In this document: one piece after another, positions 1 to 64,000 of the stretch
How positions within the stretch are numbered: the stretch's first letter is position 1
Layout of the letters: each line of letters starts with the position of its first letter
NCBI GenBank assembly: GCA_030765145.1
Contig: JAVCDA010000010.1
Span: 49,087-113,086, forward strand
Direction of reading: 5' to 3'
Length of the DNA: 64,000 nucleotides
Source: Candidatus Saelkia tenebricola
Lineage (GTDB): Bacteria > Omnitrophota > Gorgyraeia > Kaelpiales > Kaelpiaceae
Translations under genes and position numbers: made by a program
The notes under the pieces: generated by a model
What the model was told of the DNA's origin: nothing
Seen by the model: only the letters and a program-made list of their open reading frames with translations
The model's database searches: none

Positions 1-9185: not shown

Positions 9186-11006
9186 TTATTGTGTCTCCTT
9201 CTTATCTTTTTTATTTTCTTTCGGAGCCCAACCATTTATCTTCTTGTTGTAAGTTTCAAGCTCTTCTTTCGCCAAGTTTATTTTCTCAACACTTGTAATT
9301 TTAGACTCTATTTCTTCTGTTACAAGAGAAGTTGGCTCTGCTTCTTCTATCAGCCCTTGACCCATAAATTCAACTTTTTCTTCACAAACCCGTGATACCT
9401 CATCTAAAGTAATCATGCCTTTTAATACTTTATCCACTCCATCTTCAAATAAAGTCTTCATTCCTTTCTTACGCGCTGCTTCTTTTAAGGCTACGACAGA
9501 ACTCTCTGCTACTATCATCTCCCTGAGCTCATCATCAATAAGCATGATTTCAAAAAGCCCTACTCTGCCCTGATAACCAGTCCCCTTACAGGAATCACAC
9601 CCCACCCCTTTATAAAGGTCTATTTTTTTACCGTATTTTTGTAAATGGAATCGCTCTATAACTGATTTGGTAGCTGGATAACTTTTTTTACACTCCGGAC
9701 ATATCTGCCTGGCCAATCTCTGCGCCATTACCGTAATAAGACTAGCAGATATCAAAAAAGGCTCCAGCCCCATATTGTGTAATCTTGTAACAGCGCTGGG
9801 AGCATCATTAGTATGCAAAGTAGAAAAAACCAGATGTCCTGTAAGAGCAGACTGCACAGCGATATTCGCTGTTTCTAAATCCCTGATTTCCCCAACCATT
9901 ATTATATCTGGATCATGCCTTAATATCGAACGCAATCCGCTGGAAAAAGTAAGCCCGGATTTAGGATTTATTTGAACCTGACGTATTAAAGGCAATCTAT
10001 ACTCTACAGGATCTTCAATTGTTACAATGTGCTTATCAATTGTATTAAGCTCCATTAGCGCAGAATATAAAGTTGTAGTTTTACCTGAGCCAGTCGGACC
10101 TGTTGTAAGAACCATGCCATACGGATGTGCAATTGTCTGCTTAAACATATTTAAAGAATCGGTGAAAAACCCCAGCTTCTCCAGGCCCAAAAGAACATTT
10201 GATGTATCCAATATTCTCAAAACAACATTTTCACCATTTACCGTCGGAAGGGTTGAAACTCTGACATCTACATCTTTAGCATCAACCATCACTTTAAAAT
10301 GTCCGTCTTGAGGAATTCTCGATTCTGCAATATCAAGATCAGACATAACTTTTATTCTTGATATCATCGCCATCTCCAAAGACTTTGGAGGAGAAGGGAC
10401 CTCGTATAATATGCCATCAATTCTGAAACGTATTCTTAGTTTGTCAGGCTCCGGCTCAATGTGAATATCGCTTGCCCTATCCCTTACGGCCTGCGCAACT
10501 AAAAGATTGATTATTTGAATTACAGAATCTCCTATATCATCTCCGATTTCTCCTATTTTTTGAACTATCTTTTCTGCACTGGAAACAGCCCGGTAAATTT
10601 TGTCAATTCCAGACTGCATTTCAGATCTAGTAATAAAACATGGTTTTATATTAAGGCCTGTAAAACGTCTGACTTCGGAAACAACACCATAATCTATCGG
10701 GAAAAGAAACCCTACGAAAAACCATTTTTTTATTTTAAAAAGCGGCAAAATATTGTTTTTACGGGCTAAATCTTCAGATAACAGGTAAATTGCCTCTTTG
10801 GTGGGATCAATATAGCTTAATTCTAAATATGGAATTTTACAAAACAAAGACGATTCGATTAAAATCTGGGTTTCTTTTTCCGGAAGTATCTCTGTAAGAA
10901 CTTTTAAAACATCATCGTTTCTCTGAGAAGCAACTGTTTTAGCTTTCTCTATCTGGGACGCTTCAACCACCCCATTTTCCACCAATTTATCCAGTAGCAG
11001 CTGCAT
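9186..11006 (-). CDS. pilB: Type IV pilus assembly ATPase PilB (GspE family).
   Basis: N-terminal GSPII_E N domain. Walker A is TTGPTGSGKTTTLYSAL. VGEIRD Asp box, His box, tetracysteine motif CPECK..C..C. Confidence 0.9.
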   Translation of the reverse strand: MQLLLDKLVENGVVEASQIEKAKTVASQRNDDVLKVLTEILPEKETQILIESSLFCKIPYLELSYIDPTKEAIYLLSEDLARKNNILPLFKIKKWFFVGFLFPIDYGVVSEVRRFTGLNIKPCFITRSEMQSGIDKIYRAVSSAEKIVQKIGEIGDDIGDSVIQIINLLVAQAVRDRASDIHIEPEPDKLRIRFRIDGILYEVPSPPKSLEMAMISRIKVMSDLDIAESRIPQDGHFKVMVDAKDVDVRVSTLPTVNGENVVLRILDTSNVLLGLEKLGFFTDSLNMFKQTIAHPYGMVLTTGPTGSGKTTTLYSALMELNTIDKHIVTIEDPVEYRLPLIRQVQINPKSGLTFSSGLRSILRHDPDIIMVGEIRDLETANIAVQSALTGHLVFSTLHTNDAPSAVTRLHNMGLEPFLISASLITVMAQRLARQICPECKKSYPATKSVIERFHLQKYGKKIDLYKGVGCDSCKGTGYQGRVGLFEIMLIDDELREMIVAESSVVALKEAARKKGMKTLFEDGVDKVLKGMITLDEVSRVCEEKVEFMGQGLIEEAEPTSLVTEEIESKITSVEKINLAKEELETYNKKINGWAPKENKKDKKETQ

Positions 11007-11007
11007 A

Positions 11008-11385
11008 TTAAATAATTTTTTTTATCTCTTCAAAAATAAAATCTATGTTATACACCTTGTAAAGAACCTTATCAATATTGCTGTCCTTGGCCATCTCCTG
11101 TGCATTTTCGGTAAGAGTATCTGTTATAAGAATTGACTTCATCTCTTTAAATCTGGAATCTTTTTTCAAAAACTTAAATAACAAAAATCCATCCCAATCC
11201 CATTGTGGAAATATCATCTCCAAAACTGCCACTTTGGGCTTTTGAGTCTGAATATAGTAGCAGGCATCAAAGGCTTCATCTGTAGTATAAACATTCTTTT
11301 CTGGGAAACCCTGTTTTATTTTTTCTGAAAGCAGATTTATAAATTGTGTATCGCTTCCACCAAGTATAATAAAATCCGAATTCAT
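11008..11385 (-). CDS. Stand-alone receiver-like (pseudo-REC) domain protein. Glu sits at the phosphoacceptor position.
   Basis: 125 aa with alternating beta-alpha pattern: DFIILGGSD (beta1, acidic pocket degenerate), KVAVLEMIFPQWDGF (beta3, E in place of the phospho-Asp), SILITDT (beta4 Thr), DKVLYK (beta5 Lys). Separated from pilB by 1 nt. Confidence 0.45.
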   Translation of the reverse strand: MNSDFIILGGSDTQFINLLSEKIKQGFPEKNVYTTDEAFDACYYIQTQKPKVAVLEMIFPQWDWDGFLLFKFLKKDSRFKEMKSILITDTLTENAQEMAKDSNIDKVLYKVYNIDFIFEEIKKII

Positions 11386-12893
11386 TACAAAATCTCCTTA
11401 AGAAGTCTTTCCGCTTCTTTTCTATCGTGAGCATCAGGTGCCAATTCCAAATATTTTTTAAGATAAACTCTTGCCTTATCGTAATCGTATATGTAATGCA
11501 TGTAAATTAAGGCTATATTGTAGATAGCATCAGTATCTTGAGGTAACATTTCATTCGTTTTTAAAAATTCACCTAAAGCAGCCTGGTAATTATCCTTTTT
11601 TAAATAATGTACTCCAAGATTATAATGCAGAAATGCCTCTTTACGCAGATAAACCTGTTTTTCTTCATCAGCAACGCTTTCTCCGGCTTTTTTGAGCTGA
11701 TAAATCAAGCTCGACATTGCTATCTCAGGATCTACATCTTCCACTTTCATTTTGCCTAAATCTACAACTGTTTTTACATCTTTTACTAACGGATCTTGGG
11801 AATTATCCAAAATCTTATCTAAAGATGTAATTTTTTTCTGCAGTTGCGTGTTTACCTCGGAAACTCCGCTTAAGACTTCGGAAATGTTCTTATAGCGCAG
11901 CTGAAATGTCTGTAATTCATTTTTCATCTGCTGATTTTCACCTTTAAGTTGAATGATTTGCCTCTCTTGTTTTGTAGATTCACTTTCAAGAGCGATAAAT
12001 TCTTTCTCCAAGTTCTGAATCCGTTTAACTCTTCCTAGTATCTCAACTTCTTTCTGTTTTAACTTCTTTAAAAGAGATTCTTTCTCTTGGGTTAAAATCT
12101 GTTTTTCTTCGGTTAATACCAAAACCTTCTCAGCCCTTAGGCCTACTTTAATCCGATTGTCTTCTGCTTCTTCCCGGGCTTGACTTAACCCCTGCTCCGT
12201 CTTAAAAAGTTTTGATTTTAATTCTTCTATCATAGCCCTTAAAATTCGTGCTTCTCTAACCAACATATCTTTCTCTTCTTTTGTTAAGCTTAATAGTTCA
12301 AATGTTTTCCTGTTTTTTTTCTCAAGAACTTCAATCTTATCCTGGATACCTGATAGCCTATCCATTTCAGAATCGAGTTTCTGTTTTTGTTTGGCAATTT
12401 TTTTGAATTCCAAAGAAAGCTTTCGCAATTCAAGCCTCAAACGCTCATTATCCTCTTCAACTTTATTTAAACTGTTTTTTCTTTTTGAAACTTTTTCTAT
12501 TTGTTTTTTTAGATTATTTAATTGTGAATTCAGCTGCTTCTTTTCTTCTCTCAAATCATCAATTTGAACATCTAATTCTTTAACGCGCGATTTTAATCTC
12601 GGAGTTTGCTCTACAAGCTCTCTCTTTGTATCTTTTAGAGCGCTTCTTAGGATTTCTGTTTCCCGGACTGCAGATAAAAGCTCTATTTCTAAACGGTTTA
12701 CTTCCTCTTGGGCTGCTGATCTTAAGTCCCGCTCCTTATTGATTTCTTCTATTTTTACAGACAACTCAGATTCTACAGATTTTATTGCACTTGAATAATC
12801 TCTTCTGCTCTTAGAAATAAGTACCAGCGCTGCTGCAGCACACAACACCAGTACTATTAGCATAACTTTGGATTTTTTTTTACTTTCTTCCAC
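11385..12893 (-). CDS. Membrane-anchored long coiled-coil protein with C-terminal TPR, a FimV/HubP-like scaffold candidate.
   Basis: N-terminal TM (VMLIVLVLCAAAALVLI), about 350 aa of heptad-rich E/K/L/R sequence, and a C-terminal TPR (FLHYNLGVHYLKKDNYQAALGEF..AIYNIALIYMHY..ARVYLKKYLELAPD). Confidence 0.5.
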   Translation of the reverse strand: MEESKKKSKVMLIVLVLCAAAALVLISKSRRDYSSAIKSVESELSVKIEEINKERDLRSAAQEEVNRLEIELLSAVRETEILRSALKDTKRELVEQTPRLKSRVKELDVQIDDLREEKKQLNSQLNNLKKQIEKVSKRKNSLNKVEEDNERLRLELRKLSLEFKKIAKQKQKLDSEMDRLSGIQDKIEVLEKKNRKTFELLSLTKEEKDMLVREARILRAMIEELKSKLFKTEQGLSQAREEAEDNRIKVGLRAEKVLVLTEEKQILTQEKESLLKKLKQKEVEILGRVKRIQNLEKEFIALESESTKQERQIIQLKGENQQMKNELQTFQLRYKNISEVLSGVSEVNTQLQKKITSLDKILDNSQDPLVKDVKTVVDLGKMKVEDVDPEIAMSSLIYQLKKAGESVADEEKQVYLRKEAFLHYNLGVHYLKKDNYQAALGEFLKTNEMLPQDTDAIYNIALIYMHYIYDYDKARVYLKKYLELAPDAHDRKEAERLLKEIL

Positions 12894-12897
12894 AGTT

Positions 12898-14280
12898 TTA
12901 TTCCAAATTTTTAGCCGGTTTAAAAGAGCTTTTTATTTCTATAATTTTATCTTCTTTTTTTTCCTGAGTTCTTACTATTGTTGCGGTAACAAAAATCAAC
13001 AAATCTGTCGTTTCAAATTCTTTACGTTTATGTCTAAATATAAACCCTAAGAGCGGGATATTACCTAAGATCGGAACTTTATCAACAGTATCTATCTCTT
13101 TCTGTTTTATAAGACCTCCTATTGCTACTGTTTCTCCGTCCTTTAACTGCACTTGGGTAATTACTTCCCTTGTGTCGATATAAGGTCTTTCATCATTAGG
13201 CCCGACATATACACCTGTAAAATCGCTAACCACAGGATGCAATGTGATAGTGATTTTTTCATCCGGAGACACATGCGGTGTAACCTCTAAAGAAATTCCT
13301 ACCTCTTCTTCATCGTAACCGGAGATTTCATATGTTCCGGTTTCTTCATTAAAAGTATATATCGGAATCGGAATTTTAGTTCCAACAAGAATCTTGGCTT
13401 GCTTATTATTTAAAGTCACGACTCTGGGATGAGAAAGTACTTTAGTATCGATATCTTGTTCTATAGCTTGTAAGACAGCCTGAAATTCTGTAAAATTCAA
13501 TGTCCCGAATGTAAAATCACCTGTTGTAGCATAAGGAAAACCATGGCCATAGGGAAAAGCGTCTGTAGTAACACTCCCTGCTACAGTGGAAGAACCTATG
13601 TTTTCAGGGAAAAAACTTTTGGGACCCACTTTTCTGAATGGTAAGGTATGCGGCCTCTTGGCACCGGTTGCAGTTGCTTTCATTGTCCATTTAATACCCA
13701 GCTTTTTATCATCATCGATATTGGTCTCTATAATTTTAGCTTCAATAAGAACCTGGGGGGTTTCCTTGTCTAAATTTTCGATAAGCTTACCTACATTATC
13801 AATTGCGTTAGAGGTATCGGTAACGATTAAAGCATTCGACCGGGCATTAATTTCAATGGAGCCGATATTTGAAAGGGCTTTCTCCAAGCTGGGTTTAAGA
13901 TCTTCAGCTACTGCATTGTTAAGAACAAACACCCTGGTAAAAGGAGCCTCTTTTTCTATTTCCTCAGGCGTTGTAACTTTAATAACCGACCCCTTCTTGG
14001 TATAAGCATATCCGTTGACAGTAACAATTGCATCAATTGCCTCCTCAACACTGATATTGAAGAATTTGACGCTGATATTACCTTCAACTTTATCTGATAT
14101 CACAAGATTCAAACCAAACTGCTCCGCCAACAGTCTTAAAACGTCACTTATTTTAGCATCTTTAATTTCCAGAGCTGCAATTTTATTATCTAAGATTGTA
14201 AACGTCTGCTCTTGAGATACGGCAAAGGCAATGTTGTAAAATATCATAAATAATAAAACCGTCGCGATTATTTTCTTCAT
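12898..14280 (-). CDS. pilQ: Type IV pilus secretin PilQ (GspD/secretin family).
   Basis: Signal peptide, secretin N domains (NISVEEAIDAIVTVNGYAY..VIKV), and a C-terminal secretin domain with VPILGNIPLLGFIFRHKRKEFETTDLLIFVTATIV. Confidence 0.8.
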   Translation of the reverse strand: MKKIIATVLLFMIFYNIAFAVSQEQTFTILDNKIAALEIKDAKISDVLRLLAEQFGLNLVISDKVEGNISVKFFNISVEEAIDAIVTVNGYAYTKKGSVIKVTTPEEIEKEAPFTRVFVLNNAVAEDLKPSLEKALSNIGSIEINARSNALIVTDTSNAIDNVGKLIENLDKETPQVLIEAKIIETNIDDDKKLGIKWTMKATATGAKRPHTLPFRKVGPKSFFPENIGSSTVAGSVTTDAFPYGHGFPYATTGDFTFGTLNFTEFQAVLQAIEQDIDTKVLSHPRVVTLNNKQAKILVGTKIPIPIYTFNEETGTYEISGYDEEEVGISLEVTPHVSPDEKITITLHPVVSDFTGVYVGPNDERPYIDTREVITQVQLKDGETVAIGGLIKQKEIDTVDKVPILGNIPLLGFIFRHKRKEFETTDLLIFVTATIVRTQEKKEDKIIEIKSSFKPAKNLE

Positions 14281-14284
14281 TGTA

Positions 14285-14743
14285 TTAATCTCCTTTTTCT
14301 AATCTAATCATTATATTGTTTTTATCCTCTTCTAATTTAACAGTTATATTATTCCCATCTTCTTCTACAACAACATAATCTTCATCTATTTTTACAATTC
14401 TATAAACCCCGAGAATACCTCCCTCGCGATAAAACTCCCCATTAATCATCGCAATACCTTCTCCGCTTACATCTATTGATATCGCCTCCAGGTGTATTTT
14501 CCCCGAAAATTCTTCAATAGAAGATGCTGTAAAAGGATCTTTCTTCCATTCCTGCTTCCTATTTTGAATCCTTATCTCATGAGCACCGGGAGACAATTTA
14601 AATCCCAGTGTATCATCTTCGTTGAAAAAAATCTTTTTAAGCGTAACACGACCAGCGCGTAACTGAGGGGTACCTACAAAATATATACCGAATAAAAAAC
14701 CTAATAACACTACGGTTATAAAGACAATTGCATACCTTTTCAT
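14285..14743 (-). CDS. Small membrane-anchored protein, PilP-like by position and size.
   Basis: One N-terminal TM plus a beta-rich soluble domain. Lies between pilO and pilQ as pilP does in canonical pilMNOPQ operons. Confidence 0.3.
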   Translation of the reverse strand: MKRYAIVFITVVLLGFLFGIYFVGTPQLRAGRVTLKKIFFNEDDTLGFKLSPGAHEIRIQNRKQEWKKDPFTASSIEEFSGKIHLEAISIDVSGEGIAMINGEFYREGGILGVYRIVKIDEDYVVVEEDGNNITVKLEEDKNNIMIRLEKGD

Positions 14744-15357
14744 ATCTCCTCTTTCATTATAAATTCCATTCTCAACTTGATACTAAGAAAGTCTCCGTTA
14801 ATCTTAACGATTTTAATTCTGCCAATTTCAAACATATTGCCCTTACCTTCTATATCTTCTAAAAATCTTGTGAATTTTAAGTAACTTGTTACCAATTCCA
14901 ACTCTAACCCGTATCTTTTAAAATTATAACCTAGAGCCCCCTTTAAATCATAAAGATATTTAAACCCCCCCATTTTTATCCCATGTCTTTCTAATTCGGA
15001 TATAACATTCTGAGCTGTTATGAGAAAATCTTTACTTGGGGAAATATTCTGAATTAAAGCCTTCCGACGATCTTTCAAGAGCTCTATATCTTGATCGATA
15101 TTGGGGTGCTCAGCAAGTGCATTCTCTAAAGCTAATGAATTATTGGTTATAAACGCCAGCTCTTTTTGATACCCTCTGGCTTTTTCTATTTCCGGAGAAA
15201 TAAAAATTTTGAGAACAAAACCCGCAAGCAGGATTAAACCCAAAATAGACGCTATTAAAACTCTTTTTACCTTTATAAGTCGCAATAAATATTTTAAATC
15301 ATCCGGTTTAAAATTTCTAAAAAAACCCTGAATCTCTGAATTTAAATTAGTAAACAT
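14740..15357 (-). CDS. PilO-like bitopic protein (TM plus coiled coil plus ferredoxin-like domain).
   Basis: Single TM (VLIASILGLILLAGFVL), coiled-coil segment, then a roughly 100-aa domain. Lies between pilMN and the pilP-like gene. Confidence 0.45.
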   Translation of the reverse strand: MFTNLNSEIQGFFRNFKPDDLKYLLRLIKVKRVLIASILGLILLAGFVLKIFISPEIEKARGYQKELAFITNNSLALENALAEHPNIDQDIELLKDRRKALIQNISPSKDFLITAQNVISELERHGIKMGGFKYLYDLKGALGYNFKRYGLELELVTSYLKFTRFLEDIEGKGNMFEIGRIKIVKINGDFLSIKLRMEFIMKEEI

Positions 15358-17024
15358 TTTAATTCGAAATATAATTCATTAGCATAGCTCTTATGCTTTG
15401 TGTTTAAAATCTTTAGCTCTTTAAAATAAATCGTACTTTCTAATTTCTCAACAAACTGACTTAAGATAGCATTGGGTGAACCCCATTCAGCAATAACACT
15501 CCCGTTCAATAACAAGACCCGCACCCCACCTTCTGTTTTATCTTCAATCTTACTTAAAGTAATCTCATCGGGAGTAACATTGCTTAATTCTTTTAATATC
15601 CCTATCCAATCTGGATATTGAGAATAAATTTTAGCAATACTCGTCTCTAGCTCTCCAACCTCATGCATTAATTCGTTTACCAGCTCGACTTTTTCAACTA
15701 CAGGCACAGATTCTGAGTAAACGCTCTTTGTATCGATAACGATTTTTCTCATATAAGAAATATTTAATTTAATCCCGAAATAAAAAAACAACAAAAATCC
15801 CAGCAACATCCCCAGATAAAGAAAAACTTTATTCTTCGCTTTTTGGGTTTCCCGGATAATTTTATAATGGGGAGGTAAAAGGTTATATTTTTTAATGTCC
15901 GGATACAAACACCCCAGCATAATGATTGCCTCTGCTGTTAAATTCTGAGCAATTCCTGGGTCTAATGCAATATCATCACTAATACTTATCGGATCGAAAT
16001 AAAGATACGGCAAGGAAAGTTTGCTTTCTATAAACTCACCCAGCCCCTTGATTTCTCCCCCTTCGCCGATCAGGTAAATCCCGGATATTTTTTCTGAAGT
16101 AAAACCACGTCTATATTCCTGGATAAACACATTCAACTCTTGATAAAGAATATCTAATGCAGGAGACAATAAAACTCTTAACTGCTGATAAGTGATTTCA
16201 AAGGAAGATTCTTTTTCTGCCGGATGGCTAACTTTATCCAAAATGCCTAACCTTTGCCTGTATTTAATTAGGTGCTTCCCTTCTCCCAACGGATACCCGA
16301 GTTCATTTACAATACCCCTTGCTGCTTGAGGGCTAATCTCTACCGGACCTGTTTTCGTATATACAGCTCTAATTAAGGCTTTCTGAATGTCTTTAAAACC
16401 AAAATCTATAGTTTTACAACAAACAACAAATTTATCTTTTAAAACAAACATTTCGCTATATTCTTTCTCTAATCTTAAAACTCCAATAGAATCTTCCTTA
16501 GGGATCAGTTTGAGACTGGAAAAAAGCGTCTCCGTTGCTATAGTTGAAGTTCTGACTTTTAAAACCTCTATTTCAAGATCACTTAATATACCAACAGCCC
16601 TGCTTGCAACCTCCTTGTTAACCCCCGAAACCATACCTGCAATTAAATCCTGAGCTTCGATCTTATTTATTCTGTGTCCCAAGTAATAATCCTGAAATTC
16701 GATCCCTGCATCATGAGTAATAACGTGAAAACAATGGCTTAGCGCTTCTGTCTTAGGCATTAAAGGCAAAACCTTGGCACAAGTCGCTACATAACTGGGA
16801 GAAAAAAGAAGATAAGCAGATGTAATATCTGCCTGATAAATTTCCTCAACATACTTCTTAAACAACATCCAAAAATCAGGACTACTAAGACCATCTTGAA
16901 CATAAAAAGACTTGAAGTTTTGCAGAAGAAATTTCCCTTCTTCCTTTTTAACAACAGCCAGGCGTAAGTAATTCCCCCCTATCTCTATAAGGCAAAGACG
17001 TTCTTTCTTCTTAAATAACTCCAT
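15342..17024 (-). CDS. Fused PilM-PilN (actin-like ATPase-fold PilM joined to TM/periplasmic PilN).
   Basis: N-terminus CLIEIGGNYLRLAVV (PilM/FtsA-like). After about 370 aa comes a TM (VFLYLGMLLGFLLFFYFGI) and a periplasmic region of roughly 170 aa, typical of PilN. Confidence 0.55.
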   Translation of the reverse strand: MELFKKKERLCLIEIGGNYLRLAVVKKEEGKFLLQNFKSFYVQDGLSSPDFWMLFKKYVEEIYQADITSAYLLFSPSYVATCAKVLPLMPKTEALSHCFHVITHDAGIEFQDYYLGHRINKIEAQDLIAGMVSGVNKEVASRAVGILSDLEIEVLKVRTSTIATETLFSSLKLIPKEDSIGVLRLEKEYSEMFVLKDKFVVCCKTIDFGFKDIQKALIRAVYTKTGPVEISPQAARGIVNELGYPLGEGKHLIKYRQRLGILDKVSHPAEKESSFEITYQQLRVLLSPALDILYQELNVFIQEYRRGFTSEKISGIYLIGEGGEIKGLGEFIESKLSLPYLYFDPISISDDIALDPGIAQNLTAEAIIMLGCLYPDIKKYNLLPPHYKIIRETQKAKNKVFLYLGMLLGFLLFFYFGIKLNISYMRKIVIDTKSVYSESVPVVEKVELVNELMHEVGELETSIAKIYSQYPDWIGILKELSNVTPDEITLSKIEDKTEGGVRVLLLNGSVIAEWGSPNAILSQFVEKLESTIYFKELKILNTKHKSYANELYFELKCLLI

Positions 17025-17038
17025 TGGAATTCATTTTA

Positions 17039-17650
17039 TCACAATTGCTTAAGCAATCTCAAATAAATCATTTTCTTAGCTGTTGTTTCTATAGCAGCGC
17101 TAAGATTATATGCTGTTTCCAAACCGCTTGCTGCAACAACTATGCCATGTTTTTCCAGAATCAAAACCGGATGCGTGATTAGATTCCTCGCTACTTCATT
17201 AGCCAAGCTCTCTCCTCCCGGTTCATAAAAAGGGATTTTTTTAATTTTATCATTTAGGAGATGATTGAATTCCAAGTCTTTTGAATTCAAATCCAAGCCC
17301 AGCTCATCTAAGAGCGCAATATAAAAAGGGTGTAGATGAAATATTGCGTTATACTGCGGATTCAAAACATAGGAAAGCGCATGCATTTTCCACTCGCTAC
17401 TCAAATGAGCTGTTCTCTTTATTAAATCAAGACCATTTTTTATCGAAATAATGGAAAAATCACTCATCTTAGCTGCTGATAGACTTGCCCCTCTATTTTT
17501 GATTATCACACTACTGCCCACTCTTAAACTGATATTTCCGAAACAGGAATATGTAAGCTTTTCCTGTGCCAAAAGATGGGCAAAGGAAATCAGCTCTTTT
17601 CTCATTTTCATTAGGCTGTTATTATAAATGAAACACATATTGATTAACAA
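17039..17650 (-). CDS. Class II aldolase/adducin-domain protein (L-fuculose-1-phosphate aldolase-like).
   Basis: FGNISLRV.., HLHP, and a EKHGIVVAASG motif pattern. Confidence 0.5.
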   Translation of the reverse strand: MLINMCFIYNNSLMKMRKELISFAHLLAQEKLTYSCFGNISLRVGSSVIIKNRGASLSAAKMSDFSIISIKNGLDLIKRTAHLSSEWKMHALSYVLNPQYNAIFHLHPFYIALLDELGLDLNSKDLEFNHLLNDKIKKIPFYEPGGESLANEVARNLITHPVLILEKHGIVVAASGLETAYNLSAAIETTAKKMIYLRLLKQL

Positions 17651-17809
17651 TAAGTATTTTTTAAACTGCTTATGCTACTCCTATTTTACGTGAAGCCCCA
17701 TAAATATAACCGTAAAACCCCAAGAGCAAACAAAAGTTTTAGGCATTGCTAATTGTTTTTCTTTAAAATATAATCATAGTCAATCTAAACTTGAAAAGGA
17801 GTTAAAACT

Positions 17810-19438
17810 ATGCTAAAAAAATTTAGGGAAAGAAAAAATATCAAATTAATATTGCTTATCACAGCCATATTAATTATCCCAGCCTTTATTTTCTGGGGCG
17901 TCGGAAGCACTTTAAGAACACGCGGAGATAATCTTTACGCCGGTATAGCTTTTTCAAAAAAAATTACAAAAACTGAATTTTTAAAACAATATCAAGCAGT
18001 TTACAATCAGGCTCAATTACTTTACGGGGAAAACATTTCTAAGCTGCAGGATTATTTAAATCTAGAAGGTCAAGCATGGCAAAGAATAATTTTGCTGCAT
18101 GTCGCCAACAATAAGAAGATTAAAATCACAAATAAAGAAATAGTTGCATTTATCAAAAATTCTCCTCTTTTTCAAAAAGAAGGCACATTCGATACAGATA
18201 CGTATAACACCATACTTAAATACTACATGGGTCTTAATCCCCGAGAATATGAAGAGCAAGTCCATAACAATCTAAAAATCAGCAAATTGATAGAAGAAGT
18301 TACCTTAGGGATAACCGCTACTGACGAAGAGGCTTGGCAAGCGCATAAAAAGGAAAATGCAGTTTATAAATTCAGCTACGTTCTTTTGAAACCTTCTGAA
18401 TATTCTTTAGACACAGAATATTCAGAAGAAAAACTAATTACATTCTATCAAACTCATAAAGAACAATTTAAAAAACCGGAACAAGTAAACTTATTTTATT
18501 TAGCAGTAAAACCCGACTCATTCGTAAGCGATGCTGATATAACTGATATCGAAATACAAGATTATTACCAGCAGCACAAATCAACTTGGGAAGAAACCGA
18601 AGAAAGCGAAGAAAATGAAACGAGTGAAGAAAGTGAAGAACCTAATATTATTAGCGATAAAATACAGTCTGAAATATCCGAAATTCTTAAAAAAACAGCC
18701 GCCAAAAATATTGCCGAAGACTTAATCTGGAAAGTACAAGATGGAATTGAATCTGGATTAACTTTCAAAGAATCAGCAACGAAGAACAATCTTGAAGTTA
18801 AAGGAACCGGATTCTTCTCTCCCTGGGATCCTATTCCGGGAATCGGATGGGCATATAAAATTACTCAGCAAGCATTTTCCTTATCTATAGGAGAGATAAG
18901 CGATATAATAGAAATTCAAGATGTATTTTACATTATAGAGTTAATTGATAAAAAAAATCCTCATATTCCGGAGTTTGATGAAATAAAAGCAGCAGTTGAA
19001 GAAAGTTTTAAGACCCAACTGAGGGAGAAAGCAGCAAAAGAAGATGCTCAAGAAAAGTTAGATAAAATAATAGAGCTATTAGCGACAAAAGGCAGCATTG
19101 ATGAATTTTTAAAAGAACACGATTTGGCTTTGAAAGAGACTGATTACCTATCTAGAAGCCAATACATCGCCCAAGTAGGAAATGCATCTGATGTTATTGA
19201 CAATCTAAAAACTGCTACTTTAGGAGATTTTAATCCTGAAATTATAAAATGTGCTGCAGGATACATTATTGTAAAAATTGAAGACATAACAGCACCTTTA
19301 AAAGACGATTTCGAGAAAAATAAAACCCAACTCACAGAACAACTCTTAACAAAAAAGAAAGAACAACATTTAAATGATTGGTTCAATCAGATTAAAGAAC
19401 GCGCAGATTTGGAAATATATTTCAAAATACCACGCTAA
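17810..19438 (+). CDS. Periplasmic chaperone of the PpiD/SurA family (membrane-anchored, parvulin-like).
   Basis: GGAG RBS 8 nt upstream. N-terminal TM, a long acidic linker, and a parvulin-like segment (GEISDIIEIQDVFYIIEL). Confidence 0.5.
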   Translation: MLKKFRERKNIKLILLITAILIIPAFIFWGVGSTLRTRGDNLYAGIAFSKKITKTEFLKQYQAVYNQAQLLYGENISKLQDYLNLEGQAWQRIILLHVANNKKIKITNKEIVAFIKNSPLFQKEGTFDTDTYNTILKYYMGLNPREYEEQVHNNLKISKLIEEVTLGITATDEEAWQAHKKENAVYKFSYVLLKPSEYSLDTEYSEEKLITFYQTHKEQFKKPEQVNLFYLAVKPDSFVSDADITDIEIQDYYQQHKSTWEETEESEENETSEESEEPNIISDKIQSEISEILKKTAAKNIAEDLIWKVQDGIESGLTFKESATKNNLEVKGTGFFSPWDPIPGIGWAYKITQQAFSLSIGEISDIIEIQDVFYIIELIDKKNPHIPEFDEIKAAVEESFKTQLREKAAKEDAQEKLDKIIELLATKGSIDEFLKEHDLALKETDYLSRSQYIAQVGNASDVIDNLKTATLGDFNPEIIKCAAGYIIVKIEDITAPLKDDFEKNKTQLTEQLLTKKKEQHLNDWFNQIKERADLEIYFKIPR

Positions 19439-19448
19439 TACATATCTA

Positions 19449-19904
19449 TTAGCGTTTTTTCAGCAACTGATCCAAGGCACCTTTAAACTCTTCTATGTCT
19501 TTAAATTCTTTATAGACAGATGCAAACCTGACATAGGCAACCTGATCCAATTTATGTAAATTCTTCATTATTAGTTTACCGATAAAAGAACTGGGAATCT
19601 CCTGCTGATTTCTGGCTTCCAACTCTTTCTCTGTTTTCTCTACAATCTGTTCTAATTGCTCCATACTTAGAGGTCTTTTCTGAGAGGCCTTTTTTAATCC
19701 GGATAGAATTTTAGTTCTTTCAAAAGCCTCTCTACGACCATCTTTTTTGATTACCATTAGAGGAATATGCTCTATTCTTTCATAGGTCGTAAAACGGCGA
19801 TGGCATTTTAAACATTCCCGACGTCTTCTTATAGTGATATTCTCAGAGCTGCTTCTGGAGTCAATCACTTTATCTTCTTTATAATCACAATAAGGACATT
19901 TCAT
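19449..19904 (-). CDS. nrdR: Transcriptional repressor NrdR.
   Basis: MKCPYCDYKEDKVIDSR zinc ribbon followed by an ATP-cone domain. Confidence 0.9.
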   Translation of the reverse strand: MKCPYCDYKEDKVIDSRSSSENITIRRRRECLKCHRRFTTYERIEHIPLMVIKKDGRREAFERTKILSGLKKASQKRPLSMEQLEQIVEKTEKELEARNQQEIPSSFIGKLIMKNLHKLDQVAYVRFASVYKEFKDIEEFKGALDQLLKKR

Positions 19905-19913
19905 AATACAGGC

Positions 19914-20396
19914 CTATAAATTTCCGGATTCAGAAATACATGTATTATCCACATCAGCCATTCTAACTTTGATTTTTGCCTCTTTGAGCATCTCCTGAGC
20001 AAGCTGATCCGGGTAACCATCAGATATAACAATTTCTTCAATACCTGCATTAATCAGCATCTTGGCACAAATAACACAAGGCTGATTTGTGCAATAAATA
20101 GTTGCCCTACGCAAACTTATCCCATGAAAAGCAGCCTGCAAAAGTGCATTCTGCTCGGCATGCAAACCTCTACAGAGTTCATGCCTTTCTCCGGAAGGAA
20201 CATTCAGCTTTTCCCGTAAACATCCTGCAATCTCGCAATGGGTTATACCAGTTGGCGTGCCATTATAACCTGTGGCCAATATTCTCCTGTCCTTAACAAT
20301 AACCGCTCCAACCCGACGCCTCAAACAAGTGGAACGGCTAGAAACAATGCGGGCAATTTGTATAAAATAAGTATCCCAATCCGGTCTTTTATTCAT
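19914..20396 (-). CDS. dCMP deaminase (CMP/dCMP deaminase zinc-binding family).
   Basis: HAEQNAL and [18 protein letters not shown] (PCxxC) motifs. Confidence 0.8.
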
Positions 20397-21708
20397 CTTT
20401 AATCTCGGGATAAAGCGGGAATTTTTTAAGCAAATCTAAAACATCTTTTTTAACATTTTTAATAATTTCACTTTTTCCGTTGTTCTTTAAAATTTCATCA
20501 ATAAAACCAGCTATTAATATCATCTCTTCTTCTTCCATGCCCCTAGTCGTAACAGCAGGAGATCCAAGCCTAATACCGCTAGTAACAAACGGAGAAAGCG
20601 TATCGTAGGGAATAAGATTTTTATTGACCGTAATATTAGCCTCTTCAAGCCAGTTGGAGGCATCACGACCTGTAACACCATATGTAGTGTAAACATCTAA
20701 AAGCACAAGATGGTTATCTGTTCCACCTGTCATGACTCGATAACCTTTTTTAACGAATTCTTCACCCAATTTGCTTGCATTTTTGAGGATTTGATTCTGA
20801 TACTCTATAAATTCTATCTTTCCTGCTTCTTGAAATGCAACTGCTTTAGCAGCTATTGCATGAAGAAGCGGTCCACCCTGAATTCCCGGGAAGACTGCAG
20901 AATCTATTTTCTTTGCAAATTCATTTTTTGTTAAAATCATACCGCCTCTAGCCCCTCGTAATGTCTTATGTGTTGTAGTAGTCACAAATTCAATGCCAGC
21001 CTCATTAGGATTAGGATGGAGCTTAGCAATTACCAGCCCTGCAACATGGGCTATATCCGCTAAAACATACGAGTTCACACTGGCTGCAATATCTTTAAAC
21101 TTTTTAAAATCCAAAGTCCTGGGATAAGCACTATGCCCTACCACTATCATCTTGGGCTTATGTTTTTCAGCTAAATCTTTAACTTGATCATAATCTATTA
21201 AATGCGTTTTGGAATCTACTCCGTACCTTATGACATTATAAATTGCACCTGAGAAGTTCTTGGGATGGCCATGAGAAAGATGCCCGCCGGATGCTATGTC
21301 TAAAGCCAAAATTGTATCATTCGGCTTTAAAACTGCAAAATAAACAGCCATATTAGCCTGGGTTCCCGAATGAGGCTGCACATTGACATGCTCAGCATTA
21401 AACAGTTTTTTAGCTCTTCTAATAGCAATCTCTTCAACTTTATCTGCATATTTACATCCACCGTACCAGCGAGCATTGGGATAACCTTCGGCATATTTGT
21501 TGGTTAAAACACTAGCTGCAGCTTCTAATACGGAAATAGAAACTACATTTTCGCTGGCAATAAGTTCCAGATTCTCCCTCAATCTTTTAAGCTCTTGAAT
21601 TAAATAGCCGTAAATTTCAGGGTCAGAATCTTTGATATGCCGATATAATTTTATTTCATTCAAGTTCTTGGATTTTACGAAGTCTTCTTTCATGCCTTCC
21701 TCCCTCAA
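20389..21708 (-). CDS. glyA: Serine hydroxymethyltransferase.
   Basis: [28 protein letters not shown] motifs. The start may be the internal Met (MKEDF). Confidence 0.9.
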
Positions 21709-22090
21709 AACTACTATTGAACCAGTTATCCAGTATATTTTTAATTTCTAAATCAGGTGTAAAATTAGCAGAAAATATTAGTACATTGGCGTTATTATGT
21801 TCACGTGCCATTTTTGCCATATCAGCATTCAAACATAGAGCTCCTCTAATACCTTTAAATTTATTCGCTACAATAGACATACCTATACCGCTACCGCAAA
21901 TCAGTATTGCAGAATCAGCTTCTTTAGTGATAATCTTTTGAACAGCAATTTTACCGAAATCCGGATAATCGCATGGAGACTCATCATATGCTCCTACGTC
22001 GATAATATCTATATCCCGACTAATTAAGCAATCTTTAATGTTGTTTTTAAATTCAATACCTCTATGATCACTTGCTATTGTTACTTTCAT
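21656..22090 (-). CDS. rpiB: Ribose-5-phosphate isomerase B.
   Basis: [27 protein letters not shown]. Confidence 0.8.
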
Positions 22091-22532
22091 TCTTAATCAC
22101 CTCAATAATCTTAGAAAGATAAAATTTTAAATCCATTAAAAGCCCTTCATAAACCTCCGGAGGCTTACCAACAGGGTCAATTATATCTTTTTCTTCTAAT
22201 TTTGCAAACTCTGTTAATAAAAAAACTTTATTTTTTGCCTCAGGCCAATCTTCAAGAACCCTGTTTTTATGCCTTCTCTCCATAACCAGAATCAAATCAG
22301 ACCAATTTACAAGCTCTTCGTTCAACGGCTTTGATTTATGCCCTAAGAGATCTATATCAACATGCCGTAAAACCTCAATAGCTTCTTTGCTTGCTCCCAT
22401 TCCCAAAAATGTTGCTATACCACAACTCTGCACCTGAACACTCAAACCTTCATCCTGGGCCATTTTTTTAAAAAGCGCAGCAGCCATAGGACTACGACAA
22501 CTATTACCTGTGCAGACAAACAATATTTGCAT
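22068..22532 (-). CDS. Low-molecular-weight protein tyrosine phosphatase.
   Basis: P-loop VCTGNSCRSPMAA (CX5R). Confidence 0.75.
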   Translation of the reverse strand: MQILFVCTGNSCRSPMAAALFKKMAQDEGLSVQVQSCGIATFLGMGASKEAIEVLRHVDIDLLGHKSKPLNEELVNWSDLILVMERRHKNRVLEDWPEAKNKVFLLTEFAKLEEKDIIDPVGKPPEVYEGLLMDLKFYLSKIIEVIKNESNNSK

Positions 22533-22558
22533 TCAAAACTCCTCTATATCTTTAAAAT

Positions 22559-23176
22559 TTATATTTTAAATCTTTTTTTTACTTCTTGAGTTATAAATAT
22601 AGGCCCGGATCTCAAAATCTGAATAGGCGAAAAACTTAAATCCACAACGAGAGACGGCACGCAAAGATCAGAAGGACCACCGTCAACAATAAGATCGACT
22701 TTACCCCAAAGATAATCTATTGCTTCCTGAACACCTCTTGCAGGAGTTTGATGAGACATATTGGCGCTGGAAAGCCCAATCGGTTTTAAGAAAGCAAAAA
22801 GCACCTGTTGAGTAATATTATTGGCCGGTATTCTAAAGCCAATTTTACACTTATCTTTAGCTGTCATAATAAATGTAATGGGACCGGGTAAAAAATCCTT
22901 AATCAAAGAAAAATTTTTCAGGGATTGTTCCTCAATATCATAATTTTTAATCCAGCTTGAATCCGGGATACACACAGCATATGGCTTTTTATCCCGCTGA
23001 TTTTTAACATTGTTTATTTTCTTCAAAGCGCAATCTGATTCCAAATCAAATCCTACCCCATAAACAGTCTCTGTCGGTAAAACAACAATCCCCCCTCTAG
23101 AAAAAACCTTAATTATAAAATCTATTTTTCCCTTTTCGGGATTAAAAGGCGTTATCTTTAGACACTCTGTTCTCAT
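22559..23176 (-). CDS. tsaC: L-threonylcarbamoyladenylate synthase (YrdC/TsaC family).
   Basis: GGIVVLPTETVYGVG motif. Confidence 0.7.
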   Translation of the reverse strand: MRTECLKITPFNPEKGKIDFIIKVFSRGGIVVLPTETVYGVGFDLESDCALKKINNVKNQRDKKPYAVCIPDSSWIKNYDIEEQSLKNFSLIKDFLPGPITFIMTAKDKCKIGFRIPANNITQQVLFAFLKPIGLSSANMSHQTPARGVQEAIDYLWGKVDLIVDGGPSDLCVPSLVVDLSFSPIQILRSGPIFITQEVKKRFKI

Positions 23177-23676
23177 GAGAATATATTCTTCATCTTCTCG
23201 TCCTTTGCCAAAACAGTCTTACGCATATTTTCTTTATATCTTAACAATTTCTTTCTAATATGCTCATTACTTAACGCAATTATTTCAAGTCCAAATAAAA
23301 CCGCATTTTTTATTCCCGGCTCACCTATACTCATTGTCGCAACAGGAACTCCCGGAGGCATTTGTAATATAGCCGCCAAAGAATCCACTCCTTTTAAGGC
23401 TTTAGAAGGCAAAGGCACTCCCACAACAGGCAATATTGTAAATGAAGCTATAACTCCGGGTAAATGCGCTGCCATTCCAGCGCAAGCAATTATAACCTTG
23501 ATACCTCTTTTTGAAGCACCCCGCGCAAATTTCCTTACATCTTCAGGACATCTATGTGCAGAAAGAACTCTGACTTCAAATTTTACTCCGAAAGAATTTA
23601 AGATTTCTATCCCCGGCTTAAGCAGGGGTAAATCTGAATCGCTGCCCATAACAATACTGATTAAAGAATTATCCAT
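23173..23676 (-). CDS. purE: N5-carboxyaminoimidazole ribonucleotide mutase.
   Basis: IVMGSDSDL..ACAGMAAHLPGVIA. Confidence 0.85.
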   Translation of the reverse strand: MDNSLISIVMGSDSDLPLLKPGIEILNSFGVKFEVRVLSAHRCPEDVRKFARGASKRGIKVIIACAGMAAHLPGVIASFTILPVVGVPLPSKALKGVDSLAAILQMPPGVPVATMSIGEPGIKNAVLFGLEIIALSNEHIRKKLLRYKENMRKTVLAKDEKMKNIFS

Positions 23677-24967
23677 TTACTCCCTCCTTTTTAAAAGCTT
23701 TATCGGAGATATCATTCCTGTAATACATATCATCAAATTTTATTAACCCCACAGCTTGATATGCTTTATTTTTTGCATCCTTTATACCCTCGCCCAAAGC
23801 CACGATATTTAAGACCCTACCTCCTGCAGCGACATAGTACTCATCTTGGCCTTCGGTAACTTTTGAAGTGCCAGCATGAAAAACAATAACGTTCTTAAGC
23901 TCTTTTATTTTGTCAATTCCGTATATCCTCTTGCCCGTCTGATAACTTCCTGGATAACCACCCGAAGCAAGCACAACAGCAATGCAATTTTCTTTATGCC
24001 ATTCTATCTCGAAGTTATCTAATCTACTTTCTAAAGCTGCCATTATGACTTCGATTAAATCGGATTTCATACGAGGCAAAATAACCTGCGTTTCCGGGTC
24101 ACCTAATCTGACATTAAACTCTAAAACAAAAGGCTCATTATTAACCACCATAATCCCGGCATATAAAACTCCTTTAAATGGAATACCCAACTCAGCCATC
24201 CCGTTAATTGTAGGGATTAAAATCTCCTGATACGTTTTTTTAAAAATTTCACCTTCTGCTATAGGCACCGGAGAATATGCACCCATACCACCAGTATTAG
24301 GCCCTTTATCATTATTATATATCTGCTTATGGTCTTGGGAAGAAACAAGGGGTATTAAATTTTTACCGTCTGAAATAGCAATAATAGAAACTTCTTCACC
24401 TTTTATAAACTTCTCTATTATGACTAAATCGCCTGAGGAACTAAAAACCTTTTTTTCCATTATATTAAATAATGTTTCTTCTGCTTCTGCTAAACTATCG
24501 GGAACAAAAACACCTTTACCAGCACAAAGACCATCTGCCTTAATAACTAAAGGATAGTTTTGAGTTTTAAGATATTCCCTGGCCTTTTGATAATCATCGA
24601 AAATTTCAAACGATGCTGTTGGAATACCAAACTTTTTCATAAATCTTTTGGCAAACACTTTGCTCGCCTCAAGTTTAGCAGCTTCTTTCATCGGCCCGAA
24701 AATTTTAAGACCTCTTTCATTAAACAAATCAACAATCCCTTCGACCAAAGGCGCTTCAGGCCCGACAATTGTTAAATCAATTTCTTCTTCCTTAGCAAAA
24801 TCAGCTATTTCCCCCAAATTTTGAAGACTAATCTGAACAACTTCTGCTAATTCTGCAATACCGCCATTACCAGGTATTGCAAAAATTTTATCTATTTTCT
24901 TTGAAGTACTTAATTTCCAAATTAAAGCATGTTCGCGCCCCCCGGAACCGAGTACCAAAATTTTCAT
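23669..24967 (-). CDS. purD: Phosphoribosylamine-glycine ligase.
   Basis: MKILVLGSGGREHAL and an ATP-grasp core. Confidence 0.9.
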   Translation of the reverse strand: MKILVLGSGGREHALIWKLSTSKKIDKIFAIPGNGGIAELAEVVQISLQNLGEIADFAKEEEIDLTIVGPEAPLVEGIVDLFNERGLKIFGPMKEAAKLEASKVFAKRFMKKFGIPTASFEIFDDYQKAREYLKTQNYPLVIKADGLCAGKGVFVPDSLAEAEETLFNIMEKKVFSSSGDLVIIEKFIKGEEVSIIAISDGKNLIPLVSSQDHKQIYNNDKGPNTGGMGAYSPVPIAEGEIFKKTYQEILIPTINGMAELGIPFKGVLYAGIMVVNNEPFVLEFNVRLGDPETQVILPRMKSDLIEVIMAALESRLDNFEIEWHKENCIAVVLASGGYPGSYQTGKRIYGIDKIKELKNVIVFHAGTSKVTEGQDEYYVAAGGRVLNIVALGEGIKDAKNKAYQAVGLIKFDDMYYRNDISDKAFKKEGVNG

Positions 24968-24977
24968 ACCTTAATCT

Positions 24978-25979
24978 CTAAACAATATTAACTTTGCCAT
25001 TACCTTTATCAATTCTGCCTATCTGTAATATTTTCTTATCTGAGGATTTATTAAGCCTAGAAACTTTCTTCCATTCATTCTCAGGAATTATTAAAATAAA
25101 ACCTATACCCATATTGAATGTTCTATACATTTTTTGGTCTTTAATCTCAGCACGACGTTGAATCTCTTTAAAAACACCCGGAGTACTCCAGGATTTTTTC
25201 TCTATCACAGCATCTAAGTTAGGTAACAATATTCTTTCGATATTGTCATAAAACCCACCTCCTGTAATATGCGCCATGCCTTTGATTTTTACATCTTTGT
25301 GCAGAAGCGAGAGAACATCTTTTACGTATATGCGAGTTGAGGGAAGTAAAGATATACCCCATTTGTTTTTAACCTCTTTGATGCTAAAAACCTTTCTTAT
25401 TAAAGAATATCCGTTACTATGCGGACCGCTTGACGGGAATCCTGCTATTATATCGCCTTTGCGTATTCCTTTACCGGTTATAATTTTATCTTTATCAACA
25501 ACGCCAACTGAGAATCCTGCTAAATCAAACTCTCCTTTTTTATAAAATCCGGGCAATTCTGCAGTCTCACCACCTATCAAGCTCATTGCCGAATCACGAC
25601 ATCCCTTGATAATACCTTTAATTAATTCCGTACCAACAAAAATATCCAGTTTCGAAGTTGCAAAATAATCCAGGAAAAATAAAGGGCGAGCACCAGAAGT
25701 AATAATATCATTAACATTCATAGCCACTAAATCATACCCTGCGACAGAATACTTTTGGGTTGCTACACAAAGCTTGATTTTAGTCCCTACTCCATCTGTA
25801 GAAGATACTAAAACAGGATGCTTGTAATTTTTGAACTCTTTTGCACTGAAAAATCCGGCAAAAGGACCGATATCAGATAAAACCTCTTTGATTTTTGTTT
25901 TTTTTATAAGAGGTTTTATTTTTTTAACAAAGAGATTTGCCTTATCAATATCAACACCTGCTTTCTTATAGTCTATCAT
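24978..25979 (-). CDS. purM: Phosphoribosylformylglycinamidine cyclo-ligase (AIR synthetase).
   Basis: DYKKAGVDID..VSSTDGVGTK..GGETAE. Confidence 0.9.
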   Translation of the reverse strand: MIDYKKAGVDIDKANLFVKKIKPLIKKTKIKEVLSDIGPFAGFFSAKEFKNYKHPVLVSSTDGVGTKIKLCVATQKYSVAGYDLVAMNVNDIITSGARPLFFLDYFATSKLDIFVGTELIKGIIKGCRDSAMSLIGGETAELPGFYKKGEFDLAGFSVGVVDKDKIITGKGIRKGDIIAGFPSSGPHSNGYSLIRKVFSIKEVKNKWGISLLPSTRIYVKDVLSLLHKDVKIKGMAHITGGGFYDNIERILLPNLDAVIEKKSWSTPGVFKEIQRRAEIKDQKMYRTFNMGIGFILIIPENEWKKVSRLNKSSDKKILQIGRIDKGNGKVNIV

Positions 25980-26006
25980 CAGAATCCCCTTTTGATTTTC
26001 TCAGGC

Positions 26007-27323
26007 CTACAGTTTGAACCTTTTATAGATAGAAACCACATTCTTTAAGTAGGAATCTATATCAAACGCACTGTTTATTTCCTGAGAAGTTAAATATTTT
26101 TTAATATTTTTATCTTCTGCAATAAGTTTTTTGAAATCCAGTTTCTCACGATACGATTTCAAAGCTGGTGTTTGAATTAAATCATAAGCTACAGAACGCG
26201 AAAGACCTTTATCAATTAAAATACCCATTAATTTCCCAGACGCAAAAAGTCCTTTTTTAAGCCAGAGATTGTTACCCACTGCATCTTCATTCACATTCAA
26301 ACCTTTAACTATTTTTATCATCACACTCAACATGTAATTCAACAATATGAAAGCATCCGGCAAAATTATCCTTTCAACCGAGGAATGTGAAATATCTCTC
26401 TCATGCCAAAGCGTTATGTTTTCAAGAGCCGGGATTAAATATCCCCTTAATATCCGTGCTAAACCGGAAATTCTTTCGCAAAGTATCGGATTCCTTTTAT
26501 GAGGCATAGCTGAAGAACCTTTTTGATTCTTTCCGAAAGGCTCCTGAATCTCATTCACCTCAGTTCTCTGAAGATGCCTGATTTCAGTTGTAACCCGTTC
26601 TAACGAGGCTGCTATTAATGCTACAGTAGAGAACAAATTTGCAAGCCTGTCCCTGGGTATAACCTGGGTTGATATGGGCTCTGGTTTCATTTCAAGCTTT
26701 TTTGCAACTTTTGCCTCTATTTGCGGAGACATACTGGCATAAGTTCCTACTGCTCCGGATATCGCGATAAAAGAAAGTTCTGCTTTTGCTCTCTTAAGAC
26801 GTTCCTGATTCCTTAATCCTTCTGAATAAAATGAGAGGAATTTTAACCCCAAAGTCATTGGTTCTGCATGAATACCATGGCTCCTTCCAATAGCAGCAAT
26901 ATTTTTGTATTTTTTGGCCTTTTCTTTAACTACCTCAAGATAGTTTGTGATATCTTCTTCTATTATTTCTATCCCATCTTTAATCTGTAACGCTAAAGCG
27001 GTATCTAAAACATCGGAGGAAGTAAGACCTTTGTGGATATATTCTGACCCAGGACCGATATTTTCTTCCAGATTTTTAAGAAAAGCTATCAAGTCATGAT
27101 TGGTCTGCTTCTCTATTTGTTTGATTCTTTTAACATCAAACCTTGCCTTTCTTTTTATTGTTTGAAACTGATTCTTGGAAACAGGAACTTTCTTCTCATC
27201 AACCAAAACTTCCAAAACAGCAAGCTCAATATCTAGAAGATACTGAAAACGAGCCTCCTGTGACCAAATTTCACTCATTCTGGGTAAACTATACCGCTCT
27301 ATCATGGGGAAATTTTCACACAA
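26007..27323 (-). CDS. purB: Adenylosuccinate lyase.
   Basis: RYSLPRMSEIWS and the fumarate-lyase signature GSSAMPHKRNP. Confidence 0.85.
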   Translation of the reverse strand: MCENFPMIERYSLPRMSEIWSQEARFQYLLDIELAVLEVLVDEKKVPVSKNQFQTIKRKARFDVKRIKQIEKQTNHDLIAFLKNLEENIGPGSEYIHKGLTSSDVLDTALALQIKDGIEIIEEDITNYLEVVKEKAKKYKNIAAIGRSHGIHAEPMTLGLKFLSFYSEGLRNQERLKRAKAELSFIAISGAVGTYASMSPQIEAKVAKKLEMKPEPISTQVIPRDRLANLFSTVALIAASLERVTTEIRHLQRTEVNEIQEPFGKNQKGSSAMPHKRNPILCERISGLARILRGYLIPALENITLWHERDISHSSVERIILPDAFILLNYMLSVMIKIVKGLNVNEDAVGNNLWLKKGLFASGKLMGILIDKGLSRSVAYDLIQTPALKSYREKLDFKKLIAEDKNIKKYLTSQEINSAFDIDSYLKNVVSIYKRFKL

Positions 27324-27347
27324 TAAAAGGTTTTTGTCAATTCTGGA

Positions 27348-29150
27348 TTAACTCTTCCTTTTTAAAATTGCAATACCAAACTCGTTGGATGTAAAAGGCA
27401 TGGGGCCGAATTGTTTGATAATTTCATAATTCTGATTTATCCAAGCCGAGATTTTCCTACCGTAATCAATACCGAAGAAAGCATAGCCGTATTCAGAGGT
27501 GGGCCTATGTATAATAACAAAATAATCTATATCATGACTCTTAATCTCATCTATCATTTTTTCTTCACCGGTTCTTTCACAGCAAGGAGGAACAAATGTA
27601 TAATACCTCAGAGGGTTTTTCCTCCCGGAATAAAAATTTATCCCTACCCCTTCAGGAACAACAACTACTGTATCTTCAACAGAAGAATGTTCTATCAAAT
27701 ACTCAACCGCCTCCCAATACCTCAATGTTTTAGGTTCGGGAAAACAAAAGATGCTCCCCATTTCCGTATCCACTTTTACATTTTTAAGAGCATAGAGATA
27801 AGAAGAAATACTCCAATAAGGATTGACTAAAAACAGAAAAAGACAAAAAAGCAGAGACTGAAAAAAAAGCATTGAAAAATTATTAATCCGAATCTTTTCC
27901 ACAACCTCCTTAACTATTTGAAAGAAAAAAATGTAATAACAAATAATACTTAAACTCATCATATAAAACCCATACCCGTAGGGAGTGGTTTTTAGAATAA
28001 TCCTGGCAATGGTTAAAAAAGAAATAAGAAATAATGAGAAACAAGCTATGTTTTTCTTGAAATTACCCCCATGAATCATCCTCCAAAAGAACAAACACAT
28101 CCCTATCAATAACAGTAAGACTAAGGATCTATATTGCAAAAAATTCTTACCTAATAAATTCCAAGCCAAGATGAAGGAAAATATTATAATTATTACTCCT
28201 CCTAATGATAAAACAAAATTAGATTCTTCTTTTTTATTTAGAAAAAATGATGATATTGAAACAGCGCCTATCCCCAAAAGCAAGATAACTATTATATGCA
28301 AGATAAATGATTTAATTATTAGATAGCTATTTAAGGCAACGTTATCCAGCCCTATCCAGCTTATATTAATTACATCGTTTTTCGTTATGCCAAATTTTAC
28401 AAGGTCCAAAACAGATTCTTTAAACCCCACGAATGCCTGCATTTTAATAATAAATAAAACATAGCATAGTATGCTGATAAAAAACGGAGCAATTAAGTAC
28501 AGATTAAATTGCCAAAATTTCTTTCTGTTGGTTTTTAAAATAAAAAATTCTCCCGCCAGAACAAACCCCGCCCAAACCGGTAGCGACATATCTCCCCGGC
28601 ATAAAAAAGCACATACTAAAAAACCTCCCCACCCCAAGAGGTTTTTTCCATTTTCATAATATATAAATTTTAAAAAATAATACAAAGCTGCCGTTATAAA
28701 CAATATGAAGAATGTTGCGGCAAAGCTATAAGGTAAAATAAAATTAAAAATCCCACCACTATAATACCCAAACGCAAAAACAAACATAAAAGTTATAATG
28801 ACCAAAAAAGACCCTGCTTCATTCAAAAAGAAACGGGATATTTTATAAAGAAGAATCGTCATTAAGGCGGTTATACCAACTCCTGCCCCGACTAAAGAAT
28901 AAATAGAAACCCCGAATATCTTGTATACTAAAGCCAATACATAGGGCGGTAAAAAACCGTATTCATGGAACAAATCTTTATAAATTACTCTACCTTCTAA
29001 AATCTGTAAAGGCATCCATAACTCTCGAGAAGTATCTACAATAAGATTGCCCCATTTAAGCCAGCTCGTAAAAAGCAGGTATATGAAACAACCAACTGCT
29101 GCGAGAAAAAATACTGTTGTAAGATTTATGCGCTTATATCCAATCCGCAT
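27348..29150 (-). CDS. Large polytopic membrane protein (600 aa) with a C-terminal soluble domain, possibly a GT-C-like glycosyltransferase or polymerase.
   Basis: At least 12 hydrophobic segments, and a C-terminal ~130 aa hydrophilic region with a CC pair. No recognisable catalytic motif. Confidence 0.3.
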   Translation of the reverse strand: MRIGYKRINLTTVFFLAAVGCFIYLLFTSWLKWGNLIVDTSRELWMPLQILEGRVIYKDLFHEYGFLPPYVLALVYKIFGVSIYSLVGAGVGITALMTILLYKISRFFLNEAGSFLVIITFMFVFAFGYYSGGIFNFILPYSFAATFFILFITAALYYFLKFIYYENGKNLLGWGGFLVCAFLCRGDMSLPVWAGFVLAGEFFILKTNRKKFWQFNLYLIAPFFISILCYVLFIIKMQAFVGFKESVLDLVKFGITKNDVINISWIGLDNVALNSYLIIKSFILHIIVILLLGIGAVSISSFFLNKKEESNFVLSLGGVIIIIFSFILAWNLLGKNFLQYRSLVLLLLIGMCLFFWRMIHGGNFKKNIACFSLFLISFLTIARIILKTTPYGYGFYMMSLSIICYYIFFFQIVKEVVEKIRINNFSMLFFQSLLFCLFLFLVNPYWSISSYLYALKNVKVDTEMGSIFCFPEPKTLRYWEAVEYLIEHSSVEDTVVVVPEGVGINFYSGRKNPLRYYTFVPPCCERTGEEKMIDEIKSHDIDYFVIIHRPTSEYGYAFFGIDYGRKISAWINQNYEIIKQFGPMPFTSNEFGIAILKRKS

Positions 29151-29153
29151 GTC

Positions 29154-39016: not shown

Positions 39017-39802
39017 TTAAAACATGCTTCTACCTTGAGCCCCGTCTACAGGAATAGAAGCTCCATTGAGTAAAGCTGCTGCTTGGGAACAAATAAAAAC
39101 AACAACTCGCGCTATTTCATCAGGCACTCCAAACCGGCCCAATGGAAGCTCTTGTTTTATAAAATCCTCAACCTGAGCAGGGTTTTCTTTTAATTCTTTC
39201 TCCCATCCGGTATCAGGTATCATGATTGCACCCGGAGCAACACTATTAAAAGTAATATTACACTGGCTTAAATAAGGTTTTTTAGCCAGAGATTTCATAA
39301 ACGCTGTCTGAGCTGTTTTTGCCATACTAAACCAGGGCCTGGCGCCTGCCTCGCGGCCAAAAATAGAGGTTATAGTCACAACCCTTCCCCACTTTTGTTG
39401 ACGCAGATAAGGAATCACCTTGGTTGTAAACCTGACAGCCGAAAGCACATTTTTGTTATAAACTTCACTCCATACTTCTTCATCGGTTTCCTCAACTATT
39501 TCTTCCCCCCATCTGCCTCCCCCGCCGACATTGTTTATCAAAATATGAATCGTACCCCATTTGGCTATAATCTTTTCAATAACACTGTCTATATCCTTTT
39601 TTTCTGTAACATCTGCCTGCAAGGCTAAGACATCAACACCTTTCTCTTTTAACTCTTTTTCAGTTTGCTTAACCCGTTCGATATTCCGCGAACAAACAGA
39701 AACATTACATCCTTCATCGGCAAGAGCTAAAGCAATGCTCTTGCCGATACCATGCGTACCTCCAGTAACAAGTGCATATTTACCTTTAATTTTTAAATCC
39801 AT
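39017..39802 (-). CDS. Short-chain dehydrogenase/reductase (SDR).
   Basis: KYALVTGGTHGIGKSIA, NNVGG, and the YxxxK region. The true start is probably the internal ATG at 39802 (MDLKIKGK), which has an AAGGAG RBS. Confidence 0.75.
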   Translation of the reverse strand: MDLKIKGKYALVTGGTHGIGKSIALALADEGCNVSVCSRNIERVKQTEKELKEKGVDVLALQADVTEKKDIDSVIEKIIAKWGTIHILINNVGGGGRWGEEIVEETDEEVWSEVYNKNVLSAVRFTTKVIPYLRQQKWGRVVTITSIFGREAGARPWFSMAKTAQTAFMKSLAKKPYLSQCNITFNSVAPGAIMIPDTGWEKELKENPAQVEDFIKQELPLGRFGVPDEIARVVVFICSQAAALLNGASIPVDGAQGRSMF

Positions 39803-39822
39803 ATTTTTCTCCTTTTTCTCTT

Positions 39823-40764
39823 TTATTGAGAGAACACATCTAAAATTGTACTCACAACAGAATCGACATCTAAACCATACAAGCTGCGCATATATTCCCT
39901 GGAGCCGGTTTCGAAACAATGCTGATCCGGAATTGCTATTCGCTTTAAAAAAACATCTCCCCTGGCTTCAGCTAAAACCTCGCTTATAACTGTACCGATT
40001 CCTCCCTGGATAATATTTTCTTCTAAGGTTACTACAATTTTCGATTTATCAATCAGATTTAACAGCAATTCTATATTTAAAGGCTTGATTCTATAAAGAT
40101 CTAAAACTGCTGCCTTTATAGAATGGGATTTAAGTTCATCCGCTACTTTAACCGCCTCTTGAAGCATAATTCCGCCTGATATAATAGTTAAATCACTACC
40201 TTCCCTTACCTTGAAAATTCCACTTGAGAAATCCTTCTCTTTCTGTCGATCTATTAAAGGCAAAACACCTTTCTCAAGCCTTATATAAACGGGTGATGTA
40301 CTTTTATAGGCAATCTGGGCACAGGCTTGAGCAGTTACAGCATTCGAGGGATTTAATATCGTAATTTCAGGAAGCAAACGCATAAGAGCGATATCGCTTG
40401 TTCCGTGATGAGTAGGCCCGTCACTGGCATAAGAAAGCCCGGCACCTATACCTATGATACTTACTCCAAGATTCATAGCACAAATATCGATTTTAATCTG
40501 CTCGTAACATCTAAGCGTTGTGAACGGAATTATGCTGTAGATAAAAACATTCTTATCCACCAAAGATAATCCAGCTGCAATGCTCACCATGTTTTGTTCC
40601 GCAACAGCCATATTTATGAATTGGCTTGGAAGATCTTTTTTAAATTTAGCCAAACTAAAAGCACCCATGTCAGCTGTAAGGAATATTACATTCTTATCCT
40701 GTTGAGCAATACTATACAGCTGATCGAAAAATGCATCTCTAATATCTTTATTCAATGCTTTCAT
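39823..40764 (-). CDS. Split transketolase, C-terminal subunit (pyrimidine-binding plus C-terminal domain).
   Basis: LTADMG, EQNMVSIAAGL. Follows the N-terminal subunit with a 4-nt overlap. Confidence 0.8.
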   Translation of the reverse strand: MKALNKDIRDAFFDQLYSIAQQDKNVIFLTADMGAFSLAKFKKDLPSQFINMAVAEQNMVSIAAGLSLVDKNVFIYSIIPFTTLRCYEQIKIDICAMNLGVSIIGIGAGLSYASDGPTHHGTSDIALMRLLPEITILNPSNAVTAQACAQIAYKSTSPVYIRLEKGVLPLIDRQKEKDFSSGIFKVREGSDLTIISGGIMLQEAVKVADELKSHSIKAAVLDLYRIKPLNIELLLNLIDKSKIVVTLEENIIQGGIGTVISEVLAEARGDVFLKRIAIPDQHCFETGSREYMRSLYGLDVDSVVSTILDVFSQ

Positions 40765-41582
40765 AATTCAAGTTCTTTTTTTGCACGTTCTAAATCTTCT
40801 CCGCGAGGCACAGAATGGTGCCAATCTAAATTACCTTCCATAAAAGAAACACCCTTACCTTTAACGGTATTTGCTATCACAACCAGCGGTCTTTTTCCAA
40901 GCTTATTATGAAACTGTTTACAAACTGAAAGTAACTCTTGGTGAGAATGTCCATCTATGACAACCACATCCCAACCGCAGGAAACCCATTTCTTATCCAA
41001 CGGCTCTAAATCGAGACAATCTTTGAGAAAATCCGTAACACAAATCCCATTTCTATCAACAATGGCAACCAAATTATTTAATTTATGATGGCCTGCAAAC
41101 ATAGCAGCCTCCCAAACACTCCCCTCACAGCATTCTCCATCACCCAATAAAACACATGTGATAAAATCTTTAGCATCCATCTTCGCGCCTAAGGCAATCC
41201 CTGCACCTATTCCAAGTCCATGACCAAGAGACCCTGTGTCCGCTTCAATCCCGGGTATTTTTCTATCCGGGTGGCCTCTGAGAATAGATGTTTCTTTCTG
41301 GTAATTTTCAAGCTCTGAAAGAGCAAAATAGCCCAAATCAGCAAGCACAGCGTATAGGGAAGCTGCCGAATGCCCCTTGCTTAAAATAAATCTATCCCTA
41401 CCGGGTGATTCTTTATTCGTTGAATCAAAGCGAAGTATGCCACCGTAATACAGTGCAACTAAAATATCAGCGCATGAAAAAGCTCCTCCAATATGGCCTT
41501 TACCCGCAGATGAAATCATTTCTAAAACCTGCCTACGCACCCAACGGGATTTTTGTTCTAACTCTAATATGTTTTTCTGCAT
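40761..41582 (-). CDS. Split transketolase, N-terminal subunit (TPP-binding).
   Basis: GHIGGAFSCADIL, GSLGHGLGIGAGIALG, LGDGECCEG. Confidence 0.8.
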   Translation of the reverse strand: MQKNILELEQKSRWVRRQVLEMISSAGKGHIGGAFSCADILVALYYGGILRFDSTNKESPGRDRFILSKGHSAASLYAVLADLGYFALSELENYQKETSILRGHPDRKIPGIEADTGSLGHGLGIGAGIALGAKMDAKDFITCVLLGDGECCEGSVWEAAMFAGHHKLNNLVAIVDRNGICVTDFLKDCLDLEPLDKKWVSCGWDVVVIDGHSHQELLSVCKQFHNKLGKRPLVVIANTVKGKGVSFMEGNLDWHHSVPRGEDLERAKKELEL

Positions 41583-43093
41583 TAGTACTTTTTGAAAAAA
41601 TATACCTTAATATTCTTTAACACCCTTTTTACCACACCTTCTAATTTAGATGTAGTATTGCCTCTTGCTATATTAACAGCTAATCTAACCATTCGTCCAG
41701 GATGTGTTATGAACATAAGGCTGTAAAAACTGACAAATAAAAACAACCTCATTAAAGACAAAGTTAAAGGAGCAAAGTTCTTTGACCAAGATACATTTTT
41801 CGCTAAGTCTGCATAACCGAAAAGTCCAAAGAAGTACTCATCGTTTAATCTGATTCTTTTTCTATTCAATAAATCCTGGAATAACTCCGATCCCGGGTAA
41901 GGAATAAAAGGAAAAACATTAACTTCCTGAAGCCCTTTAGTCGCCAATTTCATAAGCAAAAAATAGGTCTTTAGAAAATCCTTAAATCTTTCCTCAGGCA
42001 ATCCTATGACAATATTCGTGCTCAAATTCATACCAGTTGTTAAACCGTCTTTTACTAAAGAAAACACCTTGTCTGGATTAGATTTTTTATTTACGCTTAT
42101 TAAAACATTTTTAGACCCTGACTCAACGGCAAAATCAAGTTCCCGACAACCCGCTTCTTGCATTAGCTCTAAAACATCAAAATCTAAATCTTCCGTCCTT
42201 AAAGTTGGAAGTTGCCAAGTAATATTAAGCCGACGTTTAATAATATCGCAACATAAATTGACAATGCTTTCTTTAGTAACCATTGCTGTAAGATCAGAGA
42301 AAACAAAATTATCCGCTCTATAGCGGGTGATATAATGCTGCATTTCATCTACAACTAAACTGGCACCCCTTGTAATCCAAGGGGTGCTCCACATGTGGGG
42401 ATTGGAGCAAAAACTACAGCTATAAGGACACCCGCGTGTTGCAAGCATCGGAATAGTACGGCCACGAGAAATATGATAATTCAATTCTCTGGATAGGTAA
42501 TTCTCCATCGGTGTTAAATCCCAGGCAGGGTAAGGGATTTTATCAATGTCTCTGATACGTTCTGCTCTTTGGGTGCAATGAAAATTACTGCCCTTATTGA
42601 TTCTGTAAACCAATCCGCGGATACCAGAAAACTCTTTTTTATTCTGCAGAGCATCAAGAAGCTGTACAAAAACACCTTCTCCTTCGCCAATTACACAGAC
42701 ATCCAGCTGGGGGCAATCTTTCATACAATACTCGGCTAAAGCCGAAACATGCTCGCCTCCTGCAACTAATACCGCTTCAGGGTTAAGTCTGGATACATAC
42801 TGGATCAATTCCCTGTGAAAAACCCAATCCTGGGAAAACATAGAACTGAACCCGATAACATCGCAATCTTTGAGCCGTTTTTTTAATGCAGAGAAATTCA
42901 TCCCATAAACCACATATTTGCCCCTTACAATCTCTGTGCACTCTATATCTTCACCGCACATATCTATAATGTCCACATCATATCCTGCCTTACGAGTTAC
43001 AGCAGCAATATAGCTTATGCCTAAAAAGGGAACCAAGTGTGCCCCCATTAAACCCACGCTATAAGCAGGAGGACGGATTAAGCTGATTTTCAT
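41582..43093 (-). CDS. B12-binding (class B) radical SAM enzyme, third paralog.
   Basis: B12-binding domain plus ATRGCPYSCSFCSNP. Confidence 0.7.
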   Translation of the reverse strand: MKISLIRPPAYSVGLMGAHLVPFLGISYIAAVTRKAGYDVDIIDMCGEDIECTEIVRGKYVVYGMNFSALKKRLKDCDVIGFSSMFSQDWVFHRELIQYVSRLNPEAVLVAGGEHVSALAEYCMKDCPQLDVCVIGEGEGVFVQLLDALQNKKEFSGIRGLVYRINKGSNFHCTQRAERIRDIDKIPYPAWDLTPMENYLSRELNYHISRGRTIPMLATRGCPYSCSFCSNPHMWSTPWITRGASLVVDEMQHYITRYRADNFVFSDLTAMVTKESIVNLCCDIIKRRLNITWQLPTLRTEDLDFDVLELMQEAGCRELDFAVESGSKNVLISVNKKSNPDKVFSLVKDGLTTGMNLSTNIVIGLPEERFKDFLKTYFLLMKLATKGLQEVNVFPFIPYPGSELFQDLLNRKRIRLNDEYFFGLFGYADLAKNVSWSKNFAPLTLSLMRLFLFVSFYSLMFITHPGRMVRLAVNIARGNTTSKLEGVVKRVLKNIKVYFFKKY

Positions 43094-43094
43094 T

Positions 43095-44216
43095 TTATCG
43101 TTTTAAATCAATTGTGCTGCAACAAGCACCGTTTTTATTCTTAAGATACGTTGGATGACTCCACATTTCTCTTATTAAACGCTGAAGCGGCTTTTTTCTG
43201 ACATTGCCAAAAGTATCGGGAAAAGCTACGCAAAGCTGGATATCTCCATAGGGTGAAATATTAAATATCTTGCCGTATAAAGCCTGACAAACCTTTTTCT
43301 TGCGCTTAACAGAATAAGCTCCTTCAATAAAAGCAAAGGAAGGATCAATATTCTCGATTACCCAGAGTTTTTCATCTTCGTTAAGCTCTATCTTCTTCTT
43401 CGCAATCCATTCTCCGGAAATTATGGGGAATAATATTCTTACGGCTGTTGCTTTAAGCTCTCGTGATAAATCAATGATTTTGGTTAAATCGCTTACATCA
43501 CCCGGCTGTGCAAACCCCTCTATTCTGCGCCGGGTTACATAGGTTGATACGATACAAGGAACACCTTCTTGGTGGCAAAAAGAAATTGCTGCCACCGCTC
43601 TCTTATAAATCCCCGGCAAACCCCGCAATTTATCATGTTCCTGTTCTTCTGCGCTATCTAAGCTTATGTTTATACAGCTTATGCCTGCATCTTTTAATCT
43701 TTTCACCATATCCCGGGTCAACAGCCAAGCATTGGTAGTTATTGAAATATACACCCCTTGTCGAGAGCCAAATCTAACCAACTCAACAATATCTTCTTTA
43801 AGGAGAGGCTCTCCACCGAAATAATCCACTTTAGGAATGCTGATTTTAACAGCCTGTTTCAAAAGACTTTTTATCTCATCAGCCGTAAGCTCTCTTTCTC
43901 TATCTACCTCAGAAAAATAATTTGAAACCGAACAATGCTTACATCTGCATTGACAGCTATAGGTCACAGACAGCTCAATAAGCCAGGGTACCTTTTTTTT
44001 AAAAACAGATGTTAACATCCAGTAACGAATCATTCTATATGCTTTTAAAAAAGTCATCCTGCTGAGCCCGACTTTTGAATACAATATTATTTTCCCGGCT
44101 TGTTTAAATACCGCTTTTATCTTTTTATCAATCATATCTTTTCGCCACACATTTATCACATATGTAATGCCCATTACAACACAAAATTCTGGATAATTCC
44201 ACCTTACCGCAGTCAA
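43095..44216 (-). CDS. Radical SAM enzyme with a SPASM/twitch-like C-terminal Cys cluster.
   Basis: SVTYSCQCRCKHC (CxxxCxxC), then a C-terminal CVAFPDTFGN..GACCS. The N-terminus is ambiguous because the ORF overlaps the upstream gene by about 90 nt. Confidence 0.6.
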   Translation of the reverse strand: MTAVRWNYPEFCVVMGITYVINVWRKDMIDKKIKAVFKQAGKIILYSKVGLSRMTFLKAYRMIRYWMLTSVFKKKVPWLIELSVTYSCQCRCKHCSVSNYFSEVDRERELTADEIKSLLKQAVKISIPKVDYFGGEPLLKEDIVELVRFGSRQGVYISITTNAWLLTRDMVKRLKDAGISCINISLDSAEEQEHDKLRGLPGIYKRAVAAISFCHQEGVPCIVSTYVTRRRIEGFAQPGDVSDLTKIIDLSRELKATAVRILFPIISGEWIAKKKIELNEDEKLWVIENIDPSFAFIEGAYSVKRKKKVCQALYGKIFNISPYGDIQLCVAFPDTFGNVRKKPLQRLIREMWSHPTYLKNKNGACCSTIDLKR

Positions 44217-44937
44217 GACATCTCACTTTTTCTTTAAACAATCTCACAACCATTGAATACCCACATATTAAACAAGGAACGGCATGAGTCGAACAAGGTG
44301 CCAAATTCTTAAATCTTAAAATACTCTTTAAAGTGAATAAAAAAGGAAAAGGCAAAGCTTTCCTTACAAGTTTTACATCTCCGGTACAAATAGTATTCAA
44401 TATTCCCGCTTTATCATCAGTCATAACTTCCGTATAGCTGCGGCCAACGAATTCGGCAGCTGTTGTATCAGTAGAAGAAAGACCGGGAATACCCAACTTT
44501 TCAGATACTCTCTTTGCCCGATAGTTATAAATAATTGAAGCGCCTAAAGCTGCATTATAAACCTCTATTGCATCCACAGAAAGCTCAGTTACCTTTTTTC
44601 CCAAGCCTAAAGGCAGGAACGGATGAACCGCAACAGCAATTCCACCCTGCGAATGTATCTGGTTGATTGTTTCATGAGCAGGTTGTAAATCAGCGATTTT
44701 TTCCTTAAGTCCCAGAGCAGTTAAATGACCTTCCTGACTGCATATTTCCTGACCAATTATAATAATAAAATCTTTTATCTCCTCTTTAATCTTAACCGCA
44801 TGGGAGAGGCTGAAAAAATTAGTAATTGCAGCACCGTCTAAATTGTTTTTCCCCAAAGCATATCTTAAATCGTCAGCCTCTATAAAAATTTTGCCTCGCG
44901 ATTCGCTATGGAGATGCAAGTCTAACTTGATAGACAT
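44128..44937 (-). CDS. PHP-domain metal-dependent phosphoesterase with a C-terminal Cys-rich zinc ribbon.
   Basis: LDLHLHSESRGKIF (the HxH of PHP), further His/Asp motifs, and a C-terminal CLICGY..CLDCG..CCNGHYICDKC. Confidence 0.5.
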   Translation of the reverse strand: MSIKLDLHLHSESRGKIFIEADDLRYALGKNNLDGAAITNFFSLSHAVKIKEEIKDFIIIIGQEICSQEGHLTALGLKEKIADLQPAHETINQIHSQGGIAVAVHPFLPLGLGKKVTELSVDAIEVYNAALGASIIYNYRAKRVSEKLGIPGLSSTDTTAAEFVGRSYTEVMTDDKAGILNTICTGDVKLVRKALPFPFLFTLKSILRFKNLAPCSTHAVPCLICGYSMVVRLFKEKVRCLDCGKVELSRILCCNGHYICDKCVAKRYD

Positions 44938-46034
44938 TTTCTACTTCTGGCAATAATTTTAGCCATTTCGAACATTATTCTAAGATAATATTCCGGTCTA
45001 TATATCAAATTATTTGACAAAGGCAACCCCCAGTGGCAATTGCATTTTTCTTTCACAATATTTTTACTGAATTTTTTCATCGAATCCGATTTTAAAATTT
45101 TATTAATATCATAACCGTTCTCTCTAAGATTCCCTACAGAATGCCACAACGGCTCGCATGGGAAAACATCCCCAACTTCATTTACCACAACCACTCTTTT
45201 CCCCGCCTTACATTGTTTATACATATTCCGATTTTTTAAAACCTTTTTTAAGAAATCGTTTTTCGTAATCCGTAAGGCAATAGTAAACAGAGAATGGAAT
45301 TCTTTTATGTTGTCTACAACAGTAGTATTTTCGATTTCATCGCAAAACTTGAAATACTCCTCCCAATTAAAATCAAAAGCTTCTTTATTAGAAACGCTAC
45401 CGTGAGTAACAGAAAAAACTACCCTGTCTAAATCCTTAAAATCTTGATCTAAGATATTAAATAATTCTTTAATATAATTCTGATTATAATGTGAGTACAC
45501 AACACACGCTTTGACTCTTAGATTCCTATATCTGTTTTTCAAAATAATCAACCCATCATACGTTTCCTTAAGTCTTTGAAAACTGTTTTCTAACCCGCGT
45601 ATTTCATCATGAACCGCTTCTGGCCCATCGATAGAAAGCTGTAAATCGACAATCATATCAGGACAATTTTTAAGAATATCTTCTGTCTGTTTTAAGATTC
45701 CCGCTGTAAAATACCCGTTTGTAGGAAGGTCTACTACTAAAGGAGGGGCGTTTTTATAAACCACTTTTATAATCTCAGATAAATCTTCCCTCATAAACGG
45801 TTCGCCCCCGGAAATACCCAGAATATTTATCAATTTTATATTTTTACTTATGTTATCGTATTCTTCTACAGTTAACTCATTTTTAGAACCGGAATTTTTT
45901 TTCATCTCCTCAATGTAAAAACACATTTTACAATTAGCATTACACTTGCCCGTAACAAAGAAAATTATATAGCTAGGGTAATTTAAAGTTCTAAACCACC
46001 TGGGCATTCTTCTCAATGATAAAGATTTCAGCAT
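44922..46034 (-). CDS. Radical SAM enzyme with a SPASM domain.
   Basis: FVTGKCNANCKMCFY, then a C-terminal cluster CEPLWHS..CNCHWGLP. Confidence 0.6.
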   Translation of the reverse strand: MLKSLSLRRMPRWFRTLNYPSYIIFFVTGKCNANCKMCFYIEEMKKNSGSKNELTVEEYDNISKNIKLINILGISGGEPFMREDLSEIIKVVYKNAPPLVVDLPTNGYFTAGILKQTEDILKNCPDMIVDLQLSIDGPEAVHDEIRGLENSFQRLKETYDGLIILKNRYRNLRVKACVVYSHYNQNYIKELFNILDQDFKDLDRVVFSVTHGSVSNKEAFDFNWEEYFKFCDEIENTTVVDNIKEFHSLFTIALRITKNDFLKKVLKNRNMYKQCKAGKRVVVVNEVGDVFPCEPLWHSVGNLRENGYDINKILKSDSMKKFSKNIVKEKCNCHWGLPLSNNLIYRPEYYLRIMFEMAKIIARSRKCLSS

Positions 46035-46077
46035 TAAAAAATAATCCTCCTATCTGAAAAAATTATTTACAATATGC

Positions 46078-47010
46078 TTAAACGTTGGAAAACTTATTGT
46101 TTTTGATGACCTGATACCCCTTTATCAGTTCAGCAATACCTTCTTCTAAAGATATCTGGGGCTTAAATCCTGTTTTCTCTATTTTTTCATTACTGATAAC
46201 ATAATCTCTTTTGTCCGGATCTTCTGATATATCTGATTCTACTAAAAAAAGCTCCGGGATTTGATTCTTAATCTTTTCGGCCAGTTCCATTTTGCTAAGA
46301 TTAGCATCGCTTAACCCTACATTGTAAGGCTCATTTTTCATCTGCTCGAAATTATTAAGACAGTGTAAGAATACTTTGGCTACATCACGAACATGAATAT
46401 AATTCCTTTTAAAACCGGCTTCAAAAAGCACAATATACTTATCATTCAAGGCGCGATAGGTAAAATCATTGACTAAAAGATCCAATCTCATTCTGGGGCT
46501 GATTCCAAAAACAGTGGCAAGTCTTAAAGTAATACTATTGGGGGAATTCAAAATAACATTTTCCGCTTCTACCTTTAATTTTCCGTAAAGGGAAATCGGT
46601 TTTAACAAGGCTTCTTCTGTACAGTATTTATCTTTCTCGCCTATTCCATATCCACTGTTTGTAGTGGGAAAAATAATGATTTGCTCTTTGCTCCTTAAAT
46701 CATTTATCATTTTTATAGCATCTAATACAACTGAACGAGCTGTGGTGGGATCTTTTTTGCATAAAGGTGAACCTGTAAGGCAAGCTAAAGGTAAAATTAC
46801 ATCTACTTCTTTTATAAGTTTAGCAATCAGTGATTTATCCCGAGCATCACCTCGAATGATTTCTAGATTTTTGTTATTGCAACAATCCAATAAAGGTGTC
46901 TGGTTGTACATAAAATTATCCACTGCAATTATACAATGTGATTCTTTTAATAATGCAGGAACCAAAATAGCACCGATATAACCTGCTGCACCTGTAACTA
47001 ATATCTTCAT
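46078..47010 (-). CDS. NAD-dependent epimerase/dehydratase family protein.
   Basis: MKILVTGAAGYIGA Rossmann motif. About 310 aa of extended SDR. Confidence 0.7.
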   Translation of the reverse strand: MKILVTGAAGYIGAILVPALLKESHCIIAVDNFMYNQTPLLDCCNNKNLEIIRGDARDKSLIAKLIKEVDVILPLACLTGSPLCKKDPTTARSVVLDAIKMINDLRSKEQIIIFPTTNSGYGIGEKDKYCTEEALLKPISLYGKLKVEAENVILNSPNSITLRLATVFGISPRMRLDLLVNDFTYRALNDKYIVLFEAGFKRNYIHVRDVAKVFLHCLNNFEQMKNEPYNVGLSDANLSKMELAEKIKNQIPELFLVESDISEDPDKRDYVISNEKIEKTGFKPQISLEEGIAELIKGYQVIKNNKFSNV

Positions 47011-47014
47011 TTTT

Positions 47015-47950
47015 TTATACCCTCTTCTTTAAGTTTTTATACCATTCATACGTCTGATAAATGCCTTCCTCAAGCGTTATTTCCGCACTCCAGCCTAAAA
47101 CATTAATCTTACTGGAATCTAAGAGTTTTTTTAGCACCCCAACAGGTTTTGACTCATCAAAAACTATTTTTCCCCGAAATCCTACTACATCTTTTATCAA
47201 TAATGCTAAATCTTTAATGGAAATATCTTCACCCACGCCGATATTAATAATTTCTGGTGAATCATAATTATTCATTAAAAAAACAGCCGCCTTAACAACA
47301 TCCTCCACATATATGAACTCCCTTAAAGCGATACCTCGCCCCCAAACAACAACCTCTTTATCGCCTCTAATCTTTGCCCCATAAAATTTACTTACCAAAG
47401 CAGCCATTACATGGGAATTTTCTGAATCAAACTCATCATAAGGCCCGTAAATAGTTGCGGGAACTGCTGAAATAAAATTTACGCCATGTTGAAGATTGTA
47501 GGCTTGAGACATCTTTATCCCTGCTATCTTAGATACTGCATAATGAGCGCTTGTCTCCTCTAATCTCCCATTTAAAAAACAGCTTTCTTTAATCGCCTGA
47601 GAGCTATCAGCTGGATAAACACATGAGCTAGCCAAGAAAAGCATCTTTTTCACCTTAAATTCAAAGCTGGACTGTATTATGTTATTTTGAACCTCTAAGT
47701 TGGTATGCATTAAATCTGCAGGGCATTTGATATTTGCAGCTATACCATAAGACTTTATGTGGTTTAAAAAAACATATCCCGGTTTTTCTTTTTTAAAAAA
47801 AGACCGCACTGAATCTTGATTCATTAAATCGACTTCAAAACTAACATTGTCTAAAACATTGATAAAACCATTTTGCTCAAAATACCGAATGAAAGATGTT
47901 CTTAAAATATCCTTGTCTCCTGCAATAAAAATTTTAGAATTTTTATCCAT
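47015..47950 (-). CDS. GDP-L-fucose synthase (Fcl)-like 3,5-epimerase/4-reductase.
   Basis: LASSCVYPA, YAVSKIAGIKMSQAYNLQHG, PATIYGPYDEF. These are all close to Fcl signatures. Confidence 0.65.
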   Translation of the reverse strand: MDKNSKIFIAGDKDILRTSFIRYFEQNGFINVLDNVSFEVDLMNQDSVRSFFKKEKPGYVFLNHIKSYGIAANIKCPADLMHTNLEVQNNIIQSSFEFKVKKMLFLASSCVYPADSSQAIKESCFLNGRLEETSAHYAVSKIAGIKMSQAYNLQHGVNFISAVPATIYGPYDEFDSENSHVMAALVSKFYGAKIRGDKEVVVWGRGIALREFIYVEDVVKAAVFLMNNYDSPEIINIGVGEDISIKDLALLIKDVVGFRGKIVFDESKPVGVLKKLLDSSKINVLGWSAEITLEEGIYQTYEWYKNLKKRV

Positions 47951-47951
47951 A

Positions 47952-49001
47952 TTAAGATTGCCCTTTCATCAAATCAGCCGCTGTATTAATAATATCATCT
48001 GCTCCGGGATAAAAAGCTTCTTCCAAAACATAGGAACTAGGAATGGGGATATCAGGCCAGGTAATACGTTTAATAGGCGCTTTTAGATATCTAAAACCCT
48101 GATCCGCAACAACTGCTGCTATCTCAGATGCTGCACCGGCAATTCCCCAATCAGTATCAGCAATAATTAAATGTCCTGTTTTTTTGACTGAATTAATTAT
48201 AATTTCTACATCTAAAGGTTTTAATGTTCTTAAGTCTATTACTTCTATATCACAGCCTTGTTCTTTTAACTTTTCAGCCGCTCTTAAAGCCTCGATTACC
48301 ATATAAGAGATCCCTACAACTGTAACATCTTTGCCTTCTCGACGGATAAGACCCTTACCAAAAGGAATAGAGTAAAGCTCCCGGGGAACATAGCTTTGGT
48401 GTTTAAACAACCAGCGGTGTTCAATAAATAAAACAGGGTTATTATCGGCAATACTTCTAACTAAAAGTCCTTTGGCATCATACGCTGTAGAAGGCATCAC
48501 AAGACGCAACCCCGGTATATGCATAAACAAGCCGTGTAAAGCTTGAGAATGCTGGGCACCAGACCCCCAGCCCCGCCCAATAACAGCTACGATAACTAAC
48601 GGTACCTGCAATTCGCCTCCGAAAATATAGCTATATTTGGAGGCATGGTTAACGATTTGATCCATTGCTAAAAGCAGAAAATCAGGACGGTTATGAAAAT
48701 ATACCGGCCTCATACCGCAAATAGCAGCTCCAGAAGCTATGCCTGTTAAAGCATTTTCGGATAAAGGGGTGTCAAAAACCCTCTTCTTACCATACTTTTT
48801 ATGCAAATTAAGCGTCATACCAAACATGCCAGTATAATCATCTACGCCTTGCCCCATAACAAAAATACGTTCGTCCTTCCCAAGCACCTGATATAAAGTT
48901 TCTCTTATAGACTCAGACACGTTAAGCTTTCTTTTAATCTTATCCGGATGCTCATCAAATCCGGGCTCTTTGGTTTCAATTAAAAATTTTGTCCAGGGCA
49001 T
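47952..49001 (-). CDS. TPP-dependent 2-oxoacid/acetoin dehydrogenase E1 component, beta subunit-like.
   Basis: RVFDTPLSENALTGIASGAAICGMRPV, DQIVNHASK, HSQALHGLFMHIPGLRLVMPS, DNNPVLFIEH. Confidence 0.75.
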   Translation of the reverse strand: MPWTKFLIETKEPGFDEHPDKIKRKLNVSESIRETLYQVLGKDERIFVMGQGVDDYTGMFGMTLNLHKKYGKKRVFDTPLSENALTGIASGAAICGMRPVYFHNRPDFLLLAMDQIVNHASKYSYIFGGELQVPLVIVAVIGRGWGSGAQHSQALHGLFMHIPGLRLVMPSTAYDAKGLLVRSIADNNPVLFIEHRWLFKHQSYVPRELYSIPFGKGLIRREGKDVTVVGISYMVIEALRAAEKLKEQGCDIEVIDLRTLKPLDVEIIINSVKKTGHLIIADTDWGIAGAASEIAAVVADQGFRYLKAPIKRITWPDIPIPSSYVLEEAFYPGADDIINTAADLMKGQS

Positions 49002-49002
49002 T

Positions 49003-49980
49003 TTATCTGAATAAATATTTTTTTAAATCTTTCTTATTGGGCAATATAGACTCCTTAGCAAATTTAAAAGCTTCGGTAAGTTCTTTGTCTATCGTTTTTG
49101 AAATTTTTGATTTCTTTTCTTTTGTTAAGATATTATTTTTTAAAAGCTTTCTCTCTAAACTTTTGAGAGGGTCTTTTCTTATCCACTCCTTCCATTCGTT
49201 AATATTTCTATAAGTATCTTTATGCGGATCTCCTGCCCCGGCATGAGCTCTAAAGCGATATGCCCTGCACTCAAGAAGCACCGGCCCCCTTCCTCTTCGG
49301 GCACAATTAATAGCTTCTCTTGATTTCAAGTAAACCTCACACACATCCGAACCATCAATTTGATAAGCTGGAATATCAAAAGCCTTACCGCGCATAGATA
49401 TATCAGGATTCGCTTCTCTTGCACTTTGATGTGAACAGACAGAATAGAAATTATTTTCACAGACATAGACAATCGGTAATTTTTTTAAAGTAGCGAAATT
49501 CATACTCTCAAAGAACACCCCTTCTTCAGTTGCTGCATCTCCGAAAAATACAACCGAAACTTTACCGTCTTTTTTCAAAACAGAACTTAACGCCGCACCG
49601 GTAGCAATAGGTATACTGCCTGCGACAATCGCCGATGAGCCCATGTGGCCAACTTTCGTTGCTATTAAATGCATGGAACCACCCCTCCCCTTAGAACAAC
49701 CGGTTTCTTTACAATACAACTCCGCAACCAATTTTTTAACATCTCCTCCTTTGGCTATATAGTGACCATGGCTGCGGTGATTGCTGAACAGATAATCATC
49801 TTTTTTTAAATTGGCACACACTCCGCTTGAGATTGCTTCCTGACCGATACAGAGATGCACCGGCGTCTTCATCTCATCCTTATGATACTCTGCTTCGATT
49901 TTAAGCTGAAGTTTTCTAATCTTAAGCATTTCCTGATAAAGCTTAAGTAAAGTTGTGCTTGAGATAGACTTCATTCTCAT
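49003..49980 (-). CDS. TPP-dependent 2-oxoacid/acetoin dehydrogenase E1 component, alpha subunit-like.
   Basis: IGQEAISSG, GGSMHL, and the TPP motif FFGDAATEEG..VCENN. Confidence 0.75.
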   Translation of the reverse strand: MRMKSISSTTLLKLYQEMLKIRKLQLKIEAEYHKDEMKTPVHLCIGQEAISSGVCANLKKDDYLFSNHRSHGHYIAKGGDVKKLVAELYCKETGCSKGRGGSMHLIATKVGHMGSSAIVAGSIPIATGAALSSVLKKDGKVSVVFFGDAATEEGVFFESMNFATLKKLPIVYVCENNFYSVCSHQSAREANPDISMRGKAFDIPAYQIDGSDVCEVYLKSREAINCARRGRGPVLLECRAYRFRAHAGAGDPHKDTYRNINEWKEWIRKDPLKSLERKLLKNNILTKEKKSKISKTIDKELTEAFKFAKESILPNKKDLKKYLFR

Positions 49981-49987
49981 ATTATAG

Positions 49988-50692
49988 TCAATGCCAATAA
50001 AATTTTTCTTTTAACACTTGCATGAGATATGCCGCACCCCATTTCAGTACTTTTAATTTTCTTTCGCCTCCTATACGAGGAGGCTCATCTCCCGGAATAT
50101 CACAACATTTAAGTTTCTTTTTCCCCGCCCGTACAGATAAAAGCGGCTCAACACCTATTTTAGTGCGAAAAATTCTCTCTTCTGTTTGATAGCTTTCTTC
50201 CCGATCCAAGTCCAACGCTTTAAAAATTTCGCTCTTCCATCCCCTGAATATCACCATTGCATCAGTATAGCGTGCACCGTAAAGCAAATTTATTAAAGAA
50301 GTAAACATCCAGTTCCCAAAAGCTGTTATAACGTCATCATCATAACTCTTAACATCTTTTGCATAACGGGAAACTATCACCATATCATAGCCTTCGCTCA
50401 TTTTCTCTATTAATTCGGGAATTTTCTCTGGAATAGAATTTCCATCCGGACTAAAAGTAATAACAAAATCCGTCTTAACACACTCCATCGCTTCGATGTA
50501 AGCACAGCGTATACCTTCTTTCTTCTGTACTATTAGTTTATATCCACACTCTTTAACATATTTAATTGTCCCATCTGTAGATCCGCCATCAACAATGATA
50601 ATCTCGTCTACCCAGTCTTGGTTTATTTTTGGCATAATTATCTTCATGCCTTCAATTTCATTGAGGGTAAAAACCAATAATGTTACTTTCAT
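49988..50692 (-). CDS. Small GT2-like glycosyltransferase. Paralog of the gene at 38334-39011.
   Basis: MKVTLLVFTLNEIEGM..IIIVDGGSTDGT..SPDGNSIPEKIPEL. The same motifs appear in the same order as in the paralog. Confidence 0.5.
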   Translation of the reverse strand: MKVTLLVFTLNEIEGMKIIMPKINQDWVDEIIIVDGGSTDGTIKYVKECGYKLIVQKKEGIRCAYIEAMECVKTDFVITFSPDGNSIPEKIPELIEKMSEGYDMVIVSRYAKDVKSYDDDVITAFGNWMFTSLINLLYGARYTDAMVIFRGWKSEIFKALDLDREESYQTEERIFRTKIGVEPLLSVRAGKKKLKCCDIPGDEPPRIGGERKLKVLKWGAAYLMQVLKEKFYWH

Positions 50693-50784
50693 TTTATATC
50701 CTGATTTAAAAAACTATTTTCCAAAAACCATTATATAACATATGTATGTCGCTAACAAGACGCTCTAATGCAAGGAAACAAAAA

Positions 50785-50812
50785 ACCCCCGCCTCTTGCA
50801 AAATAGGCGGGG
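50785..50812 (-). terminator. Rho-independent terminator closing the por-fdx operon.
   Basis: Perfect 9-bp GC-rich stem CCCCCGCCT/AGGCGGGGG with a 10-nt loop. On the minus strand it is followed by TTTTTGTTTCC. It lies 20 nt past the ferredoxin stop. Confidence 0.55.
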
Positions 50813-50831
50813 GTATATGGCGTAACAAAAT

Positions 50832-51017
50832 TTATTCCACAACAATTGCATTCACAGGACAATCTTCAACCATTTGTTTAGCATTGCCTTCCTGATCCTC
50901 GGCTAGTACATCAGATACCGCAACAGCCTTATCTTCTTCCATTTTAAAAACATTAGGAGCCATATTAACACAAAGACCGCAACCTATACAAAGCTCCGCA
51001 TCTACTTTAACTATCAT
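50832..51017 (-). CDS. Small 2x[4Fe-4S] ferredoxin.
   Basis: CIGCGLC..CP .. a second Cys region. 61 aa. Confidence 0.75.
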   Translation of the reverse strand: MIVKVDAELCIGCGLCVNMAPNVFKMEEDKAVAVSDVLAEDQEGNAKQMVEDCPVNAIVVE

Positions 51018-51033
51018 AATTCTACCTCCTTTT

Positions 51034-51333
51034 TTACTCCCATACTATTCCGTTTGTTTTAAAAAAATCCCTATCCCCTTTATTAAGTTGAAGTTTTTTA
51101 TGTCTGCCTCTACTTTCATTTACATTCGTTGCCTCAATCGAGGAGCTATGTCTACCAATAATGTACATATCTAAAGCTATATCTCCATCTAAGTTTAATT
51201 TCTTAAGCTTCTTTTTAAAATCTTGGAATTCCTGTGATTTTAAAATCATCTTACCAAAAGCTTTTTTAAGTTTTTTCAACTCTTTATTCAATTCTTTTTC
51301 CCAGCTCACAACTTCACCTCCAACAATAAACAA
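51034..51333 (-). CDS. Hypothetical lysine-rich small protein within the por operon.
   Basis: ORF only. No recognisable motif. Confidence 0.3.
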   Translation of the reverse strand: MFIVGGEVVSWEKELNKELKKLKKAFGKMILKSQEFQDFKKKLKKLNLDGDIALDMYIIGRHSSSIEATNVNESRGRHKKLQLNKGDRDFFKTNGIVWE

Positions 51334-51448
51334 TATTATGATAATCTTAGGTCTTTTACCATTTAGAATTTTTTATTAGTTTCTATTGTTTTAGCAACTA
51401 CCATCCTGAAGATAACTCTGTTGCCTAAAGATAAAAAATCACACTTTT

Positions 51449-52336
51449 TCATTTTTTCAAAATATCATATTTTTCAATATTGTCCGCGACAATACCATTT
51501 AGATATTCTAAAACTTCTTTTACCTCTGGAGCGTCTTTCATAAGGTGCTTAAATCTGCCCTGTATTTTTAAAAATTCTTCTATGGGCTTTAGTTCCTTAA
51601 GTTTCATGGTATTTACAAGTTTCCCGTTTTCATACTCCACAATAGGGAAAAGCCCTGTTTCAACAACAAGTTTCCCCACTTTGTCTGTCAAATCAGCTCC
51701 ATGTCGCCATCCCAGAGGACAGGGAACAAAAATGTGTAAAAACTTAGGCCCTTTTATAGAAAAAGCTTTCTTAACCTTTCTTTCTAAATCTCTAATATAG
51801 CCAACAGATGCAGTCCCAACATAAGGTATGTTGTGAGCAGCGCAAATCGCAGCCATCGTCTTCTTAGGACGCGGATTACCCAAAGAAAGCTTCCCTGCAG
51901 GAGTTGTTGTTGTGCTAGCATAAGCAGGAGTCATACCGCTTCTTTGAATCCCTGTATTCATATAAGCTTCATTATCATACATCACATAAAGTATATCTTG
52001 ACCTCTCTCAAGCATACCAGAGAGAGCTTGTAATCCAATATCTGCAGTTCCACCATCTCCGCCTTGAGCTATAACATTAATCTTATCTTTTTTACCCAAA
52101 TGTCTCAATGCCACCTCAACACCGGATGCAACTGCAGCAGAATTTTCAAAAAGGGAATGAATCCAGGGCACACACCAAGATGTGTGAGGAAACCCTGTTG
52201 AGAAAACCTCTAAACAACCTGTCGCATTTGTCACTATAGTATTACTTCCTGCAGCATTTAAAACAATTCGTGCAGCCATAGACTGTCCGCAGCCAGCACA
52301 GGCAGTATGTCCGGAAACAAATAAATTTTCTTGCAT
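51449..52336 (-). CDS. porB: 2-oxoacid:ferredoxin oxidoreductase beta subunit (TPP-binding).
   Basis: HTACAGCGQ.., GGDGGTADIG. Confidence 0.85.
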   Translation of the reverse strand: MQENLFVSGHTACAGCGQSMAARIVLNAAGSNTIVTNATGCLEVFSTGFPHTSWCVPWIHSLFENSAAVASGVEVALRHLGKKDKINVIAQGGDGGTADIGLQALSGMLERGQDILYVMYDNEAYMNTGIQRSGMTPAYASTTTTPAGKLSLGNPRPKKTMAAICAAHNIPYVGTASVGYIRDLERKVKKAFSIKGPKFLHIFVPCPLGWRHGADLTDKVGKLVVETGLFPIVEYENGKLVNTMKLKELKPIEEFLKIQGRFKHLMKDAPEVKEVLEYLNGIVADNIEKYDILKK

Positions 52337-52349
52337 TAAAACCTCCCTC

Positions 52350-53546
52350 TTATTCTTCTTCTAAAACCATAATGGGTGATTCTTCCTTATACCACTTTTT
52401 TAAATCTATAAACCTTACCGCTTTGGTCTCCTCATCTAAAAGACTAAACATTTCTTTTACAGTTTCCTTTTTTATATCTCTTCCTCCAAGCCCTACAACA
52501 AAACCATTTATAGATTTAGCAGATTTTTTTTCTTGCAACAATGCTGAAATCTCAAGATGTAAAGGACCTGAAGACCCCAAAGAAATCGCCTTATCTACAA
52601 CACCAATCTTTTCAATATCTTTCAATGCTTCATAAATCACATCTTTGGGAAAAGGTCGATAAGCTATAATCCTCAGCAGACCAACGCGCTCACCATTAGC
52701 TCTTAATTCATCAACAGTATCTTTAATAGTTCCTGCAACAGATCCCATCCCTACCAATACTTTATCAGCATCTTCGGTTTTATATTTCTCAACGATTAAA
52801 GGTACTTTCCTGCCCATAATGCTTTCGAATTCTTTTTCTATCCCAGGCAACAGGGCTAAAACTTCTTCCATTGTTTTATGAATTGCATAACGTGTTTCCA
52901 TATAAACATCCGGCGCCCCAAGAAGCCCCATAGTAAGAGGATTCTCCGTATCCAATTTATATAAAGCATCGTATTTCGGTAAGAATTTATCAACTACATC
53001 TTGCTCTACCAGATCCAAATTTTCATAGCCGTGAGAAAGAATATATCCATCCATACAAACCATGCAAGGCAGCATAACATCTTTATTTTCTGCTATTTTA
53101 TAGGCAACGTAATGCAAATCCTGCACATCCTGATTATTCTCTGCATAAAACTGCATCCAACCCGCATCTCTTATTGCCATTGAATCCTGATGGTCATTCC
53201 AAATATTTATTGGCGCTGAAAGCGCTCTGTTTACACATGTTAAAACAACCGGCAACCTCATACCTGCTATATTGAACAAAACTTCACTCATTAAAATTAA
53301 TCCTTGTGAGCTCGTAGCGGTAAAAGATCTTACGCCTGTTGCCGTTGAACCTAAAACAACTGACGCCGCAGAATGTTCTGATTCTACATTAATAAATTCC
53401 GCAGCTAATTCCCCATCGGCAACCATTTCTGAAAGCCTTTCTACTATATGTGTTTGAGGCGTAATCGGATATGCGCAAACAACACCCGGCTTTATCCTTT
53501 TAACTGCTTCAGCAACAGCATGTGAACCTTCCATAAATACTTTCAT
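52350..53546 (-). CDS. porA: 2-oxoacid:ferredoxin oxidoreductase alpha subunit.
   Basis: MEGSHAVAEAVK..CAYPITPQT. Confidence 0.85.
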   Translation of the reverse strand: MKVFMEGSHAVAEAVKRIKPGVVCAYPITPQTHIVERLSEMVADGELAAEFINVESEHSAASVVLGSTATGVRSFTATSSQGLILMSEVLFNIAGMRLPVVLTCVNRALSAPINIWNDHQDSMAIRDAGWMQFYAENNQDVQDLHYVAYKIAENKDVMLPCMVCMDGYILSHGYENLDLVEQDVVDKFLPKYDALYKLDTENPLTMGLLGAPDVYMETRYAIHKTMEEVLALLPGIEKEFESIMGRKVPLIVEKYKTEDADKVLVGMGSVAGTIKDTVDELRANGERVGLLRIIAYRPFPKDVIYEALKDIEKIGVVDKAISLGSSGPLHLEISALLQEKKSAKSINGFVVGLGGRDIKKETVKEMFSLLDEETKAVRFIDLKKWYKEESPIMVLEEE

Positions 53547-53803
53547 TGTTCCTCCTCCTGGACCATTTCAATGTCTTTTTTGGGGCAAATTACAGCACAC
53601 AAACCGCATCCTTTGCAATAATCATAATTAACCTGATATTCATTCTTATTTTCGCCCGTAATGCATCCTTCCGGGCAAATATCAACACACATATTGCAAG
53701 CGATACAGTCCTTATGCAACATTTTTGGTCTTTTTTTCACCCGCCAAGAACCTGTTTTATTTCTTAAACTCGTACCGGGTTTAGAAATGATAGGGACAAA
53801 CAT
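53543..53803 (-). CDS. porD: 2-oxoacid:ferredoxin oxidoreductase delta subunit (2x[4Fe-4S]).
   Basis: CIACNMCVDICP..CKGCGLCAVICP. Confidence 0.8.
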   Translation of the reverse strand: MFVPIISKPGTSLRNKTGSWRVKKRPKMLHKDCIACNMCVDICPEGCITGENKNEYQVNYDYCKGCGLCAVICPKKDIEMVQEEEQ

Positions 53804-53883
53804 TTAATACCTCCTTTTAATGAGTTCATGATTTACGGAGTACTAACGAACGTAAACCATCTGAACGAACTATATAGATTATA

Positions 53884-54435
53884 TTAATTTTCATTTGCCT
53901 TTAAATCCAAAGCATACTGATACCCTTTATGGGCACAAACAGCATTTTTTTCTCCTATTTCACCTTTAAATCTTTCCAGTATCGCACTTTCAAGACTTTC
54001 TATTGTAATTTCTTTAGATATTGCCGCAAATGCTCCCAACACTGCGGTATTTCCTAAAGGTCGGCCAATCACTTCCAAAGCTATTTGATTTGCCGGAATA
54101 GTAAAAATTTTAATATTATCTTTATCTAGTTCATATTCTTTCCCAGAATTAATAATTACAATCCCACCGTCTTTAGTATCGCTGAATACATCCTGACTTT
54201 TCATAAGCGTAGCATCAATAACAAGGGCATAATCAGGATTGTATATTTTAGAACGCATTCTGATAGGATTTTCATCCACCCTGATGAAAGCATTCATAGG
54301 CGCTCCCATTCTAGCAGCACCAAAATGAGGGAAAGCATAAGCAAATTTATCTTCTTTAAAATAAGACCCCCCTACAATAACTGCCGTAGTAATAGCGCCT
54401 TGACCTGCCCGGGCATATACTGTTATTTCTTTCAT
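53884..54435 (-). CDS. porG: 2-oxoacid:ferredoxin oxidoreductase gamma subunit.
   Basis: ARAGQGAITTA..FGAARMGAP. Confidence 0.8.
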   Translation of the reverse strand: MKEITVYARAGQGAITTAVIVGGSYFKEDKFAYAFPHFGAARMGAPMNAFIRVDENPIRMRSKIYNPDYALVIDATLMKSQDVFSDTKDGGIVIINSGKEYELDKDNIKIFTIPANQIALEVIGRPLGNTAVLGAFAAISKEITIESLESAILERFKGEIGEKNAVCAHKGYQYALDLKANEN

Positions 54436-54448
54436 TATTCCTCCTTTA

Positions 54449-54600
54449 ATGAGCCCGTTACTTATGAAACAAAGTTGACATAAGCAACCCTAGCAAATTA
54501 TGAACCCGTTACTTATAGAACAAATTTGACATAAACAACCCTGGCAAATTATGAACCCATTACTTATGGAACAAAGTTGACGTAAATGACATAGACGAAT
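54449..54600. repeat. 51-bp direct tandem repeat, about 2.7 copies, in the por promoter region.
   Basis: Units start at 54449, 54500 and 54551: ATGARCCCRTTACTTATRGAACAAARTTGACATAARCAACCCTRGCAAATT. The third copy diverges after TTGACGTAAA. Confidence 0.75.
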
Positions 54601-54651
54601 TCCACCTCATCCTTGATTTGCTCTGCAAACCAACAAGGAGTATATATTTCA

Positions 54652-56049
54652 TTAATCCGCCCCGTCAAATTGGGCATCTACCAGTTCCTGTGGCAATAAA
54701 TCCTTTGCTTTTTTAGTCACCTTAATCGACTTAATGTATTTATTTACTATTGCTTTTGTATCTTCCACCTTTAACTGCCCGAACAAAAATTCAAATTCTT
54801 CTTCCAGCTTTTGGGCAATTTTATTTCTTAAATCCATACTAATACAAAAAATCTCTTTTTTAAACGACCCTAATGCCTGTTTTCGAGACTGATATAAAAA
54901 TTGCTCCTCAGTTTGACCTTCTTTCCATCCAGATTTAAAATTCTCCTTCAGCCAGCTATATATGTTTGATCTTAACTCTTCAGGCATATTGTCATATACG
55001 ATATTTTGAAACTGTGTTGCTAAATGAATTTCTGCTGCTGCAGCTTCTGAGAATTTACCAAACGCTTCTTTCGGTAAAGTCGATGCTCCATGCTGAACAG
55101 CTCCTGCCATTTTATATTCATCACGTGATACATTAGATAAGTTTTTCAAGGTTTCAAAATCCACCTTAACTGAAGCTACTGTTCCATCAGGCAAAACTAC
55201 GCCTCCGTGAGTAGTGCCAGTTTGAATGCTTATTTTGCTAATACCTTCGCATGAACTCTCAAGTTCTTTTAAATATCCTTGCATAAATGCACGCAAATCC
55301 TCAGACGTAGAATTCCTACCTCCAACTTCACCTATCTCTCCTCCTATTGAAATAGTTACACCTTCGACTTCCTGTGCCCTGATATATTTTGTCAATTCCG
55401 ATGTCACCCAATAGTTATTATATTGCTGTTCCTCTAATGAACTTTTAGATAAATCAACTAAGGTAGAAGCATCAATATCAATGTTATAGAAACCAGCATT
55501 TATTGCTTCTTTAATCAATTTCTTCATATCAGATAACGATTGCTCTTTGTTGCTTTGATAGTCTGTCAATTTGAGCTGAAAATGATCACCTTGAACAAAA
55601 ACAGCACCTTGATACCCCTCTTTAATCGCAGCAGCAAGACAAATTGCAACATACTCTAGAGGACGTTGCGAAGTATAACCCATTTCAGAACGGGCAATTT
55701 CAAATATAAAAGCACCTGCATTAATACGTTTAGCAACCCGATAAACTGCACGAGCAGCATCATAGCTTAACACTCTTAAATTCATGGCCGGAACAGTAAA
55801 TCCTGCGGCTTCTTTTCTGCCCATGGCACAGTATAAATCGTGAATCGATGCCGGATAAACCCCACACTGCGAGGCTACATTCCATATAACTTGCGCATAA
55901 TTAGCTTTCTTTTGCAAATCTTCCTCATAAATAATACTCTCAACTAATTGATCAATTCCTTTTTCACGCAGAAGTTGAGAATCTTGAATTACAACACTTT
56001 CCTCCTGAAACTCTAAACCCTGGACTTCAGTACCTCTTAAATTCATCAA
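54652..56049 (-). CDS. Class II fructose-bisphosphate aldolase family, long form (465 aa).
   Basis: Matches FbaA motifs in order: FTVPAMN, VFVQGDHFQ (like HTDHC), NIDIDAS, SIGGEIGEVGG, TTHGGV, AVQHGAS, EIHLATQFQ. Confidence 0.55.
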   Translation of the reverse strand: MMNLRGTEVQGLEFQEESVVIQDSQLLREKGIDQLVESIIYEEDLQKKANYAQVIWNVASQCGVYPASIHDLYCAMGRKEAAGFTVPAMNLRVLSYDAARAVYRVAKRINAGAFIFEIARSEMGYTSQRPLEYVAICLAAAIKEGYQGAVFVQGDHFQLKLTDYQSNKEQSLSDMKKLIKEAINAGFYNIDIDASTLVDLSKSSLEEQQYNNYWVTSELTKYIRAQEVEGVTISIGGEIGEVGGRNSTSEDLRAFMQGYLKELESSCEGISKISIQTGTTHGGVVLPDGTVASVKVDFETLKNLSNVSRDEYKMAGAVQHGASTLPKEAFGKFSEAAAAEIHLATQFQNIVYDNMPEELRSNIYSWLKENFKSGWKEGQTEEQFLYQSRKQALGSFKKEIFCISMDLRNKIAQKLEEEFEFLFGQLKVEDTKAIVNKYIKSIKVTKKAKDLLPQELVDAQFDGAD

Positions 56050-56063
56050 AACACCTCCATTTC

Positions 56064-56936
56064 TTAAATTAAACCTGATAGTTTCAATATCTTTGGAACT
56101 GACTCCGCTTTACCCAAAGCCATCACATGAACACCGTGAGCAAATTTTTTCAATTCTACTATCAATCGTACTGCTATTTCAACACCTTTCTCTACTTGAT
56201 TCGCAGCAGACTTCATTTCTTCAATTATGTCTTGAGGGATATTTATCCCACTAACATTCTTATTCATATATTCTGCCATTTTTGAGGATTTAAGAACTAC
56301 AATGCCCGCAAGTACATAAACATTTAAATCTTTAATAGAATCCATAAAGACTTTGAATTTCTCAACATCATATATCGCCTGGCTTTGCAAAAAACACGCG
56401 CCTGATTGAACCTTTTTTCTGGTCTTTACAATCTCAAGCTCTAAAGGAGAAGCTTCAGGGAAACATGCCGCCCCAATAAAAAAATTCGTCGGTTTGTTCA
56501 GCTTGTTCCCTGCTGAATCATAACCTTTATTAAGTCCTTCTACAATTCCTATCAACTGCACCGAATCAACATCAAATACTGCTTTCGCCTGGATATGGTC
56601 ACCTTGTTCAATAGCATCACCTGTAAGGCAAAGAACGTTGTCTACTCCTAAAATAGACGCCCCTAACAAATCCGATTGTATCCCCAAGCGATTCCTATCC
56701 CGGGCCGTAATCTGATAAATAGGCTGGATATTATTTTTTATCAAAATATCTGCAATTGCTAAAACTGATGCACGCATTACGGAACTCTGATTGTCCGTTA
56801 TATTGACTGCTCGAACGGACTGTTTATATATATCTATTTCTCGCGTGATATCTGAGATATCAGTCCCTTTAGGAGGCGCAATTTCCGCAGTAACAACAAA
56901 TTCTCCCTTTTCTAACAGTTGCCTCAATTCGCTCAT
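56064..56936 (-). CDS. metF: Methylenetetrahydrofolate reductase (MetF family).
   Basis: VVTAEIAPPKG..ITDNQ..LCLTGD..IGAACFPE pattern of MTHFR TIM-barrel enzymes. Confidence 0.65.
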   Translation of the reverse strand: MSELRQLLEKGEFVVTAEIAPPKGTDISDITREIDIYKQSVRAVNITDNQSSVMRASVLAIADILIKNNIQPIYQITARDRNRLGIQSDLLGASILGVDNVLCLTGDAIEQGDHIQAKAVFDVDSVQLIGIVEGLNKGYDSAGNKLNKPTNFFIGAACFPEASPLELEIVKTRKKVQSGACFLQSQAIYDVEKFKVFMDSIKDLNVYVLAGIVVLKSSKMAEYMNKNVSGINIPQDIIEEMKSAANQVEKGVEIAVRLIVELKKFAHGVHVMALGKAESVPKILKLSGLI

Positions 56937-59356
56937 TTTAAATTTTTCACCCTCAGGAAGTTTTTACAATCCAGATCGTAGACGCTGGACAATTTTTCTA
57001 ATTCGGGAGTCAATTCCACATTATGTAAAAGTGCTGCGATATTATTTTGTACAATATAAGTGTAATAGTCAATGTTTAAGTTTTTCATTTGGCCATGAAA
57101 TTGTATTAAAACATTAATCTCATTAGAGTTAGGTTCGTTTAAAATTTTAAAAGAAAGTTCTTCGGCAATAGAACGCACCATTCTATTGATTCCTTCTTCT
57201 TTGACATTGAGTTTCAGCTGTTTAGTTTTTTTAAAAAACTCATTGAGCCCTTCAATCCATTTAAAATCCATATCATGCTTGAACTTTAAAAGTGCATCTT
57301 TTATCTTATAATTCCAAATACTTGCTCCTAAAAAATGCATCTCGGATGGGAGCATTAATCCTATATCTTTATATTTTTCCCAAAGAGGCTTATTGCCCGC
57401 CCAAACTTCATCTAATGCTTTAAAAATAGATTCTTTCTTATATGCAAAAACCTGCTCCACTATCTTTTCCTGTTCTTCAATATGTATATCTTTTATCCGG
57501 TAAAATTTGTCAGTAAAAAATTTTTCAATAACCTCTTTAAGCTTATTCTTGTCAGAAATCCAAATCTCTCCTTCAAACAATTGTTTTAGTTCATCAAATT
57601 TAGCGCCTTCAAATTCATTCAAATAGCAAACTGTACTGTTAAAGTCACCTTCTTCTCCTTTATCTACAAGATACATTTTCTCAACATATTCTTTAATGCG
57701 GCTATCACAGCATTTAATTCTGCCTATATTTATTCCCTTTTTACCCTTAACAATTTTGTGCTCCTCCTGATTATCTATTTCGAATTTATAAAATCTTTTG
57801 TCCGTCTTCAAAAAAGAGTTGTAAATCAAAAAACTTGTTATGTAATGATCCCATTCCTTAGTATCTGGTAAAACCTGCTTCTGATAAATATCTCTTCCAT
57901 TGTGGAATTTAGAGATGTTACTTTTTGCCTGGGAGAGTTTTTCCATAAACATTTTTTCTAAATCATAAGCGGAAACTTCTCTTGCCAGCTGAATTGCACG
58001 AGCTGCATACCTCAAATTCTGAACTGTTTCTATCCCAGATAATTCATCAAAAAACCATCCGCAGCTGGTATAAAAGAGCATTCCCATGTGTTCCATTTCG
58101 AGAAGCTTTAACGCTTTGACAACATTGCCCTCAGAGTCAAATAAATTCTGACTGGCAAATTTCTTAATTGTATCATCAGAAGGAGAGATTATGATTTCAA
58201 TAAATTCATTTCTAGCTCTCCAAGGATCTTTAAAGATTTCTGCCCCTTCTTTTAAAAATATTTTGTCCAACTCACTTCTTAGCCAATCTAATGTTTCTCT
58301 TAAAGGTTTTCTCCATTTCTGATTCCATTTTGGATTAGTACCTATTCTACATCCGCAATCATCCATCCAACGCTTTACACCATGAGAACAACTCCAGGCC
58401 GTACCTAGGTCATTCTCTCCCCTTTTTATTTCTACTTCATATTCAGGAGGATACTTGCTTAGAAAATTGGCAAAATTTACGCATTGAATACCACGGTCTG
58501 GCAATTCATGTTTCATTAAATGCCCTAGGCACATTTCACTGAAAGGATGATGGTGCCCGAATGTTTCCCCATCTGTAGCAATTGAAACTAAAAAATCGTC
58601 ACCCTCATAAAAAGATGCAATCTTATCAGCACAGAATTGGGCACTGCGCATAATATGTTGGAACGATATCGCATGAGAAAGCTCTCCGTGATAGAAAAAA
58701 CAATCGATATATTTATTCTTTTCTTCATCCAAAAAAATCCTGTAAGGAGTTTTTATACCTATAGAACCATTTGATACATCAATCCATTCCTTATCTCCAA
58801 TCTTTCTGAACTTTTCTGCTTGATGGGGAGACAGGATAATATATTTTATATTGTGTTTCACCAGACATTTTAGAGTCTCGTAATTACAAGCTGTTTCCGG
58901 CAACCAGAATCCTTCTGTTTCTCTCCCGAAAATATGCTCGAAAAACCTTTTGCCCCAATAGATTTGGGTATCTTTGTCATGTTCATTTGCCAGAGGCATA
59001 ATCATATGGTTATAGCTTTGAGCAATAGCATTACCATGCCCATCATTATTTGCCATTCCTTCTTTATCCCCTTCTTTAAGAAATTCTATGAACTCCGGGT
59101 GATACTGCCTTAACCAGAGTAAAAGCGTGGGACCAAAGTTAAAATTAATGTAGGAATAATTATTCACCATTTCCACAATATTGCCTTCGCGATTAAATGT
59201 CCGCGATGTAGCATTAGGCAGATAACATTCCCAGTATATTCTTTCATTCCAATCATGCGATGGATAAGCAGAAGGCTGTCGGGCAACAAACTGCCACCAA
59301 GGGTCTTCACGAGGTGGTTGATAGAAATGTCCATGCAGGACGAAGAATTTATTCAT
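56933..59356 (-). CDS. Glycoside hydrolase family 57-like protein (alpha-glucan processing) with a C-terminal extension.
   Basis: N-terminal LHGHFYQPPRE, and the GH57 nucleophile context SIATDGETFGHHH. Confidence 0.5.
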   Translation of the reverse strand: MNKFFVLHGHFYQPPREDPWWQFVARQPSAYPSHDWNERIYWECYLPNATSRTFNREGNIVEMVNNYSYINFNFGPTLLLWLRQYHPEFIEFLKEGDKEGMANNDGHGNAIAQSYNHMIMPLANEHDKDTQIYWGKRFFEHIFGRETEGFWLPETACNYETLKCLVKHNIKYIILSPHQAEKFRKIGDKEWIDVSNGSIGIKTPYRIFLDEEKNKYIDCFFYHGELSHAISFQHIMRSAQFCADKIASFYEGDDFLVSIATDGETFGHHHPFSEMCLGHLMKHELPDRGIQCVNFANFLSKYPPEYEVEIKRGENDLGTAWSCSHGVKRWMDDCGCRIGTNPKWNQKWRKPLRETLDWLRSELDKIFLKEGAEIFKDPWRARNEFIEIIISPSDDTIKKFASQNLFDSEGNVVKALKLLEMEHMGMLFYTSCGWFFDELSGIETVQNLRYAARAIQLAREVSAYDLEKMFMEKLSQAKSNISKFHNGRDIYQKQVLPDTKEWDHYITSFLIYNSFLKTDKRFYKFEIDNQEEHKIVKGKKGINIGRIKCCDSRIKEYVEKMYLVDKGEEGDFNSTVCYLNEFEGAKFDELKQLFEGEIWISDKNKLKEVIEKFFTDKFYRIKDIHIEEQEKIVEQVFAYKKESIFKALDEVWAGNKPLWEKYKDIGLMLPSEMHFLGASIWNYKIKDALLKFKHDMDFKWIEGLNEFFKKTKQLKLNVKEEGINRMVRSIAEELSFKILNEPNSNEINVLIQFHGQMKNLNIDYYTYIVQNNIAALLHNVELTPELEKLSSVYDLDCKNFLRVKNLK

Positions 59357-59362
59357 TTAAAT

Positions 59363-59824
59363 TTATGTTTCTTGCTCCATTTCCTCAAAAGCTTTAAGCA
59401 CTTCATCAGATGAAGTGACAGAAAGAAGCTTTTTACGAAAGTATTCTTTTCTAAGCATCCTACTAAGATGAGCAAGAGTCTTAAGGTAATTACCAACATC
59501 ATTTTTAGGAGTTGCGATTAGAAAAATCAGTTGAACCGGATTGGCATCCAAAGCAGCAAATTCAACCCCCTGCGTGCTTCTTCCAAAAACTATAACAAGT
59601 TGTTTTATCCCTATGCTTCTGGCATGAGGCAGTGCTATACCTTCCCCAACACCTGTAGAACCGAGTTGTTCTCTTTCATAAACATTTTGCAAAAATACAT
59701 CCGCATCTATGACTTCAGGATTGTTCCGCATCAATTCTGTCAACTCTGCTATCGCAGATTCTTTATCCTGAGAATCTATTTCCAGTTTAATAAGCTCTTT
59801 TTTCAAAAGCTGGCTTATTTTCAT
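59363..59824 (-). CDS. ptsN: PTS EIIA type-2 (PtsN / EIIA-Ntr-like).
   Basis: GIALPHARS phosphorylation-site motif. 153 aa. Confidence 0.7.
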   Translation of the reverse strand: MKISQLLKKELIKLEIDSQDKESAIAELTELMRNNPEVIDADVFLQNVYEREQLGSTGVGEGIALPHARSIGIKQLVIVFGRSTQGVEFAALDANPVQLIFLIATPKNDVGNYLKTLAHLSRMLRKEYFRKKLLSVTSSDEVLKAFEEMEQET

Positions 59825-59978
59825 TTACTACCGCCTCCTTCCAACATTACACAAAATTTTTTGTTAAAACAATATGTTAGTTCATATTTCAATACTGTCA
59901 AGGGTAAAAGAAAATACATCTCTACGCCTTAACCTTGGCTCCTGAAAACACCCCCTCACAGAGATAAGAACAGGGATT

Positions 59979-60527
59979 TTAAACCTTAGGTAAAGTGATT
60001 TCTTTCTGTGCCTGATATTTACCCTTCTTATCTTTATAGGAAATCAGGCAATCTTCATCAGATTCTAAAAAAATTATCTGGGCAATACCTTCATTGGCAT
60101 ATATTTTAGTAGATACAGAAGATGTATTTGATATTGAAAGAGTCGCATATCCTTCCCATTCCGGCTCAAAAGGAGTTACGTTAACAACAACACCGCATCG
60201 GGCATATGAAGATTTGCCAAAACAAACGGTTAAAATATTTCTTGGAATGCAAAAGTATTCCAAAGATTTTCCCAACACAAAACTGTTGGCCGGAATAATA
60301 CAACAATCCGTAACTACAGTTTCAAATGCTTGGGAAGGAAAATTCTTAGGATCAAGAATGATATTTTCAGCGGGTTTAAAGATTTTAAACTCATTGCTTA
60401 GCCTGAAATCATAGCCATAACTTGATACACCGTAACTTATACCTGTTTTAACCTGCGAATCCTGAAACGGATCAATCATTTTACAATCTAAAGCCGTTTT
60501 TTTAATCCATTTATCTGATTTAATCAT
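59979..60527 (-). CDS. dcd: dCTP deaminase.
   Basis: [22 protein letters not shown]. Lies immediately downstream of nrdJ. Confidence 0.8.
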
Positions 60528-60539
60528 AACTTAAACCCT

Positions 60540-62789
60540 TTAACATTTAGAATATCCGCAGCCCATACATTTCAGGCAACCTTCTTCATGAAGCAAAGCA
60601 TTACCACAATCAGGACAAACTCCAACAATGTTTTTTCCCTTAACATATACTGGCATCCTTACCTCTTGAGGCTGCAATTCACCCTTTGCTTCTTTTTCTC
60701 TCATTCTATCTTCAATAACTTTCGCAATGGCATCAGCACAGGAAAATATTCTCGTTCCGCCTTTTTCCCATGACGGTGCAGGACAACGAATCCCACGTAA
60801 TTGAGTAGTTATTTCTTTTGTATCCACACCAGCCCTGCAAGACATAGAAACAAGCCTTCCTATAGCCTCGAGCTGCGAAGCTGCGCAACCACCTGCTTTA
60901 CCCATCTGCATAAACACCTCAAACGGCTGATTATTTTCATCTTCATTTATCGTAACATATAAAGTTCCACATCCAGTGACAACTTTTGTTGTGGTCCCTT
61001 TTACAACCTGTGGCCTAGGCCGAGGTGCTATTTTAAAATTCACAGAAGCACCTTCTGTTTTTCCGACCTCCATAGTCGTATTACCTATGTTTATAACCTG
61101 CTCTTCTCTGCTTTTATCCCGATATATGGTCATACCCTTGCACCCTGATTTATAGGCTAAAATATACGCGTTTTTTACATCTTCAACACTAGCTTGATTA
61201 GTAAAATTTATGGTTTTTGATGTAGCATTGTGAACAAATTTTTGAAACGCTGCCTGCATTTTAATATGCCATTCGGGCTTAATATCATGAGCTGTAACAA
61301 AAATATTTCTAACATCTTCTGGAATTTCCATGATATGCGCACAACTACCTTTTTGCTCAATTTTTTTCATCAAATCCTCGGAATAAAAACCTCTTTTTTG
61401 AGCTTCTTTTTCAAAATAAGGATTGACCTTAAGCAACCTGTCATTATCCATAACATGCCTGGTATAAACCAATGCAAATAAAGGTTCGACACCGGAAGAA
61501 CAACTTGAAATTATGCTGATAGTACCTGTAGGAGCAATTGTTGTTAAAGTGGCATTTCTGATTTTTATTCCTTTCTTATCCCATACACTTCCCTGATAAG
61601 CAGGAAATACCCCTTTTTCCTCAGACAGCTCCTGAGATTTAACAATTGCCTCATTTAAAATAAACCCCATAACCTCTTCTGCTAAGTTGATAGCTTCATC
61701 GCTGTCATATCCAAGTCCAAGCCTAACCAGCATATCAGCCCAGCCCATGACACCTAAACCTATTTTACGAGTTAATTTTGTTTTCTCCCCTATCTCAGAA
61801 AACGGAAATTGATTTTTATCTATTACATTATCCAGAAAATGCACCGCTAAATGCGTAATCTCTTTTAATCCTTCCCAATCAACCGCACGCTCTTTTTCTT
61901 TAACCATTTTAGATAAATTTATACTTCCTAAATTACAAGATTCATAAGGAAGCAGTGGCTGTTCCCCGCATGGGTTAGTCGACTCAATTTTACCAATATT
62001 CGGGGTGGGGTTATCTTTATTAATCTGGTCGATAAAAACAATGCCCGGCTCGCCATTTTTCCAGGCTTGTTTAACGATTAAATCAAAAACCTCTCTGGCT
62101 TTTAAAGTTTTAACCGTTTCCTGAGTATGCGGATCTATTACATCATATTGTCCATCTTCTTCAACCTGCTTCATAAACTCATCTGTAATAGCAATTGAAA
62201 TGTTGAAATTTGTAATCTCCTTGTTGTCATCTTTACAAGTAATAAAATCTAAAATGTCAGGATGGTCTACTCTTAATATTCCCATATTGGCACCGCGTCT
62301 TCTACCGCCCTGCTTAATTTCCTGTGTTGCAGCATTATAAACTTTCATAAAAGAAATCGGCCCTGATGAAACTCCGTCTGTAGAACGAACCCTGCTGTTT
62401 CTAGGACGCAATCTTGAAAAATCAAACCCTGTGCCTCCGCCTGACTTATGAATCAGGCTAGTGGCTTTAAGAGTATCAAAGATTGAACTTATAGAATCAT
62501 TTATCGGTAAAACAAAACACGCCGATAATTGCCCTAAAGGCCGGCCTGCATTCATTAGGGTAGGAGAATTGGGCATGAATTCTAATCTAGACATCATATT
62601 GCAAAAAGATTTTTCGATTTCTTTTACTTGGCTCTCGCTCTTACCGTATGCTATATCAGCAGACGCGATATGTTTAGCAACTCTTTCAAACATCTCCTCA
62701 GGTGACTCGACAACATTTCCAGAATCATCTTTAGTGAGATACCTTTTCTCAAGAACTTTGAGAGCATTTTGGGTAAGATTTGATTCCAT
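60540..62789 (-). CDS. nrdJ: Class II (adenosylcobalamin-dependent) ribonucleotide reductase NrdJ with a C-terminal zinc ribbon.
   Basis: RNR barrel motifs, C-terminal CPDCG..C..CMGCG. The likely start is the internal ATG at 62789 (MESNLTQ), which has an AGGAGG RBS 7 nt upstream. The ORF-track start at 62822 is an upstream extension. Confidence 0.85.
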   Translation of the reverse strand: MESNLTQNALKVLEKRYLTKDDSGNVVESPEEMFERVAKHIASADIAYGKSESQVKEIEKSFCNMMSRLEFMPNSPTLMNAGRPLGQLSACFVLPINDSISSIFDTLKATSLIHKSGGGTGFDFSRLRPRNSRVRSTDGVSSGPISFMKVYNAATQEIKQGGRRRGANMGILRVDHPDILDFITCKDDNKEITNFNISIAITDEFMKQVEEDGQYDVIDPHTQETVKTLKAREVFDLIVKQAWKNGEPGIVFIDQINKDNPTPNIGKIESTNPCGEQPLLPYESCNLGSINLSKMVKEKERAVDWEGLKEITHLAVHFLDNVIDKNQFPFSEIGEKTKLTRKIGLGVMGWADMLVRLGLGYDSDEAINLAEEVMGFILNEAIVKSQELSEEKGVFPAYQGSVWDKKGIKIRNATLTTIAPTGTISIISSCSSGVEPLFALVYTRHVMDNDRLLKVNPYFEKEAQKRGFYSEDLMKKIEQKGSCAHIMEIPEDVRNIFVTAHDIKPEWHIKMQAAFQKFVHNATSKTINFTNQASVEDVKNAYILAYKSGCKGMTIYRDKSREEQVINIGNTTMEVGKTEGASVNFKIAPRPRPQVVKGTTTKVVTGCGTLYVTINEDENNQPFEVFMQMGKAGGCAASQLEAIGRLVSMSCRAGVDTKEITTQLRGIRCPAPSWEKGGTRIFSCADAIAKVIEDRMREKEAKGELQPQEVRMPVYVKGKNIVGVCPDCGNALLHEEGCLKCMGCGYSKC

Positions 62790-62823
62790 GGTAAATCCTC
62801 CTTTCTTATAAGAAACCAACATA

Positions 62824-62872
62824 ATACAACCTGTTGTGTTATGTCAAGAGTAAAATACAACATTTAGTATTA
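62824..62872 (-). promoter_or_regulatory. Two putative NrdR boxes upstream of nrdJ.
   Basis: ATACAACCTGTTGTGTTA (62824-62841, palindromic ACAAC-N2-GTTGT) and ATACAACATTTAGTATTA (62855-62872). Centre-to-centre spacing is 31 bp, which matches the three-helical-turn spacing of known NrdR box pairs. Confidence 0.4.
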
Positions 62873-62912
62873 TTTGCCGAATTTAGGGGGTTTAAAGAAA
62901 TGCTGAATTTTC

Positions 62913-64000
62913 TTATAAAACCGCTAGTCTATCCTTTCTGCTCTTTAAAAATTTCACCAATTTATGATACGGCCATGCATTTATAACATCATTTTTACCA
63001 AGCCACCCACGCTTGGCAACAGAAACGCCGTATTTTATCATATTAAATTGATCTTGAAAATGAGTATCTGTGTTAATGGAAATTAGAACACCTTCTTCCT
63101 TCGCCCGGCGCACATTAATATCAGTTAAATCAAGTCTTAAGTAATGGGAATTTATTTCAAGCGCTGTTTTATATTTTTTTGCAACTTCAAATAACCTATC
63201 CCAATTAATTTCATAGCCACTTCTTGAACCCATCAATCTTCCTGTTGGATGGGCAATAATATCAACAAGCCCAGTTTCAATTGCACAAACAATCCTCGCT
63301 GTGATTTTTTCTTTGTCTTGTTTAAGTCCAACATGAATTGCCCCTAAGACAATATCTAGCTTTTCTAAAACTTTTTTGTCTAAATCCAAGGTCCCATCGG
63401 TTTGAATATCCGCTTCGATCCCACAAAGTATATGAAAATTTTTATATTTCCTTTCTATCTTTTTAATTTTCTTAATCTGCTCCAGCACTTTTGACTCATC
63501 TAAACCGCCTGCGATACCCAATGATTTAGAATGGTCTGTGATAGCTATATATTTATACCCTCTCTTATGTGCTATATCGATTATCTCATCCAAAGCATGC
63601 ACCCCGTCACTCCAATTAGAATGAATATGCAAATCTCCTTTGATATCTTTAACCTCTATTAAATTCGGCAGCTTTCCATTAACAGCTGCATCAATCTCCC
63701 CTGAATCCTCTCTTATTTCTGGAGGTATCCAATCCATACCCAAAACTTTGTAAACATCCTGTTCTATCCCGCCGGAAATTTTTTTACCTGTTTTCTCCTG
63801 AAACACCCCATATTCATTTACCTTTAAACCCTTCCTTTGGGACAAAGCTCGTAAATGAACATTATGATTTTTAGAACCTGTAAAATATTGTAACGCTGCA
63901 CCAAAAAAATCACTATTAACTACTCTCAAATCAACTTGAATATTATTTTTTGTTACAACGCTTGCTTTAGTAGGCCCTTGAGCGATAATTTTCTTAACCA
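62913..64000 (-). CDS. DNA polymerase X family protein, C-terminal part (pol-beta thumb plus PHP domain). The 5' end lies outside the window.
   Basis: FGAALQYFTGSKNHNVHLR..KGLKVNEYG (PolX), then the PHP domain GDLHIHSNWSDG..ITDHS. The frame stays open to position 64000. The M at 63929 in the ORF track is a TTG and not the true start. Confidence 0.65.
   Translation of the reverse strand, partial: VKKIIAQGPTKASVVTKNNIQVDLRVVNSDFFGAALQYFTGSKNHNVHLRALSQRKGLKVNEYGVFQEKTGKKISGGIEQDVYKVLGMDWIPPEIREDSGEIDAAVNGKLPNLIEVKDIKGDLHIHSNWSDGVHALDEIIDIAHKRGYKYIAITDHSKSLGIAGGLDESKVLEQIKKIKKIERKYKNFHILCGIEADIQTDGTLDLDKKVLEKLDIVLGAIHVGLKQDKEKITARIVCAIETGLVDIIAHPTGRLMGSRSGYEINWDRLFEVAKKYKTALEINSHYLRLDLTDINVRRAKEEGVLISINTDTHFQDQFNMIKYGVSVAKRGWLGKNDVINAWPYHKLVKFLKSRKDRLAVL

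Follow-up and report, generated by a model that had tools for sequence, protein, structure and literature searches.

RESULTS

A small receiver-like gene lies directly before the PilB gene of a type IV pilus operon

The window analysed here, a 64,000-nt stretch of DNA from Candidatus Saelkia tenebricola, contains a type IV pilus operon in which a small gene lies immediately before that coding for the extension ATPase PilB. The initial annotation described its product as a receiver-like protein with a Glu at the position of the phospho-Asp, which raises the question of what such a protein does beside a pilus motor. The ORF listing bore out the proposed gene (11008..11385, minus strand): it starts with an ATG, codes for 125 aa (coding sequence 11011-11385) and ends with a TAA. 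With a dN/dS of about 0.07-0.16, it is a real gene under purifying selection. The protein has an exact public match in MDP8233409.1, a 'hypothetical protein' of Candidatus Saelkia tenebricola; it lacks a signal peptide and consists of one bare domain.

The gene is tightly packed between its neighbours, all of which are on the minus strand. At its 3' junction (11004..11010), the TAA stop codon (11008-11010) is separated by a single base from the ATG of the PilB gene (11004-11006). At its 5' junction (11383..11387), the stop codon of the upstream gene and the start codon of the receiver-like gene overlap by one base in the sequence TAATG. Comparably close junctions were found in relatives, with gaps of 3 nt (locus L001) or 1 nt (L004 and L012), or overlaps of 8 nt (L011) or 11 nt (L013).

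PilB is a 606-aa member of the PilB/GspE family with an MshEN-type N domain and a T2SSE domain (9186..11006; Pfam T2SSE, 1.5e-139). It matches a protein of Ca. Saelkia tenebricola with 100% identity, and scored 587 bits against the NCBIfam PilB model and 578 bits against that of GspE, each value being under the model's own cut-off. Downstream lie the genes for the PilC/GspF platform protein (407 aa; 7960..9183; Pfam T2SSF, 1.2e-53) and for a protein of 219 aa that is hydrophobic in its N-terminal half and carries a PilZ domain at its C-terminus (7304..7963; Pfam PilZ, 8.4e-9); the translation of the latter gene retains the c-di-GMP-binding motifs RxxxR (RRALR) and DxSxxG (DFSTTG). The upstream gene codes for a membrane-anchored coiled-coil protein with C-terminal TPR repeats (502 aa; 11385..12893; weak TPR, PilW and Tgl matches in Pfam/NCBIfam). 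Beyond it, the rest of the operon (12898..17024) comprises the genes for a secretin (12898-14280), a PilP-like protein (14285-14743), a PilO-like protein (14740-15357) and a PilM-PilN fusion (15342-17024). The gene order from the PilM-PilN fusion through the secretin is kept in loci L001-L013. In a promoter scan of the operon, the number of promoter-like sites equalled that in shuffled sequences, while that of terminator-like sites was barely higher (~1.3 sd), making the scan uninformative.

The protein is predicted to have a receiver fold

The structural and sequence comparisons bore out the receiver fold initially proposed. AlphaFold2 predicted a (beta-alpha)x5 arrangement, with a pLDDT of 88 when 9 sequences were used and of 94.2 with 26 sequences (five of five models above 90). 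The top matches in a Foldseek search against the PDB were all receiver domains (TM 0.80-0.85, probability 1.0). The Pfam Response_reg model (PF00072) matched with E = 6.2e-5 and 23.6 bits, below the gathering cut-off of 30.2 bits, and a precomputed PF00072 match is present on some homologues. Sequence matches in Pfam, NCBIfam and the PDB were receivers throughout, and, beyond the family to which the protein belongs (the E56 family), a profile search retrieved receiver-type proteins exclusively.

The acceptor Asp and the metal-binding acidic residues are replaced

Glu56 (codon GAG, 11218..11220), the final residue of beta3 (residues 50-56 in the models), occupied the phospho-Asp position in three independent alignments, so the core observation holds. 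The phmmer alignments to the PDB sequences of 3cnb and RR468 placed it opposite the phospho-Asp, as did a MAFFT alignment that included CheY, Spo0F and RR468 (used for orientation only). Of 160 generic receiver domains in the family-HMM alignment, 145 have Asp in its column. The residue assignments are founded separately on the phmmer alignments to PDB sequences and on the 160 database domains. Glu56 is invariant in all 26 family members.

The other active-site residues named in the initial annotation fared unevenly. The beta1 acidic region does not correspond to the catalytic acidic pair: the catalytic positions, which are D/E and D in the 160 generic receiver domains, are taken by Gly10 and Ser11 in the beta1-alpha1 loop (Gly10-Ser11-Asp12, GGA AGC GAT, 11350..11358). 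These metal-binding positions are Gly10 and Ser/Gly11 in 25 of 25 full-length members. Gly10 and Asp12 are invariant in the family; Asp12 lies one residue past the acidic pair, a position that is D/E in most receivers and is not a metal ligand. The beta4 Thr could be located, as Thr88, although it is not a family feature: the window protein and the clade closest to it have Thr, while Met, Leu, Ser or Val is found elsewhere (Leu or Met in 15 of 25 full-length members, not counting the window protein). The beta5 Lys was confirmed as Lys110 (11056..11058) and is invariant, but the canonical Pro that follows it is missing, the next residue being V, I, T, S or G. The position three residues before Lys110, that of the aromatic switch, is V, I, L or H in the family.

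Two further features set this active site apart. The beta3-alpha3 loop (Pro60-Gln-Trp-Asp-Trp-Asp-Gly66, 11188..11208) has two residues more than that of canonical receivers (Trp62-Asp63), an insertion unique to the E56 family, with W62, D63, W64 and G66 being invariant. In addition, the residue following the Thr position is an Asp in every family member (Asp89, 11119..11121), a position at which Ala, Gly, Ser or Asn is usual among canonical receivers.

[quoted passage not shown] The two metal-binding acidic positions and the acceptor position being replaced by G, S and E, the window protein falls within this definition and, judging from its residues, is a stand-alone Glu-type aspartate-less pseudo-receiver. 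Glu is the commonest replacement at the acceptor site of aspartate-less receivers (26%; PMC4395418), and its presence is therefore not unusual in itself.

The pseudo-receiver is almost certainly kinase-independent

The long ORFs of the window were scanned against Pfam, and no HisKA/histidine kinase, HPt or CheA was found among them, nor any chemosensory gene. The replacement of the acceptor Asp by Glu, the loss of both metal-binding acidic residues and the absence of a kinase gene among these ORFs indicate that the pseudo-receiver is almost certainly kinase-independent, as the initial annotation had considered. Phosphorylation of the two-component type would be impossible with a Glu in place of the acceptor Asp and with Gly and Ser in place of the Mg2+-binding acids. 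In two related loci (L012 and L013), a HisKA kinase is encoded in the same cluster, where it is paired with its own sigma54-type response regulator.

The remodelled loops of the active site are the most conserved part of the protein

The E56 family comprises 26 clusters, apparently all from Omnitrophota (a source name is available for 4). At identities down to 32%, the residues G10, D12, P50, E56, W62, D63, W64, G66, K74, D76, R78, D89 and K110 are invariant. The conserved motifs (G-[GS]-D, E56, the P-[QN]-W-D-W-[DN]-G insertion, D89 and K110) lie on the remodelled active-site loops. Column entropy was lowest in the beta1-alpha1 loop (0.22 bits), followed by the beta3-alpha3 loop (0.53 bits) and helix alpha3 (0.98 bits), while alpha4 was variable (1.77 bits). 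A search of 185,579 species genomes with the pattern PQWDW[DN]G plus one further peptide pattern yielded just 6 confirmed relatives.

The position before the PilB gene is kept in the 13 loci examined and is occupied by other degenerate receivers in sister lineages

The order coiled-coil/TPR gene, pseudo-receiver gene, PilB gene was found in 13 of the 13 loci examined (33-81% identity), the reading frames overlapping or nearly touching. A further locus, L019 (P0035), was not taken as a PilB-adjacent case, since its contig stops 31 codons into the downstream gene.

In the next tier of PilB proteins (48-55% identical), three loci (L014, L015 and L018) carry other small receivers with degenerate active sites in the same slot. 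These scored 47-57 bits against the family HMM; for orientation, RR468 scored ~24 bits, FrzS ~24-25 bits and CheY 12 bits. The syntenic sister receivers have D, E or S at the acceptor site, together with other losses, a pattern that looks like stepwise remodelling after phosphotransfer had been lost rather than a single activating substitution. In two loci with the same type of pilus cluster (L016 and L017), the receiver slot is empty, suggesting that the pseudo-receiver is dispensable for the pilus machine in some lineages. In these two loci, the TPR part has a gene of its own, coding for an N-terminal signal peptide, and the product of the coiled-coil gene has an N-terminal anchor only. The signal peptides of the split TPR genes suggest that the coiled-coil/TPR part is periplasmic, and the 502-aa protein of the window is accordingly predicted to be so.

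The MshEN c-di-GMP motif (R-[LIVM]-G-x-x-[LIVM][LIVM]-x-x-G...) was sought in the N-termini of PilB from 11 loci, some of which have the receiver gene while others lack it; as it was present in none of the 11, it is not anticorrelated with the receiver gene.

The nearest canonical relatives, retrieved in a metagenome scan run with a narrower alignment (A6), were 79 single-domain receivers with all the canonical residues (DD/D/T/K) intact, scoring 40-57 bits against the family HMM. In about 60 loci, these canonical receivers are encoded 50-120 nt upstream of a PilC gene, and in L034, the one annotated locus, receiver-kinase genes lie alongside. Locus L067, a candidate for a canonical receiver before 'PilB', was not counted because the match did not extend beyond the N-terminal 140 residues and had 25% identity. 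Judging from the HMM scores, and not from a phylogeny, the E56 family probably descended from kinase-controlled single-domain receivers of pilus loci.

DISCUSSION

A probable phosphorylation-independent accessory of the pilus machine

The location of the gene directly before that of PilB in 13 of 13 loci strongly suggests a link between the pseudo-receiver and the pilus motor. On balance, and with moderate confidence, we favour the view that the protein works in the cytoplasm, independently of phosphorylation, as an accessory or regulator of a type IV pilus machine of Omnitrophota, most likely through contact with the PilB motor. It would be a dedicated component, co-expressed beside PilB from the pilus operon, that contacts PilB or a PilB-PilM-PilC motor subcomplex, and this contact may tune the recruitment or the ATPase activity of PilB. 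The partner would be cytoplasmic, and the contact surface an 'active-site crown' formed by the G-[GS]-D loop, Glu56, the Trp-Asp-Trp loop insertion, Asp89, Lys110 and helix alpha3. PilB is put forward as the binding partner from the adjacency of the genes; PilM, PilC, the PilZ protein or, in relatives, an AAA_22 protein would be equally reachable in the cytoplasm. The invariant acidic/Lys pocket could equally be compatible with retained ligand or metal binding.

The initial annotation had suggested that the Glu is a phosphomimetic and that the protein may be a permanently 'on' regulator interacting with PilB/PilZ. On this reading, Glu56 would lock the domain in the activated conformation, and the protein would activate PilB or PilZ constitutively in the manner of CheY; we consider this rather unlikely. 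It is true that Glu56 and Lys110 are invariant, that several response regulators are partly activated by D-to-E changes and that Glu prevails among aspartate-less receivers (PMC4395418, PMC12632262); structures of D-to-E variants (VbrR D51E, 7e90; PhoB D10A/D53E, 2jb9) also appeared among the Foldseek matches, although active and inactive templates were not told apart by this search. However, a phosphomimetic Glu is thought to engage the conserved T and K (Bourret-lab review, PMC12632262), and in most family members the required Thr is Leu, Met, Ser or Val, while the family has neither the aromatic switch residue nor the Lys-Pro motif. Further, a D-to-E change alone is often not enough (CheY, PhoB, Spo0A), and the activity of ChxR, a natural Glu-type receiver, was unchanged by E-to-D or E-to-A substitutions (PMC4395418). 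With D, E or S at this site in the syntenic sister proteins, a permanently 'on' state due to a phosphomimetic Glu appears weakly supported. That Glu56, or an alternative residue such as Asp63, might be a genuine phosphoacceptor is barely credible: Lys110 is kept, acidic residues cluster near the site and relatives L012 and L013 have a HisKA kinase in the cluster, but those kinases have their own response regulator, the whole family has Gly and Ser/Gly at the metal-binding acidic positions, none of the long ORFs scanned in the window codes for a kinase, and there is no known case of Glu phosphorylation in bacterial two-component signalling (PMC4395418).

The invariable overlap or abutment of the pseudo-receiver gene with that of the coiled-coil/TPR protein, and the similar divergence rates of the two proteins, might point to this protein rather than PilB as the partner, in the manner of PilG and FimL on the FimV hub. 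This is highly improbable, since the coiled-coil/TPR part is predicted to be periplasmic (given the signal peptide and anchor seen in L016 and L017) and would face the cytoplasm with about 10 residues, while the pseudo-receiver has no signal peptide. A different possibility concerns the pocket itself: Asp12, Glu56, Asp63, Asp89 and Lys110, covered by a Trp-Asp-Trp lid, might form an input site for a metal, a ligand or a partner side chain, and thus a non-phosphoryl switch. The strongest conservation falls on the former active-site loops and not on the alpha4-beta5-alpha5 output face, which differs from the general shortage of shared constrained positions in pseudo-receivers (PMC12632262), and the two-residue Trp-Asp insertion is found in the E56 family alone. 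Nevertheless, the ligand is putative, a conserved crown would be expected just as well if it formed a fixed interface between proteins or a network of structural salt bridges, and the bare 125-aa domain has neither a known c-di-GMP-binding receiver motif nor a C-terminal extension. An input site of this kind is thus improbable, and slimmer still is the prospect that the rebuilt pocket, on sensing a metal, small molecule or partner residue, signals straight to the PilB motor as a non-phosphoryl switch within a pilus core operon.

Comparison with known systems

The basic phenomenon, a Glu-type aspartate-less receiver working by protein-protein contact, is already well known. Like the Glu-type ALRs exemplified by ChxR, the window protein combines a receiver fold and a retained Lys with a Glu at the phospho-Asp site and the loss of the second acidic residue (PMC4395418, PMC12632262), and, as far as its residues and neighbouring genes indicate, it shares with them phosphorylation-independence and the lack of a partner kinase gene nearby. 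Unlike them, it has no output domain, both its acidic positions are replaced (Gly/Ser), and its family is distinguished by the Trp-Asp-Trp insertion, the invariant Asp after the Thr position and its location in a pilus core operon.

Several receivers with links to type IV pili offer closer parallels. The pseudo-receiver of Myxococcus xanthus FrzS (2gkg, 2i6f), a structural neighbour of the window protein (Foldseek TM 0.83), binds neither Mg2+ nor a phosphoryl analogue and regulates type IV pili by protein-protein contact (PMC1974792, PMC9811614), recruiting SgmX (PMC9811614). Unlike the window protein, however, it is an N-terminal domain to which a long C-terminal coiled coil is fused, has an Ala at the acceptor site and works at the pole through SgmX, and its gene is not beside that of PilB. 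In Xanthomonas, EmvR binds to PilB, the ATPase of which it represses (PMC11973254), while DrdR, which contains a pseudo-receiver domain, binds PilB and PilT (PMC13507683); both are receiver-only proteins without an output domain that alter PilB ATPase activity (PMC11973254, PMC13507683). Their binding to PilB is known, whereas for the window protein the connection comes from the adjacency of the genes; further, EmvR and the REC2 domain of DrdR have a functional phospho-Asp, which is required, and are encoded by orphan genes outside the pilus operon. The degenerate N-terminal REC domain of FimX, which lacks the acceptor Asp, influences PilB and pilus localisation, and the PilZ protein of the PilB-PilZ-FimX complex is a small adaptor that binds the N-terminal domain of PilB (PMC11656802, PMC8389850). 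FimX is nevertheless a REC-PAS-GGDEF-EAL protein of roughly 700 aa while the window protein has a single domain, and Xanthomonas PilZ has a different fold; the PilZ protein of the window is membrane-associated and keeps its c-di-GMP motifs. PilG influences the polar recruitment of PilB (PMC11656802). Both PilG and PilH are, like the window protein, single-domain receivers, and they control type IV pili, but they are canonical receivers that ChpA phosphorylates and whose genes belong to a chemosensory cluster, while here there is neither an acceptor Asp nor such a cluster. In Tad pili, TadZ/CpaE has a degenerate receiver fold, is encoded in the pilus-assembly locus and has a role in localisation rather than phosphotransfer; its receiver is fused to a MinD/ParA-type ATPase domain, and the Tad system is not of the PilB type.

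The switching of bacterial pseudo-receivers has been described as largely unknown (PMC12632262), the recruitment and regulation of PilB as an open question (PMC11656802), and type IV pili have been proposed as the basis of attachment and host dependence in Omnitrophota (PMC10066038). If the pocket had indeed been rebuilt as an input site, it would represent a non-phosphoryl receiver switch in ultra-small, possibly host-dependent members of this phylum. Compared with the systems above, the E56 family is a compact natural case, in which a single-domain pseudo-receiver with an unusually conserved remodelled pocket is locked beside PilB; in its sister lineages the active site is seen at intermediate stages of decay, and its kinase-linked canonical relatives adjoin PilC genes, making it a possible model for the conversion of a phosphorylation-driven pilus regulator into a fixed motor accessory.

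A small gene preceding pilB is conserved in related pilus loci

The ORF at window positions 11008..11385 (minus strand) has an ATG start and 125 codons. Its ATG and the stop codon of an upstream 502-aa gene overlap by one base (TAATG, 11383-11387), and a single base separates its TAA from the ATG of a 606-aa PilB/GspE-family ATPase. An identical protein is present in public records as a 'hypothetical protein' of Candidatus Saelkia tenebricola (MDP8233409.1), and the window PilB is 100% identical to a protein of a metagenome-assembled genome of this organism (phylum Omnitrophota). Pairwise comparison of the gene with its orthologues gave dN/dS values of 0.07-0.16 (for loci L001 and L008, for example, 0.11 at a dS of 0.71), showing the ORF to be a real gene under purifying selection.

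The gene lies in a minus-strand cluster ordered PilM-PilN fusion, PilO-like, PilP-like, secretin, membrane-anchored coiled-coil/TPR protein, receiver-like (REC-like) protein, PilB, PilC, PilZ-domain protein and family-2 glycosyltransferase. The order coiled-coil/TPR, REC-like, PilB was found in all 13 related loci, where identity ranged over 33-81% for the REC-like protein and 60-81% for PilB. In those loci with gene calls, the junctions were overlaps or gaps of ≤3 nt. This invariant position beside PilB supports the link to the pilus made in the initial annotation.

The PilM-PilN fusion (15342-17024, minus strand; 560 aa) showed weak Pfam matches (PilM_2, 3.4e-3; PilN, 4.3e-3) and is kept in related loci. 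The 502-aa neighbor (11385-12893, minus strand) has an N-terminal anchor, a coiled coil of ∼350 residues and, at its C terminus, TPR repeats with weak similarity to PilW and Tgl. In two loci (L016:5260-7004 and L017:4914-7011) separate genes encode the coiled coil and the TPR part, the latter carrying a signal peptide of its own. These features point to a putative long periplasmic coiled-coil/TPR component encoded beside the secretin gene. A gene for a ∼275-aa AAA_22 ATPase lies between PilB and PilC in many related clusters (L004:9351-10178, L012:7940-8767, L013:10480-11307 and L014:8855-9670). It is absent at window 9183-9186, and the window and the Kaelpia loci (L001) were read as having lost it. 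We take this ATPase to resemble ExeA/MshM, and the overall gene order that of the MSHA pilus operon. The last pilus gene (7304-7963, minus strand) encodes a 219-aa PilZ protein whose N-terminal half is hydrophobic and probably spans the membrane; both c-di-GMP-binding motifs (RRALR and DFSTTG) are retained in its PilZ domain. The MshEN c-di-GMP motif was found in none of the 11 PilB N-termini examined. If c-di-GMP controls this pilus machine, its input would probably come through the window PilZ-domain protein. Directly after the PilZ gene, some relatives contain a HisKA kinase and a sigma54-type, PilS/PilR-like response regulator (L012:10624-13441 and L013:13151-15948); the window has a glycosyltransferase there, without that pair.

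Beside the pilus operon, the region 394-7278 may be a pilin or surface glycosylation module. It contains genes for a pilin-like protein that has a methylation motif at its N terminus (4243-4602), a membrane glycosyltransferase of PMT_2 type (4774-6609), three family-2 glycosyltransferases and two membrane proteins with TPR tails, one of which matches PMT_2. A long same-strand gene run (30341-50692) resembles a cluster for the synthesis of an unusual sugar or glycan. Among its products are four radical SAM enzymes of the B12-binding or SPASM type, several NAD-dependent sugar epimerases/dehydratases, split transketolase-like and E1 dehydrogenase subunits, a nucleotidyl transferase, a GHMP kinase, an aminotransferase and glycosyltransferases. 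Two long minus-strand ORFs, 27348-29150 (600 aa) and 32090-34387 (765 aa), had no Pfam match at E ≤ 1e-5.

The protein has a receiver fold and an altered active site

Pfam Response_reg matched the REC-like protein with E = 6.2e-5 and 23.6 bits, under the 30.2-bit gathering score; in NCBIfam and PDB sequence searches, weak matches to response regulators were all that was found. AlphaFold2 run with nine homologues yielded one good model of five (pLDDT 88), while with 26 homologues all five exceeded 90 (best pLDDT 94.2, pTM 0.88). The model has the five receiver β-α units (strands 2-9, 31-35, 50-56, 83-88 and 106-109). The top Foldseek matches in the PDB were all receiver domains (TM 0.80-0.85, probability 1.0), among them RR468, DivK, Spo0F, PhoB and the FrzS pseudo-receiver. 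The model and these matches bear out the REC fold and exclude a different one.

Active-site residues were assigned from three independent alignments, which agreed: phmmer against PDB chains 3cnb and RR468; MAFFT with CheY, Spo0F and RR468, these three sequences serving for orientation; and the family HMM with 160 generic receiver domains from the database. All three place Glu56, as the initial annotation had read it, at the phospho-Asp position at the end of β3 (Asp in 145 of the 160 generic domains). The acidic region that had been described at β1 did not hold up, for the metal-binding pair is gone: DD1 is Gly10 (D or E in 126 of 131 aligned domains) and DD2 is Ser11 (D in 113 of 132). Asp12, which follows in a commonly acidic column, is not a metal ligand. 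The expected β4 Thr and β5 Lys do align, as Thr88 (T or S in 149/160) and Lys110 (K in 111 of 121 aligned), but the former varies within the family (T, M, L, S or V). Val replaces the usual Pro after Lys110 and occupies the aromatic switch position (K-3). Published definitions (PMC12632262, PMC4395418) make the protein a pseudo-receiver and place it in the aspartate-less (ALR) subset. Of those long ORFs in the window that were scanned against Pfam, none was found to encode a histidine kinase, HPt, CheA or a second receiver; together with the lost metal-binding pair, this result supports the suggested kinase independence.

Conservation is concentrated on the former active-site rim

A word-indexed search found nine close homologues. 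When all 1.84 billion representative proteins were searched with a profile, only three 50%-identity clusters scored better than E = 1e-10, followed by nothing but generic receiver-type matches. A second profile search expanded the family (the E56 family) to 26 clusters with 32-81% identity; four carry a source name, in each case labeled Omnitrophota. The invariant residues are G10, D12, P50, E56, W62, D63, W64, G66, K74, D76, R78, D89 and K110, with S or G at position 11. The β3-α3 loop reads P-[QN]-W-D-W-[DN]-G and includes a two-residue Trp-Asp insertion relative to canonical receivers. Weighted column entropy was lowest in the β1-α1 loop (0.22 bits), the β3-α3 loop (0.53) and α3 (0.98), while α4 was variable (1.77); the constraint is thus on the former active-site rim and α3, not on the classical α4-β5-α5 output face.

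Related receivers occur in other pilus loci

Among PilB homologues, identity steps from 62% (785 bits) down to 53% (652 bits). Beyond the family, four loci of this next PilB tier and one more (L014-L018) were examined. In L014 and L015, the very slot that the E56 gene occupies in the window is taken by a different small receiver. The L014 receiver keeps the Asp, but DD2 is Ser and the Thr position is Ala; in the L015 receiver DD reads Thr-Ser, the D site is Glu and the Lys is missing. In L018 (P0025), the receiver directly before PilB reads Asp-Thr at DD and has Glu for D, Ala for T and Arg for K. In L016 and L017 a separate TPR gene takes the place of a receiver. The slot receivers scored 47-57 bits with the E56-family HMM, versus ∼24 for RR468 and FrzS, 19 for PilH and 12 for CheY (reference sequences for orientation). 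The slot receivers suggest that PilB-adjacent receivers form a broader group in which active sites decayed in different ways and the E56 family later fixed one particular remodeled pocket.

A metagenome contig scan with the outgroup alignment returned 80 loci, 79 of them (L022-L100) with canonical single-domain receivers of ∼123 aa with intact DDE, D, T and K (motif DGYKVCRLLKFD). About 60 have a PilC/T2SSF platform gene on the same strand that begins 50-120 nt after the receiver. Locus L034:3435-6698, for example, contains in this order genes for a PAS-kinase-receiver hybrid, a receiver-HisKA-HATPase-GGDEF protein, the receiver, PilC and pilins. No PilB lay within 5 kb. The 79 receivers scored 40-57 bits with the E56-family HMM (median 48.8), equaling the best canonical match in the whole representative library; pilus-locus receivers with adjoining kinases (kinase genes as in L034) therefore appear to be the nearest canonical relatives of the E56 pseudo-receiver. 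From HMM scores, rather than a tree, we infer that the family descended from such a kinase-controlled pilus regulator.

A proposed phosphorylation-independent role at the pilus motor

The initial annotation viewed Glu56 as a phosphomimetic that may lock the protein on. [quoted passage not shown] In the E56 family, however, the T position varies (Leu or Met in 15 of 25 full-length members, the window protein not counted), and the switch aromatic residue and Lys-Pro motif are missing. Further, D-to-E by itself is often insufficient, changing the Glu of the natural Glu-type ChxR had no effect, and Glu is simply the commonest residue here in aspartate-less receivers (26%; PMC4395418). Same-slot sister proteins have D, E or S at this site. 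The invariance of Glu56 and Lys110 could equally reflect an interface role or a structural salt bridge, and a locked-on protein seems unlikely. A rebuilt site for a ligand or metal, formed by the invariant pocket of acidic residues and Lys beneath the Trp-Asp-Trp lid, is less likely still.

The REC-like protein has no signal peptide and so should be cytoplasmic. The coiled-coil/TPR part of the upstream neighbor is predicted to be periplasmic, since the separate TPR genes have a signal peptide and the coiled-coil gene only an N-terminal anchor, which makes that protein an unlikely partner. PilB, the cytoplasmic part of PilM-N, PilC and the PilZ domain would be within reach. Adjacency and a tight junction compatible with translational coupling point to PilB, whose chances of being the direct partner within the role proposed below are about equal either way.

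The E56 family is a lineage-restricted, Glu-type aspartate-less pseudo-receiver that probably acts on the type IV pilus motor by protein-protein contact. This class is already well known; three features combine to make the family useful for testing how pseudo-receivers work: its invariant PilB-adjacent position, its unusually conserved remodeled pocket, and the presence in pilus loci of both intermediate and canonical relatives. We lean towards the REC-like protein being an accessory or regulator that would act on the PilB motor without phosphorylation, with α3 and the conserved crown (the G-[GS]-D loop, Glu56, the Trp-Asp-Trp insertion, Asp89 and Lys110) as the interface. This proposal is based on the adjacency to PilB, the tight junction and several precedents: the receiver-fold proteins EmvR (PMC11973254) and DrdR (PMC13507683) bind PilB and alter its ATPase activity, the degenerate REC of FimX influences localization (PMC11656802), and the FrzS pseudo-receiver activates pili via SgmX recruitment (PMC9811614).

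Follow-up and report, generated by a model that had tools for sequence, protein, structure and literature searches.

The question raised by this locus is why a transketolase divided over two genes should be encoded within a glycan operon, and whether it serves the pentose-phosphate pathway or the glycan itself. The window, by which we mean the whole analysed stretch of 64,000 nucleotides, comes from "Ca. Saelkia tenebricola", an Omnitrophota MAG, and contains a glycan island of 21 genes spanning 23 kb. The reading that we consider most likely is that the transketolase-like enzyme extends or branches a cell-surface sugar by two carbons and has no part in central metabolism.

The split transketolase and its operon

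The genes of the island are given below in order of transcription, followed by the more distant RpiB gene; (-) denotes the reverse strand.

49988..50692 (-), second small GT2, AglJ-like; first gene of the array
49003-49980 (-), E1alpha; Pfam E1_dh 2.2e-68, NCBIfam PDH E1 alpha 337 bits
47952-49001 (-), E1beta; Pfam Transket_pyr and Transketolase_C, NCBIfam E1 beta 325 bits
47015-47950 (-), Fcl-like extended SDR; Pfam Epimerase, NCBIfam GDP-L-fucose synthase 356 bits against a cut-off of 500
46078-47010 (-), GalE/RmlD-like extended SDR; Pfam Epimerase
44922-46034 (-), SPASM radical SAM protein, non-B12
44128..44937 (-), PHP-family metallophosphatase; Pfam PHP_C, NCBIfam CehA/McbA domain; kept in type A loci
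43095-44216 (-), AhbD/NirJ/BlsE-like radical SAM protein, non-B12
41582..43093 (-), class B (cobalamin) radical SAM protein (B12-rSAM) directly upstream of TktN; Pfam B12-binding 1.1e-17, Radical_SAM 7.5e-14
40761..41582 (-), TktN, the ThDP/PP-domain chain, 273 aa; Pfam Transketolase_N, PDB 6YAK_A
39823..40764 (-), TktC, the Pyr and C-terminal domain chain, 313 aa; Pfam Transket_pyr and Transketolase_C, PDB 6YAJ
39017..39801 (-), classical SDR, FabG-like ketoreductase, 261 aa; Pfam adh_short 2.5e-44
38334-39011 (-), GT2, polyprenyl-phosphate glycosyltransferase-like; best matches AglJ / dolichyl-P hexose transferase
37363-38337 (-), Epi3, extended SDR
35837-37366 and 34378-35844 (-), two further B12-rSAM genes
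32090..34387 (-), polytopic membrane protein of 765 aa, no Pfam/NCBIfam match; ends the type A module and is conserved there
31033-32028 (-), HddA-like GHMP kinase; best NCBIfam match HddA, 168 bits against a cut-off of 600
30341-31036 (-), HddC-like nucleotidyltransferase; best NCBIfam match HddC, 162 bits against a cut-off of 300
29154-30344 (-), DegT/RfbH-like PLP enzyme at the distal operon end; best matches RfbH 262 bits, PseC 234 bits
27348-29150 (-), PMT_2/ArnT-like GT-C at the distal operon end; 11 predicted TM segments
21656-22090 (-), RpiB, 144 aa, in a Sua5-LMW phosphatase-RpiB-GlyA housekeeping block

An earlier note on this DNA had described separate N-terminal (TPP) and C-terminal transketolase subunits at 39823-41582, lying between class B radical SAM genes and an SDR, with RpiB about 18 kb away. 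Both open reading frames are exact and carry Pfam and PDB transketolase matches, the flanking genes are as described, and RpiB lies approximately 17.7 kb from the pair. Residues 15-271 of TktN match Pfam Transketolase_N (E 8.5e-39, 133.9 bits), TktC matches Transket_pyr (1.4e-29) and Transketolase_C (6.5e-25), and across the two chains the domain set of the transketolase superfamily is complete. The best solved relatives in the PDB are 6YAK chain A for TktN (7.8e-72) and 6YAJ for TktC (1.4e-46), values that, like the Pfam matches, are well outside chance expectation. The genes are adjacent in the order typical of split transketolases, N then C, share an ATGA overlap and are translationally coupled, while the stop codon of the upstream B12-rSAM gene overlaps the TktN start in a TAATG junction. 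The NCBIfam transketolase model NF004559 gives 267 bits for TktN and 183.9 bits for TktC against a cut-off of 488 that applies to the full-length model; neither chain reaches the curated score, and no other transketolase equivalog in NCBIfam comes near.

Some database entries call TktC homologues DXS, and the chain does align full length with the C-terminal half of DXS, scoring 175.5 bits for dxs in NCBIfam and reaching 1.2e-33 against DXS in the PDB. TktN is transketolase-like, with 133.9 bits for Transketolase_N against 25.6 bits for DXP_synthase_N, and the window protein differs further from DXS in being split into two chains and in having no isoprenoid context at its locus. A DXS identity was rejected on the grounds that the protein is not a single chain with a ThDP domain of the DXP_synthase_N type. 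TktN and TktC are the alpha (PP-domain) and beta (Pyr and C-domain) chains of a ThDP-dependent enzyme of the transketolase family; that it acts as a carboligase inside nucleotide-sugar tailoring pathways belongs to the explanation that we hold at about even odds.

The neighbouring genes suggest a route for the activation, modification and transfer of a sugar. The HddA-like and HddC-like proteins would provide sugar 1-phosphorylation and NDP activation, although the sugar may not be a standard heptose because their scores fall far under the equivalog cut-offs. The PHP metallophosphatase is a possible stand-in for GmhB, and the classical SDR downstream of TktC is proposed to reduce a new branch ketone; a start for this SDR at TTG 39919 was rejected in favour of ATG 39801, which has an AAGGAG ribosome-binding site ahead of it. 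The E1alpha/E1beta pair appears to be a second ThDP-dependent C2-transfer enzyme, of the alpha-KADH2 type; a pyruvate dehydrogenase complex was rejected for this pair as the window contains neither an E2 nor an E3 gene. The 765-aa membrane protein, for which approximately 10 TM segments are predicted within residues 1-475, followed by a soluble region and one more TM segment at the C-terminus, is probably a GT-C-type transferase that uses a lipid-linked sugar. A phosphonate pathway was raised by the best NCBIfam match of the upstream B12-rSAM protein, a P-methyltransferase family, and was rejected, the score being 160 against a cut-off of 575 and no island ORF having a Pfam PEP mutase match. 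The many radical SAM genes likewise raised a role in lipid synthesis, which is countered by the explicit sugar-activation and glycosyltransferase genes.

Active site and phosphate-binding residues

Judged by its residues, the catalytic ThDP machinery of TktN and TktC is intact. TktN keeps His30, His71, His104, the GDG Asp148, Asn178 and His255, with Asp148 and Asn178 belonging to a ThDP/Mg motif of the form GDG-X(~27)-N (GDGECCEG...DRNG), and TktC keeps Arg9, Glu56, Asp115 and His119. Glu56 of TktC corresponds to the cofactor-activating glutamate (yeast Glu418) and His30 and His255 of TktN to the catalytic histidine pair (yeast His30 and His263), all being conserved across the clade formed by the window protein and its relatives. 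Clade-specific changes in TktN replace Gln121 and Gly256 by His, and extra histidines specific to the clade lie in the motifs WHH, THH and GSLGHG.

The tetrad that binds the substrate phosphate in EC 2.2.1.1 enzymes (yeast Arg359, Ser386, His469 and Arg528) is incomplete in the clade. The phosphate-binding histidine (His469 in yeast, 416 in human) is replaced by Gly107 in TktC, a glycine that is invariant in the clade, and among the 150 nearest representatives at 50% identity this position is Gly in 146 and His in none. The Ser386 loop of TktC has lost one residue in length and carries Ala or Phe. The equivalent of Arg359 is kept as TktC Arg9 and Arg528 is replaced by Lys165, the clade as a whole having Lys or Arg, and because these two positions are retained a phosphorylated substrate is still plausible. 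The stereo-recognition position Asp477 varies among the 150 nearest 50%-identity clusters.

The split transketolase of Carboxydothermus hydrogenoformans (PDB 6YAK/6YAJ) shares the two-chain N/C architecture, the ThDP-Mg motif, the activating Glu and the catalytic His, and is 45% identical in the N chain and 34% in the C chain. It has the canonical phosphate-binding histidine and the longer Ser loop, whereas the window clade has neither. At least 150 clusters at 50% identity are nearer to the window protein (at least 201 bits) than is Carboxydothermus 6YAJ (162 bits, obtained in a separate search).

Relatives and their loci

Orthologues of TktN and TktC, at 36-76% identity, occur in 60 further GTDB species-representative genomes of many bacterial groups, among them Planctomycetota, Elusimicrobia, Firestonebacteria, Patescibacteria, Dehalococcoidia, Desulfuromonadaceae and Geobacter MAGs, SAR324, Acidobacteriota and Latescibacterota, as well as in two archaeal MAGs, and one carrier, Heliobacterium mobile DSM 6151, is an isolate; none of the 60 related loci is from an actinomycete. 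The nearest relatives of the pair cut across taxonomy, and the neighbour-joining tree was built with few outgroups and without support values. We place the chance that the clade is distinct and horizontally spread at about one half, a figure given to our best explanation as a whole. The two genes are adjacent in nearly all of the 60 loci, and a few representatives are single-chain fusions of N and C.

Wherever flanking context is available, nucleotide-sugar tailoring genes surround the orthologues. Across the 52 loci whose sequence extends to 12 kb or more, methyltransferases are present in 49, NDP-sugar epimerase/dehydratases in 47, a GDP-heptose-type gene in 41 and a GMD-like 4,6-dehydratase in 27, while another ThDP enzyme (E1alpha/beta, YerE-like or a second split transketolase) is found in 38, with E1alpha or E1beta alongside the pair in 28-29. 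Often the pair is accompanied by ThDP enzymes of the E1alpha/beta or YerE-like kind, by proteins resembling GDP-mannose dehydratase and Fcl/RmlC, and by reductases and methyltransferases, together with heptose-activation proteins of the HddA, HddC, GmhA (SIS) and GmhB (HAD) types; GHMP kinase orthologues in related loci are 49-74% identical. A Pfam scan of 139 other neighbours found mostly glycosyltransferases, TPR proteins and methyltransferases, and no pentose-phosphate family among the families with at least three members.

The immediate neighbours of the pair follow the same pattern. Over 51 loci, TktC is directly followed by an SDR in 17 and by an AKR in 9, 26 in all, an adjacency that would suit a ketoreductase acting on a new acyl branch, and by a methyltransferase in 12 more, fused in 7 and separate in 5. 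The gene before TktN encodes E1beta in 14 loci, B12-rSAM in 13, a YerE-like enzyme in 12 and a second transketolase in 4. Some of these associations are covalent: in eight loci a class-I methyltransferase forms a fusion with TktC, and in one locus B12-rSAM and TktN form a single 783-aa ORF. When the methyltransferase domain of the TktC fusion was searched against the PDB, it gave one weak and uninformative PKS hit. Type A loci have the conserved order rSAM_SPASM-PHP-rSAM2-B12rSAM-TktN, continued after the transketolase pair by SDR-GT2-Epi3-B12rSAM-B12rSAM. Some loci contain tandem second transketolase pairs, and some contain three different ThDP enzymes; because of the latter, assignment of the C-C bond to the transketolase is insecure.

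Proposed two-carbon transfer onto an activated sugar

The explanation that we favour, with a confidence near the midpoint and on grounds of gene content and conserved residues, is that the enzyme may transfer a C2 ketol to the carbonyl of an activated, probably GDP-heptose-type sugar, which would then undergo ketoreduction and methylation. We infer the donor, the acceptor, the position of attack and the order of steps as follows. ThDP, activated by Glu56 of the beta chain, would take a two-carbon ketol (as dihydroxyethyl-ThDP) from a ketose phosphate or hydroxypyruvate and join it to the carbonyl carbon of the acceptor, most likely a GDP-linked heptose-type keto sugar produced by the HddA/HddC-like and SDR enzymes of the island. 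The outcome would be a hydroxyacetyl-branched or C2-extended sugar, whose new ketone would be reduced by the adjacent SDR and which would be methylated by the adjacent or fused cobalamin radical-SAM enzyme. The small GT2 would then put the finished sugar on polyprenyl phosphate, from which the 765-aa GT-C-like protein would move it to the surface polymer. Observations that weigh against C2 transfer include the following: the island in the window, which has three extended SDRs and the DegT/RfbH-like enzyme, has no orthologue of the GMD-type 4,6-dehydratase to make a keto acceptor, and the GmhA/GmhB genes of related loci keep a role in building the heptose skeleton possible.

That second role is the most substantial of the alternatives, although we consider it rather unlikely. 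Here the sugar phosphate would be built before activation: starting from an aldose phosphate, the enzyme would form sedoheptulose-7-P or else a heptulose- or octulose-phosphate of an unusual kind. Conversion of this to an NDP-sugar would fall to a GmhA-type isomerase, an HddA-like kinase, a PHP or HAD phosphatase and an HddC-like transferase, much as in the lincosamide octose route of LmbR/N/P/K/O. The native acceptors of transketolases are aldehydes, the HddA-like and HddC-like genes are present in the island, related loci, that of Heliobacterium mobile among them, have SIS genes of the GmhA type and HAD genes of the GmhB type, and the retained positive charges at the Arg359 and Arg528 positions are compatible with a phosphate ester. 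The window, however, has no SIS gene, and the pair stands apart from the SIS/HAD/kinase block, being flanked instead by keto-sugar branching enzymes or GMD, and by reductases or methyltransferases; the methylase fusions and tandem second pairs are hard to square with supply of sedoheptulose-7-P, and the phosphate-binding histidine is gone clade-wide. It also counts against this route that, to our knowledge, the well-studied GDP-heptose clusters of Campylobacter and Aneurinibacillus contain no transketolase. A different ThDP chemistry within the same pathway, either DXS-like acetyl/hydroxyethyl transfer from pyruvate or the reverse reaction, in which a C2 ketol or acetyl branch put on by a neighbouring E1alpha/beta or YerE-like enzyme is cleaved off or moved, would suit the near-equal dxs and transketolase scores of TktC, the position of the pair right after another acyloin-forming ThDP enzyme in most loci, and the extra clade-specific histidines, which suggest a modified active site. 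We think it improbable, since TktN is clearly of the transketolase type and His30 and His255, which in transketolases bind the C1 hydroxyl of the ketol donor, are conserved.

An ordinary pentose-phosphate transketolase that lies by chance inside the operon is the least probable reading, and very unlikely to be correct. Some anaerobes do use a split transketolase as the housekeeping form, Carboxydothermus (PDB 6YAK) being an example, and RpiB is encoded on the same window; against this stand the sugar-tailoring rather than pentose-phosphate genes of the related loci, the translational coupling of TktN to B12-rSAM, the taxonomic scatter of the closest relatives, the loss of the phosphate-binding histidine, and a score that stays under the NCBIfam cut-off even when both halves are summed (267 and 184 bits against 488). 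The proposal of the earlier note that this is a locus-specific, non-pentose-phosphate transketolase is strongly supported by synteny in 60 further genomes, the methyltransferase fusions and the clade-wide change in the phosphate site, and its heptose link is real, in the HddA-like and HddC-like genes of the island and the GmhA-type and GmhB-type genes of its relatives. Between the two roles it put forward, C2 ketol transfer fits the neighbourhood better than simple supply of sedoheptulose-7-P: in loci with context, TktC is mostly followed by a gene for a reductase or a methyltransferase, and TktN is mostly preceded by one for another sugar-branching ThDP enzyme or B12-rSAM. As a whole, the interpretation in the earlier note is partly supported.

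The GDP-D-glycero-alpha-D-manno-heptose pathway (GmhA, HddA, GmhB and HddC, with GMD-, RmlC- and Fcl-like modifiers) resembles the island in its best-matching kinase and transferase and the related loci in their SIS, HAD, GMD-like and RmlC-like genes; we know of no ThDP enzyme in the characterized pathway. Close to the proposed chemistry are the split-gene transketolases of miharamycin and amipurimycin, for which passage of a hydroxyacetyl group onto a keto sugar has been proposed and which have 13 homologues in Streptomyces BGCs (PMC12247030 section 2.3). They share with the window clade a split transketolase within a sugar-tailoring cluster and, in prospect, the passing of a C2 ketol to a keto sugar ahead of further modification, a likeness of context and proposed role. 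They differ in belonging to actinomycete antibiotic pathways, whereas the window clade occupies cell-surface or flagellar glycan loci in a wide range of other groups, where B12-rSAM or class-I methylases are coupled to it. The Streptomyces precedent is itself a proposal, and no transketolase is known to use a ketone or NDP-sugar acceptor in vitro, a point against C2 transfer (PMC12247030).

Enzymes of the E1alpha/beta and YerE-like types are known to branch keto sugars (PMC12247030), and acyl-branched sugars arise by ThDP-dependent branching followed by NAD(P)H reduction, as with YerE/YerF and ErwE/ErwF (PMC9306805). The alpha-KADH2 enzymes (E1alpha/beta of aldgamycin and kosinostatin, and kibdelomycin KbDH) and the YerE-like enzymes (YerE, ErwE, MMAR_2332) resemble the proposed scheme in forming a ThDP-dependent C-C bond on NDP-keto sugars that is followed by a reductase, and they co-occur with the transketolase pair, usually immediately upstream. 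They fall in other ThDP superfamilies, and their donors are pyruvate or longer alpha-keto acids, where the transketolase type would deliver a hydroxylated C2 unit. Literature searches for split transketolases in gene clusters, or with HddA/GDP, O-antigen, E1 or heptose, found nothing relevant, and the Ace Lake paper naming Ca. Saelkia makes no mention of a transketolase or of the pentose-phosphate pathway of the organism.

Sugar branching by ThDP-dependent YerE-like and E1alpha/beta enzymes is already known, and for transketolases it is a proposal for a few Streptomyces antibiotic clusters. The present analysis adds a far larger clade of transketolase-like enzymes that spans many taxa, is tied to glycan loci, and is marked by methylase fusions and by a diagnostic change in the active site. 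Tentatively, and with somewhat less confidence than we attach to the C2 transfer itself, the clusters without the phosphate-binding histidine, at least 150 at 50% identity, may represent a large unrecognized radiation of C2-ketol branching or extension enzymes that act on nucleotide-activated heptose-type sugars in series with E1alpha/beta and YerE-like enzymes and with cobalamin radical-SAM or class-I methylases, so that microbes, most of them uncultured, would carry heavily branched higher-carbon sugars on their envelopes and flagella. Heliobacterium mobile DSM 6151 is an isolate that bears the cassette, and the hypothesis is therefore directly testable. If it is true, sugar tailoring of the transketolase type would be seen for the first time in primary cell-surface glycans, and glycobiology and biocatalysis would gain a new class of enzyme that opens a way to alpha-hydroxylated tertiary alcohols or to sugars with extended chains; the database names "transketolase" and "DXS" would be corrected, and Omnitrophota, Patescibacteria, Planctomycetota and other groups would be predicted to bear unknown branched or higher-carbon sugars at their surfaces.

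The split transketolase and its operon

The split transketolase that the earlier note had read in a glycan island is present where it was placed, as two minus-strand open reading frames encoding TktN (the alpha, N-terminal chain) and TktC (the beta, C-terminal chain), with a B12-rSAM gene upstream and an SDR gene downstream, as that note had described. The B12-rSAM stop overlaps the TktN start (TAATG), TktN and TktC share an ATGA overlap, and the true start of the SDR is the ATG at 39801, with an AAGGAG site ahead of it. The top solved relatives of both chains are those of the Carboxydothermus hydrogenoformans split transketolase (6YAK_A, 7.8e-72; 6YAJ, 1.4e-46), followed for TktC by DXS (1e-33) and human transketolase (1e-31).

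The island in transcription order (21 co-directional, tightly packed genes, 50692 down to 27348)
GT2
47952-49980, minus: E1alpha and E1beta, between GT2 and the Fcl-like SDR
Fcl-like SDR (GDP-L-fucose synthase model, 356 bits)
GalE/RmlD-like SDR
44922-46034, minus: rSAM-SPASM enzyme
PHP phosphatase
43095-44216, minus: AhbD/BlsE-like rSAM
41582-43093, minus: B12-rSAM
40761-41582, minus: TktN, 273 aa; Transketolase_N (ThDP/PP) domain, E 8.5e-39
39823-40764, minus: TktC, 313 aa; Transket_pyr (1.4e-29) and Transketolase_C (6.5e-25)
SDR
GT2, closest matches AglJ, dolichyl-P hexose transferase
Extended SDR
34378-37366, minus: two B12-rSAM genes
32090-34387, minus: 765-aa membrane protein; about 10 TM segments at the N-terminal end, then a soluble part and one C-terminal TM segment
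GHMP kinase, closest match HddA
Nucleotidyltransferase, closest match HddC
DegT/RfbH-like PLP enzyme
PMT_2/ArnT-like GT-C

Five radical SAM enzymes, three of them of the cobalamin type (class B) and one of the other two a SPASM enzyme, share this glycan operon with a PHP phosphatase; none of them reaches any NCBIfam equivalog cut-off. The window holds no E2 or E3 (lipoyl) gene for the E1alpha/E1beta pair, which is probably of the alpha-KADH2 type and branches a keto sugar with a C2 unit derived from pyruvate; the island would thus hold two different ThDP C2-transfer enzymes. The 765-aa protein has no Pfam or NCBIfam match, is conserved where the type A module (the window's locus layout) ends, beside a polyprenyl-P-type GT2, and is probably an unclassified GT-C glycosyltransferase. 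Neither a SIS (GmhA) gene nor a second transketolase was found among the window ORFs scanned.

RpiB, noted earlier as lying 18 kb away, is indeed encoded (144 aa, 21656-22090, minus) in a Sua5-LMW phosphatase-RpiB-GlyA block adjoining purine-synthesis genes, surroundings that are housekeeping and unrelated to the island. Just upstream of the island are pyruvate:ferredoxin oxidoreductase subunits (51449-54435, minus; POR beta, alpha and gamma matches), and beyond them a 465-aa class-II aldolase-like protein, MTHFR and a GH57+DUF3536 protein (54652-59356, minus); this central-metabolism stretch (51449-59356) holds no transketolase partner genes. A second glycan-related stretch (394-7278) contains two TPR proteins, two GT2 genes and, at 4774-6609 (plus), a 611-aa protein with eight predicted TM segments and no family match; PilZ, T2SS-F, T2SS-E and secretin genes follow (7304-14280).

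Distribution and active site of the clade

At E <= 1e-20 TktC has 2334 database relatives, the best 120 of which, its self match aside, are 55-64% identical to it. A clade-specific pattern scan for orthologues of the pair, using one genome per GTDB species, recovered 60 loci, whose hosts include Planctomycetota, Elusimicrobia, Firestonebacteria, Omnitrophota, Patescibacteria, Dehalococcoidia/Chloroflexota, Desulfuromonadaceae and Geobacter MAGs, SAR324, Acidobacteriota and Latescibacterota, two archaeal MAGs (Woesearchaeota and Methanoregulaceae) and one isolate, Heliobacterium mobile DSM 6151 (L051, NZ_WNKU01000013.1). This distribution cuts across taxonomy, which suggests that the pair spread horizontally and was not inherited vertically as a housekeeping gene would be. 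In a neighbour-joining tree with few outgroups and no support values, the clade and a sister group, formed by a second split-transketolase pair, are separated from DXS and from the transketolases of Carboxydothermus and human.

As judged from sequence, the cofactor and catalytic residues are intact: the alpha chain keeps His30, His71, His104, the GDG...N motif (Asp148, Asn178) and His255, and the beta chain Glu56 (yeast Glu418), Asp115 (Asp477) and His119 (His481). The substrate-phosphate site is altered in the clade. Arg9 (Arg359) is invariant and position 165 (Arg528) carries Lys or Arg; every member has Gly107 as its His469 equivalent, and the Ser386 loop, shorter by one residue, has Ala or Phe. 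Clade-specific extra His residues are present in both the alpha chain (GSLGHG and WHH) and the beta chain (THH).

An exhaustive search covered 1.84 billion representatives (50%-identity library), and the best 150 matches were read (201-383 bits, 33-59% identity); all outscore the canonical Carboxydothermus beta chain, whose 162 bits come from a separate PDB search. Gly occupies the His469 position in 146 of these 150 and His in none, while the Arg359 equivalent is kept in 146 and Asp477 in only 76, the others having Leu, Ala, Ser, Glu and so on. In the sister group (six loci) the His469 equivalent is likewise missing, and Asp477 is replaced by Thr or Ser.

Locus layouts and gene fusions

Island proteins were compared with all loci by tblastn, and 1084 ORFs were clustered de novo and the clusters annotated with Pfam. 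Two layouts emerge. Type A, that of the window, reads [SDR]-rSAM_SPASM-PHP-rSAM-B12rSAM-TktN-TktC-SDR-GT2-Epi-B12rSAM(x1-2)-GT-C-like, often with GHMP, NTP-transferase, DegT and E1alpha/beta genes nearby. Type B begins GMD-like 4,6-dehydratase-E1alpha-E1beta-[class-I aminotransferase]-[YerE/AHAS-like ThDP enzyme]-TktN-TktC(-methyltransferase) and continues AKR-methyltransferase-Epi-RmlC-like-Epi-GHMP-NTP-transferase-[SIS-HAD], with NUDIX and Wzm/Wzt genes in some loci. The Heliobacterium order is HAD-NTP-transferase-SIS-E1alpha-E1beta-MT-TktN-TktC-Epi-...-B12rSAM-AKR-AKR-...-Epi-RmlC-Epi, including a GmhB-type HAD, an HddC-like gene, a GmhA-type SIS and an RmlC-like gene. A type B cassette in L066 (1-6100; GMD-E1alpha-E1beta-TktN-TktC-MT-B12rSAM...) directly adjoins flagellin, FliT and TPR-glycosyltransferase genes, which suggests that the modified sugar decorates flagellin in some organisms.

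Of the 52 loci that span 12 kb or more, 47 contain an NDP-sugar SDR, 49 any methyltransferase, 41 a GDP-heptose-type gene and 38 another ThDP enzyme. Directly after TktC comes an SDR (17 loci), an AKR (9), a fused methyltransferase (7) or a separate one (5); directly before TktN stands E1beta (14), B12-rSAM (13), a YerE-like enzyme (12) or a second split transketolase (4). When 139 other unclassified neighbours were scanned with Pfam, they proved to be mainly glycosyltransferases, TPR proteins and methyltransferases, with no pentose-phosphate family among families of at least three members.

The YerE/AHAS-like enzyme (about 562 aa) occurs in L024, L031, L037, L039, L040, L046-L049, L055-L057, L059, L061 and L063, in nearly all of them directly upstream of TktN, at times with a class-I/II aminotransferase before it; three types of ThDP enzyme (E1alpha/beta, YerE-like and transketolase) occur together in several loci (L040, L047, L059, L061, L063). 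The second, divergent pair, 32-35% identical to the window TktC, shares the locus with the main pair in L009 (365-1318), L024 (16580-17617), L033 (299-1249), L036 (8145-9098), L038 (8148-9101) and L041 (8147-9094); in loci of the Geobacter and Desulfuromonadaceae type it stands immediately upstream of the main pair, the place taken elsewhere by E1alpha/beta.

In L067 (7641-9992) B12-rSAM and TktN form a single uninterrupted 783-aa ORF, and in eight loci (L015, L017, L030, L033, L035, L036, L038, L060) the TktC C-terminus is fused, in ORFs of 628-693 aa, to a class-I SAM methyltransferase that elsewhere is the separate next gene. The 50%-identity library also contains TktC-methyltransferase fusions, and single-chain N+C forms (P0131, P0217, P0242). 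Through its fusions the enzyme is linked to a methylation step on the same intermediate.

Proposed role in sugar branching

On its residues, the window enzyme is predicted to be a catalytically competent transketolase-type ThDP carboligase. The pair departs from pentose-phosphate transketolases in the features tested, namely phosphate tetrad, equivalog score and, it appears, genomic context, and we give very little credence to a housekeeping transketolase; cross-taxon synteny indicates that the conserved role lies in the cassette, even were TktN/TktC the only transketolase of the genome. An unlikely but more serious alternative is that the pair makes sedoheptulose 7-phosphate or an unusual ketose phosphate before activation, feeding GmhA, HddA, a phosphatase and HddC. 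Such a supply is favoured by the presence of heptose-activation genes and by the Arg and Lys kept in the phosphate site, whereas gene order, the fusions, the tandem transketolase pairs and the lost phosphate-site His speak against it. Other ThDP chemistry, for instance with pyruvate as donor or with a C2 unit being removed or relocated, seems distinctly improbable.

The best reading, to which we give about an even chance, is transfer of a C2 ketol onto the carbonyl of an activated, probably GDP-heptose-type sugar. It is favoured because the position of the pair, downstream of GMD, E1alpha/beta or YerE-like enzymes and upstream of a reductase and methylase, matches by analogy the published logic of acyl-branched sugars, ThDP branching followed by NAD(P)H reduction (PMC9306805; PMC12247030), and because the transfer of a hydroxyacetyl unit onto a keto sugar by split-gene transketolases has been proposed, never shown, in miharamycin and amipurimycin biosynthesis (PMC12247030). 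E1alpha/beta and YerE-like proteins are established NDP-keto-sugar branching enzymes, and the 13 other split-gene transketolase candidates known so far are all from Streptomyces (PMC12247030). For C2 ketol transfer, the donor would be a ketose phosphate or hydroxypyruvate and the carbon attacked that of a ketone in the ring or of an aldehyde in the side chain. The SDR would then reduce the product and the B12-rSAM methylate it, after which the small GT2 would attach the sugar to polyprenyl phosphate for transfer by the 765-aa GT-C-like protein.

No literature describing the clade was found, and databases label its members 'transketolase' or 'DXS'. While ThDP-dependent sugar tailoring is already known, a widely distributed, methylase-linked transketolase-type clade in cell-surface glycan loci would be new. 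The case for a sugar-tailoring role is one of comparative genomics only, and it is testable since an isolate carries the cassette: Heliobacterium mobile DSM 6151 is convenient for work on both genetics and glycan chemistry.

Follow-up and report, generated by a model that had tools for sequence, protein, structure and literature searches.

Two radical SAM genes and the gene for a PHP-domain metalloprotein that lies between them are translationally coupled and belong to a single operon of 21 genes and 23 kb (positions 27348-50692) in the Omnitrophota MAG 'Ca. Saelkia tenebricola'. The trio's arrangement is not due to chance, for another 25 distinct loci show it too, and the cassette to which it belongs is a large, widely conserved, uncharacterized operon of uncultured bacteria. 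On balance we lean toward the view that the operon's products are one or two extensively tailored sugars, borne on polyprenyl phosphate and delivered to the cell envelope, with the radical SAM enzymes tailoring the sugar and the PHP protein acting as a hydrolase helper. An earlier note on this DNA had described the trio alone; it is part of a much larger conserved cassette that holds five radical SAM genes in all: rSAM1, rSAM2, and the cobalamin-binding B12a (41582-43093), B12b, and B12c (together 34378-37366).

Organization and conservation of the operon

The window, by which we mean the whole 64,000-nucleotide stretch that was analyzed, carries all 21 operon genes on its minus strand. The trio consists of rSAM1 (44922-46034, 370 aa), PHP-Zn (44128-44937, 269 aa), and rSAM2 (43095-44135, 346 aa). 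rSAM1 overlaps PHP-Zn by 16 nt, the start of rSAM2 overlaps the end of PHP-Zn, stop codon included, by 8 nt (ATGATTGA), and 1 nt separates rSAM2 from the adjoining B12a. The mechanical rSAM2 reading frame (43095-44216) begins at TTG 44216. Given that the 120 listed rSAM2 homologues are mostly 342 to 350 aa long and that their N-termini align at MIDKK, the true start is ATG 44135. An internal start at MIDKK had been one of two options in the earlier note and was borne out, but the other, a real overlap of about 90 nt with the PHP gene, was a longest-ORF artifact of the TTG codon.

Across the operon, junctions range from -16 to +61 nt and 99.4% of the sequence is coding. An AGGAGG ribosome-binding site read directly from the sequence (46046-46051, minus strand), 11 nt 5' of the rSAM1 ATG, is the sole strong one of the four-gene block from rSAM1 to B12a. 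A sigma-70-like TTGTTA-17-TATAAT element (50730-50758, minus strand), the top match of the region, lies in the 139-nt gap 5' of the first gene and is a possible operon promoter; the region holds no more matches of this kind than expected by chance, and only the location of this one is suggestive. A ferredoxin gene and PFOR genes, a supply of reductant, are found directly upstream of the operon. From these genes, the five radical SAM genes, and the taxa concerned, the hosts are presumably anaerobes.

Conservation was assessed by tblastn of 21 window proteins against 33 fetched loci. The order rSAM1-[PHP]-rSAM2-B12a-TKN-TKC-SDR-GT2b-epimerase-B12b-B12c-U765 is shared by 26 distinct loci, including the window, and genes for a GHMP kinase, a nucleotidyltransferase, an aminotransferase, and E1αβ often lie close to it. 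The source names span several phyla and include Omnitrophota, Elusimicrobia, Firestonebacteria, Brocadiaceae, and Desulfobacterales. In two loci (L003 and L004), B12a and the transketolase N-terminal subunit form a fusion protein, and the 783-aa one in L003 implies that radical and thiamine diphosphate (ThDP) chemistry belong to one pathway.

The two radical SAM enzymes

Both rSAM1 and the 43095-44216 frame match Pfam Radical_SAM and Fer4_12. The Pfam SPASM model is matched by rSAM1 (PF13186, 27.2 bits against a cutoff of 21.5) and not by the 43095-44216 frame. The two families have in common a CX3CX2C motif and a CX12-13GX4C hairpin, followed by CxC in rSAM1 or CC in rSAM2. Invariant in rSAM1 are C31x3C35x2C38, C275-x12-G-x4-C293, and C331xC333, plus C177 and C231; invariant in rSAM2 are C61x3C65x2C68, C283-x13-G-x4-C302, and C187, with C338 and C339 nearly so and C194 conserved in at least 90%. 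The second auxiliary cluster motif, CX2CX5CX3C, is absent from both families. To judge from these cysteines, both enzymes are twitch-like (rSAM1 with a truncated SPASM domain at its C terminus), able to ligate one auxiliary 4Fe-4S cluster and short of a full SPASM domain; the twitch and SPASM definitions and the BtrN cysteine pattern behind this assignment are reportedly those of Grell, Goldman and Drennan in 2015. The earlier description of two SPASM-type enzymes was thus right about the radical SAM genes and the rSAM1 match, but went too far in the class that it assigned. The two families align end to end (hhalign 98.8%, 24% identity) and are distant paralogues.

The earlier note had proposed profile assignment of the two enzymes, and we carried it out against NCBIfam. 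All enzymes of the block, rSAM1 and rSAM2 included, stayed below every curated equivalog cutoff, and homology thus assigns no reaction to them. For rSAM2 (128 and 116 bits) as for rSAM1 (68 and 65 bits), the top matches were AhbD and NirJ2. These would fit maturation of a tetrapyrrole or cofactor by AhbC/AhbD/NirJ-like radical decarboxylation or side-chain removal, but the cutoffs stand at 500 bits, and with no tetrapyrrole or cofactor genes in the operon or the syntenic loci we consider this very improbable. rSAM2 also scored 97 bits against MoaA (cutoff 284) and 71 bits against BlsE (cutoff 400).

Among solved sequences, those nearest to rSAM2 were BlsE (E 2.7e-15), a sugar-nucleoside decarboxylase, and MoaA; GDGT-MAS also matched rSAM2 and was the sole match of rSAM1. 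A Foldseek search with the AF2 model of rSAM2 (pLDDT 89.8) returned BlsE, MoaA, DesII, and viperin, and ranked the peptide maturases SkfB and SuiB alongside them; the fold therefore does not discriminate substrate class.

The prominence of SkfB and SuiB at the head of that list, the rSAM1 score above the Pfam SPASM threshold, and the many peptide maturases among the NCBIfam matches (PqqE, PapB, HxsC, WgkB) would all suit a RiPP sub-cluster, in which both enzymes are SPASM maturases of a small precursor peptide encoded nearby. However, the maturase matches fall far under their family cutoffs, and the second-cluster motif is missing. The earlier note had seen no precursor-like ORF, and this held up: every ORF of at least 20 aa in 42900-46200 lies inside a larger gene, in an operon whose density of coding sequence leaves no gap above 61 nt. 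Moreover, the cluster contains no peptidase, transporter, or RiPP recognition element, and the partners conserved in the 25 other loci are sugar enzymes. There is little chance, in our estimation, that the RiPP explanation is correct.

That the two enzymes might be anaerobic sulfatase-maturing enzymes (anSME) serving a nearby sulfatase, a possibility that the earlier note had also raised, is effectively refuted. One JGI homologue of rSAM1 bears the automatic name 'sulfatase maturation enzyme AslB', and rSAM1 does match the NCBIfam maturase model, but with 47 bits against a cutoff of 349. No sulfatase domain was found in the 50 window ORFs scanned against Pfam, nor any sulfatase among the Pfam-annotated genes called in eight fetched loci, and anSME enzymes have two auxiliary clusters where rSAM1 has ligands for only one.

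Compared with the SPASM maturases as a group (anSME, PqqE, AlbA, SkfB, SuiB), the enzymes described here share the superfamily branch, the SPASM match of rSAM1, and similar folds (TM 0.6 to 0.65), but they lack CX2CX5CX3C, a peptide substrate gene, and a sulfatase, and the family cutoffs are three to ten or more times higher than their scores. The twitch enzymes BtrN, BlsE, and MoaA, which act on sugars or nucleotides, resemble them in the CX3CX2C core, the C-terminal CX9-15GX4C hairpin, and cysteines for one auxiliary cluster; the substrates of these known enzymes are small molecules, and sugar contexts surround their genes. BtrN is a 2-deoxy-scyllo-inosamine dehydrogenase and BlsE a cytosylglucuronate decarboxylase. 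Identity to these enzymes is nonetheless below 20% with no equivalog model reached, rSAM2 begins with about 45 additional residues that form two helices, and the conserved C177 and C231 of rSAM1 and C187 and C194 of rSAM2 are extra.

Gene context and a proposed pathway

Downstream of rSAM2, B12a (41582-43093; Pfam B12-binding and Radical_SAM) has P- and C-methyltransferase families as its best NCBIfam matches, all below cutoff. A split transketolase follows, with an N-terminal, ThDP-binding subunit (TK-N, 40761-41582; Transketolase_N 134 bits, NCBIfam transketolase 267 bits) and a C-terminal, pyrimidine-binding subunit (39823-40764; Transket_pyr and Transketolase_C; transketolase 184 bits, DXS 176 bits). 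Next is a classical short-chain dehydrogenase/reductase of 261 aa (39017-39802; adh_short, adh_short_C2), whose start we took as ATG 39802, not the mechanical TTG 39919, as orthologues in L003, L005, and L007 have 261 aa. GT2b (38334-39011; Glycos_transf_2) is a small family-2 glycosyltransferase of the polyprenyl-phosphate hexose-transferase type (AglJ 119 bits, dolichyl-phosphate hexose transferase 82 bits, neither at cutoff), and an NAD-dependent, GDP-fucose-synthase-like epimerase/reductase (37363-38337; NCBIfam GDP-L-fucose synthase 161 bits, below cutoff) lies beyond it. Pfam identifies B12b (35837-37366; B12-binding and Radical_SAM) and B12c (34378-35844) as cobalamin-binding radical SAM proteins with subcutoff best matches to BchE and HpnJ and to HpnJ (149 bits), respectively. 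U765 (32090-34387), conserved at the cassette end, is an integral membrane protein of 765 aa with about 11 hydrophobic segments and a soluble domain, recognized by hydropathy scan and synteny and matching no Pfam, NCBIfam, or PDB entry.

The operon continues with a GHMP sugar kinase (31033-32028; best match HddA, a heptose-7-phosphate kinase, 168 bits against a cutoff of 600), a sugar-1-phosphate nucleotidyltransferase (30341-31036; HddC, 162 against 300, and mannose-1-phosphate guanylyltransferase best, below cutoff), and a DegT/DnrJ/EryC1-family sugar aminotransferase (29154-30344; PF01041 324 bits; RfbH, PseC, ArnB best). Its last gene encodes a GT-C-type (PMT_2/ArnT-like) membrane glycosyltransferase (27348-29150) with about 11 TM segments by hydropathy scan and a PMT_2 score of 24.9 bits, slightly under the Pfam cutoff. 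Upstream of rSAM1 are an NAD-dependent epimerase/dehydratase (46078-47010), a GDP-L-fucose-synthase-like 3,5-epimerase/4-reductase (47015-47950; NCBIfam 356 bits against 500), pyruvate-dehydrogenase-type ThDP-dependent E1 β (47952-49001) and E1 α (49003-49980) with neither E2 nor E3 nearby, and, as the first gene, a second small polyprenyl-phosphate-type glycosyltransferase, GT2a (49988-50692). The operon's tally of short-chain-type enzymes is four of the epimerase/dehydratase family and one classical.

Since these neighbors are of sugar type and syntenic in 25 other loci, the role on sugar substrates that the earlier note thought plausible fits the context. Nothing points to the carrier protein that it offered as another substrate, and no ACP or PCP gene is present.

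A different target for the five radical SAM enzymes would be a membrane lipid, with modification of a lipid tail or headgroup carbocycle in place of a free nucleotide sugar, on the models of Tes/GDGT-MAS, HpnH, HpnJ, HpnR, and ladderane-type B12 radical SAM enzymes. Consistent with this, GDGT-MAS matches both rSAM1 and rSAM2, HpnJ, HpnR, HpnH, and 'lipid biosynthesis B12-binding/radical SAM protein' are among the best matches of the B12 enzymes and rSAM2, the presence of GT2 and GT-C genes points to a substrate linked to a lipid, and a Brocadiaceae MAG carries one cassette. Yet the lipid-enzyme matches are all well under cutoff, the cassette has no genes for fatty-acid, isoprenoid, hopanoid, or ether-lipid synthesis, and its constant partners (transketolase, SDRs, kinase, nucleotidyltransferase, aminotransferase) speak of sugar chemistry. 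We regard lipid tailoring as quite unlikely, though it would overlap with our preferred explanation if the substrate were the sugar head of a polyprenyl-phosphate sugar.

Known pathways offer partial parallels to the proposed synthesis of a tailored sugar. Two nucleotide-activated higher sugars arise by way of a kinase, a phosphatase, and a nucleotidyltransferase: GDP-D-glycero-D-manno-heptose through HddA, GmhB, and HddC, and the lincosamide octose through LmbR/N/P/K/O. Und-P-L-Ara4N is made by the Arn pathway. The operon's kinase and nucleotidyltransferase match HddA and HddC best, a ThDP carboligase could lengthen a sugar chain, and a phosphatase-type enzyme is present; its GT2, DegT, SDR, and GT-C genes mirror ArnC, ArnB, ArnA, and ArnT. 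On the other hand, the heptose equivalog cutoffs are far off, the cluster has neither the sugar isomerase (SIS) that strict analogy to the heptose and octose pathways would require nor a HAD phosphatase, and the five radical SAM and two ThDP enzymes are without counterpart in any of the three.

We infer that radical chemistry tailors a sugar linked to a nucleotide or to polyprenyl, with help from a phosphoesterase; what the substrate and the product are, which reactions take place, and in what order are likewise our reading of the gene content. The substrate of rSAM1 and rSAM2 would be a small-molecule intermediate of sugar type, whether nucleotide-linked, phosphorylated, or lipid-linked, and not a peptide. 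Each enzyme would abstract a hydrogen atom from a sugar carbon, after which passage of an electron to the auxiliary cluster would yield a carbonyl, as in BtrN-like dehydrogenation; epimerization, dehydration, or decarboxylation could be the outcome instead. The carbonyl might then accept a C2 unit from the adjacent ThDP enzymes (split transketolase, E1αβ), the short-chain reductase could reduce the ketone, and the three B12-dependent radical SAM enzymes may add C-methyl groups. Finally, polyprenyl phosphate would receive the product from a small GT2, and its transfer outside the membrane would fall to the 11-TM proteins.

The PHP-Zn protein

The presence of a PHP/zinc-ribbon gene between the two radical SAM genes was confirmed by a Pfam PHP_C match (25.8 bits, cutoff 21.3) and a Cys-rich C terminus; Pfam PHP (PF02811) gave no match, and the NCBIfam CehA/McbA metallohydrolase domain did. 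The confident AF2 model (pLDDT 93.9) has the PHP fold, and Foldseek returned PsfC, BVU_3505, RNase AM, TM0559, and EndoQ. Within the barrel (about aa 1-205; nt 44323-44937), D6, H8, H10, E64, H71, H105, and D157 are invariant, among them all six binuclear metal ligands (H8, H10, E64, H71, H105, and D157). PHP-Zn shares the (β/α)7-barrel (E 1e-9 to 1e-10) and the HxH, bridging Glu, two His, and Asp ligands with PsfC and with the PHP phosphoesterases TM0559, BVU_3505, RNase AM/TrpH, Cv1693, and histidinol-phosphate phosphatase. It differs from them in its added Cys/His domain, its place between radical SAM genes, and the replacement of all three third-metal ligands that are typical of PHP phosphatases (Ser-x-Asp by S-R-G, Asp-His by Asn-Phe, and Asp-x-His by Asp-Thr-Thr), a loss that weakens its assignment as a phosphatase.

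The C-terminal domain (aa 218-269; nt 44128-44286, including the stop codon) had been called a C4-type zinc ribbon. H218, C222, C225, C240, C243, C253, H257, C260, and C263 are invariant among 26 homologues, and these eight or nine conserved ligands, in place of four, are enough for two metal sites. The domain resembles double zinc ribbons (DUF1610/HVO_2753-like) and RING-like motifs, at E of only about 0.1 to 4. Endonuclease Q likewise joins a PHP barrel to a zinc-binding domain (Foldseek E 2e-6), but identity is 16%, and EndoQ is a DNA repair nuclease from another genomic context. The architecture is indeed as unusual as the earlier note held: about ten 50%-identity representatives are full-length, compared with roughly 2,100 matches at E<=1e-10, and the best 150 of these are mostly about 210 to 230 aa long and align with the PHP part alone.

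PsfC, the top structural match of PHP-Zn (E 6e-10), is no hydrolase but an oxidative enzyme with dinuclear non-heme iron, and it turns 2-phosphonomethylmalate into 3-oxo-4-phosphonobutanoate. PHP-Zn might accordingly be no hydrolase but a PsfC-like dinuclear redox or decarboxylating enzyme, or else a catalytically silent metal-binding adaptor that docks onto rSAM1 or delivers electrons to it through its rubredoxin-like CxxCG...CxxCG domain. The loss of the third-metal ligands leaves a dinuclear site, the CxxCG knuckles could bind either Fe or Zn, and in L005 a DUF362-ferredoxin gene directly follows. Identity to PsfC is just 14%, however, and the PsfC reaction, which we take to need O2, would sit poorly with presumably anaerobic hosts. 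Furthermore, the six invariant ligands argue for catalysis over an adaptor role, and the other structural neighbors are mostly phosphoesterases or nucleases. A nonhydrolytic PHP-Zn is unlikely, in our judgment, while deserving some weight. As a hydrolase helper, PHP-Zn would be an accessory binuclear metallohydrolase, most likely stripping a phosphate or phosphoester from an intermediate in the manner of GmhB or LmbK in the heptose and octose nucleotide-sugar pathways, with the two-site zinc domain probably serving for docking.

PHP-Zn is accessory to the cassette. Of the 26 loci, 21 have it, in each case as the gene that immediately follows rSAM1. The two genes overlap by 10 to 16 nt in the window, L001, and L005 but are 5 to 9 nt apart in L003 and L007. 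The other five cassettes have no room left for it, and its step must be dispensable or supplied elsewhere in those genomes. More distant relatives with the identical two-domain architecture occupy unrelated contexts, indicating a self-contained enzyme that was recruited, in this case beside rSAM1.

Gene calls and junctions of the trio

The three genes under study lie on the minus strand and encode two radical SAM proteins, rSAM1 (44922-46034, 370 aa) and rSAM2 (43095-44135), on either side of PHP-Zn (44128-44937, 269 aa), a PHP-domain protein with a C-terminal zinc domain. In Pfam, rSAM1 matches Radical_SAM, Fer4_12, and SPASM (PF13186; 27.2 bits against a gathering cutoff of 21.5), and rSAM2 matches Radical_SAM and Fer4_12 with no match to SPASM; PHP-Zn matches PHP_C and the NCBIfam CehA/McbA metallohydrolase domain. 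Called mechanically, the rSAM2 open reading frame (ORF) begins at TTG 44216 and shares 89 nt with the PHP-Zn gene. Since its homologues are mostly 342 to 350 aa long (among the 120 listed) and align with their N termini at MIDKK, we placed the start at ATG 44135, which leaves an 8-nt overlap with the PHP-Zn stop (ATGATTGA). An earlier note on this DNA had reported an overlap of about 90 nt and offered an internal MIDKK start as one explanation; the internal start holds, and the long overlap is an artifact of taking the longest ORF. The short-chain dehydrogenase ORF at 39017-39919 on the same strand is a similar artifact: its mechanical TTG start overlaps TK-C, a subunit gene of the split transketolase, by 97 nt, and the 261-aa length of its orthologues places the start at ATG 39802.

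Downstream of the trio, rSAM2 ends 1 nt before B12a, one of three cobalamin-binding radical SAM neighbors (B12-rSAMs), and B12a shares 1 nt with the gene after it. These close junctions, the 16-nt overlap of rSAM1 with PHP-Zn, and the placement of the block's only strong Shine-Dalgarno sequence (AGGAGG, 46046-46051) before rSAM1 argue that rSAM1, PHP-Zn, rSAM2, and B12a form a translationally coupled block. The B12a coding sequence also holds a perfect 10-bp GC-rich hairpin (42363-42387, minus strand; GCACCCCTTG-GATTA-CAAGGGGTGC) without a T tail.

rSAM1 and rSAM2 are predicted twitch-like enzymes

To define the cysteine motifs, we aligned 26 rSAM1 and 29 rSAM2 homologues. The CX3CX2C motif of the radical SAM core is invariant in both families (C31/C35/C38 in rSAM1 and C61/C65/C68 in rSAM2), as is the CX9-15GX4C hairpin common to SPASM and twitch domains (C275-x12-G288-x4-C293 and C283-x13-G297-x4-C302, respectively). 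After the hairpin, rSAM1 has only a CxC (C331, C333) and rSAM2 only a CC (C338, C339; conserved in at least 90%); each family has four conserved C-terminal cysteines, which are predicted to ligate one auxiliary 4Fe-4S cluster. In true SPASM enzymes CX2CX5CX3C ligates a second auxiliary cluster, and this motif with its downstream Cys (seven cysteines and two auxiliary clusters in all) is absent from both alignments. Given the missing second-cluster ligands, we regard rSAM1 and rSAM2 as twitch-like, with one predicted auxiliary cluster each. Their earlier description as SPASM-type is right about the radical SAM core and the hairpin, and gives way to twitch-like for want of the second-cluster motif. 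The one-cluster twitch architecture is also found in enzymes that act on small molecules, among them BtrN, MoaA, and BlsE.

An hhalign comparison (98.8%, 24% identity) matches the two families over their whole length, including the twitch cysteines, and we take them to be distant paralogues. Each has over 100 close homologues, and the cassette is a source of two well-populated twitch families. Profile assignment, a check proposed in the earlier note, found the superfamily domains and no approach to any NCBIfam equivalog cutoff. The best score for the AhbD model was 128 bits against a cutoff of 500, and we give very little credence to tetrapyrrole or cofactor chemistry; the BlsE model scored 71 bits against 400. 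By sequence, the solved structures nearest to rSAM2 were BlsE (E 2.7e-15) and MoaA, and the sole match of rSAM1, a weak one, was GDGT-MAS. Tailoring of a lipid tail, to which that match would point, seems to us improbable. The AlphaFold model of rSAM2 (pLDDT 89.8) resembles SkfB, SuiB, BlsE, MoaA, DesII, and viperin about equally (TM 0.55 to 0.65 in a fold search), so its fold does not tell a peptide substrate from a sugar. Anti-phage defense was also considered and rejected, as PADLOC returned generic viperin-core matches only. The nitrogenase-paralogue/radical SAM cluster of Elusimicrobia (10.1101/765248) is a different cluster.

The operon contains no peptide substrate gene

Within the operon there is no peptide substrate gene for the two radical SAM proteins of the trio. 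Every ORF of at least 20 aa in 42900-46200 lies inside a large gene, and across the operon (27348-50692) no ORF of at least 15 aa falls mainly in non-coding sequence, which bears out the earlier remark that no precursor-like small ORF is visible. The 21 operon genes account for 99.4% of bases, with internal gaps of no more than 61 nt. We therefore rejected a RiPP cluster, having found no free-standing precursor ORF and no gap above that size, and consider RiPP maturation highly improbable. The lesson for annotation is that a SPASM match without a precursor gene is no ground for calling a RiPP cluster. Maturation of an anaerobic sulfatase has virtually no chance of being correct. The anSME model TIGR03942 (cutoff, 349 bits) gave 47 bits with rSAM1 and was not among the best 25 for rSAM2, and a Pfam scan of 50 window ORFs found no sulfatase domain; together these led us to reject the anSME reading. 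A precursor ORF, and an anSME profile accompanied by a sulfatase, had been singled out beforehand as findings that would speak against a sugar or carrier-protein substrate; both were looked for and neither was found.

PHP-Zn is a rare two-domain metalloprotein

PHP-Zn has about 44 near-full-length homologues (47 to 84% identity), all from metagenomes or metagenome-assembled genomes. An alignment of 26 homologues reveals invariant D6, H8, H10, E64, H71, H105, and D157 in the PHP domain; all but D6 are the binuclear-site ligands (HxH, a bridging Glu, two His, and an Asp) and align to those of TM0559 and RNase AM. In the C-terminal domain, H218, C222, C225, C240, C243, C253, H257, C260, and C263 are invariant. 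Where the earlier note saw a C4-type zinc ribbon, these ligands would suffice for two metal sites (CxxCG...CxxCG and C-x3-H-x2-C-x2-C). The AlphaFold (AF2) model has a pLDDT of 93.9, and its barrel matches PHP structures with a Foldseek probability of 1.00; of the solved structures, those of PsfC, BVU_3505, RNase AM, TM0559, and Endonuclease Q come closest.

When a profile was searched against 1.84 billion representatives, ∼2,100 matched at E values of ≤1e-10. Among the best 150 listed, most are ∼210 to 230 aa long and are confined to the PHP part; the whole length, zinc domain included, is covered by about ten representatives, so the architecture that had been called unusual is indeed rare. 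Two of the remoter full-length relatives, which keep the eight Cys/His ligands, have unrelated gene neighborhoods that lack radical SAM genes; this argues that the combination of domains is older than its recruitment to the cassette. Cluster-member names of the distant PHP relatives were TrpH auto-names only. Where stand-alone relatives have S-x-D, T-D-H, and S-D-(A/S)-H, the family in the cassette has S-R-G, T-N-F, and T-D-T-T, respectively. We take the third-metal ligands of PHP to be the Asp after HxH, the His of DH, and the His of DxH in these motifs. In this alignment the third-metal ligands of PHP phosphoesterases are thus not kept in cassette PHP-Zn, and the site is predicted to be binuclear.

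Among the 26 distinct cassettes that we compared, including that of the window, PHP-Zn is present in 21, always directly after rSAM1. Its start overlaps the rSAM1 stop by 10 to 16 nt in the window and in loci L001 and L005, and follows it after a gap of 5 to 9 nt in L003 and L007. Where PHP-Zn is missing, rSAM1 is followed either by rSAM2 (L008, L014, and L028; gaps of 38 to 92 nt) or directly by a B12-rSAM (L016 and L029). Its absence from five cassettes implies that PHP-Zn is dispensable for the core chemistry, and as far as sequence comparison goes it is an accessory, binuclear metalloenzyme that is probably catalytic. Most plausibly it would remove a phosphate or phosphoester, by analogy with GmhB and LmbK in heptose and octose activation. 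A non-hydrolase role for the PHP part, taken alone, is unlikely; it would agree with the missing third metal and with the resemblance to PsfC, which is described as a dinuclear non-heme-iron enzyme of fosfomycin biosynthesis and no hydrolase. The PsfC fold match, together with P-methyltransferase-like matches of the B12-rSAMs, also prompted us to consider a phosphonate pathway, which we rejected because the operon's ThDP enzymes belong to the transketolase and E1 types and the genes that we scanned include no PEP mutase.

The trio belongs to a conserved glycan-type operon

The proteins encoded in the window are identical to those of the MAG "Candidatus Saelkia tenebricola" (phylum Omnitrophota). 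The operon that holds the trio is conserved and of a glycan type. Its first gene in transcription order (49988-50692) encodes a small GT2 of the polyprenyl-phosphate hexose-transferase type and is followed by a pyruvate-dehydrogenase-type E1α/E1β pair, a GDP-fucose-synthase-like SDR, and an epimerase/dehydratase SDR (46078-47010). After rSAM1, PHP-Zn, rSAM2, and B12a, in that order, come the split transketolase (TK-N and TK-C), a short-chain reductase, a second small GT2 (GT2b), an epimerase, the B12-rSAMs B12b and B12c, and U765, a 765-aa membrane protein of about 11 hydrophobic segments that matched no family. A GHMP kinase, a nucleotidyltransferase, a DegT aminotransferase (29154-30344), and an 11-TM PMT_2/ArnT-like glycosyltransferase (27348-29150) complete the operon. 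The kinase and nucleotidyltransferase have HddA and HddC as best matches only, scoring 168 bits against an equivalog cutoff of 600 and 162 against 300. All three B12-rSAMs match PF02310 and PF04055 above cutoff (class B radical SAM), and none reaches an equivalog cutoff. PDB sequence searches with the operon's two membrane proteins gave no match.

An Arn-like module can be recognized within the operon, made up of an ArnC/AglJ-like GT2, an SDR, DegT (ArnB, 182 bits), and the ArnT/PMT_2-like 11-TM protein. At L005 (3740-8886), GT2, SDR, and PMT_2 genes adjoin one another, and after them come a GHMP kinase and a nucleotidyltransferase. The module, in the window and at L005, suggests that a second lipid-linked amino sugar is made beside the radical SAM product. 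Just upstream of the operon lie genes for a 61-aa single-cluster ferredoxin (50832-51017) and PFOR subunits (51449-54435), a plausible low-potential electron source for the five radical SAM proteins. The best promoter-like match of the region is in the 139-nt gap before the first operon gene; promoter-like and terminator-like matches in the region were no commoner than chance. This gap also holds a 36-aa Cys-rich ORF with a TTG start (50752-50862, minus strand; LSCECNCCGINF...), which shares sequence, in a different frame, with the 3' end of the ferredoxin gene and is probably a chance ORF.

We compared the contexts of PHP-Zn and rSAM2 homologues and 25 loci from a genome-collection scan with the rSAM2 alignment, and assessed synteny by tblastn of 21 window proteins against 33 loci. 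The conserved order is rSAM1-[PHP-Zn]-[optional B12-rSAM, with or without an rSAM2 paralogue]-rSAM2-B12a-TKN-TKC-SDR-GT2b-epimerase-B12b-B12c-U765, often with E1αβ, further SDRs, a GHMP kinase, a nucleotidyltransferase, and DegT nearby. Source names are mostly Omnitrophota; the others include Elusimicrobia, Firestonebacteria, Brocadiaceae, "Planctomycetia," Desulfobacterales, the Olavius algarvensis Delta 1 symbiont, one "Patescibacteria" MAG, and one "Vicingus" MAG. In L003 (13373-15724) and L004 (9253-11604), B12a and TK-N form a single 783-aa protein, and this fusion connects radical with ThDP chemistry. The PHP-Zn/rSAM2 junction carries an extra B12-rSAM in L001, L003, L007, L023, L025, and L027, joined by an rSAM2 paralogue in L007, L023, and L025 (tblastn). 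One lineage has a DUF362 plus 2x[4Fe-4S] ferredoxin protein between PHP-Zn and rSAM2 (L005, 10848-11954; also L006). The cassette of the Olavius Delta 1 symbiont (L008), which lacks PHP-Zn, has NeuB-like and MptE-like flanking genes (309-1319 and 19165-20274), a possible sign, for this lineage, of a connection to nonulosonic-acid-type sugars.

A possible route to a higher-carbon sugar

The substrate that we propose for rSAM1 and rSAM2 is a sugar linked to a nucleotide, a phosphate, or a polyprenyl group. The most parsimonious step would be radical hydrogen abstraction with transfer of an electron to the auxiliary cluster, a BtrN-like oxidation to a carbonyl; epimerization, dehydration, or decarboxylation could be alternative outcomes. 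The carbonyls would serve as acceptors for the two ThDP carboligases, giving C2 extension or branching, after which the ketone would be reduced by the adjacent SDR and C-methyl groups would come from the B12-rSAMs. GT2b would put the product on polyprenyl phosphate, and membrane proteins would transfer it. A bolder reading would be a new anaerobic pathway that builds, on polyprenyl phosphate, a higher-carbon sugar that is C-methylated, chain-extended, or branched. In it the twitch enzymes would make carbonyl acceptors for ThDP-dependent C2 transfer, PHP-Zn would be a new binuclear class, possibly non-hydrolytic like PsfC, that is physically coupled to rSAM1, and the product would be an envelope glycoconjugate common to Omnitrophota, Elusimicrobiota, and other uncultured anaerobes. 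This bolder reading we hold to be possible though doubtful.

Radical SAM tailoring of sugars is familiar from a handful of antibiotic pathways, and the enzyme superfamilies themselves are already known. Our literature searches found no paper on this cassette, and the combination of five radical SAM proteins, two ThDP enzymes, and PHP-Zn in a broadly conserved envelope-glycan cassette appears to be undescribed. To our knowledge, the phyla that bear it have no or very few cultured representatives. If the proposed route is true, it would give such bacteria a new anaerobic way of lengthening, branching, and methylating sugars, and Omnitrophota and Elusimicrobiota a new cell-surface molecule. The two twitch families and the rare PHP-plus-zinc architecture are targets for enzymology.

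Elsewhere, the window is rich in envelope functions. A GT2/PMT_2/TPR membrane-protein set and type IV pilus/T2SS genes (secretin, ATPase, platform protein, and PilZ) occupy 394-7278 and 7960-14280. A second, unrelated PHP protein at 62913-63929 on the minus strand is a fragment of a PolX-type DNA polymerase (DNA_pol_B_thumb plus PHP).

Follow-up and report, generated by a model that had tools for sequence, protein, structure and literature searches.

The whole stretch of DNA analysed here (the window, 64 kb) carries on its minus strand an operon of sugar-related genes, near the start of which two adjacent genes encode an E1-type enzyme. The E1 alpha gene (49003..49980) specifies a ThDP-binding subunit of 325 aa that matches PF00676 (E1_dh, E=2e-68), and the E1 beta gene (47952..49001) a subunit of 349 aa with Transket_pyr and Transketolase_C domains. 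Both reading frames are intact and are separated by 1 nt. The pair is preceded by a small GT2 gene and followed by an Fcl-like SDR and then a second SDR, which agrees with the neighbourhood described in the original prediction for this locus. Within the PDB, the pair matches PDH E1 of human and G. stearothermophilus best (233 bits between the E1 beta subunit and its G. stearothermophilus counterpart), and NCBIfam profile comparison places E1 alpha nearest to PDH-type models. E1 alpha scores 337 bits against TIGR03182, below the cutoff of 394; E1 beta passes the cutoff of the subfamily model NF006667 (325.5 bits, cutoff 321) and stays under that of NF008854 (306 bits, cutoff 454). The TPP and E1 signatures, which had been described as intact in both subunits, are in place: E1 alpha keeps the ThDP/Mg motif GDA...ENN and a histidine, His246, that aligns with His263 of human E1 alpha, while His151 and Glu82 of E1 beta align with His128 and Glu59 of the G. 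stearothermophilus beta subunit.

A Pfam scan of every ORF in the 64-kb window revealed no lipoyl-E2 or E3 homologue, and tblastn with two Pfam-verified E2 sequences and one E3 sequence as queries gave a best match of E=3 within the same stretch. The earlier claim that neither a lipoyl-E2 nor a dihydrolipoamide dehydrogenase lies next to the pair thus extends to the entire window. A four-subunit pyruvate:ferredoxin oxidoreductase (PFOR) is encoded 1.5 kb upstream of the pair. Among the loci retrieved for comparison, an E2 gene directly follows the E1 pair in 23, none of which belongs to L001–L034. In a neighbour-joining tree of concatenated alpha and beta sequences (100 bootstraps), the window pair falls into a clade of 33 E2-less loci, none with an E2 or E3 partner; 100/100 bootstraps set this clade apart from every E2-linked pair. 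The other clade, of 26 sequences, holds every E2-linked pair in the tree, and an E2 gene immediately follows in 15 cases.

The window pair thus shares its fold, ThDP/Mg motif and catalytic His and Glu with the E1 components of pyruvate, acetoin and branched-chain dehydrogenases, but differs from them in its lack of adjacent E2/E3, its separate clade and a set of characteristic residues, which are found alongside the retained ThDP and catalytic residues. In E1 alpha, the clade signature consists of Thr39-Pro40, Arg188 and Gly248. In E1 beta of the window, it comprises His103, Arg105, Arg143 and Trp145, which probably lie around the acceptor channel, as well as Thr283 and Lys307 in the C-terminal domain; position 143 is Arg or Lys across the E2-less clade. 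The other clade has hydrophobic residues at positions 103 and 105, Glu at position 283 in 26/26 sequences and mostly Asp, usually an acid, at position 307. The residues at these four positions presumably have a part in E2 binding, in view of the G. stearothermophilus E1–PSBD structure.

These observations bear directly on whether the pair is simply the E1 of a standard dehydrogenase complex for pyruvate, acetoin or branched-chain 2-oxoacids, with E2/E3 encoded elsewhere and an incidental position in a glycan operon. The strong likeness to PDH E1 subunits and the narrow passing of the NF006667 cutoff would fit such an enzyme, but the lack of E2/E3 in the 64 kb, the 100/100 separation from E2-linked pairs, the loss of the otherwise invariant beta Glu, the Lys in place of a mostly conserved Asp, the PFOR encoded next door and a synteny with sugar-nucleotide genes common to many phyla all argue against it, and we regard it as very improbable. 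A canonical PDH or acetoin dehydrogenase was rejected on the grounds of synteny, phylogeny and residue signature. For annotation, E2-less pairs may be told from true E1 by the absence of an adjacent E2, beta His103-x-Arg105, Arg/Lys143 and Trp145, and the absence of Glu283. Such a rule matters for metabolic reconstruction, in which anaerobes with such pairs would be credited with PDH if it were not applied.

A pair encoded on a Streptomyces plasmid (L085) falls into the same clade (100/100) and carries the clade signature, and its setting is a non-sugar biosynthetic cluster with condensation-domain, ACP, PPTase and ketosynthase genes. Because this non-sugar member has the signature, we read the latter as a mark of E2 independence, not of sugar specificity. 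The idea that beta Arg105 and Arg143 bind a diphosphate was dropped for the same reason. A connection through plasmids to the characterized Streptomyces sugar-branching pairs was also discarded, as L085 and a second candidate, L087, both lie in non-sugar clusters. The surroundings of L085 suggest that some E2-less pairs load carriers, and the window pair might likewise charge a thiol carrier, such as CoA, ACP or a small protein, with an activated acyl group destined to acylate O or N of a sugar, with no C–C bond being formed. Neither the window operon nor the conserved cassette contains an ACP, acyltransferase or CoA-ligase gene, however, and we consider this role improbable.

The remaining core genes of the operon, all on the minus strand, point to a heptose-type sugar nucleotide. 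The second SDR (46078..47010) matches PDB entries 6VO6/6VO8 with 395 bits and 56% identity over 308 aa; a published primer, once translated, identified 6VO6 as Cj1427. Cj1427 is the C. jejuni GDP-heptose C4-dehydrogenase (PMC10680097), and its homologue in the window probably makes the predicted 4-keto acceptor. The Fcl/GMER-like SDR (47015..47950), a Cj1428-type epimerase/reductase by homology, scores 356 bits against NF047922 (cutoff of 500 not reached), 252 bits against E. coli GMER and about 232–250 bits against the 345–373-aa “GDP-L-fucose synthase” entries 7ANH, 7M13, 7ANC and 7CXT, which we take to be C. jejuni heptose C4-reductases. Its NADPH-binding motif is degenerate, with an N-terminus reading AGDKDILRT versus AGHxGxVGS. 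Further downstream lie an HddA-like GHMP sugar kinase (31033..32028; best match NF049969, HddA, 168 bits) and an HddC-like sugar-1-phosphate nucleotidyl (guanylyl) transferase (30341..31036; best match NF049965, HddC, 162 bits), both scoring below the equivalog cutoffs. They are followed by a PMP-dependent NDP-4-keto-sugar C3-dehydrase of the ColD/E1-dehydrase type (29154..30344; best NCBIfam match RfbH, 262 bits), which can be aligned from end to end to ColD (2GMS) and to the CDP-4-keto-6-deoxyglucose 3-dehydrase of Yersinia (3BCX/3BB8). His184 replaces the Schiff-base (PLP) lysine in this DegT protein, as the same His does in 12/13 DegT homologues of related cassette loci, which excludes an aminotransferase.

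The original prediction had placed the C2 unit on a keto-sugar nucleotide, for example a 4-keto intermediate made by the neighbouring dehydratase/epimerases. The comparative evidence agrees with transfer to a 4-keto sugar nucleotide as the predicted chemistry; the GDP-fucose-type (GMD/Fcl) acceptor was rejected, as the window encodes no GMD and the second SDR is a Cj1427 homologue without the dehydratase acid/base pair. The keto sugar is more likely to be GDP-D-glycero-4-keto-heptose, or its 3-deoxy form, than a GDP-fucose-pathway intermediate, because the Cj1427 homologue belongs to a cassette with HddA- and HddC-like genes and a C3-dehydrase. Cj1427 together with a C3-dehydratase yields GDP-3-deoxy-4-keto-heptose in vitro, observed at [M-H]- 616.08 (PMC10680097). 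We infer the heptose identity of the substrate indirectly, since neither GmhA nor GmhB is present in the 64-kb window and the HddA- and HddC-like scores remain below equivalog level.

The core cassette is often found without GmhA and GmhB, and its GHMP kinase and nucleotidyltransferase could activate a free sugar. The E1 pair might then supply a precursor, either as a plain decarboxylase/acyloin synthase (producing acetaldehyde or acetoin) or by turning an ulosonic acid into the aldose for the GHMP kinase; E1-type enzymes do have non-oxidative side reactions (Ao:DCPIP OR). Against such a role, SIS/GmhA-like genes flank the cassette in three loci (L084, L010 and L012), E1 action on cyclic ulosonic acids has no known precedent, and the Cj1427 and C3-dehydrase partners would be left roleless. 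We therefore give precursor supply little credence.

The cassette is also found in Omnitrophota, Planctomycetota, Chloroflexota, Solidesulfovibrio magneticus RS-1 and Azospirillum. Two cultured and tractable bacteria have it: on plasmid pDMC1 in S. magneticus RS-1, where DMR_RS21995/22000 encode the E1 pair, and on plasmid p6 in Azospirillum lipoferum 4B. A Cj1427-type SDR adjoins E1 beta or lies one gene off in the window and 10 other loci from at least five phyla; it is two genes downstream of E1 beta in the window and directly downstream in most related cassettes. The expected co-location with sugar-nucleotide genes thus holds over many phyla, except that its GMD component is missing from the window. 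The HddA-like kinase is kept across cassette loci with 55–74% identity, and the HddC-like gene is kept as well. In L028, the single Clostridia locus examined, the SDR near E1 beta that would release a 4-keto sugar nucleotide is of the UXS type, as in the eurekanate pathway. The S. magneticus cassette additionally has lhgO and an SIS (GmhA-like) gene, which fits both the release of L-2-hydroxyglutarate as a by-product of Cj1427 (PMC10680097) and a heptose origin of the sugar.

The other genes of the array suggest a membrane-linked destination. The first operon gene (49988..50692, minus strand; PF00535) encodes the small soluble GT2, a probable polyprenyl-phosphate sugar synthase, whose best NCBIfam matches are AglJ, a dolichyl-P hexose transferase and ArnC. 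An orthologue immediately precedes the E1 alpha gene in L001, L005, L007, L033 and L084. Scans for promoters and terminators gave nothing above chance; a TTGTTA-17-TATAAT site is located 38 nt upstream of the GT2 gene. A polytopic membrane protein with 12 TM-like segments (32090..34387, minus strand) is a YfhO-like GT-C candidate: it has no Pfam match of its own, but five homologues match PF09586 (YfhO), and proteins of similar size close the cassette in L001 and L033. The last gene of the array (27348..29150, minus strand) encodes a PMT_2/ArnT-like GT-C candidate with 11 TM-like segments, which just misses the PF13231 cutoff (24.9 bits, cutoff 26.1); the S. magneticus cassette likewise includes a gene annotated “phospholipid carrier-dependent glycosyltransferase”.

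Between the Cj1427-type SDR and the YfhO-like protein, Pfam and NCBIfam matches define an accessory tailoring block (34378..46034, minus strand) of tightly packed or overlapping genes that are co-directional with the E1 pair. It encodes a radical-SAM/SPASM protein, a radical-SAM protein, a B12-radical-SAM protein and two further B12-radical-SAM proteins, in addition to a PHP hydrolase, a split transketolase (N and C), a FabG-like SDR, a second small GT2 and an SDR. Parts of this block recur in L004, L007 and L036. The operon contains no TPP_enzyme_N/M/C protein. The split transketolase could be the branching enzyme in place of the E1 pair, or could act in addition to it.

On balance, we favor, as reasonably probable, a reading of the E1 pair as an E2-independent alpha2beta2 carboligase of the alpha-KADH2 class that adds a C2 unit to a sugar of a GDP-heptose pathway; this putative class assignment is based on architecture, the absence of E2/E3 from the window and from the other loci of its clade, and gene context. 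In the proposed pathway, the HddA- and HddC-like enzymes would make GDP-heptose, and the Cj1427-like SDR would oxidize C4 to give GDP-D-glycero-4-keto-heptose. The ColD/E1-type dehydrase would take off the 3-OH, and the Fcl-like protein may epimerize the sugar. E1 alpha/beta would then decarboxylate pyruvate and add the resulting hydroxyethylidene-ThDP to the C4 carbonyl, which would give a branched nonose in the form of a 4-C-acetyl tertiary alcohol. Later tailoring could be carried out by SDRs and radical-SAM enzymes, after which a small GT2 would put the sugar on polyprenyl phosphate, and the YfhO/PMT-like GT-C enzymes would pass it to an envelope acceptor. Gene identities, synteny, the tree split and the residue signatures are observed; donor, acceptor, branch position and final destination are predicted from them.

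Without any change of enzyme class or glycan pathway, the details of this scheme may differ. A different 2-oxo acid (2-oxobutyrate, 2-oxoglutarate or a hydroxylated keto acid) could serve as donor and a C3 or side-chain carbonyl as acceptor, or the branch could be added once the keto sugar sits on its lipid carrier or glycan. Sequence fixes neither donor nor acceptor, YerE-family enzymes take C4–C8 donors (PMC9306805), alpha-KADH2 branching is known at C3 or C4, and post-glycosylation branching has been proposed for Pau11/12 and AviB1/B2. Conversely, a review limits known alpha-KADH2 members to pyruvate-derived C2 branches, E1 alpha is nearest to PDH-type models, and a C4-dehydrogenase lies beside the pair or one gene away in 11 loci; we rate these variants together as unlikely, although they merit consideration.

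More broadly, and with somewhat less than even confidence, we propose a widespread pathway for envelope glycans that is shared by Omnitrophota, Planctomycetota, Chloroflexota, Desulfovibrionia, Azospirillum and others, in which an E2-free E1 would add C2 to GDP-(3-deoxy)-4-keto-heptose to form an undescribed C-branched nine-carbon sugar for export on polyprenyl phosphate. If this is true, ThDP-dependent branching, associated until now with antibiotic sugars of actinomycetes, also serves ordinary envelope glycans in many, mostly uncultured phyla. Alpha-KADH2-type branching would then appear for the first time beyond secondary metabolism, and for the first time on a heptose, and C2-branched heptoses would constitute a new class of monosaccharides. 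Work on C. jejuni has already produced the GDP-keto-heptose substrates that a direct assay would need.

The predicted route combines features of several known systems. The combination of a small GT2 with large polytopic proteins of the YfhO and PMT_2 kinds within a single operon resembles the lipid-linked extracytoplasmic glycosylation systems CsbB/GtrB with YfhO and ArnC with ArnT; unlike in those systems, no flippase was identified, and the predicted sugar is a heavily tailored heptose derivative. The predicted pathway logic is shared with yersiniose synthesis (YerE/YerF) and the YerE-like LPS branching enzymes ErwE and MygE; it runs from a nucleotidyltransferase through a 4-keto intermediate and a PMP-dependent C3-dehydrase to ThDP acyl-anion addition at C4, followed by ketoreduction and incorporation into an envelope polysaccharide. 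YerE acts on the same kind of 3-deoxy-4-keto acceptor (PMC9306805), but is a single-chain acetolactate-synthase-like flavoprotein (TPP_enzyme_N/M/C), whereas the window pair has the two-subunit E1 fold. This agrees with the earlier suggestion of yersiniose-like branching by a different TPP enzyme class. The scaffolds also differ, with CDP and a 3,6-dideoxyhexose in Yersinia versus a predicted GDP and heptose in the window.

The sugar-nucleotide genes resemble those for the C. jejuni capsular heptoses: the operon encodes homologues of HddA, HddC, Cj1427, the HS:5 C3-dehydratase and the Cj1428-type C4-reductases. The C. jejuni enzymes yield GDP-4-keto- and GDP-3-deoxy-4-keto-heptoses in vitro, and their pathways as described there contain no ThDP enzyme, the keto group just being reduced (PMC10680097). 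In the window, by contrast, an E1 pair separates the GT2 gene from those for the heptose-modifying SDRs, and the NADPH motif of its Fcl-like protein has degenerated.

E1 alpha/beta-like pairs that put pyruvate-derived C2 branches on keto sugars are known from antibiotic biosynthesis. Established or proposed examples are AviB1/AviB2 (AAK83190/1; avilamycin eurekanate), Pau11/Pau12 = Plm8/Plm9 (paulomycose) and EvdU5/EvdS3; further alpha-KADH2-type branching enzymes belong to the aldgamycin, kosinostatin and kibdelomycin pathways, the last of which provides KbDH-alpha/beta, assayed in vitro. Like these, the window pair has its E1 alpha (about 325 aa) and E1 beta (about 345 aa) encoded by two distinct genes without E2/E3, surrounded by sugar-nucleotide genes and with a 4-keto-forming SDR adjacent. 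The antibiotic pairs are found in secondary-metabolite clusters of Actinomycetota and use dTDP/UDP deoxyhexoses or pentoses as scaffolds, whereas the window pair has an Omnitrophota host, a predicted GDP-heptose scaffold and a predicted polyprenyl-phosphate/GT-C route to the envelope. The E1 alpha/beta class is already known from sugar branching, while the heptose substrate and the envelope context appear to be new.

The E1 alpha and E1 beta genes are adjacent ORFs on the minus strand, separated by 1 nt, and their boundaries match those of the original prediction. E1 alpha (49003-49980, 325 aa) contains the PF00676 E1_dh domain (E=2e-68) and, among NCBIfam models, is nearest to PDH E1 alpha type y (337 bits; cutoff 394), while E1 beta (47952-49001, 349 aa) combines Transket_pyr and Transketolase_C domains and scores 325.5 bits against the PDH E1 beta subfamily model (cutoff 321). 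Among solved structures, E1 alpha is most similar to human PDH E1 alpha (179 bits) and E1 beta to its Geobacillus stearothermophilus counterpart (233 bits). Alignments to these relatives, together with an alignment of 56 pairs, showed conservation of the GDA...ENN motif for ThDP/Mg, of alpha His246 and beta His151 (equivalent in the alignments to human His263 and G. stearothermophilus His128, respectively) and of the cofactor-activating beta Glu82, as expected from the initial claim of intact TPP and E1 signatures in both subunits. Judged from sequence, the two genes are real, intact and catalytically plausible.

A Pfam scan of every ORF in the window revealed no lipoyl, E3-binding, 2-oxoacid_dh or dihydrolipoamide-dehydrogenase architecture, and tblastn searches of the window with Pfam-verified E2 and E3 from related loci gave no match better than E=3; the 64-kb window thus bears out the claim that neither component adjoins the pair. 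A four-subunit, porGDAB-like pyruvate:ferredoxin oxidoreductase (51449-54435) lies 0.8 kb upstream of the operon and 1.5 kb upstream of E1 alpha, and the organism therefore has a second route for pyruvate oxidation.

For comparison, we assembled 80 loci from species-representative genomes, three found by exact-protein look-up and three from plasmids. With the same verified queries, tblastn placed an E2 immediately after E1 beta in 23 of the loci that the pair had retrieved, and in none of the closest relatives (L001-L034). A tree of concatenated alpha and beta sequences drawn from these loci (neighbour-joining only, 640 columns) splits into a clade holding all 15 E2-linked pairs placed and a second one with the window pair and every pair whose context is glycan-related or biosynthetic. 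This split was recovered in 100 of 100 bootstraps with 56 taxa (30 E2-less members), and again when the loci from plasmids were added, giving 59 taxa and 33 members.

The E2-less clade carries a distinct residue signature, read from 25 of its sequences against the 26 of the other clade, which contains every E2-linked pair. In the beta subunit, His103 and Arg105 (each 25/25) replace Ile/Val/Leu and Phe/Tyr; position 143 is Arg or Lys (25/25) instead of Ala/Thr/Gly; position 145 is Trp (24/25) but variable in the other clade; Glu283 of the other clade (26/26) is mostly Thr; and position 307 is mostly Lys, compared with mostly Asp. In the alpha subunit, Pro40, Arg188 and Gly248 occupy positions that vary in the other clade. 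We take beta 105 to be the position of an active-site Tyr in branched-chain E1, and beta 307 presumably corresponds to G. stearothermophilus Glu285, which contacts the E2 binding domain. Since the signature is also present in a Streptomyces plasmid pair (L085) located in a non-sugar cluster, we interpret it as marking E2 independence, not sugar binding. The L085 cluster (Streptomyces griseofuscus pSGRIFU1) contains a condensation domain, an ACP, a PPTase and ketosynthases, and a similar pair outside the tree set (L087, S. albogriseolus pSALBX2) lies beside P450s and an AMP-binding enzyme; both hint that enzymes of this class may use acceptors of other kinds as well.

The pair belongs to an operon of 21 co-directional genes (50692 down to 27348) that are spaced by few bases or overlap. 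Based on Pfam and NCBIfam assignments, these encode, in order, a small GT2 (234 aa, upstream of E1 alpha), E1 alpha, E1 beta, an Fcl-like SDR, a second SDR, a rSAM/SPASM protein, a PHP hydrolase, a rSAM, a B12-rSAM, the N and C halves of a split transketolase, a FabG-like SDR, a second small GT2, a further SDR, two B12-rSAMs, a 765-aa membrane protein, a GHMP kinase, a nucleotidyltransferase, a DegT-family protein and a PMT_2-like membrane protein. The 756-bp gap 5' of the operon (50693-51448) contains a 99-aa ORF (51034-51333, minus strand) that matches no family, and 38 nt before the first gene lies a TTGTTA-17-TATAAT site, promoter-like sites being no more frequent than expected by chance. 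Elsewhere in the window, a type IV pilus/type II secretion-like set (4243-14280; prepilin-type N-methylation motif, PilZ, T2SSF, T2SSE with MshEN domain, secretin) adjoins further GT2 and TPR genes, and the edge (60540-63929, minus strand) encodes the large chain of a ribonucleotide reductase, bearing a TSCPD domain, and a PolX-like protein that combines a polymerase beta thumb with a PHP domain.

The neighbours had been described as Fcl-like epimerases and a GT2; this stands for the small GT2 and one Fcl-like SDR, but the second SDR (46078-47010) is a Cj1427 homologue. It matches PDB 6VO6/6VO8 with 395 bits and 56% identity over 308 ungapped residues, and 6VO6 was recognised as Campylobacter jejuni Cj1427 by the peptide RAFKMMKV, encoded by the published primer Cj1427cF918. 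Cj1427, a GDP-heptose C4-dehydrogenase, recycles its bound NADH with 2-oxoglutarate, yielding L-2-hydroxyglutarate, and together with the C. jejuni HS:5 C3-dehydratase forms GDP-D-glycero-3-deoxy-4-keto-heptose in vitro (PMC10680097). The YerE acceptor in yersiniose synthesis is of exactly the same type, a 3-deoxy-4-keto sugar nucleotide (PMC9306805). A candidate dehydrase is the DegT-family protein (29154-30344), which aligns over its full length with Yersinia CDP-4-keto-6-deoxyglucose 3-dehydrase (3BCX/3BB8) and ColD. His184, shared by 12 of 13 DegT-family homologues in related loci, replaces the Schiff-base lysine of aminotransferases, which rules out that assignment. The kinase and nucleotidyltransferase are nearest HddA and HddC, both under equivalog cutoffs, and neither GmhA nor GmhB was found in the 64-kb window.

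The Fcl-like protein (47015-47950, minus strand) is similar to E. coli GMER and to entries that carry the deposited name 'GDP-L-fucose synthase' (7ANH, 7M13, 7ANC, 7CXT), which we take to be C. jejuni heptose C4-reductases. Its NADPH-binding motif is degenerate (AGDKDILRT versus AGHxGxVGS), with the Cys/His epimerase residues and Ser/Tyr/Lys triad kept. It may epimerise the 4-keto sugar without reduction. Orthologues from L001, L004 and L007 show the same degeneration, and those from L002 and the Clostridia loci do not.

Further tailoring genes accompany this set. Five radical-SAM genes (34378-37366 and 41582-46034, minus strand), three of them B12-binding and methyltransferase-like and at least one with a Pfam SPASM domain, suggest that the sugar is C-methylated or otherwise modified by radical chemistry. 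The PHP-family hydrolase (44128-44937, minus strand; 84% identical to its L004 counterpart) has a Cys-rich C-terminal tail with several CxxC pairs, which gives a weak match to a metal-binding selenoprotein model (MbdU); the hydrolase may stand in for the heptose-bisphosphate phosphatase. The split transketolase precedes the FabG-like SDR and second small GT2 (39823-41582, minus strand, with 39017-39919 and 38334-39011, for the group). Its two genes recur in related cassettes L007 and L036, and it could serve as branching enzyme in place of the E1 pair or besides it. For miharamycin and amipurimycin, such enzymes are proposed to attach hydroxyacetyl branches to keto sugars, and the known candidates in a 2025 review are all from Streptomycetes; the transketolase could instead supply sedoheptulose 7-phosphate.

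The genes around the E1 pair recur with minor reshuffling as a cassette of GT2, E1 alpha, E1 beta, Cj1427-like SDR, kinase, nucleotidyltransferase, B12-rSAM, His-type dehydrase, Fcl-like SDR and large membrane protein, in agreement with the expected co-location with Fcl homologues. Full or near-full cassettes are found in Omnitrophota, Planctomycetia/Sedimentisphaerales, Dehalococcoidia and one Clostridia MAG, and fragments on short contigs in Nitrospina and Magnetococcales. A cultured host is the sulfate reducer Solidesulfovibrio magneticus RS-1 (plasmid pDMC1, NC_012797.1, about 22.5-39.7 kb), and plasmid p6 of Azospirillum lipoferum 4B carries a reduced form. The S. magneticus cassette additionally contains a SIS-domain (GmhA-like) gene and lhgO, for L-2-hydroxyglutarate oxidase; an Omnitrophota cassette (L001, 4518-5603) has an lhgO-like gene with 30% identity, and two Chloroflexota loci have SIS-like sequence upstream of the pair. 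Both additions fit a Cj1427-type reaction on heptose, with lhgO recycling the L-2-hydroxyglutarate. A second, different glycan context, in cultured Firmicutes, is provided by a Clostridia sister subclade (L028 and 11 similar loci, e.g. Ruminiclostridium papyrosolvens C7), where the pair lies between ManC and fucosyltransferase-like (FUT8-like) genes and is followed by a UDP-glucuronate-decarboxylase-like (UXS-like) SDR, identified as such in L028, with O-FucT-like genes and an Fcl gene nearby. In the eurekanate pathway, a UDP-glucuronate-decarboxylase-type enzyme supplies the 4-keto-pentose acceptor. In both settings, a predicted 4-keto sugar nucleotide maker adjoins E1 beta or is one gene away.

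The fate of the product is addressed by the 234-aa GT2, which resembles polyprenyl-phosphate sugar synthases (AglJ, dolichyl-P hexose transferase, ArnC), the 765-aa protein with about 12 membrane segments (YfhO domain in five homologues), the last, PMT_2-like gene (Pfam score slightly under cutoff) and an S. magneticus gene annotated as phospholipid-carrier-dependent glycosyltransferase. These similarities point to a putative lipid-linked transfer beyond the cytoplasmic membrane.

Taken together, the pair is very likely E2-independent and active in sugar-nucleotide tailoring, and it probably adds a C2 branch to a 4-keto sugar nucleotide; a more tentative proposal is that the acceptor is specifically GDP-(3-deoxy)-4-keto-heptose. 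E1 alpha/beta-like pairs that add a pyruvate-derived two-carbon branch to keto sugars are well documented (AviB1/B2, Pau11/12 (Plm8/9), EvdU5/S3, the aldgamycin and kosinostatin enzymes, and KbDH-alpha/beta, for which an in vitro assay exists). The predicted transfer by a lone pair therefore gains support from precedent, alongside the E2-less clade and the 4-keto-forming neighbours, and the enzyme class is not new. The 2025 review groups these pairs as alpha-KADH2 (about 120 clusters); it connects YerE-like enzymes with LPS, and both alpha-KADH2 and split transketolases with secondary metabolites. Our literature search found no report in which GDP-heptose enzymes are linked to an E1 pair. Apparently new is the spread across phyla, mostly uncultured, together with the two features by which the window pair differs from the antibiotic-sugar enzymes of the same class: its predicted heptose acceptor and its envelope/polyprenyl-phosphate context.
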